A stretch of 64,000 nucleotides of DNA from positions 878,667 through 942,666 of the forward strand of contig NZ_OZ253465.1 in NCBI RefSeq assembly GCF_965261555.1. The letters are read 5' to 3'. Positions 1 through 64,000 of the stretch are shown piece by piece. The position numbers and the translations under genes are program-made. The notes beneath the pieces are model-generated. The model was given only the letters and a program-made list of their open reading frames with translations, was not told where the DNA came from and searched no databases. This stretch comes from Candidatus Palauibacter sp. (GTDB taxonomy: Bacteria > Gemmatimonadota > Gemmatimonadetes > Palauibacterales > Palauibacteraceae). Within the stretch, counting starts at the first letter, position 1. Every line of letters begins with the position of its first letter.

Positions 1-134
1 GAGAGGGGCTTGGAACGCGAGGAGGACCGCTTGGCGGCGATCGGCGCGGCCGGGGGTCACCTGGCTTAGCGTCGCAGCGACTCGCCACGTGCCAGAACTT
101 GCAGCACATATGCCGCCCAAGACATGTTGCTTAG

Positions 135-500
135 GTGGACTGGACGGTCGAGATCGCCGATGAGTTTGCGCCGGAGTTCCGCGCGTTGCAGGTGGAGGTG
201 CAGGACGCGATCCTGGCCGTGTCCCGCCTTTTGCAACACTTCGGACCGCAGTTGGGACGCCCGCGAGTGGACACGCTCAACGGGTCGCGCTACGCAAACA
301 TGAAGGAGTTGAGATTCAGTGCGGCGGATGGGCAATGGCGGGTCGCGTTCGCCTTCGATCCCAGGCGCACCGCCGTCCTGCTCGTTGCCGCCGACAAGTC
401 GGGCGGCGGTTCCAAGGCGTTTTATCGGACGCTCATCCGCAAGGCGGACGAGCGCTTCGAGCGGCACTTGGCGGGGCTCGCGATGGAAGGAGGGGCATGA
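135..500 (+). CDS. RelE/ParE-superfamily toxin, HigB/Gp49-like (type II TA toxin)
   Basis: 121-aa ORF with GTG start. Pattern ...KELRF...G.WRVAFAFDP...VLLV..DK.....FY...I..A matches addiction-module killer proteins. Its stop overlaps the downstream HTH gene in an ATGA junction. Confidence 0.55.
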   Translation: MDWTVEIADEFAPEFRALQVEVQDAILAVSRLLQHFGPQLGRPRVDTLNGSRYANMKELRFSAADGQWRVAFAFDPRRTAVLLVAADKSGGGSKAFYRTLIRKADERFERHLAGLAMEGGA

Positions 501-817
501 TGGCATTGAACGTGGACGACGTGATCGAGGGACTCGACGCGCAGCGGCGGCAAGGAGTGGAGGAGCGCGCTGCTCAACTCATCGCCGAGGAAATGACGCT
601 ACGCGAGCTGCGCGAGGCCCGGCGGCTCACCCAAGTCAGCTTGGCACGCGAACTCGGCATCGGCCAGGAAGGCATATCGCGACTGGAAAAGCGTAGCGAC
701 CTCCTTCTCTCGACTCTGCGCCGAACCGTGGAAGCCATGGGAGGCACGCTCTCGCTGATCGCGAGGTTCCCAGACCGACCATCTGTCGAGTTGTCCGGCA
801 TCGCCGATCCGGAATAG
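497..817 (+). CDS. XRE-family HTH antitoxin (HigA-like)
   Basis: 106 aa. Helix-turn-helix signature ...LRELREARRLTQVSLARELGIGQEGISRLEK... Start ATG overlaps the toxin stop (ATGA), the typical toxin-first HigBA arrangement. Confidence 0.55.
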   Translation: MMALNVDDVIEGLDAQRRQGVEERAAQLIAEEMTLRELREARRLTQVSLARELGIGQEGISRLEKRSDLLLSTLRRTVEAMGGTLSLIARFPDRPSVELSGIADPE

Positions 818-1070
818 CAACCCTGTTTCCCCAGCCTCTCTTGGGCCCGCCGAGCGCACAGCGCGTAACTTGGTGGGCTAGGGCCGCAGCCCACCGCGCC
901 AAGTCGGGAGCGTTAGACGCGAGCGGAGGTTGTGCGGCCTCTCGTGTCTCAACATGCTTGCCCGTGACGCTTACCCGTGCCCACGAAAGCTCATCCTGTA
1001 TAACCAATGGTCTCGTACAAGCCGCCATGGTCTCAGCAACGGTCCATCATCCAGTCCAGGGCGTGAGGCG

Positions 1071-3257
1071 GTGAGTCGTTTGCGGGGTTTTCCCTTGGCC
1101 GAGCTCGTGACCCTCGGACTGGTCGTGGCCCTTGTTCCGGGGTGTGGCAGTGAGGAGTCAGCGGGTCCAGTGCCCCCTCCCCCGCCGGAGCCCGCGCGAC
1201 CGGCCTCCGTCTCGGTCACTCCGGCCACGGTCGTGCTGACGGCCTGGCGAGACACGGTTCGGTTCTTGGCGGAGGTGCGCGACCAGCGCGGGCGCCCGCT
1301 AGAAGACGTGGCGGTGGCGTGGACGAGCGGCGACTCGGCGGTGGCGGTCGTGGATGGCTCCGGACTGGTGACGGCCGCAGGCAACGGAACCGCATTGGTG
1401 ATAGCGACCTCGGGGACGGTGTCGGCAACAGCGTCGTTGACCGTGATGCAGGAGGTGAGCCGAGTGACGGTCACGCCTGCGACCGACACGCTGGTCGCCG
1501 GCGACACGCGGCGCCTGTCCGCAGAGGCGTTCGACGCAAACGGACACACGGTGGCGAACACGGCTTTCGCCTGGAGCACAAGCGACGCGGCCGTTGCCAC
1601 CGTTGATTCCACCGGGTTGCTGCGCGGGGTGGCCGCGGGCACGGCCGTGATCGCGGCAGCCGCAGGGAGCGCGGAGGGGATGTCCGAGATCGTCGTGACC
1701 GTCGCGGGAGAGAACACCGACCGGGCGGCTCTGGTCGCCCTCTACGAAGCGACAGACGGACCGAACTGGACTAACAGCGGGAACTGGCTAACCGACGCGC
1801 CGCTGGGCGAGTGGTACGGCGTCTGGACCGACGCTTCCGGGCGGGTGATCCGCTTGGATCTCCGCGGCAGCTGGGACATCCTGTCTGTTACGGGAAATAA
1901 CCTCCGAGGTGCGCTCCCGGCTGAACTAGGGAGTCTCACTGCCCTTGAGATTCTGAACCTTACGCACAATGAACTGATCGGCCCGATCCCCCCGGAGCTG
2001 GGCAACCTGACCAGCCTCGACAGCCTGCAATTGTGGCAGAGCTCACTGATCGGCGAAATCCCGCCGGAACTGGGGAGTCTCAATGGCCTCCGGCTTCTGT
2101 CGCTGGGCTTCAACGAGTTGATTGGCAGAATTCCCCCCGAGCTTGGGAGTCTCACCAACCTCGAGATTCTGCACCTTTCCGGGAACGGGCTGACGGGGGA
2201 GATCCCACCGGAGCTGGGGAGCCTCGCCAACCTTCGGAAGTTGAACTTGCAAGGTAACGAATTGGCGGGGCCAATCCCGCGGGAGCTAGGGAATCTCGCC
2301 AACCTCGAAGAGATGTGGTTGAACTTCAACAGCTTGACGGGGGCAATCCCACCACAGTTGGGGAACTTGGCAAATCTCAAGATACTGATCCCGCAATTCA
2401 ACAAGCTGACGGGGCCGATCCCCCCGGAGCTGGGCAACCTCACCCGCCTCGAGCGGATGAACCTGCTCGCGAACGAGCTGGACGGATCAATCCCACCGGA
2501 GTTGGGGAACCTGCCTCGCCTCCGGCAGCTGAACTTGCAATCGAACGAGTTGACGGGGCCGGTCCCCCCAGAGCTGGGGAACCTCGCGAACATTGAGGCG
2601 CTGTCCCTGTCTGGCAACAAGCTGGTGGGGAGTATCCCGCCAGAGTTGGCAGACCTCAAGCGTCTCAAGCGGCTTCTCCTGGATAGCAACGAATTGACGG
2701 GCCGTATCCCCCCGGAGCTGGCAGGCATCGCGGCACTGGAGGGTCTGGCTGTGAGTTGGAACGCGCTCACGGGGAATATCCCGCCGGAGCTGGGGAACCT
2801 CGCTGCCCTCGAGTACCTGCATGTGTCCGAGACCGCTATTGCGGGCAAGGTGCCCCCGGAGTTGGGGAACCTTTCCAATCTGGATGCCTTGTACTTGTTC
2901 GGGAACGCACTGACCGGGGAGGTTCCGACCTCGTTCCTAGAGTTGACCCGGCTCCGGTCGTTTTATTGGCACGAAAATGACGGCGACCCTGCCTTGTGCG
3001 TGCCCGTCTCGCAGCCGTTCGACAGTCTGCTCGTAGGGCTGGAAGCTTGGGACGGACCGCGGTGTGCGTCGTCACGAAAGGACGCTCGCCCACCGTTGGG
3101 GGCGCGGCCTACGTGGCCGGGCGAAACGTCCGTGCTCCCTCGCGGCTTCCCCCACGGCGGCTGGCGTACAGGAGAGTGGCCGCCGCCTCCGCCCGCTCAT
3201 CCTTTCTCCGTTCCGTTCCGCCTCCCGCCTATGCCGGGAGGCGGCGACGCTCGATGA
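1071..3257 (+). CDS. Lipoprotein with two Big_2 (bacterial Ig-like) domains followed by ~18 plant-type leucine-rich repeats
   Basis: GTG start at 1071 in frame with the track ORF 930..3257. Lipobox LVPGCGS. Big_2-like segments (VSVTPATVVL...TALVIATSGTVSATASLTV). Then regular 24-residue repeats LxxLxxLxLxxNxLtGxIPPELGNL. Confidence 0.7.
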   Translation: MSRLRGFPLAELVTLGLVVALVPGCGSEESAGPVPPPPPEPARPASVSVTPATVVLTAWRDTVRFLAEVRDQRGRPLEDVAVAWTSGDSAVAVVDGSGLVTAAGNGTALVIATSGTVSATASLTVMQEVSRVTVTPATDTLVAGDTRRLSAEAFDANGHTVANTAFAWSTSDAAVATVDSTGLLRGVAAGTAVIAAAAGSAEGMSEIVVTVAGENTDRAALVALYEATDGPNWTNSGNWLTDAPLGEWYGVWTDASGRVIRLDLRGSWDILSVTGNNLRGALPAELGSLTALEILNLTHNELIGPIPPELGNLTSLDSLQLWQSSLIGEIPPELGSLNGLRLLSLGFNELIGRIPPELGSLTNLEILHLSGNGLTGEIPPELGSLANLRKLNLQGNELAGPIPRELGNLANLEEMWLNFNSLTGAIPPQLGNLANLKILIPQFNKLTGPIPPELGNLTRLERMNLLANELDGSIPPELGNLPRLRQLNLQSNELTGPVPPELGNLANIEALSLSGNKLVGSIPPELADLKRLKRLLLDSNELTGRIPPELAGIAALEGLAVSWNALTGNIPPELGNLAALEYLHVSETAIAGKVPPELGNLSNLDALYLFGNALTGEVPTSFLELTRLRSFYWHENDGDPALCVPVSQPFDSLLVGLEAWDGPRCASSRKDARPPLGARPTWPGETSVLPRGFPHGGWRTGEWPPPPPAHPFSVPFRLPPMPGGGDAR

Positions 3258-3370
3258 GGCGTAGGTGCCTTGCGGCGCTATTGTGAGCAGGGAACAGATG
3301 TCCGTGTGGCACCGGAGGAGAGCCATGATGCTATGTGCCTATCCGATCCCCTCGCATCCGAAGCTAATGG

Positions 3371-3667
3371 TCAGTTGATTGGGACATTGCCAGGCTTTGC
3401 ATGCAGAATCTCTCGAATCTTCCTAATGTGAGATTCCCGGATCGACCTTTCCCGCACTTCCAGTTCGGCCATCTCACTCGCACAAAACTCGGCCGCCGAT
3501 CGCTCCTCACCCGACAACCGCCTCACGGCATCGTCAAGAGCCGCTCGAGCCCAAGCCTTCAACGAAGGTGCTCCCTGTACATGTGCGGCCCCCTTATAGA
3601 GCCAGTGATTCTCAAGCGGAAATGCGATGTGCCTTTCCGTCGGTTCATCAGGTCGTTTCCCTGTCAT
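3371..3667 (-). CDS. Hypothetical small protein in a local low-GC patch
   Basis: 98-aa ORF in a ~430-bp stretch (3290-3720) of visibly lower GC than its surroundings. No recognisable motif. Coding status uncertain. Confidence 0.3.
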   Translation of the reverse strand: MTGKRPDEPTERHIAFPLENHWLYKGAAHVQGAPSLKAWARAALDDAVRRLSGEERSAAEFCASEMAELEVRERSIRESHIRKIREILHAKPGNVPIN

Positions 3668-3716
3668 TCTCTGTCCCTCCTCGGTCCGTGCGAGCTGTCG
3701 ACGATCACTTGACGGC

Positions 3717-4079
3717 CTAGCCGTCGCGGTGGGCGGTGTCGGGGGAAAAGGCGGGGAGGCAGATGGCGATGTACTCGGCGCCTTCCGGGCTCGGCGTGCT
3801 GTAGCGGACCCATTCGCCGGCGTGCGTGACGACCGCTTGGCCAGCCTCCACGTCCAGGGCGCCGGCTTCGTGCTCTACGCGCAGTGATCCGCGCAGCACG
3901 ACGGTGATCTCCTCGAACTCGGGACGCTGACCGGGCTCGACCCACCCGGAGGGCGCCACCATGCGCGCCACGCTGACGCCCTCGTGTCCCGTTCGGACGC
4001 GGCCGGCGTACTCCTCGATGCGCTTGGGCTTGTTCCCGGCCGCCTCGATGACGGCCGGGGCTTCGATCAAAACGGGCAT
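3717..4079 (-). CDS. Cupin-domain protein
   Basis: Chosen start MPVLIEAPAVIEAAGNKP... at the ATG whose reverse complement is 4077-4079. The sequence ...GWVEPGQRPEFEEITVVLRGSLRVEHEAG...VVTHAGEWVRY... has a small beta-barrel cupin pattern. The N-terminal 42 codons of the track ORF look non-coding. Confidence 0.5.
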   Translation of the reverse strand: MPVLIEAPAVIEAAGNKPKRIEEYAGRVRTGHEGVSVARMVAPSGWVEPGQRPEFEEITVVLRGSLRVEHEAGALDVEAGQAVVTHAGEWVRYSTPSPEGAEYIAICLPAFSPDTAHRDG

Positions 4080-4113
4080 GTCCGGGACTGGGCCCGGCGT
4101 ACTCCCGCTGTCC

Positions 4114-6150
<2,037 letters not shown>

Positions 6151-6183
6151 GTCGGATCCTTCGATTGGGGTGAACTTCACGAA

Positions 6184-6855
6184 TCAGCCGCCCGGCTCCG
6201 GCGCGGCGAGCGCCTCGAGCATGATTTCCATGCGGGCGATTTCCGTGGCCTGATCGACGTGGATGTCGGAGGCCAGCTTGAAGACAAAGTCATCCTGCGC
6301 GGCGCCGTCCGTCGCGAACAATTCCCGCACCATCGTGACGGCGCCCTTGTGGTGCTGGATCATGTACCGGAGGAAGAGGCGGTCGAAGTCGGGGCCGCGC
6401 GCGGCCTCGAGTTCCGCGAGTTGTTCCGGGGTCAGCATCCCGGCCATGAGCATGGCCCCTTCCGCGTGGCCCCGCATGTCTCCGGTCTCGGGCACGGGGA
6501 GGCCGCGGTCGGAGAGCCAGCGGCTCATGACGGCGATCTCATCGGTCTGCGCGTTGATGATCCTGGCGCAGAGGGTCCGGATCGAAGGGCTCGCATCGTT
6601 GTCGGGCGCGAACCCGGCCATCACGAGCGCCTGCGCGTGGTGCGGAATCATGTGCGTCATGAAGCGGATGTCCGCCTCGTGCGCACCCTCGAGGGCGGCT
6701 TCGGCGCGCGCCTCGTAGATGGCTTCGAGTTCGGCGATGCGCGCCGCGTCTGGGCGGACGGCCTCGTCGGACGGACCGCGCCCCGCACTCGCGCACGCCT
6801 GGGCGGCCGCGAGAAGTCCTGTGAGGAGGATGAGAAGCCTGCGCTGGGTCCTCAT
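6184..6855 (-). CDS. DUF305 family protein (secreted or lipoprotein)
   Basis: Signal peptide with LLAAAQACASA. Two copies of the DUF305 hallmark (FMTHMIPHHAQAL and YMIQHHKGAV). Confidence 0.7.
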   Translation of the reverse strand: MRTQRRLLILLTGLLAAAQACASAGRGPSDEAVRPDAARIAELEAIYEARAEAALEGAHEADIRFMTHMIPHHAQALVMAGFAPDNDASPSIRTLCARIINAQTDEIAVMSRWLSDRGLPVPETGDMRGHAEGAMLMAGMLTPEQLAELEAARGPDFDRLFLRYMIQHHKGAVTMVRELFATDGAAQDDFVFKLASDIHVDQATEIARMEIMLEALAAPEPGG

Positions 6856-7000
6856 GCTTCGCCGTTCGGTACCGTTTGTCCGGGTCCACCGTTCGCGGGC
6901 GCGTCACGACCCGGAACGACGGACCAGCATACCGGGAGAACCGTACCGAATTCAATCGCCAACGGTTTCGCAGGTGGGAGGCGGGGTCCGGCCAGCGGGG

Positions 7001-8197
7001 CTACCGGTAGCGGTAGAGCCGGACCTCCTCCTCGTCGAGGGCGTTCGTCTGGAGGAGGACGAAGCGGCCGGCATCGATCGCCAACACCGTCGCTCCTTCA
7101 GGAAGGTCAAGCTGTCCGCGCGGCTGCCCGTCGGGGCCGAGGACGAGCCAGCGTCGCGTCTCGTCGCCCGCCCGGGCCGCGAGCCCGATCCACACCATTT
7201 CGTCGGGCCCCAGGACCGCGGAGTGGAAGGCCGGATGGGTCTCCCGCCAGGGGGCGTTCCGGACGAATTCCACGTAATAGTCGGGGACGTCCGGACCCCT
7301 GCGGGCGAGCCGTGCCGCTCTCCATGCCTCGATTTCTTCGTCCGTCACGGTCCACCCCCCGCCTGAGCCCCGGATCAGACGCGTCAGCCGCCCGTCGGCC
7401 GCGTAGACGGAGAGGCTCAGTACATCGTTATCCGCGATCAGGGCGCGGTCGCGGAAGCCGCCGGCCACGATGTTCCTCCCGAACGCCGGTTCGGTGCGCG
7501 TCATCCCACCGCCCGGCATGCCGCCGTAGGTCCATTCCTGGGCGGGCAGCATTCCGAGCGTGTCGGGCTCCGTCCCGGAATCGGTGAACGAAAGGAGGGG
7601 CGTCGTGTCCCGCTTCATCCCCTCCGGGAGGAAGAAGCGCTGCTCTCCCAGGATCGCCAGCATGCGCCCGGCCGCGTCTCTCGCGAGCGGTTTCAGGGAC
7701 ACGATGGCGCTCTGGGGGGAGAGAGGGGATGACGTGAGAAACTCCCCGCTCTCCGAAAACTCGCTGAGGCGAGCCAGGCGCGCGTCGTACGCCAGGAACC
7801 CTTCGTCCGTGGCGAGGAGCGTGGTGACGCTGCTGAACTCGCCGGGCCCCTCGCCCTGCCCCCCGATCCTGGCCGTCATCGAACCCGCACCGGAGAAGAG
7901 CAGCACCTCGCTCGAACCGGTATTGGCCAGCGCGAGGCCGCCGTTTCCGAGCAGGACGGCGTCACCGACCCAGAACAACTCGATCCCGAGATCCCGGGTC
8001 GAGAAGATGAGGTCCGCCTCCAGGAGGGATACCGATAGTTCCTCCACTCGGCCCAGAGCGACGTTCGTGACGCCCGCCGAATCGGAGACCACTACCACGT
8101 TCGGGGGTTGATCTTCGGGCTCGGAGTGAACGCCGCCGCAGGCGACGGCCGCGCAACAGAGGAGTCCGACGGCAGGGAGGCGTCCGGAAATGCGCAT
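7001..8197 (-). CDS. NHL-repeat beta-propeller lipoprotein (paralog of 18191..19264)
   Basis: Lipobox LLCCAAVACGG. NHL-like unit GGQGEGPGEFSSVTTLLATDEG.FLAYDARLARL. Shares the G.G.GPGEF motif with the 18191 gene. Confidence 0.5.
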   Translation of the reverse strand: MRISGRLPAVGLLCCAAVACGGVHSEPEDQPPNVVVVSDSAGVTNVALGRVEELSVSLLEADLIFSTRDLGIELFWVGDAVLLGNGGLALANTGSSEVLLFSGAGSMTARIGGQGEGPGEFSSVTTLLATDEGFLAYDARLARLSEFSESGEFLTSSPLSPQSAIVSLKPLARDAAGRMLAILGEQRFFLPEGMKRDTTPLLSFTDSGTEPDTLGMLPAQEWTYGGMPGGGMTRTEPAFGRNIVAGGFRDRALIADNDVLSLSVYAADGRLTRLIRGSGGGWTVTDEEIEAWRAARLARRGPDVPDYYVEFVRNAPWRETHPAFHSAVLGPDEMVWIGLAARAGDETRRWLVLGPDGQPRGQLDLPEGATVLAIDAGRFVLLQTNALDEEEVRLYRYR

Positions 8198-8304
8198 GTT
8201 CCCGTCCCGGTTGAGACATCGGTGATGTTGACCGCTGTCCGCGGAATGGCGGCCTCATTCCTTGGAGGCGCCATGCCGGCCGGGGGTTGTCTCCGGTGAA
8301 CCGG

Positions 8305-9477
8305 CTACTGGGAGGCGGGTACTCCCAGCGCGCGCTCCAGCGCCGCGTTCCCTCCCACGACCGGGAGCGAGATGCTCGTGGCGCCGAGGTCGACGGTCAG
8401 GGTCGTGCCGGGGTCGGGGTGGAGCGTGAACGACTGGTCGCTGGAGAAGATCATCAGGCCGATGCGGGCCCCGGCGGGGATCACCCGGTCGTCGGGCTGC
8501 AGGGCGAACTCCAGTTCGACGAACTCTCCCGGCGCAAGCGGCGTGCCGGTGCGGGGCGACGCGATGTCCTCGGCGCGCGCGTTCGACGGATCGGCCCAGC
8601 CCTTCGTGATGAGGTTGTCGTTGATCTCCCCGCCCCCGGTCCACGGCAGCGACACCAGCCACACGGACAGGTTGGCGGCGGGCGCGTCCGCCGACACCCG
8701 CACGCGGACGGTGGCGACGCCCGAGAGATGGACGTCCTCGCGCAGTTCGGGGGTCGCGTAGAGGAGACGGTGGTTCGACCACTCCGCGGCGGCGAGCTGG
8801 TCGCCAGCGAAGGAGAAGTTGTCGACGATCACACCGGTTCCCGCGCCCGTGCCAGGGGCGGCCCCCGCAGCGTCGCCGGCCCCCGATCCGTCGAGGGAGA
8901 GGGTCCCGATCCAGTGTCCGTCGCCCCCCGGAGGATGGAGGACCACGCTCTCGGCCTCGGGGTGGGGATAGCTCGGGTAGGGCGTGGGCTCCCGCGGGTC
9001 GTCTCCCTCTCGCACGATCCACGCCTCGGGGTCGTCTTCCACTCCGTTCTCCACACCGGCCACATAGCGGGTGAACCAGCGGTTCATGAGTTCGAGCGGC
9101 GGCGGGCCCCCGTGCCCGCCCTGGTGATAGAAGATCTGGAGCGGCACGCCCCGCTCCCGCAGTGCCATCGAGATGCGGTAGCTGTGCTCGGGCATGACGT
9201 TCCAGTCATTGAAGCCGTGGCTCATGAGGGTGGCGGCGCGCACGCCATCGATGTGGTTCAGGTAATCCCGGCCGGCCCAGAAGTCGCTGTAGTCGCCGGT
9301 CGCGCGGTCGAGATTCGCGGTCATCTCGTCGCGGACGTTGGCGAGGCAATCCGCGAAGGCCGGGACGATCTGCGCCTGCCCGTCCTCGATGACGAGTCCG
9401 GTCTGGGCGGCGGCCGCCGCCGGAAGCAGGGCGAACGCGAGAAGGGCCGCTGCGGGTGCCAGGCGCGACGGAATCAT
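8305..9477 (-). CDS. CocE/NonD (S15 X-Pro dipeptidyl-peptidase) family C-terminal region with its own signal peptide; possibly an N-terminally truncated gene
   Basis: The signal peptide MIPSRLAPAAALLAFALLPAAAAAQ is followed directly by the distal part of an alpha/beta-hydrolase fold (HGFNDWNV, YHQGGHGGP). A C-terminal beta-sandwich domain follows. The nucleophile-Ser half of the fold is absent. Confidence 0.45.
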   Translation of the reverse strand: MIPSRLAPAAALLAFALLPAAAAAQTGLVIEDGQAQIVPAFADCLANVRDEMTANLDRATGDYSDFWAGRDYLNHIDGVRAATLMSHGFNDWNVMPEHSYRISMALRERGVPLQIFYHQGGHGGPPPLELMNRWFTRYVAGVENGVEDDPEAWIVREGDDPREPTPYPSYPHPEAESVVLHPPGGDGHWIGTLSLDGSGAGDAAGAAPGTGAGTGVIVDNFSFAGDQLAAAEWSNHRLLYATPELREDVHLSGVATVRVRVSADAPAANLSVWLVSLPWTGGGEINDNLITKGWADPSNARAEDIASPRTGTPLAPGEFVELEFALQPDDRVIPAGARIGLMIFSSDQSFTLHPDPGTTLTVDLGATSISLPVVGGNAALERALGVPASQ

Positions 9478-9526
9478 GGGTTGGCTCCTGATGTGTCGAT
9501 ACGTGGCCGCTGATCTTCCGCGGCGG

Positions 9527-11203
9527 TCAGGGTCGCCGCAACGGACGGCCGGCGAGTTCGCCGGTCACCTCGTCGTCGCGGATCGCGAAGCGGCCGTTCA
9601 CGAGCAGGTGAACGACACCCTCGGACAACTGGTGCGGATCGTCGTAGGTCGCGCGGTCCGTGAACCGGTCGAGATCGATGACCGCGATGTCGGCGACCAT
9701 CCCCTCGCGGATATAACCGCGATCGTCGAGGCGGAGGAAGTCCGCGGCGAGGCCCGACATGCCCCGGATCGCGAACGGCAGCCCGATCGCGCCATCCCGG
9801 TCCACGAAGTCCTTGATCTTCTTCGGGAAGGTCCCGTACACGCGGGGGTGCACGATCTCGGCCCCCGGGGCGGGCGTCGCACCGTCGGTGCACGTCATCA
9901 TCCACGGCATCGTGGCGAGGTAGCGCGTGTTCTCAACGTCGTAGAGATCGCGGTTCATCACCCACGGGTTCGACTCGGACATGATCTCGCGCACGGCCTC
10001 GGGGACGGGCAGCCCGCGCTCGGCCGCCACATCGGCCAGCGTCTTGCCGTTGAACTCGGGCCTCGCGTCGGCGAACACGATCTTCTCCGGGCCGCCGCGG
10101 ATGTCGAGCATCTCCATCGTCTGCACGTCGAGGATCCGGGCCGTATCCGGGTTCGCGAAGCGGCGCACCATCTGCTCCGGGCCGCCGGCCTGCGCCCAGC
10201 GCGGGATCGTGTAGGCCCGCAGGCTCGACATCGTGGACGTGTAGACGTGCTGTGCGCCCGCCACCTCGATGCCCTCGGCGCGCGCCGAGTCGATGATCGC
10301 CGCGCCCTCCGAGGCCCGGCCGTAGAGCGCGGCCCCCTGCGCGTTGAAATGGCTGAAAATCGTGCGGAGCCCCGACTCCGCGCCGATGTGGATCGCCTCG
10401 CGGATCGAGTTGTGGTAGCCGATGCCCTGATAGGCCGCCCCGAGATCGCGGTCGTGGGTATCGTAGACCGGGGCGTGCTCCCCGCCGATGGGGTACTCCG
10501 CCGCCACCCGGCCGAGTTCGATGACCTCGTCGGCCTCCGCGTAGTAGCCCGGCGTATAGAAGAGTCCGGTGGAGAGCCCGAAGGCGCCGTCCTCCATCCC
10601 CTTCCGGACGAGCACCTTCATCTCATCGAGTTCCGCCGCGGTCGGGGCGCGGTTGTCCATGCCCATGACCGTCCCCCGCACGGAGCCGTGTCCGATATAG
10701 GAGACGATGTTCTTCCCGACGCCGGATTCCTCGAGGTCCGCGTAGAGCGCGGCGAGGTCCGTGCTGCTCGAGCCGTCGACCCCGATCACGCCCGTCGTGA
10801 TGCCCTGCGTGAGGAATTCGACCGCGGGGAGCCCGTACGCCTCGCCGACGGTGATAACGCTGATGTGGCTGTGCATGTCGATGAAGCCGGGCGTGAGCAG
10901 GAGGCCGTCGAGCGCGATCGTGTCCCGCGTGGCGAGCGCCGCCTCGCTCGCCGCAGCGTCACCGACGAACGTGATCCGGTCGCCCTCCACCGCCACGTCG
11001 GCCGCGAACGACGCCTCCCCCGACCCGTCGATCACCGTCGCCCCGGTGAACAGAACGCTCGTCGGGACGATCTCCGCTTCCGCCTCAGGGGCGTCGCCCG
11101 GCGCGCAGGCCACCGTCACACCCGCCAGCACGAGACACGCGGCGGGGATCCGCCATCGCAGCGGGATGGCGTCCGACATACTCTCAACGCGCTCGACGTT
11201 CAT
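9527..11203 (-). CDS. Amidohydrolase-family protein, D-aminoacylase (N-acyl-D-amino-acid deacylase)-like, lipoprotein
   Basis: Start MNVERVES at 11203. The upstream 198 codons of the track ORF are Arg/Ser-rich antisense to rph. Lipobox AGVTVACAP. Metal-binding FIDMHSH. Has the D-aminoacylase-like central and C-terminal regions. Confidence 0.65.
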
Positions 11204-11240
11204 CGGTTCTTCCTTTTTTACCTTCGACCGAGGCTGCCCC

Positions 11241-12092
11241 ATGCCGGCACGTCCACACGGTCGGGCGCTGGACGCCCTGCGACCCACGACCCTCGAGACG
11301 GGAACGGCCCCCTTCGCCGAGGGATCGTGCACGATCACGATGGGGATGACGCGCGTGCTTTGCACGGCCTCCATCGAGGAGAGCGTCCCGCCGTGGCGCG
11401 AGGGCCGCGGCGGCTGGGTCACGGGCGAGTACGCCATGCTGCCCCGTGCCACGGCGGAGCGCACGCGGCGAGAGCGGCGCGGCGCGCGGGGCCGCACCCA
11501 GGAAATCCAGCGCCTCATCGGCCGCTCGCTCCGCGCGGCGGTCGACCTGCAGGCGCTCGGCGAGCGGACGGTGACGGTGGACTGCGACGTCCTCGTCGCC
11601 GACGGCGGCACCCGGACCGCCTCGATCACGGGAGCGTGCGTGGCGCTCGAGATGGCCTTCCAGCGCCTGGTGTCGGACGGTGTTCTCGATGCGAGTCCGC
11701 TCCGCCAGTGGGTCGCCGCGATCAGCGCCGGCATGGTGGACGGCGAGGCGCGGCTCGACCTGGAGTACGTGGAGGACGCCGCAGCCGACGTCGACTTCAA
11801 CTTCGTCTACCTGGAAGACGGGCGCTTGGTCGAAGTGCAGGGGACGGCCGAGGGCGCGCCCTTCACGCGCGAAGAACTGGACGAGCTACTCGCGTTGGGG
11901 GCAGCAGGCGCCGACGAACTGGTCCGCCTGCAGAGGTCACAGTTGGTATTCGAGGATTTCGATGCCCGCGGGGTGGGGCTGCGAATGTCGGACAACCTGA
12001 CTCGCGAGGAACTGTACGACCGTGCCCGAGCTAGGAAGGAGGCCGAGAAGGAACGGTCTACTTCGGACCCCGGCGCTGGCTCGCGCGGCTGA
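11241..12092 (+). CDS. rph: Ribonuclease PH
   Basis: ...[64 protein letters not shown]...[26 protein letters not shown]... is near-canonical RNase PH. It carries a ~40-aa C-terminal extension relative to E. coli Rph. Confidence 0.85.
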
Positions 12093-12747
12093 GGCGATCC
12101 AAGAGCGGGTATTCGCGGTCGAGGTAGGTGTTGCCCTCGATGACGATGCGGCTCTGGTCGCCTCGCCGGAGGCCGCCGCCCGAGTCCTCTCCGTAGCCCG
12201 AGTACAGCGCATCCACGACCTCCATCCCGCTCACGACCTCGCCGAAGGGGGCGAATCCCGTCGAGTCGAGCCGCGAGTTGTCCACGAGGTTGATGTACAC
12301 CTGGGTGGCCCGGGTTCCGGGGTCGGTGAAGGCGAAGGCGATGCGGCCGCGGGTGTTGGAGGCGACGACGGGGTCGTCGGGGATGTAGGCGTTCATCCAC
12401 TCGGCGGTGAGGGCGGGGTCGCCGGCGAGCCCCCACTGAACGATGAAATCCGGGACGACGCGGTGGAAGCGGGCGTCGTCGTAGTAGCCGGATTCGACGA
12501 GGGCGAGGAACCGCTCGGCCCCCAGCGGCGCCCACTCGGGATGCACCGCGATCACGAATTCGCCCTGGCTCGTCTCCACAGCCACTTCAACCGGGCCGGC
12601 CTCGACCGCGGCGCGGAGAGCGATGGCATCTCCCCCGACATCGGAGGACGGGACGGGTTCGACGCGCTCGCAGCCCACGAGGATCGGAGTCGCCGCGAAG
12701 ATCAGAGTCGCGGTGAGGAAACGCGCGGCCCGCCCCGCGACCGTCAC
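12058..12747 (-). CDS. Cyclophilin-type peptidyl-prolyl cis-trans isomerase (lipoprotein)
   Basis: GTG start at 12747 overlapping the upstream stop (GTGA). Lipobox PILVGCE. Cyclophilin core ...[13 protein letters not shown]...[24 protein letters not shown]... Confidence 0.8.
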
Positions 12748-14672
12748 TTCAGGAACTGCTCGAAGAAGTCGAGCATGTCGAGGAGCATCTGCCGGCGGTT
12801 CGCCTTCCCGTACACGTAGTAGTTCTCGTTCGGGTACGTCTTGTACTGGAAGGGCTTGTAATGGTTTTCCAGCGCCCTCGCGAAGATCTCGGACTGGTCG
12901 GAGCCCGGATAGCGGCCCACGCCGTGCACGAGGAGGATCGGCGTCGAGACGTCGGCGACGTGCGAGATCGACGAACTGTGGCTCCACACCTCCTCGCTCG
13001 TCTCGAACGGGCCCAGTTCGTGGTCGAGCAGCTTGATGTGCCGGAGTTCGTTCTCGCCGTGTTGGAAGTGGACCCAGTCCGTGTATCCGGACCCCGGGAT
13101 CGCGGCGCGGAAGGCGTCCGGCGCGAAGGCCACCGCGTACATGCTCATCACGCCGCCGTAGCTCGTCCCCGTGATCCCGATCCGCTCCGGGTCGACCTCC
13201 GGGAGCGCCCGCAGGTAGTCCGCACCCGCAACGACATCCTCCAGGTCGCAGTGCCCCCAGCAGCCGTTGTTCGCGTCGGCGAACGCCTTCCCGTAGCCCG
13301 AACTCCCTCGGATGTTGGGCAGGAGCACGACGTATCCCCGCTGGACGAAGAACTGCACGTGCTGCTGGAAGGTGTCGTGGAACTGCGACGTGGGACCCCC
13401 GTGGATCCACATCACGCCGGGGAGGCCGTCGCCGGCCGCCGCCCCCGGGGGCCGGTAGAGCCAGGCCGGGATCGAGTATCCATCCGTGCTCTCGTAGCGG
13501 ATCTTCTCCGGCGCGACAAGCCGGGCGCCGAAGTTGCCGGCGGGCATGGAGGAGGTGAGCTGCCGGCTGTTCCCTTCCTCGAGCGAGACGACGTGGAGGT
13601 CGCGCGGGCTCAGGAGGTCCTCCTGGAGGTACGCGATCGCCTGGCCGTCCGGAGACCACGAGGGGCTCGACGCGACGCCGCCCTTCGGCGACACGAGCAC
13701 CCGCGGCTCGCCCCCGTCCGCCGCCACGACACGCAGGTCGTGGTGCCCGTTATGGTTCTCGGTGTAGGCGATCCAGCGTCCGTCCGGGGACCATGTCGCG
13801 GCGCTCTGGTCGGCCTCGGCCGGGGCAATCGGGCGGGCGTCGCCTCCCTCGCGCGGAGCGAGCCAGTAGTTGATCCAGCCGCTCCGGTGCGAACGGAAGA
13901 GGATCTGGCGGCCGTCCGGGGATACGCTCGGATACCCGAACGTGGCGCCCGCCCCGTAGTCGAAGAAGTCGCGGTCCTCGATCACCGTGCGCGGGCTGCC
14001 GCCGGCGGCGTCGACCTCGATCACGTCGTGGTCCTCCCACGCGTCGTCGAGACGCACGTAGAGGACGTGCCGCGAATCGGGCGTCCAGGTGGGGAAGACC
14101 TCGTAGCGCTTGTCCTCGGTGAGACGGTCCACCCGGCGGGTGGCGACATCGACCTTCCAGATGTCGTAGTTCCCGTAGCGGTCCCCGGCGAAGACGATGG
14201 AGCGCTCGTCCGGGGACCAGCTCATGGAATTTATGCGCGCGCCGAGGTCGGTGAGCTGGACGTCGGCCCCGTCCCGCGTCGACCAGAGCCAGATCTCGGG
14301 CGCGCCGCTCTTGTCCGACACGTAGGAGATCCACGTCCCGGAGGGCGACCAGCCGGGCATCCGTGACGTGAGGAAGTGGCCGGAGCCGCCCATGTCCACG
14401 GGCACGCGGGTGGGGAAGCCGCCCTCGGGCGGCAGGGTCATGAGACCGCCCGTGAGCCCCGACTCGAACAGGATCGCCGAGCCGTCCGGCGACCAGGCGG
14501 GTGCGCCTCCGACGACGGACTCGATGGAGAGGAGCTGGTCGACCGAGAGGACGCCGTCCGCGCCGCCGTTCCTGGCGCCGTCCTGCGCGTGAACCTCGCT
14601 CGCGCCGCCAGCCGCGGCGCCCAGAGCGAGGAGGATACCGGTGATCGCCGTCAACTGCGGATCGCGAGCCAT
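12744..14672 (-). CDS. S9 family serine peptidase (prolyl oligopeptidase or acylaminoacyl-peptidase type) with N-terminal beta-propeller
   Basis: Signal peptide. Repeated WSPDG propeller motifs. C-terminal alpha/beta-hydrolase with GITGTSYGG nucleophile elbow and the Asp/His region. Confidence 0.8.
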   Translation of the reverse strand: MARDPQLTAITGILLALGAAAGGASEVHAQDGARNGGADGVLSVDQLLSIESVVGGAPAWSPDGSAILFESGLTGGLMTLPPEGGFPTRVPVDMGGSGHFLTSRMPGWSPSGTWISYVSDKSGAPEIWLWSTRDGADVQLTDLGARINSMSWSPDERSIVFAGDRYGNYDIWKVDVATRRVDRLTEDKRYEVFPTWTPDSRHVLYVRLDDAWEDHDVIEVDAAGGSPRTVIEDRDFFDYGAGATFGYPSVSPDGRQILFRSHRSGWINYWLAPREGGDARPIAPAEADQSAATWSPDGRWIAYTENHNGHHDLRVVAADGGEPRVLVSPKGGVASSPSWSPDGQAIAYLQEDLLSPRDLHVVSLEEGNSRQLTSSMPAGNFGARLVAPEKIRYESTDGYSIPAWLYRPPGAAAGDGLPGVMWIHGGPTSQFHDTFQQHVQFFVQRGYVVLLPNIRGSSGYGKAFADANNGCWGHCDLEDVVAGADYLRALPEVDPERIGITGTSYGGVMSMYAVAFAPDAFRAAIPGSGYTDWVHFQHGENELRHIKLLDHELGPFETSEEVWSHSSSISHVADVSTPILLVHGVGRYPGSDQSEIFARALENHYKPFQYKTYPNENYYVYGKANRRQMLLDMLDFFEQFLK

Positions 14673-14691
14673 GTGTCTTCCTTTCAGCGCG

Positions 14692-16569
14692 TCAGTGTGC
14701 GGTCTCCTGCGGGGTCGGCCGCTTCGAGGCCGGCTCCGGCACGGTCGGTTCCTCGGACGTCGTGCGGCGCAGCGGGTCGCCTTCGAAGCGCCACGCCGAC
14801 TCGAAGTCCCTCGCCGGCGCCTCGCCGCGCAGGCGCGCGCGCACCATCTCGACCGGCATCCGGCCGCCCCTGAGGATCGCGTCGTGGAAGGCGCGGTTCG
14901 TCATCCCCCCCGACTGCACGAGCTGTTCGTGGAGGGCCCGGAACTGGAGCCCGCCGATCATGTAGGCGACCTGGTACAGCGGGGAGTAGGAGCCGTTGAA
15001 GCTCCGCCGCACCTCCGCCTCCGCGTTCGCCCGCTCGTGCCCCACGCGCTCGACGAGGAAGTCGATCGCCTCCTGCGGGGTCATCCGCGCGAGGTGGAAG
15101 GAGAGGGAGAAGATGATCCGGGCCGTGCGGTGCATGCGCCAGAAAAGCATCCCGATGCGGTCCTCGGGGGTCGACGGGAAGCCGAGGTCCCAGAGCAGCA
15201 TCTCCCAGTAGAGCGCCCACCCCTCGCCCCAGAACGGGGTGGAGAAGGCGCGGCGGTGGGAGTTGAAGCGGCTCGTCATGAACCCCTGCAGGTGGTGCCC
15301 CGGAATGAGTTCGTGGTGAACGGTCGCGCGGGAGAAGTGTTCGTTGTTCCCCCGCATGCTCATGAGCTTGTACTCGTGCTCCATCCCGTCCGTGGGGAAG
15401 GAGACCTGGATCACCTCCCCGCCGAGGAAGAAGGGCGACACCTTCTGGCGCTCGGGGGACATCATCTCGATGCGCCAGATCTCGTCGGCGAGAGGTGGAA
15501 CGGTGACGAGGTCGCGCTCGGTGACGAAGGCGAGCGCCTCGTCGGCGAGTTCCCGGATCATCTGCGGCTGGTCGCCGGGGTCGCGGTGCAGCGTCTTCAC
15601 GTACTCGAGGGCCGCCCGCCAGTCGTCGCCGTAGCCGAGCTCTCGGGAGGCCTCGATCATCCGCTCCTCGCACCACGCGTACTCGCGCTCGGCGATCGCG
15701 ATGAGTTCTTCCGGCGTGTAGGGGATCATCTCGCGGCGCAGGTCCGCGGCGAGACCTTCCGCGCCGATCGGGTCGCCGACGATGGGTTCGTCCTCGCCCT
15801 CGCGGTAGCCGATGACCGACTCGCGTAGGAAGGTCGCGTAGCCATCGAGCGCGGCCCTGGCGCGGGCGTACGGGTCCTCGTTCCACCAGGTGAAGACGGG
15901 GTCGTAGCCGGCGTAGTGCTCGTACCAGTCCTCGAGGAGACGCGTGCGCTCGGCGAGCGCCGTCACCGCCCGGAGCGCGACGATCCGCGAGACATCTCCT
16001 CCGTCCTCGAGCCGGGCTTCGACTTCGCCTCGGACGGCCTCGACCTCGGCCGGGAGCTTCGCGAGACGGGCTGCGGCGGACTCCGACTCGACGGGCTGCC
16101 GGCTGCGTCGACGTTCCTCCAGCTCCACGATGAGCGAGGTGAAGGAGATGAATCCGTCCATCTCGGCGGCGAGCCCCGCCTCGCGCGTCAGCAGGTCCAG
16201 CTGGTAGCGCAGTTCGTTGAGGAGCAGGACGTAATCCACGCGTCCCTCGAGACTCAGTGCCTCAAAATCAAGCGCGTCGATCTCCTGTTGCCAGCCGGAG
16301 AAAAACTCGTTGAATCGGCGGGTGCGTTCGGGAGAGTACGAGACGGTCCACCGGCGGCCGAGGGCGACCCGGTCAGCGGAGTAGCGCTCCACGACCGGTG
16401 CGAGTTCGCTCGATTCCGTCCCGACGAGCCCCGCGACGTCCTGGGCGGACGCGGGAGCGGCGGCTGTGGCCGACGCGGCGACAAGGGCCGTGACGGCCGG
16501 GACCAGCCCCGCAGGGAACACGCGGGAAGCGCGGCGAGCGCGGCGGGCAGGGGTTCGATGCGTGGTCAT
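14692..16569 (-). CDS. DUF885 family protein (putative metallopeptidase-like)
   Basis: 625 aa with HELIPGHHLQ motif characteristic of DUF885. N-terminal signal. Start overlaps the stop of the downstream gene by 4 nt. Confidence 0.7.
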   Translation of the reverse strand: MTTHRTPARRARRASRVFPAGLVPAVTALVAASATAAAPASAQDVAGLVGTESSELAPVVERYSADRVALGRRWTVSYSPERTRRFNEFFSGWQQEIDALDFEALSLEGRVDYVLLLNELRYQLDLLTREAGLAAEMDGFISFTSLIVELEERRRSRQPVESESAAARLAKLPAEVEAVRGEVEARLEDGGDVSRIVALRAVTALAERTRLLEDWYEHYAGYDPVFTWWNEDPYARARAALDGYATFLRESVIGYREGEDEPIVGDPIGAEGLAADLRREMIPYTPEELIAIAEREYAWCEERMIEASRELGYGDDWRAALEYVKTLHRDPGDQPQMIRELADEALAFVTERDLVTVPPLADEIWRIEMMSPERQKVSPFFLGGEVIQVSFPTDGMEHEYKLMSMRGNNEHFSRATVHHELIPGHHLQGFMTSRFNSHRRAFSTPFWGEGWALYWEMLLWDLGFPSTPEDRIGMLFWRMHRTARIIFSLSFHLARMTPQEAIDFLVERVGHERANAEAEVRRSFNGSYSPLYQVAYMIGGLQFRALHEQLVQSGGMTNRAFHDAILRGGRMPVEMVRARLRGEAPARDFESAWRFEGDPLRRTTSEEPTVPEPASKRPTPQETAH

Positions 16570-18044
16570 GGGTCCACTCTCCGCAGGACGAAGTGTCCCG
16601 AAACGACGTCCATTCGAAGTTCATTGAAGGGGGCGGTAGCGCCGGCGTCTCCGGAATCGTCTCGGATGAAACGATAGAGGGTCCGCCCATCGGCGAATTC
16701 GTCGCCGCCCCGCCACGAGAGGGTGGCCGGCTCGCCGCCTCCCGTGTCGATCGTCAGTTGTCCGTCCTCGGCCGCCACCGTCGCGGTGATGCGCTGGCCG
16801 CGGGCAGGGCCTTCGTAGCGGCCCGCGTAGGGTGAGGGATCGCCCTCGAAGGGCGCCGTGGCGGGTTCCGCCGGCGCACCGAGCACCACGTCTTCGATCT
16901 GTCCCGCGATCCCGCCGGACGAGGCGCCTCCGGCCGTGTTGATGAGCACCGCGATGGACAGATCCTCGGATGGGACGTAGCGGAGGTCGGTGACGTAGCC
17001 GAAGATCCCGCCGCCGTGCCCGATCCGCGGGGTCCCGTCCCGATCCGTGATCGCGAGGCCCTTCGCGTAGCGCAGGTCCGTGCCGTCGAGCAGGGGCTCG
17101 GGCGTGATCATCAGGCGATAGCTCTCGGGAGTCAGGATCCCGCCGCCTTCCCCGTCTCCGTGGAGGGCCTGATTCCAGGCGACGAGGTCGCGCACTGTGG
17201 AGCAGAGCGACCCCGCGGCGTAGGGCCACTGGTGGTCGAGGTAGGGCGCCGGGTGCAACCCGTCGTCGCCCGGCTCGTAGCCCTTCGCGCGGTTCGGAGT
17301 GAGTTCGTCCTTGTGGCAGTAGCGGGAGTCCTCCATCCCGGCCGCGCCGAAGAGGCGCTCCTCTACGAAGTCCTCGTAGCTCATCCCGCTCGCCGCCTCG
17401 ATGACGAGTCCGGCCAGGAAGTAGCCCGAGTTGTTGTAGGTCATCGCCGTGCCGGGTTCGAAATCGAAGGGCTCGGCGGCGAAGAGCGTGACGAGCGTGT
17501 CGCGCGGGAGTTCGAGGGGAGCGAGTTCCGCCCACAGGTGCTCCATCTCGGTGTAGCCCTTGATGCCCGAGGTGTGGTCCAGGAGCTGCCGGACGGTGAC
17601 GGTCCGGTCCCCGACGGGGTAGTCGGGCAGCCACCTCGTGAGCGGGTCGTCGAGGGAGAGCTTCCCTTCCTCCTGCAGGAGGAGAACGGCGGCCGCGGTG
17701 AACTGCTTGGTCACGGATCCGACCTCGTAGACGGCGTCCGGGGGCGTGAGCACGCCGAGTTCGAGGTCGGCGTGACCGAACTCCTCGATCAGGAGCGTGT
17801 CCGTCCCGCGCACGACGGCGATGGACATGCCGGCGGCGCGGCCCGCCTCGATCGGGGACGCGGCGATGGCGTGAGTCGCGTCGATCTGGTCCGCCGTAAG
17901 CGAGGCGGGGGACGAATCGGAGCTGGCGGGATCCGATGCCGGGTCCGGCCCGGCGCAGCCGGCGACGCCAAGGGCGAGGGCCGCTGCGGCGAGCGCGCTC
18001 CCGGGCCACCCCGGGCGCGAGTGCCGGAATCTCTCTGATCTCAC
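16566..18044 (-). CDS. Beta-lactamase-related serine hydrolase (class C beta-lactamase/PBP-like)
   Basis: S-x-x-K active site SVTKQF. YxN-like region. Lipobox LGVAGCAG. GTG start at 18044 chosen. The alternative ATG at 18060 opens an Arg-rich, non-coding-looking frame. Confidence 0.65.
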   Translation of the reverse strand: MRSERFRHSRPGWPGSALAAAALALGVAGCAGPDPASDPASSDSSPASLTADQIDATHAIAASPIEAGRAAGMSIAVVRGTDTLLIEEFGHADLELGVLTPPDAVYEVGSVTKQFTAAAVLLLQEEGKLSLDDPLTRWLPDYPVGDRTVTVRQLLDHTSGIKGYTEMEHLWAELAPLELPRDTLVTLFAAEPFDFEPGTAMTYNNSGYFLAGLVIEAASGMSYEDFVEERLFGAAGMEDSRYCHKDELTPNRAKGYEPGDDGLHPAPYLDHQWPYAAGSLCSTVRDLVAWNQALHGDGEGGGILTPESYRLMITPEPLLDGTDLRYAKGLAITDRDGTPRIGHGGGIFGYVTDLRYVPSEDLSIAVLINTAGGASSGGIAGQIEDVVLGAPAEPATAPFEGDPSPYAGRYEGPARGQRITATVAAEDGQLTIDTGGGEPATLSWRGGDEFADGRTLYRFIRDDSGDAGATAPFNELRMDVVSGHFVLRRVDP

Positions 18045-18050
18045 GTCGAG

Positions 18051-18114
18051 TCTCCTGCATCTCGGTTGAACCAGACCTATCTTCGGGCGGTGGATCGGAT
18101 GTGTCGATAGCCCG
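18051..18114. repeat. Conserved non-coding block, copy A (near-identical to 19311..19374)
   Basis: tctcctgcatct + 8 variable nt + ccagacctatcttcgggcggtGgatcggatgtgtcgatagcccg. 43/44 identity with copy B in the 44-nt core. Contains inverted repeat CTATC(25 nt)GATAG. Confidence 0.7.
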
Positions 18115-18190
18115 GCGTTTGTCGTTCGGGCGGCGGCGAAGAGAGGATTTCGATGGAGTCGACGGCGACACCGGCCTCGGTCCTGTTCTG

Positions 18191-19264
18191 ATGCGCTCCC
18201 GCCCGCATGTGGCGTGGGCCGTGTTGACGGTCGTGGCCTGCTCCACAGCGGAGCCGTCCCGGCCGGAGGCTTCCGGCGGGGGCGGGCCCGTCGTCCAGCT
18301 TGCGATCGCCTCCGGCGCGTATCGCATCCAGCCACCGCGAGCCAGACTCAGTCAACTGGACGACCGTGTGAGCCTCGGATCGATCGTTGACATCCTGGTA
18401 TTGGATGACCGGATCTTCGTTGCCGATGGTCTGGATCCTCGCGTCGTTGCCTTCGACTGGAGCCTGAACCCCATCCAGGTCCACGGTCGCGAGGGAGATG
18501 GTCCCGGGGAGTTCAGATTCCCGCGACGTTTGGCGGCCGCGGGGGAGGATCGGCTCGCCGTCCTCGATCCCGGCACCGGACGGGTTTCGTATCTCGATTC
18601 TTCCGGCGATTTCGAGGACGGGGTTTCGATCTCAGCCGACGCAAGCGACTTCGCGCACCACGGATCAGTCGGCCTGCTTGTGCCCGGAGACGTGTTTCCC
18701 AACCACTACCTGGTCCGCATGAACGGTACGGAGTCTGTGCCGTTCGGGGTTATCCCGGAGAACTTTCGGGAACCCGGAGGAGTGTCCCGCGATCTGGAGC
18801 GGGTTCTGCCGAGGAGCCGGAACCTCGTCACCGTGGCCACGGATGGCCGGATCTATGTGCTGGATCAACGACAGCTGGCCCTCGTCGTCTATGAGCCGAG
18901 CGGCGAAGTCGTGGAAACCCTGCTTCTTCCCCGCGCACTGAGGGAGCGCAAGATCCAGGGGGCGGATCAAGCCATCGATGCGTTCGGGGGGAGTCTGCTC
19001 AGCATCGAGTTCGTCGGCGAGCTTCGACCTCTTGATGATGGGCGCCTGTTCGTGGGTATGACCTCCGGTGACACGGTGGGTTATGTCCTCGATCCCGAGG
19101 CCCGGCAGGCGACTCCGCTCCTCACGCCGGGCGGGTCCGAGTGGACTTGGATGCAGCGGAGTTCGATCGGAACGGCCAACATGAACAAGCTCGTGATCGG
19201 CGACAGCTGGGAGGCCGAGCTCCACGCCGCGGAGACCAAGTTCGTGGAGGCCGGTCCGTTTTAG
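18191..19264 (+). CDS. NHL-repeat beta-propeller lipoprotein (paralog of 7001..8197)
   Basis: Start MRSRPHVAWAVLTVVACS (lipobox). NHL unit GREGDGPGEFRFPRRLAAAGEDRLAVLDPGTGRVSYLD. Preceded by a 12-codon upstream ORF (18153..18191) overlapping by TGATG. Confidence 0.55.
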   Translation: MRSRPHVAWAVLTVVACSTAEPSRPEASGGGGPVVQLAIASGAYRIQPPRARLSQLDDRVSLGSIVDILVLDDRIFVADGLDPRVVAFDWSLNPIQVHGREGDGPGEFRFPRRLAAAGEDRLAVLDPGTGRVSYLDSSGDFEDGVSISADASDFAHHGSVGLLVPGDVFPNHYLVRMNGTESVPFGVIPENFREPGGVSRDLERVLPRSRNLVTVATDGRIYVLDQRQLALVVYEPSGEVVETLLLPRALRERKIQGADQAIDAFGGSLLSIEFVGELRPLDDGRLFVGMTSGDTVGYVLDPEARQATPLLTPGGSEWTWMQRSSIGTANMNKLVIGDSWEAELHAAETKFVEAGPF

Positions 19265-19310
19265 AACTCCCCGGAGCCGAAGTCAGGCTCTCTCTCCTCC
19301 CCCCGCAGCT

Positions 19311-19374
19311 TCTCCTGCATCTGATCGCGACCAGACCTATCTTCGGGCGGTAGATCGGATGTGTCGATAGCCCG
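19311..19374. repeat. Conserved non-coding block, copy B
   Basis: Same 64-nt architecture as copy A. Exactly 1260 bp downstream of copy A. Lies in the 5' region of the membrane-protein gene. Confidence 0.7.
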
Positions 19375-19423
19375 CAGCCCATTGAGCAGCCGGCTGCGGG
19401 AGCATGGAATTCAGGAGAGCGCG

Positions 19424-20644
19424 ATGGAATCGACGGTGGCACCAACGTCTGTCTTCAGGGGACGCGAGGGCGCGGCGGAGTCCGCGGACAGCATTCCGTG
19501 GCCTCTGACCGCGATCCTGTTCGCCTCGGGGGCCGTGATCGTGGGCATCACGTGGGACATCTCGTGGCACCGGACGATCGGGCGGGACACCCTCTTCACG
19601 CCCGCGCACCTGCTCGTCTACGCGGGCGGGCTGGCGGCGGGGTTGTCGTGCGGGTGGCTCGCGCTGAAGACGACGTTCTCGGGGACGGATGCGGAGGTCG
19701 GACGCTCCGTACGCATGTGGGGGTTCCGGGCGCCGCTCGGGGCCTGGGTGGCGATCTGGGGCGCGATCGCCATGCTCACGTCCGCGCCGCTCGACGACTG
19801 GTGGCACAACGCGTACGGGCTCGACGTCGAGATCCTGAGCCCACCCCACGTGGTCCTGGCGCTTGGAATCTATGCGATCCAGGTGGGCGCTCTGCTGATG
19901 GCGCTGTCGTGGCATAACCGCGCCTCGGAGACGGGCCGGCGCAAGCTCGCGTGGGCCTATGTGTTCAGCGCCGCGATGCTGATCCTGTCGCTCTCCGTGC
20001 TGCTCATGGAGTACACGTTTCCGAACCAGATGCACGGGGCGACGTTCCACCTCATCATGGCGGCGCTCTTCCCCGTCCTCCTCTTCGCCATCGGGAGGGC
20101 CGGGCAGATGCGCTGGCCGGCGACGTGCGCGGCGTTCATCTATACCGGCGTCTCGCTGGCGATGATGTGGGTGCTGCCGCTTTTCCCGGCGGAGCCGATG
20201 CTCGCGCCGATCCTGCGTCCGGTCACCCAAATGGTGCCGCCCGAGTTCCCGCTCCTCCTGTTCGCGCCCGCAATCGTGATCGACCTCCTGCTGCGGCGAC
20301 ATTCGGCGCCGGGCGAGGCGCCCGGGCGGGCCTCGACGGACTGGCGGATCGCGGCCGTGGGGGGCGTCGCCTTCGTGGCCATCTTCGGCGCGATCCAGTG
20401 GGTCTTCGCCGACTTCATGCTCTCCGAGGGGGCGCGGAACTACTTCTTCCAGGGCGACACGTGGGGCTACACGGCGGCGCCCGGCGCCTGGCAGAATGTG
20501 TTCTGGCACGGCGGCCCGTACCTCGGGGGCGACTTCTCGGCGTCGCGGTTCGTCGCCGCGGCGTGGTGGGCGCTGCCGATCGCGTTCGTCTCGGCGCGCG
20601 CGGGCCTGTGGCTGGGGAACTGGTGGCTGCGCGTCCGCCGGTGA
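19424..20644 (+). CDS. Polytopic integral membrane protein of unknown function
   Basis: About 10 hydrophobic segments. ATG at 19424 (MESTVAPTSVF...) preferred over the GTG at 19361 because the ATG module is conserved with copy A. Stop overlaps the next gene (GTGA). Confidence 0.55.
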   Translation: MESTVAPTSVFRGREGAAESADSIPWPLTAILFASGAVIVGITWDISWHRTIGRDTLFTPAHLLVYAGGLAAGLSCGWLALKTTFSGTDAEVGRSVRMWGFRAPLGAWVAIWGAIAMLTSAPLDDWWHNAYGLDVEILSPPHVVLALGIYAIQVGALLMALSWHNRASETGRRKLAWAYVFSAAMLILSLSVLLMEYTFPNQMHGATFHLIMAALFPVLLFAIGRAGQMRWPATCAAFIYTGVSLAMMWVLPLFPAEPMLAPILRPVTQMVPPEFPLLLFAPAIVIDLLLRRHSAPGEAPGRASTDWRIAAVGGVAFVAIFGAIQWVFADFMLSEGARNYFFQGDTWGYTAAPGAWQNVFWHGGPYLGGDFSASRFVAAAWWALPIAFVSARAGLWLGNWWLRVRR

Positions 20645-22128
20645 GGCCCCGGCGGGCCGCCCGCCTCGCGCGGACGGCCGCGTTCGTGGCCGGACTGTAC
20701 GTCGTGGCGACGGGGCACGTCGGGAGCAAGAACGTGTTCTTCACCGGCGAGGCGGGGCCCTACCCCGTCTCCGTCGTCATCCGTCCGCCGGAGGTCGTCC
20801 CGGGGCTGGCGGAGGTCTCCGTCCGCGTGTCGGGCGGCGGTGCGGACCGGGTGACCGTGCGCCCCGTGCGCTGGGACGCGGCCCCGGAGGGCGGCGCGCC
20901 GCCCCCCGACGTCGCCGTTCCCGTGGCGGGCGATCCCGAACTGTACGCCGCGGAACTGTGGCTCATGACGGTGGGCGCGTACCGGGTGGAGGTCGCGGTG
21001 GAGGGGGGCCGGGGGAGCGGCGAGGTCTCGGTCCCCGTGACCTCCGTCATGCTCGGAGTGCGCGACCTGCCGCCGGGTCTCGGCTGGATCCTGGCCGCAC
21101 TCGCGCTGCTCCTGGTCGCAGGCGTGGTCTCGATCACCGGGGCCGCGGTGCGGGAGAGTCAGGTTCCGGCGGGGGAGGCGGCGGGTCCCAGGCGGCGTCG
21201 CCGCGCCCGGATCGCCATGGCCCTCACCGCCGTGGGAGTCGCGGGCCTCCTCTACCTGGGGAACGCCTGGTGGGAGGCGGTCGACCGGGACGTTCGCAGC
21301 GGAATCTTCGAGCGCCTCGCCGTGGAGAGCGCGATCGTGCGCGACGGAGGGACGCCCGCTCTGCAAATCGCGATCACCGATCCCGCCTGGCGGGGCCGGG
21401 ACTGGAGCCCGCTGGTGCCGGACCACGGCAAGCTCATGCACATGTTCGTCGTCGGGGCGCCGGGGATGGACGCGTTCGCCCACGTGCACCCCGTTCCCGT
21501 GGACCCGTCCACCTTCCGCGTCCCGTGGCCGGACCTGCCGCCGGGCGAGTATCGCATCTACGGCGACATCGTCCAAGAGTCCGGCTTCGCGCAGACGGTC
21601 GTCGACACGGTGACCGTCGACGCGGCGGCGCTCGCGGTTCCCGGGGAGGTCGGCGAGGGCGCGACCCTGCTGCCGGACGCGGACGACTCGGCGTGGACGG
21701 GCCTTCCGATGGCGCTCTCGGGACCGGGATCCGAGATGCGGCTGGACGATGGTTCGATCCTCGAGTGGCAGGGCGACCGGGAGCTGCGGGTCGACGAGGA
21801 GACGGTGCTGTCGTTCAGGGTCTGGGATCCCGACGAGAAACCGGCCGAACTCGAGCCCTACATGGGGATGCGCAGCCACGCCGCGCTCACGAGGGATGAC
21901 GGGGCGGTGTTCGTGCACCTGCATCCCGCGGGCACGATCTCGATGGGCTCGCTCTCGGTGCTCGCGCCTGAAGGGTCGCCGATGGGCGGCGGCGGCGCGG
22001 CGTCCCCCACCGGCGTCGTCGAGTTCCCGTTCGCATTCCCGCAGCCGGGCGAGTACACGATCTGGGTGCAGGTCAAGCGGGAGGGCCGCGTCCTCACGGG
22101 GGCCTTCCAGGCGACGGTCATGGAGTGA
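20641..22128 (+). CDS. Secreted/membrane-anchored protein with an N-terminal signal peptide, an internal hydrophobic segment, and two repeated beta-rich modules each carrying an HxHP motif
   Basis: GTG start overlapping the upstream stop. N-terminal hydrophobic segment (TAAFVAGLYVVATG). Internal hydrophobic segment (WILAALALLLVAGVVSI). AFAHVHPVPVD and VFVHLHPAGT motifs in similar contexts suggest duplicated metal-binding modules. Confidence 0.45.
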   Translation: MRPRRAARLARTAAFVAGLYVVATGHVGSKNVFFTGEAGPYPVSVVIRPPEVVPGLAEVSVRVSGGGADRVTVRPVRWDAAPEGGAPPPDVAVPVAGDPELYAAELWLMTVGAYRVEVAVEGGRGSGEVSVPVTSVMLGVRDLPPGLGWILAALALLLVAGVVSITGAAVRESQVPAGEAAGPRRRRRARIAMALTAVGVAGLLYLGNAWWEAVDRDVRSGIFERLAVESAIVRDGGTPALQIAITDPAWRGRDWSPLVPDHGKLMHMFVVGAPGMDAFAHVHPVPVDPSTFRVPWPDLPPGEYRIYGDIVQESGFAQTVVDTVTVDAAALAVPGEVGEGATLLPDADDSAWTGLPMALSGPGSEMRLDDGSILEWQGDRELRVDEETVLSFRVWDPDEKPAELEPYMGMRSHAALTRDDGAVFVHLHPAGTISMGSLSVLAPEGSPMGGGGAASPTGVVEFPFAFPQPGEYTIWVQVKREGRVLTGAFQATVME

Positions 22129-22844
22129 GCGCCGGAGCAGGCGAACGCATCGCGATGTGCTTCAGCGGCGGCAAGGACAGCGCTCTGGCTCTGCACGCGC
22201 TTCAGCAGTCCGGAACCTGGCGGGTCGAGACGCTGATCACGACGGTGACCGACGCCTACGAACGGGTGAGCATGCACGGCGTGCGGCGCGCGCTCGTGCG
22301 CGACCAGGCCGAGGCCATCGGCATCCCGCTCGTCGAGGTCGTCGTCCCGCCGCAGTCCTCGAATGAAATCTATGAACGGGCGATGGGAGAGGCCTTCGAC
22401 CGGCTTTACGAGGACGGAATCCGCCGCGTGGCCTTCGGGGACATCTTCCTGGAGGACCTCCGCGAGTACCGCGAACGGCAACTCGCCGCCTCGGGGCTGG
22501 AAGGTCTCTTTCCCATCTGGAGGCAACCCACGGGGGCGCTCGCGCGTACCTTCATCCGGGACGGGTTCGAAGCCATCGCAGTGTGCATCAACCCGGCGGT
22601 GCTGGACGCGTCCTTCGCGGGCCGCTCGTTCGACGCCCGCTTCCTCGCCGATCTCCCGGAATGGGTCGATCCGTGCGGGGAGAACGGAGAGTTCCATACC
22701 TTCGTGTGGGACGGTCCGATCCTGCCGCGACCGATCCCGGTCGCACGCGGCGAGGTCGTGGAACGAGATGGTTTCGTGTTCTGCGACCTGCTCGCGGCGG
22801 ATGCGGACATCACCGCGGCGCAGGGCGTCGCGGTCGGACGATAG
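22125..22844 (+). CDS. PP-loop ATP pyrophosphatase, MJ0570/Dph6 (diphthine-ammonia ligase)-like domain protein
   Basis: CFSGGKDS PP-loop near the N-terminus. About 240 aa. GTG start overlapping the upstream stop (GTGA). Third gene of an overlapped operon. Confidence 0.6.
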   Translation: MSAGAGERIAMCFSGGKDSALALHALQQSGTWRVETLITTVTDAYERVSMHGVRRALVRDQAEAIGIPLVEVVVPPQSSNEIYERAMGEAFDRLYEDGIRRVAFGDIFLEDLREYRERQLAASGLEGLFPIWRQPTGALARTFIRDGFEAIAVCINPAVLDASFAGRSFDARFLADLPEWVDPCGENGEFHTFVWDGPILPRPIPVARGEVVERDGFVFCDLLAADADITAAQGVAVGR

Positions 22845-22886
22845 GACCGAGAAGAGAGACGTAGAGGGACTTCGGAGGGATAAAGG

Positions 22887-23729
22887 ATGTTCAAGGTATT
22901 CGGCCTCATGGCGGGCCTGACGCTTCTCCTGGTGTTCGCCGGCCAGATGTTGTTCGGGCAGCAGGGCGCGGTGCTGTTCCTGGTGTTGTCGGGGGCGATG
23001 AACTTCGGGATGTACTGGTTCAGCGACCGGGTGGTCCTGCGCATGTACCGGGCCCAGGTCGTCGACCGGTCGCAGGCGCCGGACCTCTACGACCGGGTGG
23101 AGCGCCTGCGGAAGCGGGCGGGCCTGCCGGCACCGGTCGTGGCGGTCTCGCCGCAGCCGCAGCCGAACGCCTTCGCGACGGGGCGGAACCCGGAGCACGC
23201 CGTGGTCTGCTTCACGCAGGGGATCCTGCGCGCGCTGCCTCCCCGCGAACTGGACGGTGTGATCGCGCACGAACTTGCCCACATCAAGCATCGGCACATG
23301 CTCGTCGGCACCGTCGCCGCGACGATGGCGGGCGCCATCGCGATGATCGCCTCCATCGCCCGCTGGGGGTTCATCTTCGGCGGCGGACGCGATGACGGCG
23401 ACAACCCGCTCGGCATGCTGGTCATGGCCATCGTCGCCCCGCTGGCGGCCGTCATCATCCAGATGGCGATCAGCCGTCGCAACGAGTTTCAGGCGGACCG
23501 CACCGGGGGCGAGATCACGGGCGATCCCATGGGTCTGGCCGGCGCCCTGAAGCGTCTGGAATCCGGCGCCCGCCGCATTCCGATGGAGGTGAACCCGGCC
23601 GGGGCCTCGCTCGCGATCGTGAACCCCTTCGCGGGTCGACGTCGCGGTCTTACATCCCTCTTCACGACCCATCCGCCCACCGAGGAGCGGGTCGCCGCGC
23701 TGCGCGCCCAAGCCGCCGAGAGGCACTAG
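22887..23729 (+). CDS. htpX: Zinc metalloprotease HtpX (M48)
   Basis: HELAH zinc motif. Four TM segments. ...NAFATG..P..AVV.FTQGIL..L...ELDGVIAHELAHIKHRH... Confidence 0.85.
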   Translation: MFKVFGLMAGLTLLLVFAGQMLFGQQGAVLFLVLSGAMNFGMYWFSDRVVLRMYRAQVVDRSQAPDLYDRVERLRKRAGLPAPVVAVSPQPQPNAFATGRNPEHAVVCFTQGILRALPPRELDGVIAHELAHIKHRHMLVGTVAATMAGAIAMIASIARWGFIFGGGRDDGDNPLGMLVMAIVAPLAAVIIQMAISRRNEFQADRTGGEITGDPMGLAGALKRLESGARRIPMEVNPAGASLAIVNPFAGRRRGLTSLFTTHPPTEERVAALRAQAAERH

Positions 23730-23822
23730 TCAAGGCGAAGTGGAGGCGCGACTCCCGCGTCCGTTGGGAGTAGCCGGCCGGGACCTAAGCCAGCCCGGAA
23801 CGCAGGGGCCTCCGGTGAGCGT

Positions 23823-24140
23823 TCAGCGGGTTCTTCGCTGCCAGCGATCTTCGTAGGCGGTGCAGATCCGGCGGATCATCGTCGCGTAGTCCATGGGGTC
23901 CCCCGTCCGGGGCGCCGGGGTTCCCGTGACGAGCTTGGGGTCTTCGGCGCGAGGGGCTCCGTACGGCAGGTCCGGGTTCTTCCTCAGGTTGCTGTTCGGG
24001 GGGACGGGCGATCCCGGCGGCGGCCCCACCGCCAAATCGATATTCCAATCCTGGTAGTTGACCCTGACCGTGTGATTCAGCTTGGCTACGATCTCGCCCG
24101 CCCGGGCTCGTTCCGCGAAGGCGGGACAATGCTCGATCAT
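23823..24140 (-). CDS. Hypothetical protein, start overlapping the stop of the methyltransferase gene
   Basis: 105-aa frame from ATG (MIEHCPAFAERARAGEIVAKLNH...) sharing ATGA with the MTase TGA. High third-position GC supports coding. No recognisable domain. Confidence 0.3.
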   Translation of the reverse strand: MIEHCPAFAERARAGEIVAKLNHTVRVNYQDWNIDLAVGPPPGSPVPPNSNLRKNPDLPYGAPRAEDPKLVTGTPAPRTGDPMDYATMIRRICTAYEDRWQRRTR

Positions 24141-25053
24141 GTCATCGACGATCGCGAGGCAAACGGCGTTGCTGTGGGCGTCGGATCGAGGATGGTAGTT
24201 GTTCTCGGCCAGGTGGCGGACGAACGCCTCGGGCTGGTGAGCATGGCGGCGGCCGTTGTCGTCCCCGTCCCCCAGAACGGATCGAGGACGGTATCCCCCA
24301 CGAAGCTGAACATCTGGATCAGGCGGGAGGCCAATTCCACGGGGAAGGGCGCCGGATGGCCTCGCTTGCGGGCTTCGCCGCGGATGTCGTCCCAGATCGA
24401 CCGAAACCAACGCTGGTGGTCGTCTGGCTCGATGAGGCTGAGCGCTCGCTGGGCCGCGGTGGGTTTCCGGTAGCTCCCGGGCTTTCGCAGCATGAGGATG
24501 GTTTCGATGTCGTTCTTCACGATGGCGTTGGGCTCGTACGGCTTACCCAGGAATCCAACCCCCTTCGCCTCCGTCGCCATGTTGGCGATCTTGTACCAGC
24601 GGATCGGCGTGAGGTAATCGAACCCGATCCGGCGCGCGCGAACCGAGATGTCGGCCGGAAGCGGAAGAACGTGATGCCGACCTCCGGCCCGGCGTGAAAT
24701 GCAGACGCTTCCCACGACGACGCACAGCCGACCGCCGGGAGTCAGGAGGTCGTAGCACCGCCGCCACACCCGATCCAGTTCGTCGAGGAACGATTCGTAT
24801 TCGTCGATGCCGCCGAGTTGGCCGTCGTCCGCCCGGCCCCATCGTAGTCGATGAGGTTGAAGTAGGGTGGCGACGTGACGACGAGGTGGACCGGCTCCCC
24901 GATGTCGGACATGTCTCGAGCGTCGCCGAGGTGCAGCCGGTGCGTCGTCCGGTCCGGCGCGGCGCCGTCTCGCCAAGCCTCGATCTTGGCCTGACGCTTC
25001 AGGCGGAGCGAGGACTCGGCTCCGGACATGATTTCGTTGACGCCTACCGTCAT
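24137..25053 (-). pseudogene. Beta-class N4/N6 DNA methyltransferase interrupted by a single-base frameshift
   Basis: N-terminal frame (track ORF 24742..25053) carries motif IV VVTSPPYFNLIDYDG. After ~24836 the reading frame switches (+1) to the 24137..25066 frame, which continues ...DDGQLGGIDEYESFLDELDRVWRRCYDLLTPGGRLCVVVGS... and then motif I LDPFWGTGTTTAAA. The junction lies in a G/C homopolymer run (gcccggcccc, 24832-24841). Confidence 0.6.
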
Positions 25054-25132
25054 TCCGCCCTTGCACCCCTCGTCGTCAAGCGTCTGCGTGGTGGACCACT
25101 CAACGTAATGCTTCGACAGCCGCCGAGCATGG

Positions 25133-25927
25133 CTACCTGGTTGCCCACGCTCTCATCTGCCCGCGATTGGGATCGGTGCGGTCGAAGTGAAGCACGCCGC
25201 CGAACCGGGTCTCGTCGACGGCGAGCCGATAGAAGGAGACGACGTCGCGAGCCCGCCTCGGCACACGGGAGCGCAAGTCCTCCAGCAATGCCGCCTCCAG
25301 ATTCCGTCGCAGGAATCGGCGCAGGGACGTGTAGTAAAAAACCAGTTCCCGCGGCGTCGAACTGTCTGCATCGATCCAGAGGACGCCTCGAACGTCGACG
25401 ACGCTCCGGTCCGGCTTCGGCTCGAAGGCCAGCCCCACCCTGGCCGCATCTTCTGTCTCGAGCGTGCTCAGGCAGTGCGTCGCCAGAAACCCCGGAGATG
25501 CGAGCGTCTCACCGTCCGGCGTGTAGAACGTGGCCTCCGCATCCCGATCCACCTGCGCGTACCCGTACATCTCGACGTGCTGCCCCGACGCGGTTTCCAC
25601 CGCAGTGGGTACGACGACCGTCATGGAATCGGCGCTGAACGCTCGTCCGCCGCGACTCAACGAGACGCTCGGTCTTGTCATCCGGACCTGCAGGTTGCGG
25701 AGATCCGCCGTGGACGATGTCGATGTCAGAGCCGGGAGGACCGCTTCGTAGAGTTCGAAGGCTTGCCGCAGTTCGTCAGGCGTGGTCGGGCAGATGCTCT
25801 GCCCTGTGACCAGCAGGTCCGGCAGCGGAATCGGCCGGACATCCTGAGCCGCGAGCGGGAGCGCGAGCAGCGCGAGTCCGAAGACCGCAACCCGGGCGAT
25901 CCGGATAAGGAGGGATCGGTTAGTCAT
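25133..25927 (-). CDS. Hypothetical secreted protein
   Basis: Start MTNRSLLIRIARVAVFGLALLALPLAAQD (signal peptide). No recognisable family. Confidence 0.4.
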   Translation of the reverse strand: MTNRSLLIRIARVAVFGLALLALPLAAQDVRPIPLPDLLVTGQSICPTTPDELRQAFELYEAVLPALTSTSSTADLRNLQVRMTRPSVSLSRGGRAFSADSMTVVVPTAVETASGQHVEMYGYAQVDRDAEATFYTPDGETLASPGFLATHCLSTLETEDAARVGLAFEPKPDRSVVDVRGVLWIDADSSTPRELVFYYTSLRRFLRRNLEAALLEDLRSRVPRRARDVVSFYRLAVDETRFGGVLHFDRTDPNRGQMRAWATR

Positions 25928-25962
25928 CTTCACCTCTTCGCCGTGAATCAGGATCTGCCGAG

Positions 25963-27813
25963 CTATCCGCTCCAGATGATGATCGCGCCGCACCGGTTGG
26001 ATGGAGCGGCGAACTCCCCGGGCAGGGAGACGGCCCGGAGGTAGACTTCGATCGCGACGATCTCATGCGGAGCCGCCAGGTCGTCCACGCCCCCCTGCTC
26101 GAAGTCCCAGGCGCGGCCATCGATGACCAGCGTGCCGTTCAGGTAGACGGACATGTGGGAGCATCTCCTCGCGCTCGGCGATACGAGGCGGCACGTCTGT
26201 CGCGGGCAGACTTCGCGCAGGCCGTCCACCTCGGTGAGGAGGTCGGTGAGGCGGGTGGGCGCGAGGGCTCGAATCCGCTCCCGTGTGAAAAAGTGTCCGC
26301 GGCCGCGCGTCGCGCTCTCCCGCCGGCGTTCGTAGAAGCCGACTTCCATGAGACGCGGATGCCGCCGCTCCGCCACGATCCGCGGCCCCGCCGCCGGCGC
26401 GGCGGCGCCGGGCGCGGGAGGCGGCGCGGGGTCGAGTTCGACGCGGACGTCCACCGTTGAACCGGAGGGGACCGGGATGGTGTCTCCGGCGACACCGGCG
26501 TCGGGGTGGGATACGGCGAGCCCGTAGTCCCCGGGGATCAGGTCCGGAATCGCGAAGAGACCGTGCTCGTCGCTCGTTGTCAGGTGCCCGGCCTCGGCGG
26601 ACGGGCCACGGCCGCCGGGGGCCGGTGCGGCCTCGGCCGCCGCCAGCCTGATCTCGGCCCCCACCACGGGTTCGCCTCGCTGGAGATCGAAGACGCGGCC
26701 GGCGACGTAGCCGTAACGAGCGATGGGGATCACCAGATCCCGCGTCACGGGGACCGTATCGGCCGCCACGGGGGCTGTCTCGCCCGCCACGGGCGCCAGT
26801 TCGCCGCTGAGGCCGGCGAACCTGGCCCAGATGCTCACGTCCGTCCGCGGATCGAGGTCGCAGAACCGGAAGCGGCCGTTGTCGTCGGCCGTCGTCTCCT
26901 TCTCGCGCTCACGGCCGCCCGGTTCCGTGATCCAGGCCGTCACGGTCGCCCGGGGCAGGAGAAGGCCGGTCAGGGCGTCCGTGACCGTCCCCTCGACCAC
27001 GAGCGGAGCCCGGTCCGTTCCGGGGTCGGGCTCGCAGAGAACGATCCGCCGCTCTTCGAGCTCGGCCTCGGTCAGCCATTGGCGTGTCCAGATGAGGACT
27101 GTGGGGCAGAACCCATCCTCGCCCCCCGCGCTTATCAGAGGCTCGAGGCCCGGCACCTTGTGAGGTTCGTCGTGGAACTCGACGCCTCCGATTCGGTGAT
27201 AGGCGAGCCCGGTCATGAAGCCGACGCGATCCCGGCGGCCATCGATGAGGATCTGTGGACGGCACAGGCTGAAGCTGGTGGCCCGGTTCAGGTTGAGAAT
27301 GCGCTCGCTCATGTTTCGCCAGCCGATGATCAGGGGGTCTCCCCCGCGGCGGATGTCCTCGGGATCGTAGAATCTGCTTCGAGCGCTGCCGAGCGCCCGG
27401 CGCTCGTAGAAACCGACCTGCTCCAGGTACGACGGTCTCCACTCGACGTTGACCTCGAGCGGGGCGACTTCGATCGCGGCCGGTTCGATCCGGAACTCCA
27501 GCGATAGCGTGCCGTCGGCCCGCGCCTCGACCTCGGTCGTCCGCGTACCGTATCCGATGTGCCGGATCTCGAACGTGTGTGAGCCGGCGGGGACGACCAG
27601 TTGGAACGCTCCGTCCGTGGTGGTGAGCGTCGAGAGGTCCAGCGCGGGGATGGAGACGAGCGCCGCCGAGATGGGTACTCCGGTGCCGGCGTCGAGGAGG
27701 CGTCCCGCGATCGCTACCGGCTGCTGCGACGCGGCGCTCCGAGGGAGAGCCAATCCCGCCATCGCGGCGAGCGCCAGGAGCGCGGCACGGCGCGGGACCG
27801 GGTTTCGCGACAT
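25963..27813 (-). CDS. Secreted protein with repeated carboxypeptidase-regulatory-like (CarboxypepD_reg) and plug-like modules
   Basis: Signal peptide. Several Ig-like GRV.D...G.P..GA.V segments. Two copies of a VGFYERR... module (LEQVGFYERRALGSARSRFYDPEDIRRG and LMEVGFYERRRESATRGRGHFFTRERIRALAP), as found at TonB-receptor N-termini, but there is no barrel. Confidence 0.45.
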   Translation of the reverse strand: MSRNPVPRRAALLALAAMAGLALPRSAASQQPVAIAGRLLDAGTGVPISAALVSIPALDLSTLTTTDGAFQLVVPAGSHTFEIRHIGYGTRTTEVEARADGTLSLEFRIEPAAIEVAPLEVNVEWRPSYLEQVGFYERRALGSARSRFYDPEDIRRGGDPLIIGWRNMSERILNLNRATSFSLCRPQILIDGRRDRVGFMTGLAYHRIGGVEFHDEPHKVPGLEPLISAGGEDGFCPTVLIWTRQWLTEAELEERRIVLCEPDPGTDRAPLVVEGTVTDALTGLLLPRATVTAWITEPGGREREKETTADDNGRFRFCDLDPRTDVSIWARFAGLSGELAPVAGETAPVAADTVPVTRDLVIPIARYGYVAGRVFDLQRGEPVVGAEIRLAAAEAAPAPGGRGPSAEAGHLTTSDEHGLFAIPDLIPGDYGLAVSHPDAGVAGDTIPVPSGSTVDVRVELDPAPPPAPGAAAPAAGPRIVAERRHPRLMEVGFYERRRESATRGRGHFFTRERIRALAPTRLTDLLTEVDGLREVCPRQTCRLVSPSARRCSHMSVYLNGTLVIDGRAWDFEQGGVDDLAAPHEIVAIEVYLRAVSLPGEFAAPSNRCGAIIIWSG

Positions 27814-27869
27814 CGGATTCGTCTCCTGCGGAGCTTCCGCGCCCCGGCGGCGGATCGTCGCCGAGTGCT

Positions 27870-28403
27870 TCAGAGCGACTCCGGGCGCAGGCGCTCGGTG
27901 TCGGAGAGACAGACCACCCGGCAGTGTACCATTTCATCGCCCTCGAAACGCGCGTACGCCTCGAACCGGCGGTCCTCGATCAGGTGCGGCAGCCAGTGGC
28001 GGTCGTCCTCCCACATCCGATCGTACGGGATGTCGTCTACGGGCGCCCACACGGGGGTCGCCTCGCTCGTCTCCACCGGCTCTCCCTCCAGCGCGTCCGA
28101 CCGGAACACGTGGATCAGGATGGACATGCCGCTCAGCACCTCGAATCCCACTTCGCCGACCTTCCGGGGCGCCACCGGCCGCGCGCGCAGTTCCTCCTGA
28201 AACTCCCGCATCGCGGCCTCGATCGTACTCTCGCCGGGTTCGACCTTGCCCCCGGCCCCGTTCAGCTTGCCGGCGCCGAGGCCGCGCTTCTTGTGGATGA
28301 GGAGGATTTCCCCTTCCCGCACGATGTAGAGGAGGGTCGCGTTGAGGTCCGGCTCCCAACTCTTCGGAATGGGACGTTCCGTCGCGAGAGGTCGAGGTTG
28401 CAT
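27870..28403 (-). CDS. NUDIX hydrolase
   Basis: Nudix box GKLNGAGGKVEPGESTIEAAMREFQEELRAR (GX5EX7REUXEEXGU). Confidence 0.75.
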   Translation of the reverse strand: MQPRPLATERPIPKSWEPDLNATLLYIVREGEILLIHKKRGLGAGKLNGAGGKVEPGESTIEAAMREFQEELRARPVAPRKVGEVGFEVLSGMSILIHVFRSDALEGEPVETSEATPVWAPVDDIPYDRMWEDDRHWLPHLIEDRRFEAYARFEGDEMVHCRVVCLSDTERLRPESL

Positions 28404-28450
28404 TCGTTATCCTTTCCGCGGCGGGAGAACCCGGCAGCGGCTGGGGCGCG

Positions 28451-30229
28451 TCATGGCATGGAGACGCTCGCGCGTTCGAAAACGACTTCCCCGTTGAAGA
28501 CGGTCATCTCGCACGACAGGTCACGCAGTTCGATCGTCGGGACGGTGAGCGGGTTGCGGTCCCAGACCGCGAGATCCGCGTATTTTTCGGGTTCGATCGT
28601 CCCGACCTTCTCCTCGAGGAACATCTGGTGCGCGGCCCAGGTTGTGAACGAGCGCAGCGCCGTCTCGACGTCGACGGACTCGCCGGTGCCGTACGGGTCG
28701 CTCCCGTAGACGCCGAGCAGCGGCTGGCGGGCGACGGAGGCCCAGACGCCGTAGCGCGCCGGGTAGGGAGTGACGAAGAAGTCGGAGCCGCTCGCCCAGA
28801 TCATGCCCCGGTCCTGGTAGGAGCGGAACGGATTCAGCCGCAGGGTTCGCTCGGGCCCGAAGTTCCCCGCGTAGGTGTCGCCGATCCACCACGTGAAGGT
28901 GGGGGACGGCTCCGGGTAGCCGGCCTGCCATTCCCGCTGGAGTTCGGCCATCGCGTCGAGCGCGCGGTCCGTGGGGATGTTCGAGTGGATGATTCCGTGC
29001 CGGAGCCCGCGGGTCGGGGTGGCATCGAGCGCCTCGATGAAACTGTCGACGGTCCAGTCGATCGCGCGGTCGCCGATGGAGTGGATCGAAACGTGGAGCC
29101 CGGCGTCGTGATAGGCCCGGAAGCTGCGGCGCAGTTCGTCCGGGTCCATCGTCGGATAGCCGCGGTTTCCCGTGTCGGTCTCCGTGCGCTCCCGGTTCCA
29201 GTCGTCGTACAGCCAGGCCGTGCGGGCGCCGCCGCTGCCGTCGATGTACAACTTGACGCCGCCGGCGATGAGCCGGTCGTCCCCCGTCGACTCGTAGGGC
29301 CGCGTGAAGGCCGCGAGGCTGTCGGCGTAGGCGCGGACCTCGTCCAGCGTCCCGTCGCGGGCGTCCCACAGGGCGAAGATCCGGACGGAGAGGTCGCCGT
29401 CGGCGAGGACATCGCGGTAGGCCTCCCACGTGCGGCGGCCGATCCCGGGATCCTTGCCGCCGGTCATGCACTCGGCGTTGAAGGCGTCGGCGAGCGAGCG
29501 GATCCCCTCGCGCCGCTCGCCGGGTCCGAGCGGCGGGATGAGGCGGGTCACGAGACCCATCGCGGACTCCTTGAGGACGCCGGTCGGCTCCCCGGCCGCG
29601 TCGCGATCGATGGTGCCGCCGGGCGGGTCGGGCGTGTCCGCCGTGATGCCCGCCATATCGAGGGCGAGCGAGTTGGCCACGCCGTAGTGGCCCATCGTGT
29701 GCGCCAGCCACACGGGCTGCCCCGCGGCGACGGCATCCAGGTCGGAGGCGTAAATGTAGCGCAACTCCTCGAGCTTCCCTTCGTCCCAGCCGCCGCCGCG
29801 CACCCACTCGCCCTCGGACAGCCGCCCGGCCTGCTCCGCGACCATGCCCTGCACGTCCGCGATGTTCTCCACGTTCGGATAGCTGAGGTCGAGGCGGTAC
29901 AGGCGGTTCGCGCCGCCGTTCGCGAAGTGGACGTGCGCGTCCATGAGCCCCGGCGTCATCGCGCGTCCGTCGAGGTCGATGCGGCGGGTCTCCGGGCCCG
30001 CGAGCGCCTCGATCTCCGACGTCGCGCCGACGGCCACGACATGTTCGCCGCGCACCGCCACGGCTTCGGCCACGCGGCTCTCCGCGTCGAGCGTGATCAC
30101 GCGTCCGTCCACGAGGATCAGGTCGGCCGGCTCGGCCGGTGGCCCCCCACAGGCGGCGAGGACGGCGCCGGCCAACACGACGACGGTGCCGGCCAATGCG
30201 ACGACGGATGGGTTCGGTCGGTTCATCAC
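28451..30229 (-). CDS. Amidohydrolase-3 family metal-dependent hydrolase (lipoprotein)
   Basis: Lipobox LAACGG. GLMDAHVHF HxH metal site. Later His/Asp residues of the fold. Start overlaps the MFS gene stop. Confidence 0.7.
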   Translation of the reverse strand: MMNRPNPSVVALAGTVVVLAGAVLAACGGPPAEPADLILVDGRVITLDAESRVAEAVAVRGEHVVAVGATSEIEALAGPETRRIDLDGRAMTPGLMDAHVHFANGGANRLYRLDLSYPNVENIADVQGMVAEQAGRLSEGEWVRGGGWDEGKLEELRYIYASDLDAVAAGQPVWLAHTMGHYGVANSLALDMAGITADTPDPPGGTIDRDAAGEPTGVLKESAMGLVTRLIPPLGPGERREGIRSLADAFNAECMTGGKDPGIGRRTWEAYRDVLADGDLSVRIFALWDARDGTLDEVRAYADSLAAFTRPYESTGDDRLIAGGVKLYIDGSGGARTAWLYDDWNRERTETDTGNRGYPTMDPDELRRSFRAYHDAGLHVSIHSIGDRAIDWTVDSFIEALDATPTRGLRHGIIHSNIPTDRALDAMAELQREWQAGYPEPSPTFTWWIGDTYAGNFGPERTLRLNPFRSYQDRGMIWASGSDFFVTPYPARYGVWASVARQPLLGVYGSDPYGTGESVDVETALRSFTTWAAHQMFLEEKVGTIEPEKYADLAVWDRNPLTVPTIELRDLSCEMTVFNGEVVFERASVSMP

Positions 30230-31386
30230 TGGGCTCTACGGTAGGGGCGAAGCGAGGGCTGCATCGCGAAGAGCGCCCCGAGCAGCAGGAGCGGCATCGA
30301 CCACGCGGTCGCGACTACGGGCCCGAACGCGTCCGCGAACCCGCCCACGACCGGAATCGCCAGCGTCCCCACGGCCCACGCGAGCCCCATGACGATGCCC
30401 GAACTCACCGCCGTCCCCGAGGGGAGGATCTCCTGCGCCACGACGACGATCGGAGGCAGCAGCGCCATGTTCAGGAAGCCCGCGCACACGGCCATCACGA
30501 TCGCGGCGGGGCTGGCCGGCGCCAGCGTGAACGCGAGGATGTGCGTGGGCACGGCGAGCACGCTGATCGCGGCCAGGAGGTGCTGCCGGTTGAACCGGTC
30601 GGTGAGGAAGCCGGAGGCGAGCGTCCCCAGGCCCTGGGCGCCGAGATAGACGCTGAGCACGACGGCGCCCGCCGTCTCGCTCTGTCCCGCGCGGTGGGCG
30701 ATGATCGGGATGAAGGTGAGGATCGCCTTCTGCGCGAAGGACCCGACGACCGAGATCCCGAACACGAGGCCGAGCGGCCCCCTGAGTTTGCGGAGCACCT
30801 CCACCGGGGGAGGCGGCGGGGTCCCCGGCCCCACCCGGGTCCGACCCTTCGCGACGAACCAGAGGGCGATCCCGAGCACGACCCCCGGGATCATCGCGAT
30901 CCACAGTCCGGAGAGCCCGAACAGGCCCACGATGGCGACCGCGCTGATCGGCCCCAGCGCGAAGCCCGCCGCCCCCCCGAAGGAGAAGATTGACATGCGC
31001 ACGCCGCTTCCGCGACCGTCTCCGGCGCGCGCGACGAGCGAGGCCCCCGGCGGGTGAAAGGCGGCCGACCCCAGTCCTCCCACCGTGAGCAACAGGAGGA
31101 GGACGAAGTAGCTGGGCGCCATCCCCAGCAGCGAGATGAACACGCCCCCCACGATCGGCCCCGCGGCGAGGAAGGCGCGCCTCCCGAAGCGGTCTGCCAG
31201 GTAGCCGAAGGCCGGCTGCGGGAGCGCGGTCGAGATGGAGAGTACGGTCGACAGCGTCGCGGCCAGCGTGATCGAGAGGCCGAGGTTGTCCATGATCCGC
31301 GGCAGCAGCGGCGGCAGGAACGCGGTGTACGCATCGATCGTCGTGTGCGAGACGACGATGAGCGCCACGACCGCCGCGGGACGCAT
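30226..31386 (-). CDS. MFS transporter
   Basis: Start ATG at 31386 (MRPAAVVALIVV...). 12 predicted TM helices. MFS-type motifs (GYLADRFGRR). Confidence 0.7.
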   Translation of the reverse strand: MRPAAVVALIVVSHTTIDAYTAFLPPLLPRIMDNLGLSITLAATLSTVLSISTALPQPAFGYLADRFGRRAFLAAGPIVGGVFISLLGMAPSYFVLLLLLTVGGLGSAAFHPPGASLVARAGDGRGSGVRMSIFSFGGAAGFALGPISAVAIVGLFGLSGLWIAMIPGVVLGIALWFVAKGRTRVGPGTPPPPPVEVLRKLRGPLGLVFGISVVGSFAQKAILTFIPIIAHRAGQSETAGAVVLSVYLGAQGLGTLASGFLTDRFNRQHLLAAISVLAVPTHILAFTLAPASPAAIVMAVCAGFLNMALLPPIVVVAQEILPSGTAVSSGIVMGLAWAVGTLAIPVVGGFADAFGPVVATAWSMPLLLLGALFAMQPSLRPYRRAQ

Positions 31387-31629
31387 CGACGTGCGTCCCG
31401 GGAGGCCGCTGGGAGGATTGGCGAGTGCCGCGCTCGGTTCGTGCAGTGTGAACTCCGATCCCGTTCGGATGGCAGCCGCGTGCCGACGGCTCACAGTATA
31501 CAGGATCGAGTCCGTCGTGGAGGAACGTGCGCGCATCTATGTTGAACCTCCCGGCCGTCCGCGTTTCGGGTGAACCGGAGGCCGACACGTGTGCCGCGCG
31601 AGGTGTAATCGATGGTTCGGAGACAGCGG

Positions 31630-33072
31630 ATGCAGCGGAAGCGGTCGTTCCTGGCCCTGGGACTCGGCGGCCTGTCCCTGACCCTTGCCGGATGCGAGGG
31701 GGTCGTGATGGACCTCGTCGATCTCGTGGACGAGAACGCGACCTACGTGGTCACGGGGGGGCACTGGCTCGACGTGCACGCCGGGACCCTCGTCGAGAAC
31801 GAGGGTATCACGATTCGCGACGGGCGGATCGTCTCCATCGGCCCTCCGGCGGATAGAGCCGACGTCACGATTACGATCGACCTCGACCGGGAAGCGACGA
31901 TCCTCCCGGGGTTCTTCGACCTGCACGCTCACTACGCGGTGGATTTGTTCGGCGATGGCCGCGTCGATGAGACGGCCGCCTATCCCGAACTCTTCCTCGC
32001 CAACGGCGTGACGACGACCTTCCCGGCCGGCGAGCTGGATCCGGTCCGCATGCGGGAGCTGCGGCTCGCGATCGAGAGCGGCGAGCGCAGGGGTCCCCGG
32101 CTCCTCAACTCGGGCCCCTACTTCGGATCGTGGCGGCAGGGCTGGGACGACGACGCCATGACGCCCGACTCGATCCGCAACGAGGTGGACCACTGGGCGG
32201 CGCAGGGCACGGCCGGCTTCAAGGCAAAGGGGGCCGGGCCGGAGCAGCTCTCCGTGCTCATCGAACAGGCGCACGAGCACGGACTCACCGTCACCGCCCA
32301 CCTCGACTCCGGATTTGGGAACACCGTGAACCCCCGCGACGCGATCCTCATGGGCATCGACCGCGTCGAGCACTTCCTCGGGGGCGACATGATGCCGGCC
32401 GACCGCACGGCCTACGCTTCGCTGCAGGAGTTCGACGACTTCGAGGGGGACGCGCTCCGCGACATCATCGACCTCTACGTCGACCGCGGCGTGTACTTCG
32501 ACCCCACGCTCTCCATCTACGGGTACTGGGGTCCGCACGACCCGGAGATGACGGAGTACTGGACGGACGAACTTCGCTTCCTGACGCCGTACATGCGGGA
32601 GATCGTCGAGGCCCGGCCGCCCCGGCCCGTGAACGAGTCGTTCGCGAAGATGTCGCCGATCAAGCGCCGGACGCTGAAGGCCTTCTACGACAGCGGTGGA
32701 CGCGACCTCATCACGCTCGGCACGGACCTCCCGAGCTGGGGACGGTACTGGTCGCCGTTCGCCATACACCGCGAACTCCTCGCGTTCGCGCGCGCCGGCG
32801 TCCCGCCCGCGGACGTCTTCCGCATCGCGACCCTCAATTCGGCGCGCGCGATGGGCCTCGATGACGAACTCGGCAGCATCGAGGAAGGAAAGATCGCGGA
32901 CCTCGTGATCGTGCGGGGGAACCCTCTGGAGGACATCCGGGCCGCCCGCGACGTCTGGTTCGTCTTCGCGCGGGGACGTCTTCATTCGCCGGAAGAGTTG
33001 CTCGCGACGGCGGAGGGCAGGATCGGGCCCACGGATGCATCGGAGGAGTCCGCGTGGAGACCCGCTCGCTGA
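31630..33072 (+). CDS. Amidohydrolase family protein (lipoprotein)
   Basis: Lipobox LTLAGCEG. GFFDLHAHY metal-binding. HxH...H...D pattern of the TIM-barrel amidohydrolase superfamily. Confidence 0.65.
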   Translation: MQRKRSFLALGLGGLSLTLAGCEGVVMDLVDLVDENATYVVTGGHWLDVHAGTLVENEGITIRDGRIVSIGPPADRADVTITIDLDREATILPGFFDLHAHYAVDLFGDGRVDETAAYPELFLANGVTTTFPAGELDPVRMRELRLAIESGERRGPRLLNSGPYFGSWRQGWDDDAMTPDSIRNEVDHWAAQGTAGFKAKGAGPEQLSVLIEQAHEHGLTVTAHLDSGFGNTVNPRDAILMGIDRVEHFLGGDMMPADRTAYASLQEFDDFEGDALRDIIDLYVDRGVYFDPTLSIYGYWGPHDPEMTEYWTDELRFLTPYMREIVEARPPRPVNESFAKMSPIKRRTLKAFYDSGGRDLITLGTDLPSWGRYWSPFAIHRELLAFARAGVPPADVFRIATLNSARAMGLDDELGSIEEGKIADLVIVRGNPLEDIRAARDVWFVFARGRLHSPEELLATAEGRIGPTDASEESAWRPAR

Positions 33073-33156
33073 GAGGCGCGGTTGCGATGACGTCTTGCTC
33101 CGACGCGTGATCGGACCCGAGCTTGCAACATACGATCCCCGAAGGCGAGGTCTGAC

Positions 33157-34317
33157 ATGATGAGCCAGCGAAACCCGATTCCACGACGACAGGTGCTGAT
33201 CCAGGGCGGCGCGGCGGCCGCCGGTCTCGCGGTCCTGCCGACGGACATCTTCCGCGGCTGGCTCGCCGGGTTCGATCAGGAGGCCGTGATCCCGTGGGTT
33301 CAACGGCCCCACCCCGGGTTGACGGAGCGGATGAATATCCTGAACTGGGAAGAGCTGGACTCCTGGATCACGCCGGTCAGTCAGATGTTCCGCGTGGGGC
33401 ACTACGGGTTGCCGGTGATCGCGGAGAGCGACTGGAATCTCGAGATCGGCGGACTCGTGGACCGGCCGCGGACGTTCAGCCTCGCCGAGCTGAGAGCGCG
33501 GCCCCGCCAGGAGGTCGTGTTCACGCTGGAGTGCTCCGGGAACCGCGGCCGTCCCTCGTTCATCGGCGGCGTCCACAACGCGCGCTGGGCGGGGACCCGG
33601 CTCGCCGATGTCCTTGCGGAGGCCGGCGTTCAGGAGGACGGAATCGAGGTCGTCTTCTTCGGGGCGGACGAAGGCGAGGAGGAGATCCGGGGCAACACGG
33701 TGACGCAGAACTTCGCCCGCAGCCTGTCGCTCGAGGACGCGATGAATCCCGACATCATCCTCGCGTACGAGGTGAACGGCGAGCCGCTGCCGACTGCGCA
33801 CGGATTTCCGCTGCGGGTCATCGCGCCCGGCTGGTACGGCATCGCGAACGTGAAATGGCTGACGCGGATCGAACTCCGCGACCGCCGCTTCATGGGCAAG
33901 TTCATGGCCCGCGACTACGTGACGCTGCGAGCGGAGGAGCGCGACGGCGAGACGGTGTGGACGGAGACCTCGGTGGGGCGCGTGAACATCAACTCCGTCC
34001 CCGCGAAGGTCACGCGGAACGGCGACGGCTACGCGATCCACGGGGCGGCGTGGGGCGCGGACATCGCCTCGGTCGAGGTCCGCGTGGACGAAGGGCCGTG
34101 GCAGGCGGCGACGCTGGGCGAAGGCCAGGGCGACCCGTACACGTGGACGTTCTGGCGCATGGACTGGGACGCCACGCCGGGTCGGCACGCGATCGTCTCG
34201 AGGGCGATCGACGCGGACGGCAACATCCAGCCGGCGGCGGACGACCCGATGCTCGTGAACAAGCGGACGTACTGGGAGAGCAACGGACAGCTCACCCGCA
34301 ACGTCGTGATCGACTGA
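33157..34317 (+). CDS. Sulfite-oxidase-family molybdopterin oxidoreductase (Tat-exported)
   Basis: Twin-arginine signal RRQVLIQGGAAAAGLA. Moco-binding core TLECSGNRGRP...ARWAG. C-terminal dimerisation/Ig-like domain. Confidence 0.7.
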   Translation: MMSQRNPIPRRQVLIQGGAAAAGLAVLPTDIFRGWLAGFDQEAVIPWVQRPHPGLTERMNILNWEELDSWITPVSQMFRVGHYGLPVIAESDWNLEIGGLVDRPRTFSLAELRARPRQEVVFTLECSGNRGRPSFIGGVHNARWAGTRLADVLAEAGVQEDGIEVVFFGADEGEEEIRGNTVTQNFARSLSLEDAMNPDIILAYEVNGEPLPTAHGFPLRVIAPGWYGIANVKWLTRIELRDRRFMGKFMARDYVTLRAEERDGETVWTETSVGRVNINSVPAKVTRNGDGYAIHGAAWGADIASVEVRVDEGPWQAATLGEGQGDPYTWTFWRMDWDATPGRHAIVSRAIDADGNIQPAADDPMLVNKRTYWESNGQLTRNVVID

Positions 34318-34354
34318 CCGTCCCCTCCCCCGGCTCGCGAGCGGGGGCCGCGGC

Positions 34355-34735
34355 TCAGCGAACGCTTCGGGCGCGCCGGCGCAGTCGGCGCAGGAGCCAG
34401 GCGTACGCCACGGCGTTGAGCGCCAGCACGGACAGCCCAAGCCAGATCTGGATCTCCCGGTTGAGCGCGCCGGGATAGATGATGGGCAGCAGGTAACGCT
34501 CGATGAAGCCGCCGGAGTAACCGGCCTGGCCGCTCGCGATCCGGAGCCTGACCTCCAGCGGCGTGAGCGGGCAGATCCAGCCGGCGAACTCGATCAACGC
34601 CCCCCACACGAAACAGGGCACGTGCGCCCACGCGAGCCTCGGCCAGCGGATCGCCGCGAATCCGCCGGCGACGACGAACGCGATGAAGAGCAGGTGGACG
34701 ACGAGGACGAGGTCTGCGAGCAACCGGTACAGCAC
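34355..34735 (-). CDS. DUF2784-like small membrane protein
   Basis: 126 aa with 3-4 TM helices. Pattern ...HL.FI.F...G.....RW.....H.P......LIEF.GWICPLT.LE..LR... Confidence 0.5.
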   Translation of the reverse strand: MLYRLLADLVLVVHLLFIAFVVAGGFAAIRWPRLAWAHVPCFVWGALIEFAGWICPLTPLEVRLRIASGQAGYSGGFIERYLLPIIYPGALNREIQIWLGLSVLALNAVAYAWLLRRLRRRARSVR

Positions 34736-34774
34736 GGCGATCCGGCCTCCGTCAGCGCGCCGTCCGGGATCGCT

Positions 34775-35983
34775 TCATTCCACCTGCACGGGGTGCGGGA
34801 GCGGGACGTTCAGCAGGTAGCCCTTTTCGTTCATCAGAGGCTCATCCGGCTGCGTATTTCCCGCCGCATCCGTGGCGCGGGTGGCCAGCGTGTGCGTCCC
34901 CGGCGTCGCGTCCCACTCGAACTCGAAGCGTTGCCACGCGAGGGGCAGAATCGGATCGACGATCTCGGCCTCCAGCCACGTCGTTCCGCCGTCCGGACTC
35001 CATTCGACGGCGGATACCGGTCCCGCCGGCGCGTGCGCGAACCCGTGGAGGACGTGGGACCCCGGCGCCAGCTGCGCGGGCCTCGGAAGGGCCAGCGCAC
35101 TCTTCACGACGAGTTCCGTGATCACCGCCCCCTGAGCGGGCGCATGCTCCTCCGCCGGCCACTCGTCGCCGATGAGGACGTAGGACGACGTGTTGTTCGA
35201 GTTCCACACCCGCTCGGTGGAGAGCTGTATGGACCCCAGCCACTTGATGCTGCTGGACCCCGACCATCCGGGAACGACGGACCGCGCCGGGAATCCGTGA
35301 TCCGCGGGAAGCCGCTCGCCGTTCATGCGCAGCGCGATGATGGTGTCGGGATCCCGCGCCTTGGCGAGCGGCATGGCGCGCTCGAATCCGGTGCTGTCCA
35401 GCCCCACGAGATTCACATCGACCGTTCCCGGCCGCACGCCGGCCAGGTCGAGCACCGTGGCGACCGACGGCCCCGACCACTCCGCGCACCCCACGGCTCC
35501 GGTCGTCCATTGGCCGCCGCTCGCCCGGGTGCCCGTGAGTTCCGGATACAGACCCCGCCAGTTTCCGGCGCACTCCAGATAGGCGGTGATCGTATGCTGC
35601 GGCAGCGACTCGAGGGTGGACAGGTCGAGCCGCAGCTCGGTCTCCGCGCCGTCCCCCTCCACTCGAAGCGAGTAGCCCTCGGGGTCGATCGTCGGCGTGG
35701 GCGAGTGGTTTCGGACGAAGAACAACTCGTTCGGCGTGATGAATCCGTCGACGAGTTCGAGCCGCGTTTCCAGATTCAGGGTGCGCTGGATGAAGGGCGC
35801 TGGATCCTTCGCCCACCGGGGCGGCCGCTCCCCGCGGGAGGCGATGGCGGCTTCGGCGTCCGTCGATGACCCCGCGTCTCCCGCGCGGCCGCAGGCGGCG
35901 AGCCAGGCCGCGGCGGGTCCCGCGCTGGCGGCGCGCACAAAATCTCGACGGGTGAAGAGGGCGGTCTCGACTCTCCGCTTCAT
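34775..35983 (-). CDS. Sulfite-oxidase-family molybdoenzyme (second paralog, Tat-exported)
   Basis: Start [22 protein letters not shown] (Tat motif) at 35983. Moco domain [10 protein letters not shown]...GCAEWSG. C-terminal Ig-like domain. Confidence 0.65.
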
Positions 35984-36043
35984 CGGCGACACCTCGCGGT
36001 TCCGGCGCTTGGCATATCGGTGCGATTGGGCAAGTTTAGATGT

Positions 36044-37705
36044 ATGCGACTCAAGAGCAACGCACCCGCGATGCCTTGGCGTCCGCGGATCGTCGATGGC
36101 GGCCAGCGGAAGCACCGCTCGATCCCGGCGTTACTGTCCGCTGCGCTCGCGGTCGGGCCGGTCGCGTGCACGTCCGAACCCGGCGTCGAGGCCGACGCGG
36201 TCTTCGAGGTCGTGGAGGCGACGATCGGCGACGTGCAGGCGGCGATCCGCGATGGGACGACGACCTGCCGCGAGGTCGTGGAGCGGCATCTCGCCCGGAT
36301 CGCGGCCCATGAAGACGCGATCAAGGCGATCACCGTGCTCAACCCCCGGGCTCTCGACCGCGCGGATCGGCTCGACGCGGCGCAGGCCGCCGGCGAGACG
36401 ATGGGACCGCTCTTCTGCGTCCCGATGCTCGTCAAGGACAACTTCGACACGCACGACATGGTCACGACCGGGGGGTCCATCGCTCTCGCGGACAACCTTC
36501 CGCCCGACGACGCCTTCATGGTGCGGAAGATCCGCGAGGCGGACGCGATCGTGATTGCCAAGACGAACATGGCGGAATGGGCCTTCAGTCCGCGTCAGTC
36601 CGTCAGTTCCTCCTTCGATACGACGCGCAACGCCTACGCCCTCGACCGCGTCCCCGCCGGATCCAGCGGGGGGACGGCCTCGGGGGTCGCCGCCTCGTTC
36701 GGCGTCATCGGGCTGGGCAGCGACACCGGCAACTCGATCCGCGGCCCCAGCTCCCACCTCGCCCTGGTCGGGATCCGTTCGACCATCGGCCTCACGAGCC
36801 GCGACGGGGTCATCCCCCTCTCCTTCGACCGCGATATCGCGGGCCCGATGGGCCGGACCGTGGAGGATGTCGCGCGCGTGTTCAACGTCGTGGCCGGCTA
36901 CGATCCCGCGGATCCGTACACGGAAGCGGGGCGCGGCCGCGAGGAAGAGGACTACACGGCCTTCCTGGACGCCGACGGGGCGCGGGGCGCGAGGATCGGC
37001 GTCCTGCGCGCGCTCGCGGACCCGGAGGAGACCGATGGGGAGATTCTCGCGCTTTTCGAGGCGGCCATCGACGACCTCGCGGCGCTCGGAGCCGGGATCG
37101 TGGACCCCTTCGAGTTCGACGTCGCAGCGGAACTGGGGCGGGAGGGGATGTTCTGCCGCCGCTTCCGCTACGACATGTGGGTCTATCTGCGGTCGCTGGG
37201 GCCGGCGGCGCCGATGACCGACGTCCTGGAGGTGCTGGAGGACGGACGATACTCCGACTACGCGCAGGCTTCGCTGCGGCGGAACGAGGGGGCCCCGCTC
37301 GACGTACATCCGTCCGAATGGGACGAACCGTGCCCGGACTACGCGGAGAACGAGGGCCGTCAGGCCTACCTGGCGAGCCTCGTGGAAGCGATGGATGACG
37401 AACGCGTGGACGCGATCCTCTACCCGTCGTGGCTCTGCGTGCCCGCCCCTATCGACAGGGGGGACGAGGAATACTGCGGCGACAACAGCCAGCGCGTGGC
37501 TCCCGCCACCGGGATGCCCGCGATCACGGTCCCGATGGGGTACACTTACGGCGAGTTCCCGGCGGGACTGCAGATTCTTGCCCGGCCGTACGACGAAGGG
37601 CTTCTCTTCCGGCTCGCGTACGGATACGAACAGGCGACACGACACCGCCGTCCCCCGGACGGGTTCCAGCGGGACGGTTTCCAGGAGAAGGAGGGAGCAT
37701 CATGA
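36044..37705 (+). CDS. Amidase (amidase-signature family)
   Basis: GGSSGGTASGVAASFGVIGLGSDTGNSIRGPSS amidase signature with Ser-cisSer-Lys elements. Stop overlaps the TBDR start (ATGA). Confidence 0.8.
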   Translation: MRLKSNAPAMPWRPRIVDGGQRKHRSIPALLSAALAVGPVACTSEPGVEADAVFEVVEATIGDVQAAIRDGTTTCREVVERHLARIAAHEDAIKAITVLNPRALDRADRLDAAQAAGETMGPLFCVPMLVKDNFDTHDMVTTGGSIALADNLPPDDAFMVRKIREADAIVIAKTNMAEWAFSPRQSVSSSFDTTRNAYALDRVPAGSSGGTASGVAASFGVIGLGSDTGNSIRGPSSHLALVGIRSTIGLTSRDGVIPLSFDRDIAGPMGRTVEDVARVFNVVAGYDPADPYTEAGRGREEEDYTAFLDADGARGARIGVLRALADPEETDGEILALFEAAIDDLAALGAGIVDPFEFDVAAELGREGMFCRRFRYDMWVYLRSLGPAAPMTDVLEVLEDGRYSDYAQASLRRNEGAPLDVHPSEWDEPCPDYAENEGRQAYLASLVEAMDDERVDAILYPSWLCVPAPIDRGDEEYCGDNSQRVAPATGMPAITVPMGYTYGEFPAGLQILARPYDEGLLFRLAYGYEQATRHRRPPDGFQRDGFQEKEGAS

Positions 37706-40700
37706 GGTCCCGAATATGGCTGATCGCCGCCCTCGCCATCGCGTGGCCGACGGTTTCGCTCGCGCAGGACGGAGCCGTCAGCGGCACCGTGACCAACGAG
37801 GAGGGCCTTGCGATTTCCACCGTGACGGTCACGGCGACGGGGACGCCTCTCGGCGACGAATCGCGCACGGCGATGACGGATGCACAGGGCGTGTACACGC
37901 TCGACGGCCTCCCGCCGGGTACATATTCGCTGCGCTTCACCTTTCCCGGTTTCGTCGAGGGAGTCGTTTCGGGCGTCGTCGTTCGGGCCGGTGAGCGCAC
38001 GGACGTCGACACGCAGCTGGCCTCCCAGCGAACCATCGTGTTGGAGGACCTGACCGCCGTGGTGACCGGGTCGCACTTCTCGGCGCCGCCGGAGAACCTG
38101 CCCTACGCGGTCGACGTGACGGACCGCGAGTCGCTACAGGAGCAGGGCGCGCCGCAACCAGTGGACTTCTTCAAGAAACTGGGCGCCGCCCACGGCATGA
38201 TCGGCGAGCGCAACGGCTGGTACAACCAGAGCGGAACGCTCGTTCCGGAGACCGCGACCAACGTCAATCTGCGAGGCCTGGGCGCCTCGCGAACGCTGAC
38301 GCTCCTGAACGGCCGCCGCCAGGTGTACACCCCGGCGAGACTTCCCGGCGGCAGGTTCGTGGACATCAACGCCTTCCCCTCCATCGCGCTCGACCGCATC
38401 GAAGTCCTGAAGGAGGGCGCGTCGGCCATCTACGGCTCCGACGCCGTGGCCGGCGTGGCCAACTTCGTGACCCGGGGAGATTTCCAGGGATTCGAGGTGT
38501 CGGCTTCGCACGACTACTTCAGCGGCGCCGGCGACACGAATGTGGGTGCCATCTGGGGCACGAGCCTGGGCGACGGAACCAGCGCCGTCCTTTCGGCGGA
38601 TTGGGCCATGCGCCGGGAGCTGCAGGCCGAGGAGCGCGACTGGGTGCTGCGCCCGTACCCCGGGCCGGGCGGCGGCGGCTGGTCCTACTACGGGAACCCC
38701 GGGGCCTTTCTGCGCCCGACGCTGACCGGCACCGAGACTCCCGGTCAATACGTCAGCGCGCTCATCCGTTCTCACTACGGGGACAGCCAGGGCGACGCCC
38801 GCCTGTTCGTTGATCCGGGCTGCGAGGGCCTCGGCGGAACGGACGCCGGCATCACCTGCCGGTTCCGATACGGGCCGTGGGACAACCTGATCGAAAACCA
38901 GTGGCACGCGCGGGTGTTCGGCGAACTGAACAGCGAGTTGAGCGAGAACACCTTCGTCCACGTCGAGGGGCTGTGGTCGGAGGCCGCCATCCCCAACTGG
39001 TACACGACCCCCTCCTTCCCGCCGACATCGCTGTACGACGGCCTTCAGGTCGTGATGCCCGAGAATCCGGGCAGGCAGGCATTCTGCAGCTCGAATGCGG
39101 CTGCGGCCGGCTTTGCCACGCAGGCGGCATGCCTCGAGGACGACTGGTTCTTCTTCGGGCGGCTGGTAGGCAACAGCGGTCCCGGACGAACTCTGACGCG
39201 GTCGTCGCGTACGCAGAGGGTCGCAGCTTCGCTGGACCACCACGTTGGCGAGACGGGCGAGCTGGACGTTGCCGTCGGCTACTCCCGGGCGGCGGGCAAC
39301 GTGAACCAGCCGGCGGAGTACGCCTACCGCAAATACCTGGCCTTTCGCGGTTTCGGTGGACCCGACTGCGGAGTCGGCGTCGTTGTCGACCCCGCGTCGG
39401 CCGCCGGGATGAGCCTCGGAGACACGGGCGGCGCCGTGGCGGGCCAGGGCAACTGCATGTTCTACAATCCGTTCAGCAACGCGATCCTTCGCGCGCAGCA
39501 GCCGGGCACGACGTACACCAACGCGGACAATCCGGGCTACGATCCCGCGGTCGCCAACTCGCCCGCGCTGATCGACTGGATCAACGAAGAGGTGGACCTC
39601 TTCAGCACCGCCGAGCTTCTCACGGCCGAGGCCACGTTCACCAACTCGCTGACCGACGCGATCGGCTACGCGTTCGGCTACCAGTTCCGCTGGTTCGATG
39701 TCACGGGCCAACCCAACGACCCGGGGAACCAGCGTCTCAACCCCTGCCAGGTGCCGGGCGACCGGAGCTGCCTCGACCAGGCGGGGCCGTTCACCTTCAC
39801 GACCGGGTACTTCCCCTACGAGAGTTCACAGACGGTCCACCGGTTCTACGGTGAGCTGCCGATAAACCTCGGCGACCGGCTGGATCTCCAGTTCGCCGCC
39901 AACTACGAGTTCCACGATGTTGCCAGCAGTTTCGACCCGAAGGCGGCCCTCGCCGTCCGGTTGATGGACTCCGGCGACTATCAACTTTCGGCGCGGGCAT
40001 CCCTCCAATCGACGTTCCGCGTCCCGTCCGTCGACGATGTCAACACGGACAAGATCACGGCTCTCGAATACGTGTGGGAGACGGACGTCTACAAGGCGGT
40101 GGACACGTACGGGAGCCAGGATCTGGTGCCGGAACGGGCCACCACGGGCAACGTGGGCCTCGTCTTCTTCCACTTCCCGAGCCGTACGCAGGCGACGTTC
40201 GACTACTGGACGTATGACTTCAAGGACATCATCAACGTGGTTCCCTATACGGCCGTCACGAGACTCTACGACGAGGGCGGCGCGAGCCGGGAGGCGGTGA
40301 AGGAGTTCATCAAATGTCCGGACGGATGGGGGACGGGAACGTGCGACGCGGCTCTCATCGAACGCATTCGGATCGACCTCGTGAACTGGCCGGGCATGAA
40401 GACATCGGGCCTCGACTGGAGCCTGTCGACGCGCCAACCGGTCGGGAGCGCGGAGATGTCGTTCGGGATCGACGGCACCTACACGCGCAAGTACGACGTC
40501 ATGGCGCTCACGCGAGGAGGCGTGGAGCTGCAGGCGGCGACGAGCGGGGCCGGACTGCTCAACCGCAACAACCCCATCGCGTGGCCTCTTCCGCAGTGGA
40601 AGTGGACGGCATCCGTGGGGCTCCACACGGAGCGTCTCACGGCGGTCGGCAACGTCTACTACATCTCCTCCTACGACGACCCCGACTCCGCCGATGAGGA

Positions 40701-40902
40701 CCATCGCGTGATCGGTTCCTTCGCCACCGTGGACGCAACTTTGATGATGAAGGTCACCGACCGAATCGATGGCTTCGTCACCGGATTCAACCTGCTGGGA
40801 ACGCCTCCGCCCCTCGTCAACTGGGAGACCTCGTACGACGGCTTCACGCACGACCCGAAGGGACGGCGTCTCAAGGTGGGGATGACCTATAGGGTGAACT
40901 AG
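37702..40902 (+). CDS. TonB-dependent outer-membrane receptor with N-terminal CarboxypepD_reg domain
   Basis: Signal peptide MRSRIWLIAALAIAWPTVSLAQ. CarboxypepD_reg (GTVTNEEGLAISTVTVTATG...GVYTLDGLPPGTYSL). Plug (LNGRRQVY...IEVLKEGASAIYGSDAVAGVANFVT). Long beta-barrel. Confidence 0.75.
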   Translation: MRSRIWLIAALAIAWPTVSLAQDGAVSGTVTNEEGLAISTVTVTATGTPLGDESRTAMTDAQGVYTLDGLPPGTYSLRFTFPGFVEGVVSGVVVRAGERTDVDTQLASQRTIVLEDLTAVVTGSHFSAPPENLPYAVDVTDRESLQEQGAPQPVDFFKKLGAAHGMIGERNGWYNQSGTLVPETATNVNLRGLGASRTLTLLNGRRQVYTPARLPGGRFVDINAFPSIALDRIEVLKEGASAIYGSDAVAGVANFVTRGDFQGFEVSASHDYFSGAGDTNVGAIWGTSLGDGTSAVLSADWAMRRELQAEERDWVLRPYPGPGGGGWSYYGNPGAFLRPTLTGTETPGQYVSALIRSHYGDSQGDARLFVDPGCEGLGGTDAGITCRFRYGPWDNLIENQWHARVFGELNSELSENTFVHVEGLWSEAAIPNWYTTPSFPPTSLYDGLQVVMPENPGRQAFCSSNAAAAGFATQAACLEDDWFFFGRLVGNSGPGRTLTRSSRTQRVAASLDHHVGETGELDVAVGYSRAAGNVNQPAEYAYRKYLAFRGFGGPDCGVGVVVDPASAAGMSLGDTGGAVAGQGNCMFYNPFSNAILRAQQPGTTYTNADNPGYDPAVANSPALIDWINEEVDLFSTAELLTAEATFTNSLTDAIGYAFGYQFRWFDVTGQPNDPGNQRLNPCQVPGDRSCLDQAGPFTFTTGYFPYESSQTVHRFYGELPINLGDRLDLQFAANYEFHDVASSFDPKAALAVRLMDSGDYQLSARASLQSTFRVPSVDDVNTDKITALEYVWETDVYKAVDTYGSQDLVPERATTGNVGLVFFHFPSRTQATFDYWTYDFKDIINVVPYTAVTRLYDEGGASREAVKEFIKCPDGWGTGTCDAALIERIRIDLVNWPGMKTSGLDWSLSTRQPVGSAEMSFGIDGTYTRKYDVMALTRGGVELQAATSGAGLLNRNNPIAWPLPQWKWTASVGLHTERLTAVGNVYYISSYDDPDSADEDHRVIGSFATVDATLMMKVTDRIDGFVTGFNLLGTPPPLVNWETSYDGFTHDPKGRRLKVGMTYRVN

Positions 40903-40924
40903 GACCTGCGGTGCGGCCCCCGGG

Positions 40925-41914
40925 CTACGGGCGCGGCGGCTCGACGGGGCGCGCGACCATGATGCCGTCCTGCGAGTCGATGGAGAGGATCCGCTCCGCC
41001 AGCGGCCGCTCCGAAATCTCCACCGACCTTCCGACGAGGGGGGCGTGGAGGAGGTGAAGCGCCCCGTCCCGCCACACGGCGAATCCGGTGTGGGCGACAT
41101 CCAGTCCTTCGACGGTCGAAGTGGCCGCGATCACGTCGCCGTTGCGGATCCGGTCCGCCACCTGCGCGATCCGATCCTGCGGCACGTACTGCCGGCCGGG
41201 CCCCTCGTCGAGCCGCGCCTCGGTGGCCGCGATGGCCCGGAGCACGCCGGGCTCGGAGAGTTGCCGATACGCTTCGGGGTGCCGGGACATGAAGTTCACG
41301 GGCTCCGGATCGATGGCGGGGTCCAGTTCCCCGGTCGCGATGCGCACGATCCCCCGGGCTTCGTTGTCCGCGAGCCACTCCGAGAAGTAGTGCAGGCGGC
41401 TCGGGTACCCGTCGAGCCGGCCCCCGCGGTATCGGAGCGCCGTCAGGTGGGCCTCGTAACCGGCCTGCGCGCCGGGGGGATCCGAAAGGGCCTCGACACC
41501 CTGCTCGCGGACGAACCGCGTCAGGGCGAGGACGGTTTCGACGAGGGTCACGCAGTCGAGTTCGCGGAAGTTGATCACGAGGCGCTCGGGTCCGGGGACT
41601 TCGAGCGTGCCGGGTTCGTACGTCGTCCCGACGAAGGTTTCGGCAAGCTGAACGATGGCGTCGCCCAGGTCCATCTCCGCGAGCCCGCGCTCCGAGGCGA
41701 ACCGCACCCTCTCCTCGAAGATCGCCCAGTCCTCCGGGGCCCAGGCGGTTCCGTCCGAAGGCGCGGAAGATTCCGTGCCGACGCCGCCGGTCTCGTCAAC
41801 CACGGTCGAGGTGGAGGGCTGGGCCTGCGACCAGGCGAGCGCCGCGATGACGGCCACGGTGACAAGGATACAGCCGACGACTTTCGCCAGCGTGAAGACG
41901 CTGCGCCATCTCAT
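40925..41914 (-). CDS. DUF1460-like (amidase-like) secreted protein
   Basis: Start MRWRSVFTLAKVVGCILVTVAVIAALA (signal anchor). Pattern ...YEPGTLE..GPERLVINFRELDCVTLVETVLAL... resembles DUF1460. Confidence 0.45.
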   Translation of the reverse strand: MRWRSVFTLAKVVGCILVTVAVIAALAWSQAQPSTSTVVDETGGVGTESSAPSDGTAWAPEDWAIFEERVRFASERGLAEMDLGDAIVQLAETFVGTTYEPGTLEVPGPERLVINFRELDCVTLVETVLALTRFVREQGVEALSDPPGAQAGYEAHLTALRYRGGRLDGYPSRLHYFSEWLADNEARGIVRIATGELDPAIDPEPVNFMSRHPEAYRQLSEPGVLRAIAATEARLDEGPGRQYVPQDRIAQVADRIRNGDVIAATSTVEGLDVAHTGFAVWRDGALHLLHAPLVGRSVEISERPLAERILSIDSQDGIMVARPVEPPRP

Positions 41915-42140
41915 GTCGAACTGAGGTTGAGCACGACTCGTTCCTCCCCTTCCCTGTATTCGATCCGAAGCGAGCGATTCACCGCCGTCCACCAGTGTCG
42001 CATCCGGCGCTGGAAGCCGGCCAGACCCGCATGGCCTTCCCCTCGCGCCGCTGCGCCGCCATCGCTCGCCGCTTTGCCGGAGGTCGGCTACCTTGGTGGG
42101 CTTCCACACTGAAGGCCGCTCCCTCTGCCGAGAGTCATAG

Positions 42141-44975
42141 ATGAAAACGTCCCGCTTGCCCGGCTTCGCTTTCGTTCCGACCGCCGCCGCCCTCCTCTCG
42201 TTCTCCGCTCCCGGAGCGGCGGCGCAGACTCCGGCTCCGACGGATCCGATTCCGCCGGATCCGGCCGTCATCACCGGGACGCTCGACAACGGCCTGCGCT
42301 ACTTCGTGCACGAGAACGATCAGCCGGAGAACCGGGCGGAACTGCGCCTCGTCGTGAACGCGGGCTCCATCCTCGAGGACGACGACCAGCTCGGGTTCGC
42401 GCACTTCGTCGAGCACATGGCGTTCAACGGCACGGAGAACTTCGAGAAGCAGGCGCTCGTCGACTATCTCGAGTCGATCGGGATGCAGTTCGGCCCCGAC
42501 ATCAACGCGTACACGAGCTTCGACGAGACGGTCTACATGCTCCAGGTGCCGATGGACGACCCGGAGATGCTGGCCACCGCGTTCCGGATCCTCGAGGACT
42601 GGGCGCAGGGCGTGGTCTTCGACCCGGAGGAGGTCGACAAGGAGCGCGGCGTCGTGATCGAGGAATGGCGCGGCCGGCGAGGAGCCGGAGCGCGGATACA
42701 GGACCAGCAGTTCCCGGTCCTCTTCCAGGGGTCGCTGTACGCGGAACGACTCCCGATCGGGAAGCCGGAGCTCCTCGAGACGGCCCCCGCCGAGCGGCTG
42801 CGCAGCTTCTACGAAGACTGGTACCGGCCGGACCTGATGGCGATCGTCGCCGTCGGCGATTTCGACGGCGCCGAAATGGAAGCGACGATTCGCGAGCGGT
42901 TCGCAGGGTTGACCGGGCCCGCGGAGCCGCGTCCCCGGATCGCGGTCGAAGTCCCGATCGACCATCCGCCGCTCGTCACGATCGCGACCGACCCCGAAGC
43001 GCCGGGCAGTCAGGTCGGCGTGCTGTACAAGCAGCCGCCCGCCCCGCGCGGCACGATCGGCGACTTCCGCCGCGGGCTGGTCGAAGGGCTCTACTCCGGC
43101 ATGCTGAACGCGCGGCTGAACGAGCTCCGGCTCCAGGCCGACCCGCCGTTCATGGTCGGTTTTTCGGGTCAGGGGCAGTTCGCGCGCGGCGTGGATGCCT
43201 ACCAGCTCGTCGCGGTCGTCGCCGAGGGCGGGATCGAGCGCGGGCTCGAAGCGCTCCTCACCGAGGCCGAGCGCGTCGTTCAGAACGGGTTCACCGAGAG
43301 CGAGCTGGATCGCGAAAAGACGAACACCCGGCGGAGATACGAACGCCGTCTGGCCGAGCGGGAGAACCAGGAGTCCGGCGCGCTCGCGAGCCGCTACATA
43401 CAGGTGTTTCTCCAGGGGAGCGCCTACCCCGATCTCGAGACGCAGATGGAGTTGGTGGACGCCTTCCTCCCCGGGATCACGCTCGAGGAGACGAACGGCG
43501 TCGCCCAGGCGTGGCTGGCCGAGCAGGGACGCGTCGTCCTCGCCAGCGCGCCCACGAAGGAAGGCCTGGAACCCCCCACGGAAGACGACCTCCTGAGCGT
43601 GTTCGCCGCGGTAGGCGGGAGGGAGGTCGAGGCCTACGAGGACGAGGCGGCCGATGCCCCGCTCCTTCCCGTCGCTCCCGAGGGCATGCCCGTCGCGAGC
43701 GAGGAGGTCCTCGACGAGTTGGGAGTCACGATATGGACCCTCGAGAACGGCGTCCGGGTCGTCCTGAAGCCCACGGATTTCAAGGACGACGAGATCCTCT
43801 TCTCCGCGACGAGCCCCGGCGGCACGTCGATCATATCCGATGACCTGTACCGACGCGTGTCGTTCGCCCTCGGCGTCGTGAGCCAGTCCGGCGTCGGCGA
43901 ATTCGACCAGACGGCGTTGACGAAGAAGCTGGCCGGCAAGGCGGTGCGCGTCACCGCTTCGGTGGGTTCGCTCTCGGAGGGGGTAAGTGGATCGGCGTCT
44001 CCGCAGGACGTGGAGACCGCATTCCAACTCATCTACCTGTACTTCTCCGCGCCACGCAGGGACGAGACGATGTTCGAGGCGCTGAAGGCCCAGCAGACGG
44101 CGTTCCTCGCGAATGCGGGCGCGAGTCCCGGTTTCGTGTTCTCCGACACGATCTCGGCCACGATGTCGCAGGGGCACCCGAGGGTACTCAGGTTCTCGCA
44201 GTTTGCGCAGTACCTGGAGCTGGCCGACCTCGACGCGGCGTACGACGTCTACCTCGACCGTTTCGCGGACGCGAGCGACTTCACCTTCTACTTCACGGGG
44301 GCCTTCGATCTCGCGACGATCCGGCCGCTCGTGGAACAGTATCTCGGGGCGCTTCCGAATCTCGGGCGTGTCGAGAGCTGGCGGGACATCGGGATCGATC
44401 CGCCGGCCGGGACGATCGAAACGACCGTCTACAAGGGTCTGGAGCCGCAGAGCCGCACGCAGATCATCTTCGCGGGCGAGGCGGAATACTCGCTGGAGGA
44501 GTCGAACGCGATCTCGGCCATGGCGGACGTCCTGGACATCCGCCTCCGGGAGGTGCTGCGGGAAGACCTCGGCGGCACCTACGGCGTCGGCGTCAGCGGG
44601 TCGCTGAGCTACCGGCCCGACGAGGAGTACCGCTTCAGCATCTCCTTCGGCTCGGACCCGGAACGCGCGGAGGAGTTGTCCGCCGTCGTGTTCGAGGAGA
44701 TCGAAAGCCTGAAGGCGGACGGGCCGGACGCGGAGACCGTCGACAAGGTCCGCGAGACGCAGCGCCGCGGGAAGGAGACGAGCCTGCAGGAGAACCGGTA
44801 CTGGCTGTCGCAGCTGGCCTCCTTCGAACGGGCCGGCCGGGACCTGAACGGGATCCCGAGCTACGAGTGGATCGAGAACTGGACCGCGGAGCAGGTGCGG
44901 CAGGCCGCCGTCCGTTACCTCCGCACCGACCAGTACGCCCGGTTTGTCCTGCTTCCGGAGCAGAAGGTCCCCTAG
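42141..44975 (+). CDS. M16 family zinc peptidase (pitrilysin/insulinase-like, two-module)
   Basis: Signal peptide. Inverted zinc motif HFVEHMAFNGTENF (HxxEH). About 940 aa with tandem M16 active and inactive domains. Confidence 0.8.
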   Translation: MKTSRLPGFAFVPTAAALLSFSAPGAAAQTPAPTDPIPPDPAVITGTLDNGLRYFVHENDQPENRAELRLVVNAGSILEDDDQLGFAHFVEHMAFNGTENFEKQALVDYLESIGMQFGPDINAYTSFDETVYMLQVPMDDPEMLATAFRILEDWAQGVVFDPEEVDKERGVVIEEWRGRRGAGARIQDQQFPVLFQGSLYAERLPIGKPELLETAPAERLRSFYEDWYRPDLMAIVAVGDFDGAEMEATIRERFAGLTGPAEPRPRIAVEVPIDHPPLVTIATDPEAPGSQVGVLYKQPPAPRGTIGDFRRGLVEGLYSGMLNARLNELRLQADPPFMVGFSGQGQFARGVDAYQLVAVVAEGGIERGLEALLTEAERVVQNGFTESELDREKTNTRRRYERRLAERENQESGALASRYIQVFLQGSAYPDLETQMELVDAFLPGITLEETNGVAQAWLAEQGRVVLASAPTKEGLEPPTEDDLLSVFAAVGGREVEAYEDEAADAPLLPVAPEGMPVASEEVLDELGVTIWTLENGVRVVLKPTDFKDDEILFSATSPGGTSIISDDLYRRVSFALGVVSQSGVGEFDQTALTKKLAGKAVRVTASVGSLSEGVSGSASPQDVETAFQLIYLYFSAPRRDETMFEALKAQQTAFLANAGASPGFVFSDTISATMSQGHPRVLRFSQFAQYLELADLDAAYDVYLDRFADASDFTFYFTGAFDLATIRPLVEQYLGALPNLGRVESWRDIGIDPPAGTIETTVYKGLEPQSRTQIIFAGEAEYSLEESNAISAMADVLDIRLREVLREDLGGTYGVGVSGSLSYRPDEEYRFSISFGSDPERAEELSAVVFEEIESLKADGPDAETVDKVRETQRRGKETSLQENRYWLSQLASFERAGRDLNGIPSYEWIENWTAEQVRQAAVRYLRTDQYARFVLLPEQKVP

Positions 44976-45011
44976 TATCGCGTGGGGGCGCCACGGCCGG
45001 CGGACGATCGG

Positions 45012-46925
45012 ATGAGCGTCGCCGCACACGCGCGGAGGGAACGTGTGCCAGTCCGGGTCATGCCGGACCACGACAGCATCGCCGCCGAAGTCGCGGGCCG
45101 GATCGCGGCGCTCCTGCGGGAGAGGGCGAAGAACGGGCGCGCCGCCGTTCTCGGCCTCGCAACCGGCGCCACGCCCGTCGGCGTCTATCGGGAACTCATC
45201 CGCCTGCATCGGGACGAAGGACTCGACTTCTCCAACGCGGTCGCCTTCAACCTCGATGAGTACTTCCCGATGCGGCCCGGCAGCCTGCACAGCTATCACC
45301 GCTACATGCGGGAGCACCTGTTCGACCATGTGAACATCCCGGCGGAACACCGCCACATCCCTCGAGGTGATGTGCCGGAAGCGGAGGTCGAGGCGCACTG
45401 CGTCGAGTACGAGCGCCGAATCCGGCAGGCGGGCGGGATCGACTTCCAGATTCTCGGGATCGGGCGCAGCGGTCACATCGGCTTCAACGAGCCGGGGTCC
45501 GAGCGCGACTCGCGCACCCGGCGGCTCTACCTGGATACCGTCACCCGGAGCGATGCGGCGTCCGATTTCTTCGGCGAGGAGAACGTGCCGCCGCAGGCGA
45601 TCACGATGGGCGTGGCTACAATCCTCGAAGCGCGGGAAGTCGTCCTGCTCGCGACCGGCGAACACAAGGCGGGGATCGTGCGTCGAGCCGTCGAGGGGGA
45701 GGTCCACGCGGACGTCGCCGCGACCTTTCTTCAGCAGCACGCCGCCGCGACGGTCTATCTCGATCCGGCCGCCGCTTCCGATCTCACGCGCGTTCGCACG
45801 CCGTGGCTCGTGGGCGATGTGGATTGGACGGCGGAGCGCGAGACCGCGGCCGTCATCTGGCTGAGCGAACGCATCGACAAGTCGATCCTGCACCTCGCGA
45901 CCGACGACTATCGCGCGAACCACCTCGCGCCGCTCACGTCCCGGCACGGTTCGGCCGAGCCGCTCAACGGACAGGTCTTCAACGCGCTCATCTCCAAGAT
46001 CCGGGGGAAGAGCCGGCTGCCGCGCGGCCAGAACATCGTCGTCTTCTCGCCTCATCCGGACGACGATGTGATCTCGATGGGCGGACTGCTGCGCAAGCTC
46101 GTCGAGAACGGCAACCACGTCACCGTGGCGTATCAGACGTCCGGGAACATCGCCGTCTTCGACCACGAGGTGCGCCGGTACCTGGACTTCCTGCGGCGCG
46201 CGGCCGGCGTCATCGACCTTGGCGACGCCGCGAGCCTCGATGGGGTGCTGCGCTCTCTCGAAGACCGGCTCGCCCGCAAGGAGCCGGGGGGCATCGATCC
46301 CGGCGTGGTTCAGGAACTCAAGCGGATCATCCGCGAGACGGAAGCCACGGCCGCGATCGAATCTCTGGGGCTCTCCGCCAACCGCGCCCGCTTTCTGAAC
46401 CAGCCGTTCTATCAGACGGGAGCGGTGAAGAAGAACCCGATCACGTCGGAGGACGTGGAGATCGTCGCGCAGCTGCTGGAGCAGGTGCGGCCGACGATCG
46501 TGTTCGCCGCCGGGGACCTGTCCGATCCGCACGGCACGCACCGCATGTGCCTCGAGACGGTGGATGCGGCGCTCGCCGGTTACCGCGGCGACCCCCCGTG
46601 GCTCTGGCTCTACCGCGGCGCGTGGCAGGAGTGGAGCCTGGACGAAGCGACCGTCCTCGTGCCGCTCTCCGAAGGCGAACTGCGCGGCAAGGTCCAGGCG
46701 ATCTTCCGACACGAAACACAGAAGGATCTGGCTCCCTTCCCCGGTCCGGATCCGCGGGAATTCTGGCAGCGCGTCGTCGAACGAAACCGGGATACCGCGA
46801 ACCGGCTCGCCGCCCTGGGCCTGCCGGCCTACTACGCCATGGAGGCGTACGTGACGCTGCGGGATGGACGGCGGGTGGAGGGTCCGGAGATCCCCACCTC
46901 CTCTCTCGCGGACGCAGATGCGTGA
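45012..46925 (+). CDS. nagB: Large-form glucosamine-6-phosphate deaminase (NagB domain fused to LmbE/PIG-L-like domain)
   Basis: N-terminal NagB core (LGLATGATPVGVY...FNLDEY...GIGRSGHIGFNEPGS). C-terminal LmbE-like region with PHPDDDVISMGG motif. Confidence 0.7.
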   Translation: MSVAAHARRERVPVRVMPDHDSIAAEVAGRIAALLRERAKNGRAAVLGLATGATPVGVYRELIRLHRDEGLDFSNAVAFNLDEYFPMRPGSLHSYHRYMREHLFDHVNIPAEHRHIPRGDVPEAEVEAHCVEYERRIRQAGGIDFQILGIGRSGHIGFNEPGSERDSRTRRLYLDTVTRSDAASDFFGEENVPPQAITMGVATILEAREVVLLATGEHKAGIVRRAVEGEVHADVAATFLQQHAAATVYLDPAAASDLTRVRTPWLVGDVDWTAERETAAVIWLSERIDKSILHLATDDYRANHLAPLTSRHGSAEPLNGQVFNALISKIRGKSRLPRGQNIVVFSPHPDDDVISMGGLLRKLVENGNHVTVAYQTSGNIAVFDHEVRRYLDFLRRAAGVIDLGDAASLDGVLRSLEDRLARKEPGGIDPGVVQELKRIIRETEATAAIESLGLSANRARFLNQPFYQTGAVKKNPITSEDVEIVAQLLEQVRPTIVFAAGDLSDPHGTHRMCLETVDAALAGYRGDPPWLWLYRGAWQEWSLDEATVLVPLSEGELRGKVQAIFRHETQKDLAPFPGPDPREFWQRVVERNRDTANRLAALGLPAYYAMEAYVTLRDGRRVEGPEIPTSSLADADA

Positions 46926-46969
46926 ACCCGTGGCGCACCTGATCGGACGGCGCGGCGTGACAGTCTGAC

Positions 46970-47674
46970 GTGGGCGGGTTCTTCGGTACGGAACGCGTGC
47001 CGTTCGATCTCTTCGGGCCGGTGCATCTCGCGACGATCGGCGTCGTGGTCGCGGTGGGCCTCTATGTGATCCGCGCCGGGATGGCGGCCGATGAGCGGGG
47101 CAGACGCCGCCTCCGCGTGGCGATGGGCCTCACGATCTTCTTCTTTCTCGTTTCGAGGCACGCCTGGAAGGCCGCGACGGGGCTGTGGGCCGCAGAGAAC
47201 GACATACCGCTTCACCTGTGCAACATCATGGGCTGGGTGACCCTGTACGGGCTGTGGACCCGGCATCCCGCGGTTCTCCGTCTCATGTACTTCCTGGGGG
47301 TGGCGGGGGCGGCGCAGGCCCTCCTGACCCCGAATACCGAGTTCGGCGTCGTGCACATCACCTTCTTCGAGTCGATGGGGTCGCATGGAACCGTCGTCAT
47401 CGCCGGGGTGTGGGCGGCGATGGTGGAAGGCTATCGGCCGGCGGCGCGCGATCCGTGGATCGCCCTGGGACTGCTGAACCTGTACGCGGTCGTCGTCTAT
47501 CCGGTGAACCTGCTGCTCGGGTCGAACTATCTCTACGTGATCGAGAAGCCGCTGGGGCCCACGGTCCTCGATTTCTTTCCCGGCTGGCCATGGTACATTC
47601 TGCTTCTGGAACCTGTGGCCATCGGGCTCTTTCTGGCGCTGTGGCTTCCCTTCCGGAACCCGGCGGCGGACTGA
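46970..47674 (+). CDS. TIGR02206/YwaF-like integral membrane protein
   Basis: Seven hydrophobic segments. Conserved LHLCNIMGWVTLYGLW and ...FFESMGSHGTVVIAG... patterns. Confidence 0.5.
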   Translation: MGGFFGTERVPFDLFGPVHLATIGVVVAVGLYVIRAGMAADERGRRRLRVAMGLTIFFFLVSRHAWKAATGLWAAENDIPLHLCNIMGWVTLYGLWTRHPAVLRLMYFLGVAGAAQALLTPNTEFGVVHITFFESMGSHGTVVIAGVWAAMVEGYRPAARDPWIALGLLNLYAVVVYPVNLLLGSNYLYVIEKPLGPTVLDFFPGWPWYILLLEPVAIGLFLALWLPFRNPAAD

Positions 47675-47749
47675 CGGTACCAAGTCTCTTCCCGCTCGAA
47701 CAACCTGTAAAAGAACCCCTGCGAAGAACCCCAATGGAGGATGGACGGC

Positions 47750-47914
47750 ATGCCGGAATGTCCTGTATGCGGCGCGGAACCGACGATTTCGGACGACCCC
47801 GTCGAGGGCGAGTTGCTCGAATGTGAGGATTGCGGAGTCGAACTCGAGATCCTCGCCCTTGACCCCATCACCCTTGGAGAGGCGCCGGACGCGGAGGAGG
47901 ACTGGGGCGAATGA
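47750..47914 (+). CDS. lysW: Amino-group carrier protein LysW/ArgW (absent from the supplied ORF track because it is <60 aa)
   Basis: [54 protein letters not shown]. Two CxxC zinc-ribbon pairs and the hallmark C-terminal EDWGE. Stop overlaps the lysX ATG (ATGA). An alternative in-frame ATG lies at 47741. Confidence 0.75.
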
Positions 47915-48759
47915 GAGTCGGCTTTCTTCATTCGCTCATCCGCAAGGACGAGAAGCTGCTGATCGCGGAGTTGCGCGGGCGCGGCGACGTCGAACTGGTG
48001 TTTCTGGACGACCGCAAGCTCGCGTTCGACTTCCGGAACGTCCCGGACGTCGACGTCGTCCTCGAGCGCTGCATCAACCATTCGCGGGCCATGCACGCGT
48101 TGCGGCTGTTCGAGGGGGCCGGTCTCGATTGCGTGAACCGCTACGAGGTGTCGCGCCGCTGCGGGGACAAGATCCTCACCGCGGCATCGCTCCAGGAATG
48201 CGGTGTGCCGCAGCCTGAGGTCAGGGTCGCGTTCACCGAGGAGTCCGCGCTCAAGGCCATCGAGGAACTCGGCTATCCCGTGGTCCTCAAGCCCGCGGTC
48301 GGCTCCTGGGGCCGCCTTCTGTCGAGGATCAACGACCGGCACGCGGCGGAGACGGTCCTCGAACACAAGGCGATCCTGGGCAGCTATCATCACTCGATCT
48401 TCTTCGTGCAGAAGTACGTCGAGAAACGCGGGCGCGACATCCGCGCGTTCGTCGTCGGCGACGACTGCGTGGCGGCCATCTACCGGTCGTCCGAGCACTG
48501 GATCACGAATACGGCACGCGGCGGAACGGCCTCGAACTGTCCGGTGACGAGCGAGATTGGAGAGCTGTCGCTGCGCGCGGCGGCCGCCATGGGCGGGGGC
48601 GTGGTCGCGGTGGATCTGCTCGAGAGCGGCGGCGAACTGCTGGTCAACGAGGTGAACTACACGATGGAGTTCCGGAACAGCATCGAGGCGACGGGCGTGA
48701 ACATTCCGGAGAGGATCGTGTCCTACGTGCTCTCGCCGGACCGGGCGGCGGACCGATGA
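47911..48759 (+). CDS. lysX: ATP-grasp ligase LysX/ArgX (RimK family) that loads substrate onto LysW
   Basis: RimK-like ATP-grasp. Stop overlaps the lysY ATG (ATGA). Confidence 0.8.
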
Positions 48760-49778
48760 TCCGCGCGTCGATCGCGGGCGGCTCGGGCTACGCCGGTGGG
48801 GAACTGTTGAGGCTCCTGCTCGGCCATCCCGACGTCGAGGTGCGGCAGATCACATCGGAGCGCTTCGCCGGGCGGTTCGCGCGCCGGGTCCATCCCAACC
48901 TGCGCGGCGTCACGCGACTGCGCTTCAGCGCGCTCGAGGAGCTGTCGGAGTGCGACGTGCTCTTCCTCTGTCTCCCGCACGGGGAGTCGTCCCGCCGCAT
49001 CGGCGAGTTCCGGTCTCTGGCGGGGCGGATCGTCGACCTGGGCGCGGACTTCCGGCTCGAGGACGGCGCCGACTATGAGCGCTTCTACGGCCGGCCGCAC
49101 CCTCGGCCGGAGCTCCTGGGATCGTTCGTGTACGGGATCGCGGAGGTGAACCGCGAGGCGCTGGCGGCCGCGGAGCTCGTCGCGTGCGCGGGCTGCAACG
49201 CGACGGCCTCCATCCTCGGGCTCCTGCCGCTGTACCGGGAGGGGGTCGCGGACTCGGTCGTGATCGAGGTGAAGGTGGGATCGAGCGAGGCCGGGAACCG
49301 CGCCAGCGAGGGCAGCCACCACCCGGAGCGCAGCGGCGCCATGCGGTCGTATCGGCCGACGGGCCACCGCCACGCGGCCGAGATCGCGGCGGTGCTCGGC
49401 GGCGACGTGCATTTCTCCGCGACGGCGGTCGAGATGGTGCGCGGCGTCCTCGCCACCTGTCACGTGTTCCTGAACCGGGAGCTGGATGAGAAGGCGCTGT
49501 GGAAGATCTATCGGAGCGCGTACGCCGACGAACCGTTCGTGCGCATCGTCAAGGAGCGGAGCGGCATCCACCGCTATCCCGACCCCAACCTCCTGGCGGG
49601 CGCGAACTACTGTGACGTGGGGTTCGAGCGCGATCCGCTCTCGAACCGGGTCGTCGTCCTGAGCGCGATCGACAATCTCATGAAGGGAGCGGCGGGACAG
49701 GCGGTGCAGGCGTTCAACGTGATGCACGGGTTGCCGGAGGCGCGGGGGCTCGAGTTCCCCGGGCTGCATCCGGCCTGA
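48756..49778 (+). CDS. lysY: LysY/ArgC-type N-acetyl-gamma-glutamyl-phosphate reductase family protein
   Basis: [17 protein letters not shown] Rossmann N-terminus. Catalytic Cys region [14 protein letters not shown]. ArgC fold. Confidence 0.8.
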
Positions 49779-49803
49779 CCGCGACACGCGGAGCTGAATC
49801 CTC

Positions 49804-50460
49804 GTGTGCCGCATCCTCTGCGTCCGCAGCGACGAGCCCTTCGACATGGAGCCGCACCTCGCCGCCTTCGCGCAGCTCGCCCGAGAGAGTCCCGAGTATC
49901 AGGGCGACGGGTGGGGGTGCGCCTGGATCGATGCCGACGGGTCCGACGGGTGGCGCGTCTACCGCAACATCTCGCCGGTGTGGGAGGACGCCGCGGCGCC
50001 GCCCGGGCGCACGAGGCTTCTGCTCGCGCACGCGAGGAGCGCGTATCGCGGAGAAGGGATACGGGTCGAGAACAACATGCCGTTCTTCGACGGGGAACGC
50101 GCGTTCATCTTCAACGGGGAGCTGCACGGAGTGCGGATCAAGGAACGGGGGCGGATCGGCGCGGAGAAGGTGTTCAACTTCGTCAAGCGCTTCGATGATG
50201 GAGACATGGGCCGTGCGCTGGAGCGAGGACTCGATGCGATCGAGAAGCGTACCCGTTACGTGCGGGCGATGAATCTGATCATCGCCGATGCATCGCGCCG
50301 GGTCCACTTCGCGACCCGATTCAGCGAGGATCCGGACTACTTCCGGATGCATGCCGCCCACCGGGACGGTGTGCGGATCCTGTGCTCGGCGCCCTATCCG
50401 GCTCCGGACGGGCGGGGGGCGTGGACGCCGGTGGCCAACGGCGCCATCGGGACGTTCTGA
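49804..50460 (+). CDS. Class-II glutamine-amidotransferase-like Ntn hydrolase (EgtC/YafJ type) embedded in the LysW cluster
   Basis: N-terminal MCRILCV (Cys2 nucleophile after Met removal). ...GDGWGCAW...RSAYRGEG...NNMPFFDGERAFIFNGEL... aligns with EgtC/YafJ-type gamma-glutamyl amidohydrolases. Confidence 0.65.
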   Translation: MCRILCVRSDEPFDMEPHLAAFAQLARESPEYQGDGWGCAWIDADGSDGWRVYRNISPVWEDAAAPPGRTRLLLAHARSAYRGEGIRVENNMPFFDGERAFIFNGELHGVRIKERGRIGAEKVFNFVKRFDDGDMGRALERGLDAIEKRTRYVRAMNLIIADASRRVHFATRFSEDPDYFRMHAAHRDGVRILCSAPYPAPDGRGAWTPVANGAIGTF

Positions 50461-50463
50461 TCG

Positions 50464-51276
50464 ATGCGACGCGAACCCGACGGGCTGCTTCTCGTCAAGA
50501 TCGGCGGCGGAGCATCCATCAATCTGGACGGGATCGCTCGCGACCTGGCGGACTTGTCCGGTCCGCTCGTCATCGTGCACGGCGCGAACGCGCTGCGCGA
50601 TTCCCTGGCCCGGAGGCTCGGGGTCGAGAAGCGCATCCTCACGTCCGTGTCCGGACACGAGAGCGTACGTTCCGACCGCGACCTGATCGACGTGATGCTC
50701 ATGGCCTACGCGGGCCTGCGAAACAAGCGCATCGTGGAACTGCTGCAGGGTCGGGGCGTGAACGCGGTCGGGCTCACCGGGCTCGACGGCGCGCTCGTGC
50801 GCGGCCGCCGCAACCGGGGAATCCGGGTGAGAGAGGGCGGCAAGACGCTGATCAAGCGGGACCTGTCCGGGAAACCCGTGGAGGTGAACCACAAGCTGAT
50901 GGCGTTGCTCCTCGACGGTGGTTTCACGCCGGTGGTGACCGTTCCGCTGATCGACGAACACAACGTGGCGATCAACTCGGAGAACGATGACGTCGTGACG
51001 CTGCTGAGCGACGAACTGCGAGCAGACTGCGTGATCCAGTTGATCGAGGCGCCCGGTTTCCTCGAGGACCCTGACGATCCGGGGTCGGTCGTCGCACGGC
51101 TCGCGCGCGCGGAGCTTGCGCGTCGGGAGGGCGAGGTCGCCGGGCGCATGAAGCGGAAGCTGCTCGCCCTGAGGCGACTCGTGGAATCCGGCACGACGCG
51201 CGTGGTGATCGCGGACGGGCGCGTCGAACGCCCGATCTCGGAGGCGCTGGCCGGACGGGGCACGGTCATCGGATGA
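50464..51276 (+). CDS. lysZ: LysZ/ArgB-type amino-acid kinase (acetylglutamate-kinase family)
   Basis: LLVKIGGGASINLDGIARDLADL...VIVHGANA... amino acid kinase fold. Stop overlaps the lysJ ATG (ATGA). Confidence 0.8.
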   Translation: MRREPDGLLLVKIGGGASINLDGIARDLADLSGPLVIVHGANALRDSLARRLGVEKRILTSVSGHESVRSDRDLIDVMLMAYAGLRNKRIVELLQGRGVNAVGLTGLDGALVRGRRNRGIRVREGGKTLIKRDLSGKPVEVNHKLMALLLDGGFTPVVTVPLIDEHNVAINSENDDVVTLLSDELRADCVIQLIEAPGFLEDPDDPGSVVARLARAELARREGEVAGRMKRKLLALRRLVESGTTRVVIADGRVERPISEALAGRGTVIG

Positions 51277-52427
51277 ACGTGCGCGAGACCGAACGGGAGT
51301 ACGCGCTCGAGGTGTTCCCGAAGCGCGACATCGCGGTCGTGCGGGGCGAGGGCGCATGCGTGTGGGACGACGAGGGTCGCCGCTACATCGATTGCGTGGG
51401 CGGGATCGGCGTGGCGAGCATCGGCCACGCCAACCCGGCCGTCGCCGAGGCGCTGGCGGAACAGGCTCGGGTGCTCGTGTCCTGTCCGGGGATCTTCTAC
51501 AACGATGTCCGGGCGCGGTTGCTGGCCGAACTCGTCTCGATCGCGCCGGCGGGGCTCACGCGCGCCTTCCTCTGCAACTCCGGGGCGGAGGCGGTGGAGG
51601 CGGCGATCAAGTTCGCGCGGCTTGCGACCGGACGGGCGGGGGTCGTGTCCGCGATGCGCGGCTTCCACGGGCGAACGATGGGAGCGCTGAGCGCGACGTA
51701 TAAAAGGGAGTACCGGGAGCCGTTCGAGCCGCTCGTGCCGGGGTTCTCGTTCGTGCCGTTCAACCACGTCGAGAAGCTGCGCGCGGCCGTGGGCGACGAC
51801 ACGGCGGCGGTCATCATCGAACCGGTGCAGGGAGAGGGCGGGGTGCGGCCGGCCAGCCCGGACTATCTGTCGGCGGCGCGCCGCATCTGCGACGAGGCCG
51901 GTGCGGTCCTCGTGTTCGACGAGATCCAGACGGGCTTCTGTCGCACCGGCCGCATGTTCGCCTGCGATCGCTACGGCGTTGCGCCGGACGTTCTCTGCCT
52001 CGCGAAGGCGATCGCGGGCGGCGTGCCACTGGGAGCGGTCCTGGCGCATGAACGGCTGCAGCCGCCGCCCGGGCGGCACGGCACGACTTTCGGCGGCAAT
52101 CCGCTCGCCTGCGCCGCCGCCCTGGCCGCGATCCGCTTCATGCGGGATGAGCGGCTCGACGAGCGGGCGGAGGCGCTGGGCGCCCGCTTCAGCGAGCGTT
52201 TCGCCCGGCGGCGGCCGGGTCGCGTGCGCGCCGTGCGGCAGGTCGGCCTCATGATCGGCGTCGAACTCCGCGAGCGCTGCCGACCCTACCTGGGAGCTCT
52301 CGCGGAGCGGGGCGTCCTCGCCCTCCCGGCCGGCACCACGGTCATCCGGCTGCTGCCGCCGCTCGTGATCACCGAAGCGCAGATCGACGAGGTGGCGGAT
52401 ACGCTGACGGAAGTACTGGCCGACTGA
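51273..52427 (+). CDS. lysJ: LysJ/ArgD-type class-III aminotransferase
   Basis: PLP-dependent acetylornithine-aminotransferase pattern ...DCVGGIGVASIGHANP...FLCNSGAEAVEAAIKFAR...VFDEIQTGFCRTGRMFA...LAKAIAGGVPLGAV... Confidence 0.8.
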   Translation: MNVRETEREYALEVFPKRDIAVVRGEGACVWDDEGRRYIDCVGGIGVASIGHANPAVAEALAEQARVLVSCPGIFYNDVRARLLAELVSIAPAGLTRAFLCNSGAEAVEAAIKFARLATGRAGVVSAMRGFHGRTMGALSATYKREYREPFEPLVPGFSFVPFNHVEKLRAAVGDDTAAVIIEPVQGEGGVRPASPDYLSAARRICDEAGAVLVFDEIQTGFCRTGRMFACDRYGVAPDVLCLAKAIAGGVPLGAVLAHERLQPPPGRHGTTFGGNPLACAAALAAIRFMRDERLDERAEALGARFSERFARRRPGRVRAVRQVGLMIGVELRERCRPYLGALAERGVLALPAGTTVIRLLPPLVITEAQIDEVADTLTEVLAD

Positions 52428-52713
52428 CGCCGACCGGGAGCCGCCGGACCGTCGATTCCCGGATGCCCGAATCGACCGGACTCCGGAATTCGTTCGCGGA
52501 GGGGGACTGGACGGTCGCGGAGGGGGATTGGACGGCGCTATGCCGAGCCGAGGAGGTCGCCACGAGTCTTGCGATCACGTGGACACCGCCCAATCCCCAC
52601 TCGCACGCATACGATAGCTGATCGTATGCGACCTGGGAGCGACAGGCAACCGTGAATTGACGACAATTTGACGACATTCGAGTGTTGTGGAGCGACGAGC
52701 AGCAGACTCCCGC

Positions 52714-55320
52714 TTACGGGGTCGCTAGACGAACCACAGCTGTCGTGCGTTCCGCAGTGTCCGGGGGAAACGTAATGCGTACGGTCGCGGGGTTGGCGAG
52801 GGCAGTCGTTGCGGCGCCCTCCACGACGTCAGGTTCGACTGTGGCGCCGAAGATTCCGAGCTCGTAGCTCCGACCCGCTAGCCCCTCCACCTCGAGAATC
52901 CAGCCACCGGGATCCGCGGTGAAGTCGAGGATGCGCAGGCCGCTGCTCCCTTGACCGGGCTCAAGGTCGATCCGGGGCGGCGCGATCGCGAGTCCACCAT
53001 TCCATGTCACGACGATTTCCGCGCGATCGCCCGCAGGGCCGGCCTCGCCGAGCGTCATCTCCACCGTTCCATCCTCGGTGACTTCGGTGGCTACGCCGTT
53101 CACGGTGATGGAGACGTCACGCGCGCCCGCCGGCACGTCGGGTACGAGGCCGAATGTCAGCGCAGGCCCCCTGGTCGTGAGCGTCGTCCGCTGCTCCCCG
53201 CCTTCCTCCGTCCACCGTTGTCGGATCTCCACGTCCGTCGTCGTCTCCCCGGCTCGGAGCCGTCTCACCGTCACGGCCGGCCAGTCCGGCGGGAGTTGCG
53301 GGGCGAGGCGCACGCGGTCCAGCGGCGCATCGGGTTCCCAGCCGATGACGCCGCGCACTAACGGTGTCACCAGGGCCGAGGTCGCGAAGAACTGGTGGGG
53401 GACGGTCTGATCGAGGGGCTCGTAGAACGTTCCGGACAGCAACTCCGGGTGTCGTCCCAGGCTCCAGTCGAAGGTCATCTGCTTCACCGCGTCCATGAGA
53501 TGGAAGCCGGCCCACGGACGCCGATACCGGTACTGGGCCCACGACACGTATCCCGTCACGAAGGGCCATACCGTTCCCATGTTGTACTGGAGGGGGTGAT
53601 AAAGTTCGCTCTCCGTGGAGAGCATGTGCGCGCCCCAGTCCGACGAGATCCGGTCGCTCGCGAGGTGGGCGAGGGTCGCCCGTGCGCGCGCCTCGTCGAA
53701 CAGGCCGAACGCCGCCGCCGTGGCAGGCCACACGGTGAGGTTGTCGTTGGTTCCGCCATCGGCGAGGATCCCGAAGGCATGGTGTCCCGCGTCGTCCAGC
53801 CAGTACGCGTCGTTCAGGGTCGCCCGCGCGCGGGGAGCGAGCTCCCGCGCCCGGCCCGCGATCCCCGCGTCGCCCATGCGTTCGGCCAACGCCATCGTCC
53901 CTTCAAGCGCCGCCACCCAGATCCCCGCCAGGTAGATGTCCTGGTGGAGCGCGGCCCCGAGGCCGCCGACCTCGACCGCCGCGAGCCCACCCACGGTGTT
54001 CTCGATGATCCCGTCCCCGTCCGTTTCGGCGGTGAGGCACCACGCCCAGGCGCGCCGGTACGCCGGCCACAGTTCCCGCAGGAGGTCGTCGTCGCCGCTC
54101 GCCCGCCAGTACTCGTAAAGGGCGACCATCCAGTAGGGCGTCGTGTCGGCGTGGTAGTAGGCGTACGGGTACACGTCGAACCACGGGATGCGCGCGGCCG
54201 CCTGAGAGATTTCGTGCGTGATCTTGCCGTCCTCGCGCTGGTAGGTCGCGAGAAAGGCGAGTTCCTCCGCCACCAGTTCCCACTGCCCGAGCGCCTCCAT
54301 GGCGAACATGGTCTGCGCCGCGTCGCCGCCGAAGAACCAGCCGAAGCCGGGACGGGTTCCGTTGCGGGAATGGCCCCACCCGGCGACGAACCCGCAGCCG
54401 AGGTCGGGGTTGCAGACGCGCTGCTCCTCCAGGTTGATCTTCGCCCACTCGAGGGCGAGGTCGAGCCGCGGATCCGGCGATTCGATGGAGACGGTGGAGG
54501 CGAGCACCGAGTCGGCCCATGCTCGCTTCGCGTCGTAGAGCGAGCGCGCTTCGGCGATCAGCCGTTCGTAGCTGGCGAAGACCTCCTCGCGGGGCGTGGT
54601 TCCGCCCGCCACCGCGATCGGGATGAATTCCCGCCGCGCGCGCTCCGGGTCGACCGGGATCACCATGGTGCGCGGCGCCTCGCCCAGTTGGTGCGCCGGG
54701 TGTTCCACGGAGTTCACGGCCCACGGAGAGCCGACGACGGCGTTCCTCTCCTGCAGGCTCTCGGAGAGCACGAAGACGCGACGGGCGGCGTCCCAGTAGG
54801 CGTACTGCCCCCCGATCGAACCCGGCCACATGTAGTTCAGCACGGGCTCGAACTCCGCGATGATCTCGAGCGGTTCCGGGCTGTCCACATCGAGCAGGAG
54901 CAGAAGGCCGGGGAGGTCGGCCGGCGCGAGGATGTGCTGGCGCACCCGGAAGGCGGCGTGGCTGTAGGTGATCGTCGTGAGTTCGGGCCGAACCTGCACG
55001 GTGCGCGCGACCTCGTCTCCCGGAATCGGCGTCCCGTAGGCCGGCGTCGAGAAGCCGAGCCGGAAACGGTTCCCGACCTTGAGGGGATGGACCCACAGTT
55101 CCGCTTCGCCCGTCTCGAGCCCCAGCCACGCGGACCGGGGCCCGGTGACGCCGAGATACTCGCCGGGACGCACGGGTCCCGCGAGTTCGATCGGCGAAGG
55201 CGCGATCTCGAAACGCGGAACCCCGGCTGCGGACTGGCCGGAGCCGTTCGCGGGCAGGCCCGCGGCCACCGCGACGAAGAGCGCAGGAAGCGCGACGCGC
55301 GAGTTACTTTCGAGAGCCAT
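52714..55320 (-). CDS. Secreted (alpha/alpha)6-barrel glycoside hydrolase, amylo-alpha-1,6-glucosidase/GDE_C-like
   Basis: Signal peptide. N-terminal beta-sandwich. Central six-hairpin region (...GCGFVAGWGHSRNGTRPGFGWFFGGDAAQTMFAMEALGQWE...GKITHEISQ...YWMVALYEYWRASGD...). C-terminal beta domains. Confidence 0.55.
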   Translation of the reverse strand: MALESNSRVALPALFVAVAAGLPANGSGQSAAGVPRFEIAPSPIELAGPVRPGEYLGVTGPRSAWLGLETGEAELWVHPLKVGNRFRLGFSTPAYGTPIPGDEVARTVQVRPELTTITYSHAAFRVRQHILAPADLPGLLLLLDVDSPEPLEIIAEFEPVLNYMWPGSIGGQYAYWDAARRVFVLSESLQERNAVVGSPWAVNSVEHPAHQLGEAPRTMVIPVDPERARREFIPIAVAGGTTPREEVFASYERLIAEARSLYDAKRAWADSVLASTVSIESPDPRLDLALEWAKINLEEQRVCNPDLGCGFVAGWGHSRNGTRPGFGWFFGGDAAQTMFAMEALGQWELVAEELAFLATYQREDGKITHEISQAAARIPWFDVYPYAYYHADTTPYWMVALYEYWRASGDDDLLRELWPAYRRAWAWCLTAETDGDGIIENTVGGLAAVEVGGLGAALHQDIYLAGIWVAALEGTMALAERMGDAGIAGRARELAPRARATLNDAYWLDDAGHHAFGILADGGTNDNLTVWPATAAAFGLFDEARARATLAHLASDRISSDWGAHMLSTESELYHPLQYNMGTVWPFVTGYVSWAQYRYRRPWAGFHLMDAVKQMTFDWSLGRHPELLSGTFYEPLDQTVPHQFFATSALVTPLVRGVIGWEPDAPLDRVRLAPQLPPDWPAVTVRRLRAGETTTDVEIRQRWTEEGGEQRTTLTTRGPALTFGLVPDVPAGARDVSITVNGVATEVTEDGTVEMTLGEAGPAGDRAEIVVTWNGGLAIAPPRIDLEPGQGSSGLRILDFTADPGGWILEVEGLAGRSYELGIFGATVEPDVVEGAATTALANPATVRITFPPDTAERTTAVVRLATP

Positions 55321-55396
55321 CGTCCCTCCGGTCGTCTCGGATCGGTGCCCTAAACCCTGGTTGACTCGCCGGCATCACGGTAGCCAAGTTCGCCAC

Positions 55397-56434
55397 ATGA
55401 CGACCAGAAGCAATCGAACGTCGACGTACAGCGCTGCGCTGCCGCCGTTTCCCGAAGGCTGGTATTTCATCGGAAAGCGCGCGTCCATCGAGCGCGCGAA
55501 GCTCATCGAGAAGACGTGGATGGGCGAGGAGATCGTCGCCTGGGCCGACGACGAGGGCCGCATCTGCGTGGCGGACGCCTTCTGTCCGCACCTGGGCTCG
55601 CACATGGGACCCGCCGCGGGCGGCCTCGTGCGCGACGGCTGTCTCGTGTGCCCCTTTCACGGGTTCGAATTCGATACCGCCGGCCAGTGCGTGGCCACGC
55701 CCAATGCCCCGCCCCCGAAAGCGGCGAGGTTGAAGCTCTACGAGACGCGGGAGATCCTCGGCATGATCTTCGCCTGGTGGGGGAGCGGCGGGAGACCGCC
55801 GCAGTGGCACCTGCCCGATGAGCCACCCACGGGCGGTGAGTGGTCCGGATTGCGATCCACGACCATGCGCTTCCGCGGCCACCCCCAGGAGACCGCCGAA
55901 AACTCCGTTGATGTGGAGCACCTGGGCTACACGCACGGCTACGACGATGTGGTGCCGACCGACTTTTCGGTCGATGGAGCCTACCTGAAGAGTTGCTTCG
56001 ACTTCAAGAGCGTTCGCCGGATCGCGGGTCTGGCGGATATCCGCTCCGAGGTCTCGGCCGTCACACACGTCCATGGACTCGGCTATTCCTTCGTTGAAAT
56101 CCACGAGACGGCGGTCGGCATAAGGTCGCGCATGTGGGTGCTTTCGACACCGGTCGACGGCGAGTCGGTGGATCTGACGCTGGTCAGCCAGGTGCATGAG
56201 GTCCGCAAACCCCGACGGCGCATCGCGGGTCTGGCCTTCCTGCCCGTGGCGCTGCGCCACAGGCTGCTGAATCTCTTCGTCATACGGGAGGAGAGACGGT
56301 TCGTCCTGCAGGACGTGGTCATTTGGGAAAGGAAGCGCTACCGGTCCCCGCCCAGGCTGTGCCGAGCCGACGGCCCCATCGGAAAGTACCGCAGATACTG
56401 CCGGCAGTTCTACCCGGACCAGGGGGGACGCTAG
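55397..56434 (+). CDS. Rieske [2Fe-2S] non-haem-iron oxygenase (KshA/SdmA/Neverland-type alpha subunit)
   Basis: Rieske ligands CPHLGSHM...CPFHGF. Mononuclear iron motif ENSVDVEHLGYTHG (D-x2-H-x4-H). About 345 aa. Convergent with the P450 gene and overlapping its stop by 4 nt. Confidence 0.75.
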   Translation: MTTRSNRTSTYSAALPPFPEGWYFIGKRASIERAKLIEKTWMGEEIVAWADDEGRICVADAFCPHLGSHMGPAAGGLVRDGCLVCPFHGFEFDTAGQCVATPNAPPPKAARLKLYETREILGMIFAWWGSGGRPPQWHLPDEPPTGGEWSGLRSTTMRFRGHPQETAENSVDVEHLGYTHGYDDVVPTDFSVDGAYLKSCFDFKSVRRIAGLADIRSEVSAVTHVHGLGYSFVEIHETAVGIRSRMWVLSTPVDGESVDLTLVSQVHEVRKPRRRIAGLAFLPVALRHRLLNLFVIREERRFVLQDVVIWERKRYRSPPRLCRADGPIGKYRRYCRQFYPDQGGR

Positions 56435-58476
56435 ACCGGTATCTCGCGGTGTTGCTCGGCGATGTGGAACATGAGCTTCTTGCTCGGCTTCATCGACGGA
56501 AGCGGGTCGAACTTGAACTTGTAGCCCGCCGGCACCTCGAGCCTGAAGTAGTGCGCGATCATCAGCACGTTGACCGCCAGTTGCAGTTCCATCCACCGGA
56601 AACCGAGACAGGTATGCGTGCCCAGCCCATACGGCGCGTACCCCGGACTCTTATGCTCGTCGCGTGGCGGCAGGTAGCGGTCGATGTCGAACGAGAACGG
56701 GTCCGGGAATACATCTTTCATGTAATGGGAGGCCGTAGAGGCGATGAAAATGTTGCTCCCCACCGGCAGTTCGTAGCCCTCGACCACACACGAGTTCATC
56801 ACGGTCCGCATGGACCCCGGGACGACCGGATACATGCGGAGGAATTCCATCAGGAATCGGTGGGTCACATCGATCGACGACCCCGTGATGGCGTCGCCAT
56901 CCGGGTCGCCATCCCCGAACAGCGCATCGGCTTCGCTCCGGATTCGCTCGTAGAGTTCCGGCTGCGTCGCCATGGCGTACACCGCAAAGCTGAGCGCGTC
57001 GCCGAGGTACACGCTGGCGACCAGCGCCGCCGAGAGCGCGAAACGCAGATTCGATTGCGGCACGAACTGCGGGTCGCTCCCGTGCAGGCTGAGCCAGTCG
57101 TCCGCCAGGTCCCGCGGGCATCCGGCTCGCTGTTCGGTGGTATGCACGCTCTGGATCCGCTTCAGCAACGTGTCGACGGTGGCTGCGCGGCGTTTCATGC
57201 CCGGCGTCTTCAGCATGAAGCCGGGCATGGCCTTCATGATCTTGACGGTGAGCGCGCGCTCCTTGTACACCGACAGATCGTCGAAGATGTCCTGTGAATC
57301 GACGCCGACGGACAGAGGCGAAATCTGCGCGTTGGCCATTCGGCGGCAGAGCGACCTCGCCTGGTAGGTGTCGCCGACCTTCCAGTCCGCCATGAAGTTG
57401 CGGGCATACTCGTAGAGAACGTCCGCCTGGTCCGCGAGTCTCCCGCGGGAATACGCCGGCGAGATGGCCTTGCGAAGCCGGAAATGGTCGGCGCCATCCA
57501 GCGACGGCAACACGCCGTTCGCGCCGTAGACTTTCTCGAAGTCGGCGAAATAGTCCTTGGTTCTCACGTAGATCCGGCTGTGCCGGTGTGCCCAGCGATT
57601 CGTCTCCGGGCCGACGAGGAAGAGCATGGGTTCCTTGAACGGCGGGCGGAGCTCGAACACCGGCCCGTACTCCTTCGCAAGTTCCGCGATGATCGCGGGA
57701 AGGTTGCCGGAGCGCAGATGCGGGTTGAGCAGCACGTGACGCAGCTTGACCTTCGGAATGTGCTTGGTGAGGGCCGAACGGCGAAGCAGGGGGCCGGCGA
57801 GGTTGTGTACGACGGCGGCGGCGATGGACCGGCCGATCAGATCCATCCGGCAGATGAACTCGATGCGTTCCTCCGCCTCCTCATCGAGTTGGAAGATGTA
57901 GCGAAAGACATCGCACGTATTGACGAGGCAGATGATGATGACGTCTCTCGGATCCGGAATCTCGTCGGAGAAGATGACCCTCCCGATTCGCGTCCTGGTG
58001 AACTGACGAGCGGTGCCTTCCTCGGCGGCGCCATCCGGTTCGGACTCCCAGGCGCCGCGAGCCAGCGTCCAGAAGTCGCCATCGTGGTGTTCCAGGATGT
58101 TCAATCCGACCAGGCGCTCCAGCGTCCGGTCGATGATGGACTCCGCCCGCGGGGCGAGCCGTTCGATCCAGTACCGGGCGGTCCGTCGATGGGGTGCTTC
58201 CGCGATTTCCTTTAGAAAGGGGTCCAGGACGGGGTCGCCCGTTTCGGTGGGGTCCACGAGGAAAAGGGATTCCATGTCCGTGTCGATGCGCGACAAAAGG
58301 GAGAGTTCCGCGAGCACGGCGCCGGCGACGGCGCAGTTCAACTCCCAGCCGGGGACCTGGTGGAAGTAGCCGCTCTCCTCGTTGAGGAGCATCAGGATCA
58401 ACTCCTCGGGCAGGCTCAGCGCTTGATTGGAAACACTCCCTGTAGGGACGACCATAGGGCTCGACCGCCCGTCCAT
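56431..58476 (-). CDS. Cytochrome P450 fused to an N-terminal GPP34/GOLPH3-like domain
   Basis: C-terminal ~470 aa carry the ExxR K-helix (EFLRMYP), PERF-like PDPFSFDIDRY and haem-thiolate loop YGLGTHTCLG. The I-helix (VYLGDALSF) lacks the usual acid-Thr pair. N-terminal ~200 aa match the GPP34 family (LSLPEELILMLLNEESGYFHQVPGWELNCAVAGAVLAELSLLSRI...). ATG at 58476. An alternative GTG lies at 58503. Confidence 0.75.
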   Translation of the reverse strand: MDGRSSPMVVPTGSVSNQALSLPEELILMLLNEESGYFHQVPGWELNCAVAGAVLAELSLLSRIDTDMESLFLVDPTETGDPVLDPFLKEIAEAPHRRTARYWIERLAPRAESIIDRTLERLVGLNILEHHDGDFWTLARGAWESEPDGAAEEGTARQFTRTRIGRVIFSDEIPDPRDVIIICLVNTCDVFRYIFQLDEEAEERIEFICRMDLIGRSIAAAVVHNLAGPLLRRSALTKHIPKVKLRHVLLNPHLRSGNLPAIIAELAKEYGPVFELRPPFKEPMLFLVGPETNRWAHRHSRIYVRTKDYFADFEKVYGANGVLPSLDGADHFRLRKAISPAYSRGRLADQADVLYEYARNFMADWKVGDTYQARSLCRRMANAQISPLSVGVDSQDIFDDLSVYKERALTVKIMKAMPGFMLKTPGMKRRAATVDTLLKRIQSVHTTEQRAGCPRDLADDWLSLHGSDPQFVPQSNLRFALSAALVASVYLGDALSFAVYAMATQPELYERIRSEADALFGDGDPDGDAITGSSIDVTHRFLMEFLRMYPVVPGSMRTVMNSCVVEGYELPVGSNIFIASTASHYMKDVFPDPFSFDIDRYLPPRDEHKSPGYAPYGLGTHTCLGFRWMELQLAVNVLMIAHYFRLEVPAGYKFKFDPLPSMKPSKKLMFHIAEQHREIPV

Positions 58477-58530
58477 GTAATTTTGAGAAGCACCGGACGG
58501 CACGGCTTGTTCCGGTTGCCGTCGCCATTG

Positions 58531-59061
58531 TCAAGGATGGCGTGACTCGAACATCCAGGTCAAGCCAACGTGCAGGGCCGTTGCATCCGCTTCGGACTCC
58601 GAGGCCCCGCCGGCGCGGAGGGCAGCGGCACGTCCCGCATCCGCACCCTCGATCCAGGAGTGCGAGTAGTCGAAACCGAAGTTCACGCCGCCTCGATACC
58701 AATTCTGCCTGAGTCCGACATCGACCTCGCCGAAGCCGGGTAGCGGCCGCGCGACTTCGTCGTCGGCCGTACCGAAATGACCCCACAGCGCCACGAACGT
58801 GGGTTGCAGGCTGTCACTCAAGTTCTTGGATGCCGCCAGTGCGAGAGTGGTGCCATCTCCCGCATCCCCACCCTCGAACCACGCATACGTATAGCCACCG
58901 AAGGAGCCTGCAAAAAACGACCCGGCGCCCGTGGCGTCGGTTGCGCGCGGTTCACGGAACACCCTGGAAGACTCTGATCCGTCGTGCGGAAGCGGATGCC
59001 GGCACCGGGGGCGAGGACGGTGCTCGCCAACTCGGCCCCCAGGCCAGCGAGTAAAGCGCAC
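58531..59061 (-). pseudogene. Probable remnant of an outer-membrane beta-barrel protein (C-terminal ~120 aa only, no signal peptide)
   Basis: ...GYTYAWFEGGDAGDGTTLALAASKNLSDSLQPTFVALWGHFG...VDVGLRQNWYRGGVNFGFDYSHSWIEG...ATALHVGLTWMFE has alternating amphipathic strands and a terminal W.F as in OMP barrels. The N-terminal part is Arg-rich and lacks a signal sequence. Confidence 0.3.
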
Positions 59062-59260
59062 TCGGTCGATGACCGATGCTGCTTCAGGTGACGGTCGAGC
59101 CGCTCTGCGAGCTTGGCGGCTGGCGGAACGCCAAGACGGTGCTCAACTGCTACCAGAGGCCCGACGAGGGACAGCGGGGGGCATCCGATTGGTGGAGGCG
59201 GTCTCGGCCCGGACGGCAACGGCGACTGGCAGGCCGTGGCGGGGCTTTTGCCACGGGCTG

Positions 59261-60295
59261 CTAGGGTTTGCGAGCCAGGAAACAGTACAGCGGCGTAAAG
59301 ATACCCGTCTTGCCGCCCGCAACGTACGCCTCCGCGGTTCGATCGAGGAGCCGTGCGACTGCCGCCGAGCCATTCGGAAAGAACCGCAGTACCTCGGCCA
59401 GCTTCGATCCCGCGATGATCACCTTGCGGCCCCACGCAAGCCCGCACAAGGCGCTCCCCAACGTCCCGTGGCGACTCTCCATGGGTTGATACCAGGGCGT
59501 GGAGGGTCCTTCCCGAACCTCCCAGTCGCTCCCCTCGATGACCTGGAATCCCGCCCCTTCGAGCGCGTGATTCACTTCCCCGAAGGTGGCGATGTCGTGC
59601 AGCGCAATACCGCGCATGAGGTCCCGCTTGATGGTCCGGTGCCGTGCGTTCCGCGGATCGAACCGGTCCGTCAGACACATTTCCTGACCCCAGAACAGGG
59701 CACCCGGTTTCAGCACGCGGAAAATCTCGGCGAAGGCGCGTTGCTTGTCCTGCGCATGGCACGTTGACTCTATGGCGTAACCCGCGTCGAAGGTGTCGGC
59801 CTCGATGGCGCTCATGTCCGCGAAGCTGCACTTCCTGAAGTCGGTCATGTCCTCCAGCCCCGCCTCGGCGTTCAACTTCTTCGCCTCCGCCAGCTGGATC
59901 TCATTGATGTTGATTCCCGTGACCCTGACACCCGCCTCACGGACGACGCGGCGCATGGGGCCGCCGACTCCACAACCGACGTCGACCACCTTCATGCCCT
60001 GTTGAAGCTCCAACCGGGAGATCATCGCCCGCTGGTGCCGGACCTTGGACTCCTCCGGACTTTCGTCAGGCGTGAGGGGCGCGAAGTGCAGGGATTCACC
60101 CCAGCTCCACACCATGATGCCGTTGCAAAGCTCGTAGTAGTCCCTGACCGTTTCCTCGTGGTCGTAGCCGCCCTCGCCTCCGGCCCGCCCGACCCATCCA
60201 TCGAAGTGTCGCACGCGATGCGCCACGTCCGATCCCCGGTACGCTTCCGTCAGCGCTTTCGACAGTTCGCCCAGCCGCTTCGCGTGGCGCTTCAA
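59261..60295 (-). CDS. Sterol C-24 methyltransferase (Erg6/SMT1-type SAM-dependent methyltransferase with Sterol_MT_C domain)
   Basis: End-to-end similarity to Erg6. YYELCNGIMVWSWGESLHFAP (Erg6 [20 protein letters not shown]). SAM motif VVDVGCGVGGP. AGYAIESTCHA (AIEATCHAP). FRVLKPGALF (YKVLKPGGTF). TPWYQPM (IPWYYPL). C-terminal VAGGKTGIFTPLYCFLARKP (VAGGKSKLFTPMMLFVARKP). A TTG start at 60295 abuts the RND stop. An alternative TTG at 60355 would overlap it. Confidence 0.85.
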   Translation of the reverse strand: MKRHAKRLGELSKALTEAYRGSDVAHRVRHFDGWVGRAGGEGGYDHEETVRDYYELCNGIMVWSWGESLHFAPLTPDESPEESKVRHQRAMISRLELQQGMKVVDVGCGVGGPMRRVVREAGVRVTGININEIQLAEAKKLNAEAGLEDMTDFRKCSFADMSAIEADTFDAGYAIESTCHAQDKQRAFAEIFRVLKPGALFWGQEMCLTDRFDPRNARHRTIKRDLMRGIALHDIATFGEVNHALEGAGFQVIEGSDWEVREGPSTPWYQPMESRHGTLGSALCGLAWGRKVIIAGSKLAEVLRFFPNGSAAVARLLDRTAEAYVAGGKTGIFTPLYCFLARKP

Positions 60296-63200
60296 GCGGG
60301 CAACTCGCGTCGCTGCTCCGAGCGGCCGCGCGACCTTGCCCGCCGCGCCAGCCAACGCTGGTGGATCGAGGTCAGCGCCGGCACGAGGAACATCAGCAGG
60401 ACCGTGGTGAAGAGGATGCCGCAGCCGATCGAAGCGGAGAAGGGCACGAAGAACTGGGCCTGAATCGCGTCTTCGAGGATGAGGGGCGTGAAGCCGAGGA
60501 AGGTGGTCAGCGACGTCAGCATGATCGGGCGGAAACGCCCCTTGGCACCCTCGATGATCGCTTCTCGTGCCGGCAGGCCTTCCTCGAACTCCTGGTCGAT
60601 GAAGTCGATCATGACCAGGGAGTCGTTCACCACCACGCCGGCGAGGCCGAAGACCCCGATGAAGGACTCGGAGCTGAGTGCGACACCCAGGACCCAGTGG
60701 CCCAGAATCACCCCGATCAACCCGAACGGGATGATAGCCATAATGATGATCGGCTTGGTATACGAGCGCAGCGGAATCGCGAGCAGCGCGAAGATCATGA
60801 TCATGGCGATCCCGAAGCCGGGGCCCAGCGCATTCAGGGATTCCAGCTGCTGCTGCGGTTCACCTCCGAAGGTGTAGGTCAGTTCCGGGTCCTCGGCGAC
60901 GATCCCCGCGAGGATGTCGTCTTCCAGAATGCGGTTGGCGCGCCCGCCGGATATCACCTCCGGATCCACATCCGCAGTGACCCTGACGATGCGCTGGCCG
61001 TCCTGGCGATGGATGGCGGGCGGCGACATGCCCGAGCTCAGCGAAGCCACACGGCTCACCGGGACCTCGGCGCCGCCGGCCGTCCGAACCAGCGAACTTT
61101 CGATGTCGGTGATCGAGTTGCGCTGCTCCTCGGGCAGCCGCACGTACACCCGAACCTCTTCGCGGCCGCGCTGCACCCTTAGCGCCTCCGCGCCGAAGAA
61201 CGCGGCTCGCGTCTGCCAGGCGAGGTCGTCGAGGGTGAGACCGAGAGTTCGTGCCTCGGGTAGCAGGCCCAGCTGGATTTCCGGGATGCCGGGGGTGTGG
61301 TCGGAGCGTATGTCGTGGACGCCGCCCACTTCGCGGAGGCGATTGACGACCGTGGTTGCGACCCCGGGGAGCTGCCCCGGGTCCGGATGGGACAGTACGG
61401 CCTCCACGGGGTTGCCCAGGTCGTAGATCTGGCCGCTGATGGTGACCGCGCGCACATAGGGCAGGACACCCAGTTCCTCGCGCCACGCCTGCACGACTTC
61501 CGCGGTTGGAATCCGCCGGTGCTGCGCGTCCAGGAGCTTGAACGAGATGCTGGCGACATTGGGCTCCGGGTTCAACCTGAGGTTGGGACTGAGCCCCCCT
61601 CCATCGACCCGCGGCCGTTGACCGACCGTAATCGTTACCCCGGACAGCAGGGGCGGTGCATCGGCGGGCCTGTCTGCGGAGATCCGCTCGATGACCCGGT
61701 GGCCGGCCGCCTCCAACTCGCGCGCCACCTCGTAGGTTCGCTGGGCCGTCGTCCCGTCCGGCATCTCCAGGGTGGCCGTTGCGAAATCGCCTTCGACCTC
61801 CGTGGCAAAGGTGAACGGAACGATGCCCGCCGGCAGCAAGGCAAGGCACAGGACGAGCAGGGCGATTGCGGACGCGAGCGTCACTCCGGGTCGATCGGTC
61901 GCGAAACTCACGCCGCGGTGCAGGGGGCCCTGCACGAATCTGCCCAACTGCAGATCGACCTGAGCCTGAATCCGGGATACGAATCGCCCAAGGCGCGTTC
62001 GGGGCGCCCACTCCGGTCCGTGGAGGTGGTGAGAGAGGTGGTTGGGCAACACCAGCAGCGATTCGATCACCGAAATCACCAGCATCGCGATGACGATGGT
62101 CGGCAGCGCCTTCCAGATTTCTCCGATCCCTCCTGGAATGAAGAGCAGAGGAGAGAACGCGGCGATGGTGGTCAGCACTGCGAAGATGAGAGGCACTTTG
62201 ATTCGCCGGGCCCCGCGTATCGCCGCGACGACGCCCGGCGTGCCCCGCATTCGTTCCAGGTGGATGTACTCGGAGACGACGACCGCATCGTCCACCACGA
62301 TTCCGATGGCGAGCACGAACGAGAAGAGGGAGACCGCGTGGATGGCGAGGTCGAACGCCATCATCGCGGCCAGGGCACCGACGCCGGACACCCCGAGGCC
62401 GACGGCTACCCAGAAGGCAAGCCGGAGTTCGAGAAACAGTCCCAAGGCCAACAGCACCAGCAACAGCCCGAGAAGACCATTCTTCATGAGGATGCCGGCG
62501 CGCTCCTCGAAGGCATCGGATGCGTCGTTCAAGATGGTGACGCCCACGCCGTCCGGGAGTGACGGGGCCACCTCGTCGGCGACGTACTGCCGAACGGCGC
62601 CCGCCACATTCATCACCTTCTCGCCCTCGGCCCTCGATACCTCGACGAAGACGGCCGGCAGACCGTCGTGCCGGACGATCAGGTCCAGGTCCTGGAAGCC
62701 GTCGCGCACCTCGGCGATGTCGCCCAGTCGTACCACCGTGCCGTCCCCGCGGCTGAGCAGTACGATCTCCTCGAAGTCCTGCTGATCGTAGCTCTGTCCC
62801 AGGGTGCGCACCCTCACCTGGGACTGCTCGGTGTCGATGCTGCCGGCGGACAGATCCAGCGAACTGCGGCGAATTGTGTTTGCGATATCGGGGAGCGTGA
62901 GTCCAAGCGCTCTGAGCCGCTGCAGCGGCACTTCGATCGAGATCTCATAGTTGCGGATGCCGCTCGTCTCTACCTGCGAGACGGAAGGCAGCGCGGCGAG
63001 TTCATCCTCGATCCGGTAGGCAAGCTCCTTCAACGTTCGCTCGGGGGCATCGCCGTAGACGGCCAGGCGCATGATGCTCTCGGCGTTGGTCAGCTCCCTG
63101 ATCTGGGGCCGCTCGGCTTCTCCCGGGAACGTCTGGATTCGGCCGACCGCCGCTTCCACCTCGGCCACGGCATCGTTCATCTCCGTGCCCGACCGCATTT

Positions 63201-63513
63201 CCACCCTGACCGACGCCATGCCCGGGGCCGCCACGGACTTCACCGCCTTCACGTTGCCCAGCCCTTCGACCTCGTCCTCGATCTTGGCGACGATGGACTC
63301 CTCGACCTCCTCGGGGGTGGCGCCCGGATAGGCGACGGAGACCTCGACCTGGTTGAAGGGCACGGTGGGCCAGGCTTCCAGCTCGAGCCCGAAGAACGAG
63401 GCCACGCCCGCGACGAGAATGCCGACCATCAGCAGATTGGCGGCCACGCTGTTGCTCGCCATGTAGGCGATGGGGCCGCCGGGTTCGCCGTGATTCCTTC
63501 CGTTCGAAGTCAT
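60292..63513 (-). CDS. RND efflux transporter permease (AcrB/HAE1-type, 12 TM, two large periplasmic loops)
   Basis: 1073 aa. Canonical AcrB-like organisation and motifs (...SIVAKIEDEVEGL..., ...AIGIVVDDAVVVSE..., ...GLAGVVVNDSLVMIDF...). Confidence 0.85.
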   Translation of the reverse strand: MTSNGRNHGEPGGPIAYMASNSVAANLLMVGILVAGVASFFGLELEAWPTVPFNQVEVSVAYPGATPEEVEESIVAKIEDEVEGLGNVKAVKSVAAPGMASVRVEMRSGTEMNDAVAEVEAAVGRIQTFPGEAERPQIRELTNAESIMRLAVYGDAPERTLKELAYRIEDELAALPSVSQVETSGIRNYEISIEVPLQRLRALGLTLPDIANTIRRSSLDLSAGSIDTEQSQVRVRTLGQSYDQQDFEEIVLLSRGDGTVVRLGDIAEVRDGFQDLDLIVRHDGLPAVFVEVSRAEGEKVMNVAGAVRQYVADEVAPSLPDGVGVTILNDASDAFEERAGILMKNGLLGLLLVLLALGLFLELRLAFWVAVGLGVSGVGALAAMMAFDLAIHAVSLFSFVLAIGIVVDDAVVVSEYIHLERMRGTPGVVAAIRGARRIKVPLIFAVLTTIAAFSPLLFIPGGIGEIWKALPTIVIAMLVISVIESLLVLPNHLSHHLHGPEWAPRTRLGRFVSRIQAQVDLQLGRFVQGPLHRGVSFATDRPGVTLASAIALLVLCLALLPAGIVPFTFATEVEGDFATATLEMPDGTTAQRTYEVARELEAAGHRVIERISADRPADAPPLLSGVTITVGQRPRVDGGGLSPNLRLNPEPNVASISFKLLDAQHRRIPTAEVVQAWREELGVLPYVRAVTISGQIYDLGNPVEAVLSHPDPGQLPGVATTVVNRLREVGGVHDIRSDHTPGIPEIQLGLLPEARTLGLTLDDLAWQTRAAFFGAEALRVQRGREEVRVYVRLPEEQRNSITDIESSLVRTAGGAEVPVSRVASLSSGMSPPAIHRQDGQRIVRVTADVDPEVISGGRANRILEDDILAGIVAEDPELTYTFGGEPQQQLESLNALGPGFGIAMIMIFALLAIPLRSYTKPIIIMAIIPFGLIGVILGHWVLGVALSSESFIGVFGLAGVVVNDSLVMIDFIDQEFEEGLPAREAIIEGAKGRFRPIMLTSLTTFLGFTPLILEDAIQAQFFVPFSASIGCGILFTTVLLMFLVPALTSIHQRWLARRARSRGRSEQRRELPA

Positions 63514-63650
63514 TGTGCCGGTTCAGCCTCGGTCGGAACGGGGATCGTCGTTATCAGGAGGCTACAGGTAAGAAGGGGTGGCAGGCGAGGCTTCCCGAAT
63601 CGGGCCGGACCGTCCACGGCGGCCGTCCGGCCCGGAACCCGCGTCGGAGC

Positions 63651-64000
63651 TCACCGCGCCGGATCGGTTCCGGTCTGAACGCGCATGCCTTCGGCGGCGA
63701 ATTGAATGCCACCGGTGATCACGGCCTGGCCGTTCTCGAGGGAACCGGTCACAAATACCTCGTCGTCAGCGCGCTGCAGCACGCGGACCGGAATGATGCT
63801 CACGACACCCGCTTCGCTCACCGCCCAGACTTCGTTGCCCGTTTGTAGCGCCGCGCGTGGTACGCGAAAATAATCCTCCGGTGAAACACCGTCGATTTCC
63901 ACTTCCACGAACTTGCCGACCAGCAGGGGAGGGCTGCCGGACGCGCTGGATGCGCTCGCGGAGACGCCCGCCGCAAAGGGGTCGGACACGCGCACGATCA
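63651..64000 (-). CDS. RND periplasmic adaptor (membrane fusion protein), C-terminal part; gene continues beyond the window
   Basis: C-terminal beta-barrel/MP domain of HlyD-family adaptors (...GKFVEVEIDG...VPRAALQTGNEVWAVSEAGVVSIIPVRVLQRADDEVFVTGSL.NGQAVITGG...). Start lies past position 64000. Confidence 0.6.
   Translation of the reverse strand, partial: IVRVSDPFAAGVSASASSASGSPPLLVGKFVEVEIDGVSPEDYFRVPRAALQTGNEVWAVSEAGVVSIIPVRVLQRADDEVFVTGSLENGQAVITGGIQFAAEGMRVQTGTDPAR

What the first reader, a model, noticed from the sequence alone, without database searches (positions are those of the whole stretch)
18051..19460. Near-identical 64-nt non-coding block plus start-codon module duplicated upstream of two adjacent, unrelated genes
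Block A (18051-18114) and block B (19311-19374) share the 12-nt tctcctgcatct, then 8 variable nt, then a 44-nt core identical at 43/44 positions (ccagacctatcttcgggcggtRgatcggatgtgtcgatagcccg). The core has the inverted repeat CTATC-N25-GATAG. The two blocks lie exactly 1260 bp apart. Downstream of each, after a non-conserved spacer of 38 versus 49 nt, a second conserved module contains an ATG plus ~11 codons (MESTATPASVLF versus MESTVAPTSVF). In copy B this ATG starts the membrane-protein gene. In copy A it is a 12-codon uORF whose stop overlaps (TGATG) the ATG of an NHL-repeat lipoprotein. This looks like a mobile or duplicated promoter, operator and leader cassette, perhaps a shared regulator-binding site or RNA element, co-regulating both downstream operons.
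Basis: seen in the sequence. Interest (0 to 1): 0.6.

Follow-up and report, generated by a model that had tools for sequence, protein, structure and literature searches.

The report
Duplicated promoter-leader region flanking an inserted gene
The two near-identical blocks are two copies of one native control region (probable two-way promoter, leader and first codons of a membrane-protein gene) in a Palauibacter genome; a local rearrangement placed a propeller-lipoprotein gene between them, so this is an ordinary but well-documented case of promoter capture, not a mobile element.

Summary
The 12-nt module and 44-nt core occur twice, exactly 1260 bp apart, with 43/44 core identity and no other copy in the window.

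The block is not a genome-wide repeat. In 17 Palauibacter/Gemmatimonadota species genomes it occurs once each, always between a divergent beta-lactamase-family gene (bla) and a 406-aa membrane-protein gene (memb).

In most relatives bla and memb are direct neighbours, separated by one such region. In the window and two other genomes a 6-bladed-propeller lipoprotein gene sits between two copies.

Copy A carries a different old allele of the leader than copy B. Its "uORF" is a chimera: memb codons 1-10 joined to the last codons of a small secreted-protein gene. In other relatives that small gene precedes the propeller gene and is translationally coupled to it (TGATG).

Three invariant blocks (CCTGCATC, CCTATCTTC, GTGTCGAT) fit a symmetric two-way sigma-70-type promoter. 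The -10 hexamers overlap (TATCTT/GAAGAT) and a -35 lies 17 bp away on each side. This is inferred, not shown.

There is no Rfam match, no significant RNA fold, and no plasmid or phage match. Interest is low to moderate.

The parts
16566..18044 (-). Beta-lactamase/D-aminopeptidase-family lipoprotein gene (bla), GTG start at 18044; divergent neighbour of copy A
   Evidence: Pfam PF00144, E 7.9e-64; NCBIfam D-aminopeptidase/AmpH-like, below cutoff. The N-terminal lipoprotein signal was read from the sequence. Synteny holds in all relatives.
18051..18062 (.). 12-nt module, copy A (TCTCCTGCATCT). On the minus strand AGGAGA (18056-18051) is the Shine-Dalgarno of bla. On the plus strand CTGCAT (18055-18060) is the proposed -35 of the rightward promoter.
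   Evidence: CCTGCATC is invariant or nearly so in 26 orthologous or paralogous copies. It is retained next to memb even where bla is not adjacent.
18071..18114 (.). 44-nt core, copy A. Box 1 is CCTATCTTCGG (18076-18086), containing the overlapping -10-like hexamers TATCTT (+, 18078-18083) and GAAGAT (-, complement of 18079-18084). Box 2 is GTGTCGATAG (18101-18110); its complement contains TCGACA (18107-18102), a -35-like hexamer for the bla direction.
   Evidence: Hexamer geometry was read from the sequence. No TSS data are available.
18115..18152 (+). Leader allele 'R-II' with Shine-Dalgarno AGAGGA (18142-18147), 5 nt before the ATG
   Evidence: The same allele is the native memb leader in L008, L009, L011, L013, L018, L019 and L026, and sits in copy A of L021 and L030.
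18153..18191 (+). 12-codon chimeric leader ORF: memb codons 1-10 fused to CTG TTC TGA, the tail of the small secreted-protein ORF that precedes the propeller gene in other genomes. Its stop overlaps the propeller ATG (TGATG).
   Evidence: The junction is identical in the window, L021/L022 and L030.
18191..19264 (+). 6-bladed beta-propeller (DUF5128/NHL-like) lipoprotein gene; GC3 0.76 against about 0.9 in its neighbours; no Shine-Dalgarno of its own
   Evidence: Pfam PF17170, E 3.4e-7; composition. Only 22 homologues were found, and in the Palauibacter loci looked up they always lie between bla and memb.
19311..19322 (.). 12-nt module, copy B (no gene follows it on the minus strand)
19331..19374 (.). 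44-nt core, copy B (box 1 at 19336-19346, TATCTT at 19338-19343; box 2 at 19361-19370)
   Evidence: It is identical to the single-copy core of L001 and of L015/L024.
19371..19400 (+). Leader hairpin of allele 'R-I': CCCGCAGCC (19371-19379) / GGCTGCGGG (19392-19400)
   Evidence: RNAalifold and pair counts show 2 pairs with compensatory changes; G-U pairs favour a plus-strand RNA; 7-8 of 500 shuffles reach the observed score.
19375..19423 (+). Leader allele 'R-I' with Shine-Dalgarno AGGAGA (19413-19418)
19424..20644 (+). 406-aa polytopic membrane protein (memb), with no Pfam family at threshold and a weak AmoC-like hit. Its codons 2-4 (GAA TCG ACR) are invariant at the nucleotide level in all copies that head an intact memb gene.
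20641..22128 (+). 495-aa protein without a family, start overlapping the memb stop; constant partner of memb

Best explanation
**What it is**

The block is the native control region between two divergently transcribed genes of Candidatus Palauibacter (Gemmatimonadota). These are a beta-lactamase-family lipoprotein gene (bla, leftward) and a membrane-protein operon (memb plus a 495-aa partner, rightward).

In this genome the region is present twice, together with the first 10 codons of memb, because of a local rearrangement. Copy A (leader allele R-II) stays next to bla and now heads the propeller-lipoprotein gene. Copy B (leader allele R-I) stays in front of memb.

The duplication, the single-locus nature of the element and its purifying selection are shown by comparison with relatives.

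**How it most likely works (inferred)**

- The three invariant blocks form a pseudo-symmetric bidirectional sigma-70-type promoter.
- Box 1 holds two -10 hexamers that overlap on opposite strands with a 1-bp offset: TATCTT rightward and GAAGAT leftward.
- The 12-mer supplies the rightward -35 (CTGCAT, 17-bp spacer). On the other strand it supplies the bla Shine-Dalgarno.
- Box 2 supplies the leftward -35 (TCGACA, 17-bp spacer).
- Predicted starts are near 18090 (+) and 18072 (-) for copy A, and near 19350 (+) and 19332 (-) for copy B.
- The variable 8-nt and 14-nt stretches are spacer DNA.

**The uORF**

The 12-codon ORF of copy A is a fusion scar. It keeps the memb ribosome-binding site and start. 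It ends at the same TGATG overlap through which the propeller gene is translationally coupled to an upstream small ORF in other genomes. The propeller gene has no Shine-Dalgarno of its own, so it is probably translated by termination-reinitiation after the leader ORF (inferred).

**Net effect**

The propeller gene has been put under the same promoter type as the memb operon.
For: **Single copy, one locus**
- The pattern CCTATCTTCGG-N12-16-GTGTCGATAG hits 17 species genomes, all Palauibacter/Gemmatimonadota, once each. It hits one metagenome contig, once.
- All hits lie between bla and memb or directly upstream of memb.

**Ancestral-type neighbours**
- In L001 (95% memb identity), L002 and L003, bla and memb are direct divergent neighbours with one region. 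That region equals A-left plus core plus B-right.

**Variable architectures at the same place**
- No propeller gene in most species.
- Small ORF plus propeller gene with one core, downstream of the propeller gene (L015/L024/L025, L031).
- Tandem propeller genes with two cores (L016, L023).
- The window's arrangement in L021/L022 and L030.

**The scar**
- The uORF junction ...TCGGTC|CTGTTCTGATG is identical in the three genomes with the window's arrangement.
- CTGTTC(T/C)GATG and CCGTTCTGATG are the native sequences upstream of the propeller gene in L032 and L024.

**Two alleles**
- The spacers of copies A and B correspond to two leader alleles found in single-copy orthologues.

**Selection**
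- The boxes are invariant down to 77% memb identity, where 4-fold sites are only 59% identical.
- The core is 44/44 identical in L015, where 4-fold identity is 77%.
- A box-1-like TATTTTCGG persists in a 66%-identity orthologue.

**Promoter geometry**
- The hexamers coincide with the three invariant blocks at 17-bp spacers.
- Positions 2 and 6 of the two -10 hexamers pair with each other. This is as described for the 18-bp class of bacterial bidirectional promoters (bioRxiv 10.1101/2020.01.31.928960).

**Natural deletions**
- Copies upstream of memb that have no bla next to them lost box 2 and the hairpin twice, with different breakpoints (L021/L022 copy B; L032). Both kept the 12-mer, the spacer length and TATCTT.
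- No bla-adjacent copy lost box 2.

**Leader**
- The leader hairpin has compensatory pairs and G-U pairs on the plus strand, so rightward transcription begins upstream of it.
Against: - No transcription-start data exist for this organism or phylum. One paper search found none.
- The sigma-70-like match is not statistically unusual. The combined criteria give about 15 hits per 64 kb in Markov-shuffled sequence. The rightward -35 matches only 2 of 6 positions. The standard promoter scan found nothing.
- Box 2 stays invariant in several genomes where no bla gene lies beside it (L015/L024, L031, L016, L023, window copy B). It may therefore also act for memb, as an operator or as the 5' arm of a leader helix.
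- Copies A and B carry different leader alleles and different 8-nt spacers. A simple recent in-place duplication does not fit, and the exact order of events could not be reconstructed.
- The near-identity of the two cores within the window may owe something to exchange between copies. L023 shows such homogenisation, with a breakpoint in box 2.
Confidence: 0.65

Rival explanations
1. The conserved blocks are binding sites for an unidentified transcription factor. Candidate sites are the inverted repeat CTATC-N24-GATAG together with the direct repeat GCATCT/CTATCT 20 bp apart. The duplication would put the propeller gene and the memb operon under one regulator.
For: - The boxes are invariant while the sequence between them varies at fixed length.
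- Box 2 is kept in genomes where it cannot serve bla.
- Individual modules are tandemly duplicated in some species: the 12-mer in L002 and L004, box 2 in L018 and L026.
- This reading is compatible with the promoter reading, since operators overlap promoters.
Against: - No regulator gene is called within about 6 kb on either side in any related locus fetched with its called genes, and none appeared among the six flanking window genes scanned.
- The arms are only 5 bp long and 29 bp apart centre to centre, which is unusual for a dimeric factor.
- Box 2 was lost twice without loss of the visible part of memb.
- The blocks resemble no regulator motif I could recall; I ran no motif-database comparison.
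Confidence: 0.2
2. The 3' part of the core is RNA. Box 2 (UGUCGAU) pairs with memb codons 2-4 (AUCGACR) and closes a leader domain containing a variable hairpin, the Shine-Dalgarno and the AUG. This would be a translational or stability switch copied along with the duplication.
For: - RNAalifold finds this closing helix independently in both leader alleles.
- Every copy heading an intact memb gene uses GAA, TCG and ACA/ACG at codons 2-4, although genomic GC3 is about 0.9. Position 3 of codon 4 is A or G, and both pair with U.
- The internal hairpin of allele R-I shows compensatory changes.
Against: - The closing helix never varies, so there is no covariation evidence.
- Folding energies are no better than shuffles, with z from -0.15 to +1.2.
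- There is no Rfam family.
- L021 copy B and L032 lack box 2 and the hairpin.
- AT-rich early codons are a general feature of bacterial genes (established knowledge).
Confidence: 0.12
3. The core is a recombination (attachment-like) site, and the 1260-bp unit is a gene cassette gained and lost by site-specific recombination.
For: - Direct repeats of the core flank a single gene.
- Relatives without the gene carry exactly A-left plus core plus B-right.
- Many rearrangements cluster at this locus.
Against: - No recombinase is called within about 6 kb in the related loci fetched with their called genes, and none appeared among the six flanking window genes scanned.
- Junctions differ between lineages and include bla fragments and gene-start fragments.
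- The element has one locus per genome.
- There are no plasmid or phage relatives.
- Ordinary homologous recombination between 44-bp repeats explains loss equally well.
Confidence: 0.04

Closest known systems
Bacterial bidirectional promoters with overlapping -10 elements (18-bp class; Warman et al., bioRxiv 10.1101/2020.01.31.928960)
   Same: - The two -10-like hexamers lie on opposite strands offset by 1 bp, so that positions 2 and 6 pair with each other.
- A -35-like hexamer lies 17 bp away on each side.
- The region sits between divergent genes.
   Different: - No TSS evidence exists here.
- The rightward -35 is poor.
- The organism is an uncultured Gemmatimonadota member whose promoter consensus is unknown.
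- One copy (B) has no gene on its leftward side.
Promoter or leader capture by segmental duplication and gene-fusion scars
   Same: - A regulatory region plus the first codons of its gene is copied in front of another gene.
- The truncated start survives as a short ORF.
   Different: - The two copies carry different old alleles of the leader. This points to recombination between diverged lineages or to an old event, rather than a fresh tandem copy.
Translational coupling by overlapping stop/start (ATGA/TGATG) and leader ORFs
   Same: - The stop of the 12-codon ORF overlaps the propeller ATG.
- The propeller gene lacks its own Shine-Dalgarno.
- The same overlap couples it to a 73-105-aa ORF in other genomes.
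   Different: - The upstream ORF here is a chimera of two unrelated genes, with no evident peptide function.
- Coupling has not been tested.
REP/MITE-type intergenic repeats
   Same: - Short non-coding sequence repeated in intergenic DNA with a small inverted repeat.
   Different: - Only one copy per genome in 17 species, and two here.
- No stable hairpin.
- Always at one locus.

Membership tests
REP/MITE-like dispersed repeat | Tens to hundreds of copies per genome at unrelated loci | tested here: not met
   One exact-pattern copy in each of 17 species genomes. One metagenome contig, single copy. The profile search finds only the two copies in the 64-kb window.
REP/MITE-like dispersed repeat | Stable palindromic hairpin or terminal inverted repeats | tested here: not met
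   Only a 5-bp inverted repeat separated by 24 nt. Folds of either strand are no better than shuffles.
Known RNA family (Rfam riboswitch, leader or sRNA) | Match to a covariance model at or near the gathering score | tested here: not met
   No hit overlapping the blocks at E<=10 apart from snoRNA noise. No gathering-level hit in the whole window.
Structured cis-regulatory leader RNA (new) | Conserved secondary structure supported by covariation and by stability above background | tested here: inconclusive
   The R-I hairpin has 2 compensatory pairs (7-8 of 500 shuffles). The box 2/codon 2-4 helix is invariant. Energy z-scores are not significant.
Bidirectional sigma-70-type promoter (overlapping -10 elements) | -10 hexamers on opposite strands with positions 2 and 6 base-paired to each other | tested here: met
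   TATCTT (18078-18083) and GAAGAT (complement of 18079-18084). A at 18079 and T at 18083 serve both strands. Definition.
Bidirectional sigma-70-type promoter (overlapping -10 elements) | -35 elements at 16-18 bp on both sides | tested here: inconclusive
   Leftward TCGACA matches 5/6 at 17 bp. Rightward CTGCAT matches only 2/6 at 17 bp. Overall match quality occurs about 15 times per 64 kb by chance.
Bidirectional sigma-70-type promoter (overlapping -10 elements) | Divergent transcription start sites about 18 bp apart | not testable with these tools
   No transcriptome data are accessible. The one paper search made found no TSS study for the phylum.
Segmental duplication / recombination scar | Paralogous copies continuous with native flanks, and relatives with a single chimeric copy | tested here: met
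   L001, L010, L012 and L020 have A-left plus core plus B-right. The fusion junction is shared by the window, L021 and L030.
Integron-type or site-specific gene cassette | Adjacent integrase or recombinase, and a uniform recombination junction | tested here: not met
   No recombinase among the called genes within about 6 kb in the related loci, nor among the six flanking window genes scanned. Junctions are heterogeneous.
Translationally coupled gene pair | Overlapping stop/start, and a downstream gene without its own ribosome-binding site | tested here: met
   TGATG at 18189-18193. No purine-rich Shine-Dalgarno in the 15 nt before 18191. The same overlap exists with the small ORF in L016, L023, L024 and L031.
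Translationally coupled gene pair | Downstream translation depends on upstream translation | not testable with these tools
   This needs reporter constructs.

The most novel reading that the evidence does not exclude
Box 2, the variable hairpin and memb codons 2-4 form a previously undescribed cis-acting leader RNA switch. It would control a widespread, uncharacterised AmoC-like membrane-protein operon. The duplication would have recruited the propeller lipoprotein to the same signal. Direct-repeat recombination between the two copies would provide reversible gain and loss of that gene in Palauibacter populations.
Probability: 0.08. Interest if true: 0.55.

Novelty: new member of a known kind. 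Interest (0 to 1): 0.27.

Why it matters
- It gives a first candidate promoter architecture, with natural deletion 'mutants', for an uncultured marine and sponge-associated Gemmatimonadota genus in which no promoter has been mapped.
- It documents how a gene can be rewired. A copy of a neighbour's promoter, leader and start codon was fused in frame so that an existing translational-coupling junction was preserved.
- It shows that 44-bp direct repeats accompany presence/absence variation of a lipoprotein gene among genomes with at least 94.6% identical flanking proteins.
- None of this changes general understanding. Its value is as a clean, testable example and as an annotation aid for this locus.

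Tried and rejected
- **Rfam.** A permissive scan of the region and a gathering-level scan of the whole window found nothing relevant.
- **Single-sequence folding.** Folds of both strands of both copies and of the predicted leaders gave no energy better than shuffles.
- **Standard promoter/terminator scan.** It found no promoter. The two terminator-like hits are within chance.
- **tRNA genes.** I looked for them in order to derive a local promoter consensus. The window has none.
- **Homology of the Type 1 bla-proximal region.** By eye, the bla-proximal intergenic region of genomes with the small ORF (L024, L031, L016, L023) looked like a decayed copy of the 12-mer and core. Local alignment scores were no better than shuffles, so I dropped the claim.
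- **Sigma-54, ECF-type, MerR-type, LexA, Fur and PpsR motifs.** I compared these by eye from memory and none fitted. This was not a formal test.
- **Plasmid and phage searches with the 1380-bp unit.** No match.
- **Literature on Gemmatimonadota promoters or TSSs.** Nothing usable.
- **Order of rearrangement events.** I could not reconstruct it. Insertion into a single-copy ancestor and deletion from a two-copy ancestor both yield the observed chimeric single copies.
Full report
**1. Observation**

- TCTCCTGCATCT lies at 18051-18062 and 19311-19322.
- Eight differing bases follow each 12-mer.
- The 44-nt core lies at 18071-18114 and 19331-19374 and differs only at core position 22.
- The two units are exactly 1260 bp apart.
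- With up to 3 mismatches there are two matches in the window and none in 100 shuffles.
- A profile built from 26 related copies finds only these two in the window.
- The CTATC/GATAG arms are 24 nt apart, not 25.
- The copy A ATG (18153) opens a 12-codon ORF whose TGA (18189-18191) overlaps the ATG (18191) of a 357-aa lipoprotein.
- The copy B ATG (19424) starts a 406-aa membrane protein.

**2. Genes**

- Left of copy A, on the minus strand, is a beta-lactamase/D-aminopeptidase-family lipoprotein gene (bla, 16566-18044; PF00144, E 7.9e-64). It starts with GTG at 18044. Its Shine-Dalgarno AGGAGA is the reverse complement of the first six bases of the 12-mer.
- Between the copies lies a 6-bladed beta-propeller (DUF5128) lipoprotein gene (18191-19264). 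Its GC3 is lower than its neighbours': 0.76 against about 0.9.
- Right of copy B lies the membrane protein (memb). It has no Pfam family at threshold and a weak AmoC-like hit.
- A 495-aa protein without a family follows, with its start overlapping the memb stop.

**3. Organism and copy number**

memb homologues place the window in Candidatus Palauibacter (Gemmatimonadota). I scanned the collection of one genome per species with CCTATCTTCGG-N12-16-GTGTCGATAG. This gave 17 genomes, all Palauibacter or unnamed Gemmatimonadota, each with one match. The metagenome collection gave one contig with one match. Every match lies in the bla-memb interval or directly upstream of memb. There is no plasmid or phage similarity. 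The element is therefore locus-specific and not a dispersed repeat.

**4. What relatives look like**

I distinguish four architectures at this locus.
- **Type 0.** In L001, L002 and L003 (95, 89 and 77% memb identity) and most other species, bla and memb are direct divergent neighbours. They are separated by about 95-140 bp holding one 12-mer, one core and one leader.
- **Type 1.** In L015/L024/L025 and L031, bla is followed by an unrelated intergenic stretch of about 275-300 bp. Next comes a 73-105-aa ORF with a signal peptide, and then the propeller gene, whose ATG overlaps that ORF's stop. The 12-mer, core, leader and memb follow.
- **Type 2.** L016 and L023 carry two propeller genes, a bla fragment and two cores.
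- **Type 3.** L021/L022 and L030 have the window's arrangement.

Types 0, 1 and 3 all occur among genomes whose memb proteins are at least 94.6% identical to the window's.

**5. Nature of the two copies**

Orthologous single-copy regions come in two leader alleles.
- R-I has the hairpin CCCGCAGCC...GGCTGCGGG and the Shine-Dalgarno GGAG/GGGG-AACGCG.
- R-II reads GCGTTCGTCGTTCG...GGAGAGAGGATTTCG.

Window copy B is R-I. Window copy A is R-II, as are the A copies of L021 and L030. So the 38-nt and 49-nt 'non-conserved spacers' are two old alleles, not decay after a recent copy.

The copy A ORF reads ATG GAG TCG ACG GCG ACA CCG GCC TCG GTC | CTG TTC TGA. The left part is the memb start. The right part matches the sequence just upstream of the propeller ATG in genomes without copy A: CCGTTCTGATG in L024 and CTGTTCCGATG in L032. 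The junction is identical in the three Type 3 genomes, so it arose once. The 'uORF' is therefore a fusion scar that preserves the reading frame up to the old coupling stop.

Single-copy relatives of the window (L001, L010, L012, L020) have exactly A-left plus core plus B-right. This fits either of two histories: loss of the propeller gene by recombination between the two 44-bp repeats, or the ancestral state. I could not decide between them.

**6. Constraint**

- CCTGCATC, CCTATCTTC and GTGTCGAT are invariant or nearly so across 26 distinct copies. The 8-nt and 14-nt stretches between them vary at fixed length.
- L003 keeps the boxes although its 4-fold sites in memb are only 59% identical to the window's.
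- L015 keeps all 44 core bases at 77% 4-fold identity.
- A 66%-identity orthologue (L029) still has ACGTATTTTCGGGG where the others have ACCTATCTTCGGGC.
- Exchange between copies also occurs. In L023 the region downstream of both propeller genes is identical up to a breakpoint in box 2.

**7. Mechanism (inferred)**

Hexamers with 17-bp spacers fall exactly on the invariant blocks.
- Rightward: CTGCAT (18055-18060), then 17 bp, then TATCTT (18078-18083).
- Leftward: TCGACA (complement of 18102-18107), then 17 bp, then GAAGAT (complement of 18079-18084).

The two -10 hexamers overlap with a 1-bp offset, so position 2 of each pairs with position 6 of the other. This is the geometry reported for the commonest class of bacterial bidirectional promoters, with starts 18 bp apart.

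Natural variants agree with this reading.
- L021/L022 copy B and L032 lie upstream of memb with no bla beside them. They lost box 2 and the leader hairpin by different deletions.
- Both kept the 12-mer, the spacer length and TATCTT.
- No bla-adjacent copy has lost box 2.

The R-I hairpin shows two compensatory pairs and G-U pairs on the plus strand. The rightward transcript therefore starts upstream of it, as predicted.

Caveats:
- Match quality is not rare by chance. The rightward -35 is weak, and the standard scan is silent.
- Box 2 remains invariant in several copies that have no bla next to them.
- No TSS data exist.

**8. Other readings**

- *Regulator operator.* This is compatible with the conservation pattern, and with the tandem duplications of the 12-mer (L002, L004) and of box 2 (L018, L026). 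No regulator gene is linked, however.
- *Leader-RNA reading.* Box 2 would pair with codons 2-4. RNAalifold proposes this helix in both alleles. It never varies and is not thermodynamically distinctive.
- *Site-specific cassette.* This lacks a recombinase and a uniform junction.

**9. Verdict**

- The interpretation 'duplicated promoter/leader cassette heading two genes' is essentially right.
- 'Mobile' and 'RNA element' are not supported.
- It is a lineage-specific example of known processes: bidirectional promoter, segmental rearrangement, promoter capture and translational coupling. Its interest is modest.

Noticed in passing
window 19424-22128; memb (406 aa, polytopic) has no Pfam family at threshold and only a weak AmoC-like hit (E about 1e-3). 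Yet more than 7,500 homologues were scored, in Gemmatimonadota, Acidobacteriota and others. In every locus whose sequence or gene calls extend beyond memb, it is followed by an approximately 500-aa protein with no family. This is a widespread uncharacterised gene pair.
   Followed up: partly
L016 3340-7380; L023 4270-8150: Tandem duplication of the propeller gene together with a fragment of bla (residues about 244-490) and a second 12-mer/core/leader carrying only the first 3-5 memb codons. In L023 the sequences downstream of both propeller genes are identical up to a breakpoint inside box 2, which indicates gene conversion.
   Followed up: partly
L002 5866-5899; L004 7891-7922; L018 5569-5620; L026 (minus strand, about 4290-4350); L014 (leader): Small tandem duplications of single modules. 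The 12-mer is present twice 20-22 nt apart (L002, L004). Box 2 is present twice 12 nt apart (L018, L026). The Shine-Dalgarno unit GGGGAACGCAG is repeated three times (L014).
   Followed up: no
L024 4780-5001; L031 2184-2501; L016 and L023 upstream of the first propeller gene: A conserved 73-105-aa ORF with a signal peptide (MR..LLLA...AVEAQSEC.EYISG...) precedes the propeller gene, and its stop overlaps the propeller ATG. It is absent from the window, where only its last codons survive in the 12-codon ORF.
   Followed up: partly
L027 1934-2944 (minus) and 3001-4239: In a more distant lineage (72% memb identity) a DUF5128 propeller gene lies divergently, 57 nt upstream of memb. The propeller-memb association therefore recurs in a different orientation.
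   Followed up: no
L024 about 6270-6332: CTGATCTCGC, about 30 nt left of the 12-mer, resembles the reverse complement of the bla start region (CTGATCTCAC in the window, 18036-18045). It may be a fossil of a bla start left beside the memb-proximal copy.
   Followed up: no
window 19265-19310: The 46 nt between the propeller stop and copy B are nearly identical in L021, L030, L031 and L032. They contain a small stem (GAGCC N7 GGCTC) followed by a C/T-rich run. If copy B fires leftward, it would produce RNA antisense to this stretch and to the propeller 3' end.
   Followed up: no
window 18092 versus 19352; L030 copies A and B: The single A/B difference in the core (position 22, G/A) is swapped in L030: its copy A has A and its copy B has G. 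This suggests exchange between copies or recurrent mutation.
   Followed up: no

What the first reader, a model, noticed from the sequence alone, without database searches (positions are those of the whole stretch)
47750..52427. LysW amino-group-carrier cluster in which an Ntn (class-II GATase-like) hydrolase occupies the position of LysK
The cluster is lysW-lysX-lysY-[EgtC/YafJ-type Ntn hydrolase]-lysZ-lysJ. The junctions lysW/lysX, lysX/lysY and lysZ/lysJ overlap by ATGA. No M20-family LysK/ArgE gene is present. EgtC-type enzymes hydrolyse gamma-glutamyl amide bonds, which is exactly the linkage that tethers lysine or ornithine to the C-terminal Glu of LysW. The embedded Ntn hydrolase is therefore a plausible non-orthologous replacement for the carrier-release step.
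Basis: inference. Interest (0 to 1): 0.7.

Follow-up and report, generated by a model that had tools for sequence, protein, structure and literature searches.

The report
Ntn hydrolase replacing LysK in lysine operon
A carrier-protein lysine-biosynthesis operon in a sponge-type Gemmatimonadota genome has a cysteine Ntn hydrolase where the usual metal-dependent release enzyme LysK would be, and comparison with hundreds of related clusters indicates that this unannotated enzyme family is a widespread alternative to LysK.

Summary
Window 47750-52427 (+) encodes lysW-lysX-lysY-[218-aa class-II-GATase/Ntn protein]-lysZ-lysJ, with ATGA overlaps at W/X, X/Y and Z/J. No M20 (LysK/ArgE) gene lies anywhere in the 64 kb.

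The Ntn protein belongs to a small, unnamed family of about 215 aa, all starting Met-Cys.
- It occurs in at least 572 species genomes: Gemmatimonadota, Acidobacteriota, Gammaproteobacteria and low-GC lineages.
- It is almost always embedded in LysW clusters, in three positions: Y|N|Z, Z|N|J and J|N.
- Some of these operons also carry homocitrate synthase, homoaconitase and homoisocitrate dehydrogenase, and lack only LysK and LysN.

In a LysW-anchored metagenome sample, 36 clusters were complete. Seventeen had LysK, 12 had the Ntn gene and none had both (p = 4e-5).

A gammaproteobacterial clade has LysW ending in Gln (EDWGQ), which needs such an amidase.

Whole-genome absence of lysK could not be checked.

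The parts
47750..47914 (+). lysW, the amino-group carrier protein: a zinc ribbon with the C-terminal tail EDWGE. An alternative start lies at 47741.
   Evidence: PF21344 scores 57.3 (cutoff 27) and TIGR01206 scores 58.7 (cutoff 53.2). Orthologues are called as 54 aa. The tail was read.
47911..48759 (+). lysX, the ATP-grasp ligase that attaches alpha-aminoadipate (or Glu) to the gamma-carboxyl of the LysW C-terminal Glu.
   Evidence: TIGR02144 scores 332.4 (cutoff 275.6). PF22626 and PF08443 also match. It overlaps lysW by ATGA.
48756..49778 (+). lysY, the [LysW]-aminoadipyl-phosphate reductase (ArgC family).
   Evidence: TIGR01850 scores 377 (cutoff 233.6). PF01118 and PF22698 also match. It overlaps lysX by ATGA.
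49804..50460 (+). Stand-alone class-II glutamine-amidotransferase-fold Ntn cysteine hydrolase, 218 aa, start GTG-TGC. It is the proposed [LysW]-gamma-lysine hydrolase, a non-orthologous substitute for LysK.
50464..51276 (+). lysZ, the [LysW]-aminoadipate kinase.
   Evidence: NF010659 scores 239.5 (cutoff 223). PF00696 also matches.
51273..52427 (+). lysJ, the [LysW]-aminoadipate-semialdehyde aminotransferase (class III).
   Evidence: PF00202 scores 380.8. TIGR00707 scores 437 (cutoff 410). The best named match is LysJ_Th_th at 477.8, below its cutoff of 700. It overlaps lysZ by ATGA.

Best explanation
The 218-aa protein is proposed to be the carrier-release enzyme of a LysW-mediated alpha-aminoadipate lysine pathway, doing the job that the M20 metallopeptidase LysK does in Thermus and in archaea.

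Proposed mechanism (inferred):
1. Methionine aminopeptidase removes the initiator Met and exposes Cys1.
2. Cys1 attacks the gamma-carbonyl of the C-terminal Glu of LysW-gamma-lysine.
3. Lysine leaves through its alpha-amino group, and a LysW-gamma-thioester acyl-enzyme forms. The Asn104-Gly105 oxyanion hole stabilises this step.
4. Water hydrolyses the thioester and regenerates free LysW for LysX.

Recognition (inferred): Arg78 clamps the free alpha-carboxylate of the terminal Glu. The canonical Asp that holds a free alpha-ammonium is replaced by Gly119, which leaves room for the LysW peptide chain.

In lineages whose LysW is encoded with a C-terminal Gln, the same activity would first deamidate the carrier to Glu.

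What is shown: the gene content, the distribution, the fold and the conserved residues. What is inferred: the substrate and the catalysis.
For: 1. Committed association. Of 80 species-genome loci found through the Ntn gene, 79 have it next to lysY and/or lysZ, and 71 have the full W-X-Y-N-Z-J order. The distant members examined (28-45% identity, GC 32-54%) all sit beside LysW-pathway genes, in three different positions.

2. Near-complete operons. L086 is W-X-Y-HCS-HacA-HacB-HICDH-Z-J-N. L089/L090 are W-X-Y-HCS-HacA-HacB-HICDH-Z-N-J, followed by lysS. Every step from 2-oxoglutarate is encoded except LysN and LysK.

3. Complementary distribution in a LysW-anchored sample of 120 metagenome loci. 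Of the 36 clusters with all of W, X, Y, Z and J, 17 have a LysK (380-530 bits on a LysK HMM; NF003367 above cutoff), 12 have the Ntn gene, none has both, and 7 have neither. Five of those 7 end within 61 nt of lysJ. One-sided Fisher p = 4e-5.

4. No LysK or ArgE homologue in the window or in 92 Ntn-anchored loci, about 1.7 Mb in all. The ArgE query does detect T. thermophilus LysK (5xoy) at 1.8e-8.

6. The altered pocket. The [ST]-D-[ST]-E Asp (GlmS Asp123 by motif; the Asp of YafJ 'GETDSE') aligns to invariant Gly119, with posterior about 0.9 in hhalign.

7. The Gln-ended carrier. LysW ends in Gln (CAG) in seven Ntn-type loci and in 37 of the 99 LysW protein clusters nearest to them. Such a carrier cannot be acyl-phosphorylated by LysX until an amidase acts on exactly this gamma-position.

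8. No curated family or paper describes this. NCBIfam gives only a sub-threshold EgtC hit, and the literature searches were negative.
Against: - There is no biochemical evidence.
- Whole genomes could not be scanned, so a lysK elsewhere is not excluded. In Thermus, lysK lies outside the main cluster.
- LysN is also missing from the near-complete operons, so absence from the operon is not unique to LysK.
- The Asp-to-Gly inference rests on a profile alignment and an AF2 model, not on a complex structure. The loop at residues 110-119 is the least confident part of the model (pLDDT about 54). An older HMMER alignment to 3mdn placed the TDSE motif elsewhere.
- One genome locus (L081) has the Ntn gene with no LysW genes within 10 kb.
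- Some gammaproteobacterial clusters are split or eroded (L066, L072).
- Net charge and pI do not distinguish the family from YafJ.
- Only the LysZ NJ tree groups all Ntn-type clusters into one clade. The LysX, LysY and LysJ trees give 3-4 groups.
Confidence: 0.75

Rival explanations
1. The Ntn enzyme has an accessory, LysW-directed role rather than the release step. It would mature or repair the carrier, for example by deamidating Gln-terminated LysW or by clearing mis-charged or dead-end LysW adducts. Product release would be done by an M20 LysK/ArgE encoded elsewhere in the genome.
For: The EDWGQ LysW variants need a deamidase. lysK is known to lie outside the main cluster in Thermus (own knowledge; PMC12998189 treats LysJ and LysK separately). 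Whole genomes could not be checked.
Against: Most Ntn-type clusters encode LysW ending in Glu (76 of 82), so maturation cannot be the general role. The strict exclusivity with in-cluster LysK (17/12/0) is not expected for an accessory factor. No LysK lies within +/-10 kb in 92 loci.
Confidence: 0.12
2. The Ntn enzyme is a transpeptidase or amidotransferase rather than a simple hydrolase. Its LysW-gamma-thioester intermediate would be resolved by the alpha-amino group of a fresh alpha-aminoadipate. This would pass the carrier directly from lysine, or from a Gln terminus, to the next substrate without ATP.
For: Class-II GATases and other Ntn enzymes form acyl-enzyme intermediates, and gamma-glutamyl transpeptidase works this way (own knowledge). 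The Gln-terminated LysW clade would fit an amide-activated carrier.
Against: lysX, the ATP-grasp ligase, is retained and well conserved in every cluster examined, including the EDWGQ ones. There is no evidence for an acceptor site.
Confidence: 0.06
3. The protein is a small-molecule glutaminase or gamma-glutamyl hydrolase of the YafJ/EgtC type, for example supplying ammonia or glutamate. It would only be co-transcribed with the LysW genes and would not act on the carrier.
For: It is homologous to YafJ, whose function is unknown, and to glutaminase domains. The PF13230 match supports this. JGI names some members 'predicted glutamine amidotransferase'.
Against: The residue that binds the free alpha-amino group of glutamine or a gamma-glutamyl compound is an invariant Gly. 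No pathway step needs ammonia. The association with LysW genes persists across phyla, across GC from 32 to 70%, and across three different positions in the cluster. It is mutually exclusive with LysK.
Confidence: 0.04

Closest known systems
LysK, [LysW]-lysine/ornithine hydrolase (M20 metallopeptidase, ArgE/DapE family; T. thermophilus, PDB 5XOY; NCBIfam NF003367)
   Same: It is the proposed functional equivalent, hydrolysing the isopeptide between the gamma-carboxyl of the LysW C-terminal Glu and the alpha-amino group of lysine. It occupies the same kind of slot in LysW clusters and is mutually exclusive with the Ntn gene.
   Different: There is no homology. LysK is a roughly 350-aa di-metal M20 enzyme that works as a carboxypeptidase on the leaving amino acid. 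The window protein is a 218-aa metal-independent N-terminal-Cys hydrolase, expected to work through a covalent thioester on the carrier side.
EgtC, the ergothioneine-pathway gamma-glutamyl amidohydrolase (M. smegmatis, PDB 4ZFJ/4ZFK/4ZFL; TIGR03442)
   Different: The window protein fails the EgtC model (47.3 bits against a cutoff of 218.65). There is no egtA/B/D context. EgtC's substrate has a free gamma-glutamyl alpha-amino group, and here the corresponding Asp is Gly.
YafJ / PA1307 (PDB 1TE5) and SPO2029 (PDB 3MDN): uncharacterised stand-alone class-II GATase-like proteins (Pfam GATase_4, PF13230)
   Different: YafJ-type proteins keep the G-E-T-D-S-E motif with the Asp, are 250-275 aa long, and are not linked to LysW genes. 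Their function is unknown.
Glutaminase domains of GlmS, PurF, AsnB and GltB (class-II amidotransferases)
   Different: Those domains are fused to synthase domains and channel ammonia from free glutamine. The window protein has no synthase partner or domain and lacks Asp123.

Membership tests
LysW (amino-group carrier protein) lysine/ornithine pathway cluster | A carrier protein with a zinc-ribbon domain and a C-terminal EDWGE tail ending in Glu | tested here: met
   PF21344 scores 57.3 (cutoff 27) and TIGR01206 scores 58.7 (cutoff 53.2). The sequence ends EDWGE.
LysW (amino-group carrier protein) lysine/ornithine pathway cluster | LysX ATP-grasp ligase, LysZ kinase, LysY reductase and LysJ aminotransferase encoded together | tested here: met
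   TIGR02144 scores 332 (cutoff 275.6). NF010659 scores 239.5 (cutoff 223). TIGR01850 scores 377 (cutoff 233.6). TIGR00707 scores 437 (cutoff 410). The LysJ equivalog models are below cutoff.
LysW (amino-group carrier protein) lysine/ornithine pathway cluster | An M20 LysK release enzyme | tested here: not met
   No M20 gene is found in the 64-kb window or in 92 related loci, by Pfam, by ArgE phmmer --max, or by the LysK HMM. The rest of the genome could not be read.
LysW (amino-group carrier protein) lysine/ornithine pathway cluster | Dedicated to lysine: linked to homocitrate synthase, homoaconitase and homoisocitrate dehydrogenase | tested here: inconclusive
   These genes are not in this window. 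They are present in or beside at least nine other distinct Ntn-type clusters (ten loci, L089 and L090 being the same cluster). For this window, LysZ passes the aminoadipate-kinase equivalog.
Class-II glutamine amidotransferase / Ntn hydrolase superfamily (Pfam GATase_4, PF13230) | The alpha-beta-beta-alpha Ntn fold | tested here: met
Class-II glutamine amidotransferase / Ntn hydrolase superfamily (Pfam GATase_4, PF13230) | An N-terminal nucleophile Cys directly after the initiator Met | tested here: met
   All 96 aligned members have C2. Database entries that do not start MC are start-codon miscalls.
Class-II glutamine amidotransferase / Ntn hydrolase superfamily (Pfam GATase_4, PF13230) | An Arg binding the substrate alpha-carboxylate (GlmS Arg73) and an Asn-Gly oxyanion hole (Asn98-Gly99) | tested here: met
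   R78 and N104 are invariant, and G105 is present in 94 of 96 members. They align to the YafJ H-I-R and H-N-G motifs.
Class-II glutamine amidotransferase / Ntn hydrolase superfamily (Pfam GATase_4, PF13230) | An Asp binding the free alpha-amino group of glutamine or the gamma-glutamyl moiety (GlmS Asp123; the [ST]-D-[ST]-E motif) | tested here: not met
   This position aligns to Gly119, invariant in all 96 members. The family motif is G-x-[IT]-G-[AS]-x-[KR].
EgtC (ergothioneine biosynthesis amidohydrolase, TIGR03442) | A score above the curated equivalog cutoff | tested here: not met
   The window protein scores 47.3 bits against a cutoff of 218.65, matching residues 34-113 only. The L086 member scores 43.7.
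EgtC (ergothioneine biosynthesis amidohydrolase, TIGR03442) | Genomic association with egtA/egtB/egtD | tested here: not met
   No such genes are in the window or in the Pfam-annotated neighbourhoods.
LysK / [LysW]-lysine hydrolase (NF003367, M20) | Homology to M20 di-metal peptidases | tested here: not met
   The Ntn protein has a different fold. It is proposed to work like LysK but is not a member of that family.
LysK / [LysW]-lysine hydrolase (NF003367, M20) | Hydrolysis of LysW-gamma-lysine or LysW-gamma-ornithine | not testable with these tools
   This needs an enzyme assay.

The most novel reading that the evidence does not exclude
The Ntn-type LysW systems may run a different carrier cycle. 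The enzyme would form a covalent LysW-gamma-thioester and act as a transpeptidase or amidotransferase. It would hand the carrier directly from lysine to the next alpha-aminoadipate. In the EDWGQ lineages it would use a genetically encoded C-terminal glutamine as a pre-activated carrier. ATP-dependent LysX would then be needed only for priming or rescue.
Probability: 0.08. Interest if true: 0.9.

Novelty: new variant of a known kind. Interest (0 to 1): 0.78.

Why it matters
LysK is the only carrier-release enzyme described for amino-group-carrier-protein pathways. If the Ntn family does this step, several things follow.
- About 40% of the typed LysW clusters in the environmental sample (12 of 29) use a mechanistically different, metal-independent release enzyme. 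These are found in Gemmatimonadota, Acidobacteriota, Woeseiaceae-type Gammaproteobacteria and several low-GC lineages.
- It would be a clear case of non-orthologous gene displacement.
- It would fill a 'missing gene' that makes the KEGG and MetaCyc lysine and ornithine modules look incomplete. That gap feeds false auxotrophy calls for symbionts and uncultured bacteria.
- It would give a function to a branch of the uncharacterised YafJ-like GATase_4 group.
- It would provide a protein-C-terminal gamma-glutamyl amidase that could be useful for carrier-protein engineering.
- The Gln-terminated LysW variants would be the first carrier that needs enzymatic activation.

Tried and rejected
- The Foldseek afdb50 library was unavailable.
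- An exact look-up of the window protein found no record.
- Scanning 101 flanking proteins as a pseudo-alignment against Pfam showed only the top 25 of 135 families, so it could not exclude M20.
- A regex for M20 metal motifs found nothing but is insensitive. Both were superseded by ArgE phmmer and the LysK HMM.
- hhalign in global mode against the GlmS N-domain failed. GlmS numbering is therefore mapped by motif through YafJ.
- pI and net charge do not distinguish the family (median pI 8.6; YafJ 8.1), so charge complementarity to the acidic LysW is not shown.
- The apparent fusion proteins P0160 and P0236 are frameshifted assemblies, not Rosetta-stone fusions.
- A single origin of all Ntn-type clusters was considered. 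It is supported by the LysZ NJ tree only, and LysX, LysY and LysJ give 3-4 groups, so it is left open.
- The promoter and terminator scan gave nothing above chance.
- EgtC membership was rejected on score and on context.


Full report
**The observation**

The region holds six co-directional genes on the + strand.
- lysW, 47750-47914. An upstream ATG at 47741 is possible, but orthologues are called as 54 aa.
- lysX, 47911-48759.
- lysY, 48756-49778.
- A 218-aa gene, 49804-50460.
- lysZ, 50464-51276.
- lysJ, 51273-52427.

Curated models confirm the five pathway genes.
- LysW: TIGR01206 scores 58.7 (cutoff 53.2), and the protein ends in EDWGE.
- LysX: TIGR02144 scores 332 (cutoff 275.6).
- LysY: TIGR01850 scores 377 (cutoff 233.6).
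- LysZ: NF010659 '[LysW]-aminoadipate kinase' scores 239.5 (cutoff 223).
- LysJ: TIGR00707 scores 437 (cutoff 410).

The ATGA overlaps at W/X, X/Y and Z/J are in the sequence. The sixth gene starts GTG-TGC, giving M-C-R-I-L. It just passes Pfam GATase_4 (23.7 against 23) and fails the EgtC equivalog (47.3 against 218.65).

No M20 gene was found in the 64-kb window. Pfam was run on about 36 window proteins. phmmer --max was run with E. coli ArgE. A LysK-specific HMM was also run. No homocitrate synthase or argJ is in the window either.

The closest relatives are 'Candidatus Palauibacter' and other marine, host-associated Gemmatimonadota MAGs, at 88-96% identity.

**What the extra protein is**

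An AlphaFold2 model (pLDDT 85.2, pTM 0.86) has the class-II glutamine-amidotransferase Ntn fold.
- Foldseek agrees.

A profile of 96 family members aligns over its full length with E. coli YafJ (hhalign probability 99.3%, E 1.4e-19).

The family is small and distinct. There are 392 clusters at 50% identity with E<=1e-3 among 1.84 billion representatives. It has no NCBIfam model, and sources name it 'hypothetical protein' or 'predicted glutamine amidotransferase'.

C2, R3, W60, R78, N104, G116 and G119 are invariant in all 96 members. H76, G105, K/R122, P93, N157, Y179 and S195 are nearly invariant.

By motif, R78 corresponds to GlmS Arg73, the alpha-carboxylate clamp. N104-G105 corresponds to Asn98-Gly99, the oxyanion hole. 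These residue roles come from my own knowledge of the GlmS and PurF literature.

The canonical [ST]-D-[ST]-E Asp binds the free alpha-ammonium of glutamine. It is GlmS Asp123, and it is present in YafJ, 1te5 and 3mdn. In this family it aligns with the invariant Gly119, at an alignment posterior of about 0.9.

So the enzyme keeps everything needed to attack a gamma-glutamyl amide and to hold an alpha-carboxylate. It has lost the feature that requires a free alpha-amino group. That is the pattern expected if the gamma-glutamyl moiety is the C-terminal residue of a protein. This is an inference from an alignment and a model. The loop at residues 110-119 is the least confident part of the model.

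**Association with LysW genes**

A scan of one genome per species found at least 572 species carrying the family. The best 80 were Gemmatimonadota (Palauibacter, Longimicrobiales), Acidobacteriota (Vicinamibacteria, 'Ca. Marinacidobacterium') and Gammaproteobacteria.

| Gene order in the 80 loci | Loci |
|---|---|
| W-X-Y-N | 4 |
| Truncated versions at contig ends or after rearrangement | 4 |
| Ntn gene alone (L081) | 1 |

Distant members keep the association but not the position.
- L083 (35% identity, GC 43%) is Y-N-Z-J.
- L084 (28% identity, GC 32%) is Z-J-N.
- L085 is Z-N.
- L088 is W-X-Y-Z-N-J.

Two operon types are nearly complete alpha-aminoadipate pathways.
- L086 is W-X-Y-HCS-aconitase large-aconitase small-isocitrate/isopropylmalate-type dehydrogenase-Z-J-N.
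- L089/L090 have the same genes with Z-N-J. They are followed by a lysine-tRNA ligase (NF001756 632, cutoff 468).

An HCS-like gene lies in or beside at least nine distinct Ntn-type clusters (ten loci, L089 and L090 being the same cluster). In these operons the only steps not encoded are the 2-oxoadipate transaminase (LysN) and the release step.

**An unbiased test of complementarity**

The loci above were found through the Ntn gene, so they are biased toward it. I therefore also sampled LysW loci independently. I searched metagenome contigs for the DNA pattern encoding [DE]-E-D-W-G-E-stop (120 loci).

The loci were annotated with the window's W, X, Y, Z and J proteins, an HMM of the Ntn family, E. 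coli ArgE, and then a LysK HMM built from 15 cluster-embedded M20 genes. Two of those M20 genes were checked and pass NF003367 '[LysW]-lysine hydrolase'.

| Release gene in the 36 loci with all five core genes | Loci |
|---|---|
| LysK (380-530 bits) | 17 |
| Ntn gene | 12 |
| Both | 0 |
| Neither | 7 |

- Five of the seven 'neither' loci end within 61 nt of lysJ.
- The only M20 near an Ntn-type cluster (L206) scores 53.8 bits. It lies outside the cluster, is transcribed divergently from it, and is below every NCBIfam cutoff.
- The one-sided Fisher test gives p = 4e-5.
- The same LysK HMM finds nothing in the window or in 92 Ntn-anchored loci.
- Ntn-type clusters therefore make up about a third of all complete clusters in this sample, and about 40% of those that could be typed.

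In a neighbour-joining tree of LysZ, all Ntn-type clusters form one clade and every LysK-type or untyped cluster lies outside it. LysX, LysY and LysJ trees give three or four LysK-free groups instead of one. No LysK-type cluster nests inside those groups. A single origin is therefore not established.

**An unexpected supporting observation**

In five gammaproteobacterial species loci (L066, L072, L074, L078, L080), LysW ends in EDWGQ. The last codon is CAG instead of GAG, with synonymous variation in the neighbouring codon.

Of the 99 LysW protein clusters nearest to these, 37 end in Gln. They include Woeseiaceae and go down to 69-72% identity.

Two divergent examples sit in intact clusters that contain the Ntn gene. 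L095 is W(Q)-X-Y-N-Z-J, and L096 is W(Q)-HCS-X-Y-N-Z-J.

A C-terminal glutamine is chemically LysW-gamma-NH2. LysX cannot acyl-phosphorylate it until the amide is hydrolysed. A glutaminase-fold enzyme specific for the LysW terminus is the obvious candidate.

I could not test whether Gln-terminated LysW ever occurs in LysK-type clusters, because the search pattern required Glu.

**Mechanism proposed**

1. The initiator Met is removed, exposing Cys1.
2. Cys1 attacks the gamma-carbonyl of the LysW terminal Glu in LysW-gamma-lysine.
3. Lysine leaves.
4. The LysW-thioester is hydrolysed, freeing LysW.

This is the EgtC reaction type applied to a protein-borne gamma-glutamyl group. It contrasts with LysK, a di-metal carboxypeptidase-type enzyme.

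The gene content, the distribution, the fold and the conserved residues are shown. The substrate, the catalysis and the role of Gly119 are inferred.

**Caveats**

- Only +/-10 kb around each gene could be read, so a lysK elsewhere in these genomes is not excluded.
- LysN is also absent from the operons.
- The window itself has no HCS, so lysine, ornithine or dual use is not settled for this organism. LysZ passing the aminoadipate-kinase equivalog, and the kinship with HCS-linked clusters, favour lysine.
- Some gammaproteobacterial clusters are split or eroded.

**Comparison with what is known, and novelty**

The pathway is the known LysW/AmCP pathway. The 2025 literature still lists LysK as the release enzyme and builds its evolutionary model on 24 sequences, with no mention of this variant (PMC12998189).

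Full-text searches combined LysW with amidotransferase, Ntn, hydrolase, 'missing' and Gemmatimonadota. None found a description of this enzyme.

The protein is not a member of EgtC, because it fails the model and lacks the context. It is not a member of LysK, because the fold differs. It is a divergent branch of the YafJ-like GATase_4 group with a family-specific change in the pocket.

I class it as a new variant of a known kind: a known pathway with a non-homologous enzyme proposed for one step.

**Verdict**

Biochemical proof and whole-genome profiles are still needed.

Noticed in passing
L066:6173-6469, L072:8576-9004, L074:7528-7980, L078:7376-7792, L080:7713-7991, L095:10001-10165, L096:10001-10165: LysW carrier proteins end in Gln (EDWGQ, codon CAG) instead of the canonical Glu. 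This is conserved across a diversified gammaproteobacterial clade: 37 of the 99 nearest LysW protein clusters, including Woeseiaceae. Every locus examined also carries the Ntn gene.
   Followed up: partly
window 55079-60355: Three adjacent genes look sterol-related: a Rieske/KshA_C oxygenase (55079-56434 +), a cytochrome P450 fused to a GPP34 domain (56431-58503 -) and a methyltransferase with a Sterol_MT_C domain (59261-60355 -). The P450-GPP34 and methyltransferase pair recurs in L002. This may be sterol side-chain modification in a sponge-type Gemmatimonadota.
   Followed up: no
window 49804 (start codon); P0280, P0281, P0283 and 43 other database entries: Gene callers often miss the true start of this family, either a GTG start or an ATG a few codons upstream. 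They then begin at an internal Met, which deletes the catalytic Cys. Of 234 near-full-length entries, 46 do not start MC. In L088 the upstream ATG-TGT is plainly present.
   Followed up: yes
L089:11907-13376 and L084:2450-2572: In low-GC lineages a lysine-tRNA ligase gene directly follows the Ntn-type lysine operon. In L089 NF001756 scores 632 (cutoff 468). L084 shows a LysS-like N-terminus.
   Followed up: partly
L072:9648-9998; L066:6173-20629; L081:10001-10672: Some clusters are eroded or rearranged. lysY is reduced to fragments in L072. In L066 the cluster is split, with lysZ-lysJ about 7 kb downstream. In L081 the Ntn gene stands alone with no LysW genes within 10 kb.
   Followed up: no
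L206:12071-13183: A generic ArgE/DapE-family M20 gene lies 2.3 kb from an Ntn-type cluster and is transcribed divergently from it. It scores 53.8 bits on the LysK HMM, against 380-530 for true LysK, and is below all NCBIfam cutoffs.
   Followed up: yes
window 19361-22128: Two predicted membrane proteins (427 and about 725 aa) have no Pfam match. They lie in a stretch with unusually strong negative AT skew and 73% GC, where long ORFs overlap on both strands.
   Followed up: no
window 44982-46925: This gene encodes a fusion of a glucosamine-6-phosphate isomerase/6-phosphogluconolactonase-type domain with a PIG-L deacetylase domain. It lies a short distance upstream of the lysW cluster, separated from it in the window by a TMEM164-like gene (46970-47674), and is conserved in L001 and L002.
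   Followed up: no

Follow-up and report, generated by a model that had tools for sequence, protein, structure and literature searches.

The Rieske oxygenase described here has its nearest solved relative in KshA (PDB 2zyl, 4qck, 4qdc), a 9α-hydroxylase of steroid catabolism. The cholesterol 7-desaturase Neverland/DAF-36 also has a Rieske plus KshA_C-type architecture, with an intact sterol, not a 3-ketosteroid, as its substrate, and the KshA_C fold extends to enzymes for non-steroid substrates, e.g., saxitoxin (SxtT/GxtA). SdmA, the C-4 methyl oxidase of Methylococcus capsulatus, is another Rieske-type sterol oxygenase and occurs in similar gene clusters. BstABC, the Methylococcus sterol transport system, includes an RND-family inner-membrane transporter whose gene neighbours those for sterol enzymes. 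Clusters resembling our gene set, in which the sterol C-24 methyltransferase (SMT) lies beside ERG24-CYP51-LSS, have been described in sponge-symbiont MAGs from the same phyla as the cassette, Gemmatimonadetes included, and were likewise ascribed to horizontal transfer with purifying selection (Kelly et al. 2022; Brown et al. 2023). [quoted passage not shown] 2023). Rieske proteins and GPP34 go unmentioned in the main text of both papers, and a P450 comes up once in Kelly et al. 2022 and never in Brown et al. 2023. A two-domain architecture identical to the P450 fusion described here, GPP34_L, was reported as a monophyletic group exclusive to sponge symbionts and proposed to be a eukaryotic-like effector that helps evade phagocytosis (Ferreira et al. 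2025, Microbiome, PMC11706023). In that study flanking genes were analysed for the short GPP34 form, and the words sterol and methyltransferase do not occur in it.

We analysed a 64-kb stretch of Candidatus Palauibacter DNA (the window) that encodes a Rieske oxygenase and a cytochrome P450 (Table 1). With moderate confidence, we interpret this pair as two membrane-directed oxygenases at the core of a sterol-tailoring and transport cassette that has spread by horizontal transfer. The convergent Rieske and P450 ORFs that had been predicted at 55397-58503 are both present and Pfam-supported, with the Rieske ATG at 55397. The predicted 4-nt tail-to-tail overlap is exact: the Rieske stop TAG occupies 56432-56434, and the P450 stop is the reverse complement of CTA at 56431-56433. 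The SMT, placed earlier at about 800 bp, is separated from the P450 start by 757 bp. No terminator-like site was found within 55200-60500. Compared with the published sponge-symbiont clusters, the window holds the tailoring and transport part only, without the cyclase core, as no oxidosqualene cyclase (OSC), CYP51, or ERG24 is encoded within its 64 kb. Its likeness to BstABC lies in gene context, an RND inner-membrane transporter near putative sterol enzymes.

Table 1. Features of the Rieske-P450 locus (coordinates are positions in the window)
Feature	Coordinates	Strand	Basis
KshA-like Rieske non-haem-iron oxygenase, 345 aa	55397..56434	+	Pfam Rieske + KshA_C, invariant ligands
CTAG palindrome containing both stop codons, tail-to-tail 4-nt overlap	56431..56434		Direct sequence reading
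GPP34-cytochrome P450 fusion (GPP34_L architecture), ORF 690 aa	56431..58503	-	Pfam GPP34 + p450
P450 catalytic domain, aa 263-664	56512..57717	-	Pfam p450, ExxR E553/R556, haem thiolate C632
GPP34/GOLPH3-like domain, aa 31-231	57811..58413	-	PF05719
Spacer between P450 and SMT, 757 bp	58504..59260		Without Pfam or NCBIfam match
Sterol C-24 methyltransferase (SMT) homologue	59261..60355	-	Methyltransf_11, Sterol_MT_C 55.9 bits
AcrB-type RND inner-membrane transporter, putative sterol/lipid pump	60292..63513	-	ACR_tran 532 bits
RND periplasmic adaptor (MFP), C-terminal part, cut at window end	63663..64000	-	Similarity to L052 MFP

The Rieske protein matches Pfam Rieske (58.4 bits) and KshA_C (PF19298; 86.8 bits over positions 2-207 of 207) and by these domains belongs to the KshA_C-type class, which does not need a β subunit. 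Both metal sites recognized in the original prediction are present and unchanged across 36 homologues: the [2Fe-2S] ligands C63-x-H65...C85-x-x-H88 and the iron motif D172-x2-H175-x4-H180 with D306, in which H175, H180, and D306 are the iron ligands and D172 is the bridging aspartate. The iron-site residues align with the KshA motifs DNVVDMAHFFYIH and QDVEIW, and the gene has a dN/dS of 0.21 against the nearest genome. Among solved structures KshA is the closest (E 1.4e-23), ahead of phthalate-type oxygenases (~1e-10) and aromatic-ring dioxygenases (~1e-4), so the clustering with the latter two groups that the original prediction had set against itself was not seen. KshA is also the best fold match (TM 0.71) of an AF2 model with pLDDT 74.

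KshA is thus the nearest solved relative by both sequence and fold, and the pair could in principle serve steroid catabolism, the Rieske enzyme opening ring B as a KshA-type 9α-hydroxylase and the P450 acting as a CYP125/CYP142-like side-chain hydroxylase in a bacterium feeding on host sterols. We consider this highly unlikely. The Rieske protein shares with KshA the domain architecture, all metal ligands, and the β-subunit-free class, but identity is only 23-24%, below orthologue level, and 443 library representatives match it better (E ≤ 1e-30). Ten of these closer relatives were inspected and none carries a functional name. KshB and other steroid-catabolic genes were detected neither in the 64-kb window nor among the conserved neighbours in 80 related loci, where KstD, Hsa, and β-oxidation genes were also not found, and the partners that do recur are biosynthetic (SMT, OSC clusters). 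CYP125 and CYP142 are absent among the 42 PDB sequences that match the P450 at E ≤ 1e-10. As an analogy, Neverland/DAF-36 is to us the most attractive functional parallel for the window Rieske protein. One relative, 38% identical, carries a hydrophobic N-terminal domain before Rieske/KshA_C that by inspection looks like a multi-pass membrane domain.

The P450 ORF opens with a GPP34/GOLPH3 domain of ~250 aa, which matches PF05719 with 111.1 bits (cut-off 29.1) over positions 1-198 of 201. A profile built from this domain matches human GOLPH3 (E 4.6e-4) and yeast Vps74 (0.014). The true start of the fusion is probably the ATG at 58455 (M17), giving 674 aa, because homologues begin there and M17 is invariant. 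The protein has more than 2000 homologues, of which the best 120 are all two-domain proteins, 72-96% identical and from many phyla, and the gene has a dN/dS of 0.15. GPP34 is also found fused to a Rieske domain in two symbiont genomes. The original prediction had included neither the GPP34 fusion, nor the RND pump as a member of the unit, nor the spread across phyla.

The C-terminal domain (Pfam p450, 128.9 bits) carries the ExxR motif and the haem-binding FxxGxxxCxG loop, the criteria of the cytochrome P450 superfamily, and E553, R556, G626, G628, H630, C632, and G634 are identical in all 32 sequences aligned. The I-helix acid-threonine pair, (A/G)Gx(D/E)T(T/S), was not found; in its place stands A496-S-V-Y-L-G-D502, of which ASVYLG is conserved across 120 homologues and Y499 and L500 occupy the positions of His and Thr in CYP51. 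Judged by PDB matches, the domain is about equally far from CYP51, taxadiene hydroxylase (terpene hydroxylases), and CYP102 (fatty-acid hydroxylases), and homology alone assigns it to none of them; CYP51 is among the better matches (M. capsulatus CYP51, E 1.5e-19). The best NCBIfam matches are terpene oxidases, far under cut-off. P450s are by convention placed in the same CYP family when they share over 40% identity. A Nitrospira locus (L004) encodes a true CYP51 (E 8e-100, GQHTS I-helix) 8 kb from a fusion and Rieske gene, and the window P450 is 24% identical to it over the C-terminal half, with the GQHTS signature replaced by SVYLG. Of the families that the original prediction named for comparison, CYP51, CYP125, and CYP142 do not fit the window P450 by these comparisons.

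The original prediction had suggested sterol tailoring such as C-4 or C-14 demethylation. The enzyme classes are indeed those of SdmA (Rieske) and CYP51 (P450), but both proteins fail the corresponding family tests. On the SdmA equivalog model (NCBIfam NF052579, cut-off 600 bits) the window Rieske protein scores 30.9 bits, over positions 18-139, which cover the Rieske domain only, whereas the SdmA-like proteins encoded in cassette loci align to positions 4-347 with 405-415 bits. No sdmB (3-β-HSD-like reductase) gene was found within the window. Related clusters contain separate SdmA-like and CYP51 genes, in some cases alongside the pair, and sdmA, sdmB, and ERG11 of the A. aerophoba cluster were assigned to genes other than the Rieske/P450 pair (Brown et al. 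2023). Taking these scores with the CYP51 comparison above, we regard the pair as a C-4 or C-14 demethylase as unlikely in the extreme, and it is the general idea of sterol tailoring that survives from the original prediction.

That idea draws its strength from the neighbourhood of the fusion in other genomes. A scan of species-representative genomes identified 551 related loci that encode the fusion, and partners were counted in the best of these with complete 10-kb flanks, 63 in all (some neighbour analyses used 80 loci). Within these flanks, 52 of the 63 have the Rieske gene, 40 an SMT, and 33 an amine-oxidase-type flavoprotein gene, and most have an RND or MMPL transporter; only two lack any partner. 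By our estimate, if one or two SMT genes were scattered by chance over a genome of 2-6 Mb, fewer than one of 63 loci would have an SMT inside 10 kb, and the Rieske-P450 adjacency is far above chance. Unbiased ORF clustering put Rieske first among the neighbours, followed by SMT, flavoprotein, MMPL with sterol-sensing hits (36 loci), RND (24), MFP, MFS, and an LppX-like lipoprotein. Gaps between the Rieske and P450 genes range from 3 to 5531 bp, and gene order and orientation differ between loci, so the linkage outlasts rearrangement. Reciprocal look-ups from Rieske homologues found the fusion adjacent in three of three cases, including an Acidobacteria locus with the P450-SMT-RND layout of the window.

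Sterol genes adjoin the pair at a minority of loci, with OSC, CYP51, and ERG24 beside the cassette in 5-7 of the 63. In Nitrospirales, Binatia, Thermodesulfobacteriota, and Opitutales the pair adjoins an OSC fused to squalene epoxidase (725 bits against the oxidosqualene cyclase model), CYP51, ERG24, and SdmA-like genes. In three Nitrospirales loci a few kb separate an SdmA-like gene from the KshA-like Rieske gene, and one locus has two SMTs as well as SdmA-like and SdmB-like genes directly beside the pair. The window SMT is 75% identical (tblastn) to that of the Nitrospira sterol cluster mentioned above, and at 47 of 80 loci the fusion adjoins an SMT that is 58-86% identical to it. The sponge-symbiont SMT clusters of Brown et al. 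2023 share the gene order of these sterol-gene loci. In Chloroflexota, RND is replaced by MMPL-type transporters, and the MMPL partners match Patched and the sterol-sensing domain. The recurring gene set is probably a common kit for sterol modification and transport, and from this context we infer that a sterol is the substrate of the pair.

At 23 of the 63 loci, that of the closest genome (L008) among them, the 10-kb flanks contain no SMT, so the core may act on another hydrophobic substrate. An RND, P450, and Rieske core without SMT is found in Latescibacterota and in the closest genome to the window, a Ca. Palauibacter MAG. The three genes could thus be a detoxification or scavenging unit by which a terpenoid from sponge or symbiont, a hopanoid, or a toxin is taken up or effluxed and oxidatively modified, with the SMT as an occasional passenger; the saxitoxin hydroxylases among KshA_C-type enzymes, as well as the terpene oxidases among the P450's sub-threshold NCBIfam matches, would fit such a role. 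We hold this to be unlikely, though by no means negligible, in view of the SMT linkage, the de novo sterol genes at 5-7 loci, the Patched and sterol-sensing-domain matches of the MMPL partners, and the locus at which the pair directly neighbours two SMTs along with SdmA-like and SdmB-like genes.

The same gene set recurs in bacteria from more than 10 phyla. Identities within and between phyla are close for the P450 (0.74 vs. 0.72), the flavoprotein (0.80 vs. 0.79), and the SMT (0.76 vs. 0.70), with a wider gap for the Rieske protein (0.69 vs. 0.58). The near equality of between-phylum (72%) and within-phylum (74%) P450 identity indicates horizontal transfer of the cassette. Published relatives of the cassette come from sponge-associated bacteria, and the order to which Palauibacter belongs reaches its greatest abundance in sponges and sediments.

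Horizontal spread would also suit a symbiosis factor, and the GPP34 homology is genuine, in an architecture reported from sponge symbionts only, in many phyla. According to Ferreira et al. 2025 (PMC11706023), GPP34 would bind host phosphatidylinositol-4-phosphate (PI4P) and let the symbiont escape phagosomal digestion, with the P450 and its neighbours incidental or supporting. We judge this account quite unlikely for the window fusion. No signal-peptide-like N-terminus is seen in its sequence. Moreover, because the ExxR motif and haem cysteine are kept under strong purifying selection, the fusion looks like a working cytoplasmic enzyme, one that needs haem and electron donors. The PI4P-contact residues of human GOLPH3, W81, R90, R171, and R174, face V, V/A, E, and I in the fusion, an apparent mismatch in an alignment of low confidence (accuracy 0.61). 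An effector role also leaves unexplained the tight linkage to Rieske, SMT, flavoprotein, RND/MMPL lipid transporters, and OSC clusters, which points instead to a metabolic role. The effector and sterol accounts would be compatible if the sterol product affects the host.

For a sterol-tailoring cassette, we propose that the Rieske enzyme would hydroxylate or desaturate a sterol by means of its [2Fe-2S] cluster and 2-His-1-carboxylate iron, and that the P450 would perform a second oxidation. A non-canonical route of oxygen activation is proposed for the P450 because its I-helix is without the acid-threonine pair. The N-terminal GPP34 domain, proposed by analogy to be a membrane or lipid tether and not a secreted PI4P-binding effector, would keep the P450 on the cytoplasmic face of the membrane, the site of the lipid substrate. 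The GPP34-Rieske fusions, the Rieske relative with a hydrophobic N-terminal domain, and the lack of a signal-peptide-like N-terminus in the P450 fusion fit such a placement. The neighbouring SMT would alkylate C-24, and the MFP-RND pump, presumably an efflux system, would move the sterol across the envelope. Clustering of neighbours in 80 loci revealed no conserved ferredoxin or reductase near the fusion, and electron donors for both oxygenases would be encoded elsewhere.

In the P450-SMT spacer, a 176-aa ORF (58531-59061, minus strand) is of doubtful reality: it failed the GC3 filter, and a search of 87 related loci turned up no conserved counterpart. The spacer search matched nothing beyond the C-terminus of the SMT, which it took in, and a short stretch that lies upstream of this ORF. 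A dS of 0.82 to the RND gene of the nearest genome shows that the window RND gene has a different origin, and RND genes 70-86% identical to it flank the fusion in 25 of 80 loci. The MFP fragment has no Pfam match on its own but over 113 aa shares 67% identity with the MFP that accompanies the cassette RND in a Latescibacterota genome (L052).

Two convergent ORFs, encoding a Rieske oxygenase and a cytochrome P450, are present where the original prediction had placed them, overlapping by 4 nt at a palindromic CTAG common to both stops (Rieske TAG, 56432-56434; P450 stop, complement of 56431-56433), and the sterol methyltransferase (SMT) gene claimed to lie ~800 bp away is found 757 bp past the P450 start. 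That first reading of the locus did not include the N-terminal GPP34 domain that makes the P450 ORF a fusion, its likely start at M17, or the RND pump and adaptor. M17 (ATG at 58455) is invariant in the fusion ORF and homologues start at its equivalent; judged from these sequences, it is likely the true start. The window has a G+C content of ~68%, and its best protein matches come from Gemmatimonadota MAGs ('Candidatus Palauibacter sp.', 84-96% identity). No other sterol genes were detected in the remainder of the 64-kb window, which holds peptidases, amidohydrolases, a LysX-type amino-acid biosynthesis cluster and similar genes, nor was a ferredoxin or reductase gene detected in the 64 kb. 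Between 55200 and 60500, no promoter-like or terminator-like sites were found, and Rfam returned no match. The ORF in the spacer between the P450 and SMT genes matches no family and has no conserved counterpart in 87 related loci; the spacer may have been left behind by recombination, or it may be a small gene specific to the lineage.

Positions of the oxygenase pair, its neighbors and other features in the window
Feature	Position	Strand	Observation
Rieske oxygenase, 345 aa	55397-56434	+	Start ATG 55397 read directly
Fusion P450 ORF, 690 aa	56431-58503	-	Pfam p450, 128.9 bits
GPP34/GOLPH3 domain (first ~250 residues of the P450 ORF)	aa 31-231		PF05719, 111 bits
P450-SMT spacer, 757 bp	58504-59260		
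ORF in spacer, 176 aa	58531-59061	-	
SMT homologue	59261-60355	-	Sterol_MT_C domain
AcrB-type RND transporter	60292-63513	-	After SMT on the same strand
Periplasmic adaptor (MFP), C-terminus	63663-64000		Runs off window end; 67% identity to Latescibacterota cassette adaptor
GH116-like protein, 868 aa	52714-55320	-	Hydrophobic signal-like N-terminus; weak GH116/DUF608 and MGH1-like glycosidase matches
Amino-acid biosynthesis genes	47911-52427	+	LysX/RimK-type ATP-grasp, semialdehyde dehydrogenase, class-II amidotransferase-like, amino-acid kinase, class-III aminotransferase
TMEM164-family protein, 234 aa	46970-47674	+	Full-length match, E 7.7e-49
Long overlapping ORFs	19361-22128	both	Two + strand ORFs scanned, no Pfam match
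Compositional anomaly	20001-22000		G+C unusually high (0.73), strong AT skew (-0.19)
Gp49-like (HigB-type toxin) gene	135-500	+	Close to window start

The Rieske protein matches the Pfam Rieske domain (58.4 bits) and, at full length, the KshA_C catalytic domain (86.8 bits). Both predicted metal sites are in place: C63, H65, C85 and H88 of the CxH...CxxH cluster, and D172-x2-H175-x4-H180 with the carboxylate D306 at the iron site, are invariant among 36 aligned homologues. The predicted likeness to KshA holds for both sequence and fold, KshA being the closest solved structure by sequence (E 1.4e-23), ahead of SxtT/GxtA (~1e-14), phthalate-type oxygenases (~1e-10) and ring-hydroxylating dioxygenases (~1e-4), and an AF2 model (pLDDT 74, pTM 0.77) giving a TM of 0.71 against KshA at 23-24% identity. 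It is not a KshA orthologue, as 443 representatives in a protein library clustered at 50% match it at E ≤ 1e-30, well ahead of KshA at 1e-23; none of the ten representatives looked up bears a functional name, and the names of the nearest outgroup Rieske representatives are uninformative. Nor is it SdmA, since the curated SdmA model matches the Rieske domain only, with 30.9 bits against a cut-off of 600. KshA_C enzymes also take non-steroid substrates, a caveat on any sterol reading. Plasmids searched with the Rieske protein yielded only generic Rieske proteins of 29-34% identity. One relative, the Acidimicrobiia protein P0285 (645 aa, 38% identity), has an extra N-terminal domain of ~290 aa that matches no Pfam family and by inspection appears multi-pass membrane-spanning; its cluster has 11 members, the most widespread of which occurs on 88 contigs.

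In the P450 domain, the ExxR motif and haem cysteine loop are invariant among aligned homologues. The I-helix reads A-S-V-Y-L-G-D and is without the acid-threonine pair, a feature conserved in 120 homologues. This suggests either that oxygen is activated in an unusual way or that the substrate is oxygenated beforehand. Even the best solved matches are weak, namely the uncharacterised 7wzl (2e-21), Methylococcus CYP51 (1.5e-19), taxadiene 5-alpha-hydroxylase (5.6e-19) and CYP102 (~1e-16), and neither CYP125 nor CYP142 is among the PDB matches at E ≤ 1e-10; the NCBIfam matches are terpene oxidases, far under their cut-offs. The Nitrospira cluster L004 encodes a true CYP51 (E 8e-100, FAGQHTS I-helix) at a distance of 8 kb from its fusion gene, and the identity of this CYP51 to the fusion, only 24% over the C-terminal half, together with the differing I-helix, rules out that the fusion P450 is a CYP51. 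On its sequence, it is a separate family by the 40% naming convention. The proposal that the pair carries out C-4 or C-14 demethylation therefore fails in both the SdmA and CYP51 comparisons, and we consider such activity unlikely; SdmA-like and CYP51 proteins are encoded by separate genes in related clusters. Seven candidate SdmA-like ORFs are present in the cassette loci, three of which were scanned and scored 405-415 bits over the full SdmA model, and the KshA-like Rieske gene and an SdmA-like gene are ~6 kb apart in three Nitrospirales loci (L011, L025 and L053). In the Aplysina aerophoba symbiont cluster, sdmA (47% identity to MCA1016) and sdmB are likewise other genes (Brown et al. 2023).

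Conservation of the fusion is exceptionally high: the best 120 of more than 2000 homologues all possess both domains (72-96% identity). A scan of one genome per species identified 551 fusion loci, and the best 80 of these encode proteins with 69-75% identity to the window fusion, or 94% for a complete Ca. Palauibacter chromosome. Their sources are Gemmatimonadota including Longimicrobiales, Latescibacterota, Nitrospirales, Dehalococcoidia and other Chloroflexota, Binatia, Opitutales, Thermodesulfobacteriota, Alpha- and Gammaproteobacteria, and Rhodothermaceae. Partners were counted within 10 kb of the fusion at the 63 loci having full flanks: a KshA-like Rieske gene (at least 50% identity) is present at 52, an SMT at 40 (the other 23 have none within 10 kb), and a 454-aa amine-oxidase-family flavoprotein at 33, while the squalene epoxidase-OSC fusion, CYP51 and ERG24 occur at 5-7 loci and only two loci have no partner at all. 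Unbiased clustering of all neighboring ORFs at the 80 loci returned the same ranking and added transporters: an 827-aa MMPL protein (36 loci), AcrB-type RND (24), periplasmic adaptor (15), MFS transporter (11), LppX-like lipoprotein (11) and outer-membrane factor (9). No electron-transfer protein conserved near the fusion emerged from this clustering. Patched and sterol-sensing-domain matches were obtained with the MMPL protein tested in locus L022 and with the MMPL protein adjoining the pair in L097. One Binatia cassette (L024) contains two GPP34-P450 paralogues 3 kb apart (5029-7053 and 10043-12070).

Gene order and orientation within the cassette vary between phyla, with a Rieske-P450 gap of 3 to 5531 bp and a convergent arrangement commonest (41/62), so the linkage of the two oxygenases has been kept through rearrangement. 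Chance adjacency of the pair is ruled out by the linkage counts across loci, and a role in steroid catabolism was rejected on the conserved neighbors of the 80 loci. Reciprocal look-ups from three Rieske homologues each led to an adjoining fusion gene. An Acidobacteria locus has the layout of the window plus the flavoprotein (the Rieske gene on one strand, followed by flavoprotein, fusion, SMT and RND genes on the other); a second has co-directional Rieske and fusion genes beside a 3-beta-HSD-like gene, a Rieske/VanA_C gene and two SMTs; and in a third, the fusion and Rieske genes are divergent with an MMPL transporter adjoining.

Sponge symbionts from ten phyla, Gemmatimonadetes among them, have been described as carrying horizontally transferred ERG24-CYP51-LSS clusters (Kelly et al. 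2022), and in vitro assays showed that SMTs encoded in such clusters methylate sterols as far as 24-isopropyl (Brown et al. 2023). Neither main text contains a Rieske protein or GPP34, and P450 appears once in Kelly et al. and never in Brown et al. The gene order in the Supplementary Data of Brown et al. (SMT, one gene, SMT, SMO-OSC fusion, ERG11, ERG24, sdmA, sdmB) agrees with that of Nitrospira loci L015 and L004, in which the first SMT comes directly after the fusion P450. On this agreement in gene order, the window-type SMT is putatively equated with the tested propylating SMT. ERG1 and ERG7 of Brown et al. both match one gene, and L004 encodes at 13995-17465 a single 1156-aa protein in which squalene epoxidase and oxidosqualene cyclase are fused. 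Our metagenome scan returned only seven loci, and the experimentally tested A. aerophoba scaffold JGIcombinedJ30088_10000835 was not among them. A full-text literature search found no paper linking symbiont sterol clusters to the GPP34 symbiosis factor, and the published description of Palauibacterales does not mention sterols.

Median pairwise protein identities within and between phyla are, respectively, 0.74 and 0.72 for the fusion P450, 0.80 and 0.79 for the flavoprotein, 0.76 and 0.70 for the SMT, 0.81 and 0.74 for the RND transporter, and 0.69 and 0.58 for the Rieske protein. High identity combined with so weak a phylogenetic signal points to cross-phylum transfer under strong constraint. 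All genes compared with the closest genome, L008 (Ca. Palauibacter), are under purifying selection (dN/dS 0.15-0.23), and dS rises from 0.10 for the GH116-like neighbor to 0.20 for the fusion P450, 0.35 for the Rieske gene and 0.82 for the RND gene. L008 lacks both the SMT and the entire 757-bp spacer, and its RND protein (6766-9985) shares just 72% identity with the window pump, which in turn is 85-86% identical to Longimicrobiales/Gemmatimonadetes pumps. The jumps in dS and the missing SMT and spacer imply that, in the window, the SMT-RND block and the oxygenase pair have had separate histories; the cassette is modular and mosaic even between close relatives.

The GPP34-P450 architecture has been described as GPP34_L, comprising 656 of 663 long forms, monophyletic and found in sponge symbionts only, across many phyla, and PI4P binding and escape from phagocytosis were proposed for it; GPP34-Rieske fusions were reported in two genomes, and sterols and methyltransferases are nowhere mentioned (Ferreira et al. 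2025, PMC11706023). In our analysis, the PI4P-contact residues of GOLPH3 appear unmatched in the GPP34 domain of the fusion, in an alignment that is itself weak. A phmmer search with the domain alone reached no solved structure, and GOLPH3 was reached by profile alone. The AF2 model of the whole fusion is of low quality (pLDDT 58.6, pTM 0.44). There is no signal-peptide-like N-terminus in the fusion and the haem site is fully intact, features more in keeping with a cytoplasmic enzyme tethered to the membrane than with a secreted effector. One cassette-bearing MAG (L053) is the Nitrospirales isolate Plut_88904, a name suggestive of a coral (Porites lutea) rather than a sponge source; if so, the fusion also occurs outside sponges.

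Most simply, the pair can be read as the two core oxygenases of a mobile cassette for sterol tailoring and transport, with the sterol substrate assigned entirely from genomic context. That both oxygenases act on a membrane-embedded lipid is suggested by the occurrence of GPP34 as a fusion partner of the P450 at this locus and of a Rieske protein in other genomes, by the hydrophobic N-terminal domain of P0285, and by partners that are lipid pumps and a lipid-carrier-like lipoprotein. More tentatively, and as a possibility short of even odds, GPP34-P450 proteins would be membrane-tethered sterol oxygenases rather than phagocytosis-escape effectors, traveling on a mobile island with the Rieske protein, SMT, isomerase- or oxidase-like flavoprotein and RND/MMPL pumps, by which symbionts of more than 10 phyla edit sterols and exchange them with the sponge host. 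If true, bacteria would contribute directly to the unconventional sterols of sponges, including the 24-alkylated ones that serve as the oldest animal biomarkers, and the conserved loss of the acid-threonine pair would indicate unusual chemistry on an oxygenated sterol. The origin of 24-isopropylcholestane and related steranes, from early sponges or from bacteria, has long been disputed. Symbiont SMTs build the side chain in vitro, and SMTs of this type are usually accompanied by two uncharacterised oxygenases and a lipid pump, a set that has spread horizontally over many phyla at ~72% protein identity between phyla. The cassette is thus a defined, testable gene set for symbiont sterol changes beyond methylation and for transfer of the product to the host, and it offers another, checkable function for GPP34-P450, a recently highlighted hallmark of sponge symbiosis.

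The flavoprotein (for example L006, 12072-13436) is found at 37 of the 80 loci, and also in L095 and L096, with 75-90% identity across phyla, and is absent from the window. The solved structures closest to it are LkcE (5e-28) and 2b9w (3e-11), the latter a Propionibacterium fatty-acid double-bond isomerase, and the flavoprotein may act on a double bond by isomerisation, oxidation or reduction. The GH116-like gene is divergent from the Rieske gene across a 76-nt intergenic region, and five other Gemmatimonadota loci (L008, L016, L021, L031 and L036) have homologues with 73-96% identity next to their cassettes. Some GH116 enzymes are glucosylceramidases that also act on steryl glucosides; a tie to sterol glycosides is conceivable and plain lineage synteny equally possible. 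Just upstream of the cassette, the amino-acid biosynthesis genes look like a LysW-type lysine/arginine cluster, and the protein encoded at 46970-47674 matches TMEM164, a family known mainly from eukaryotes.
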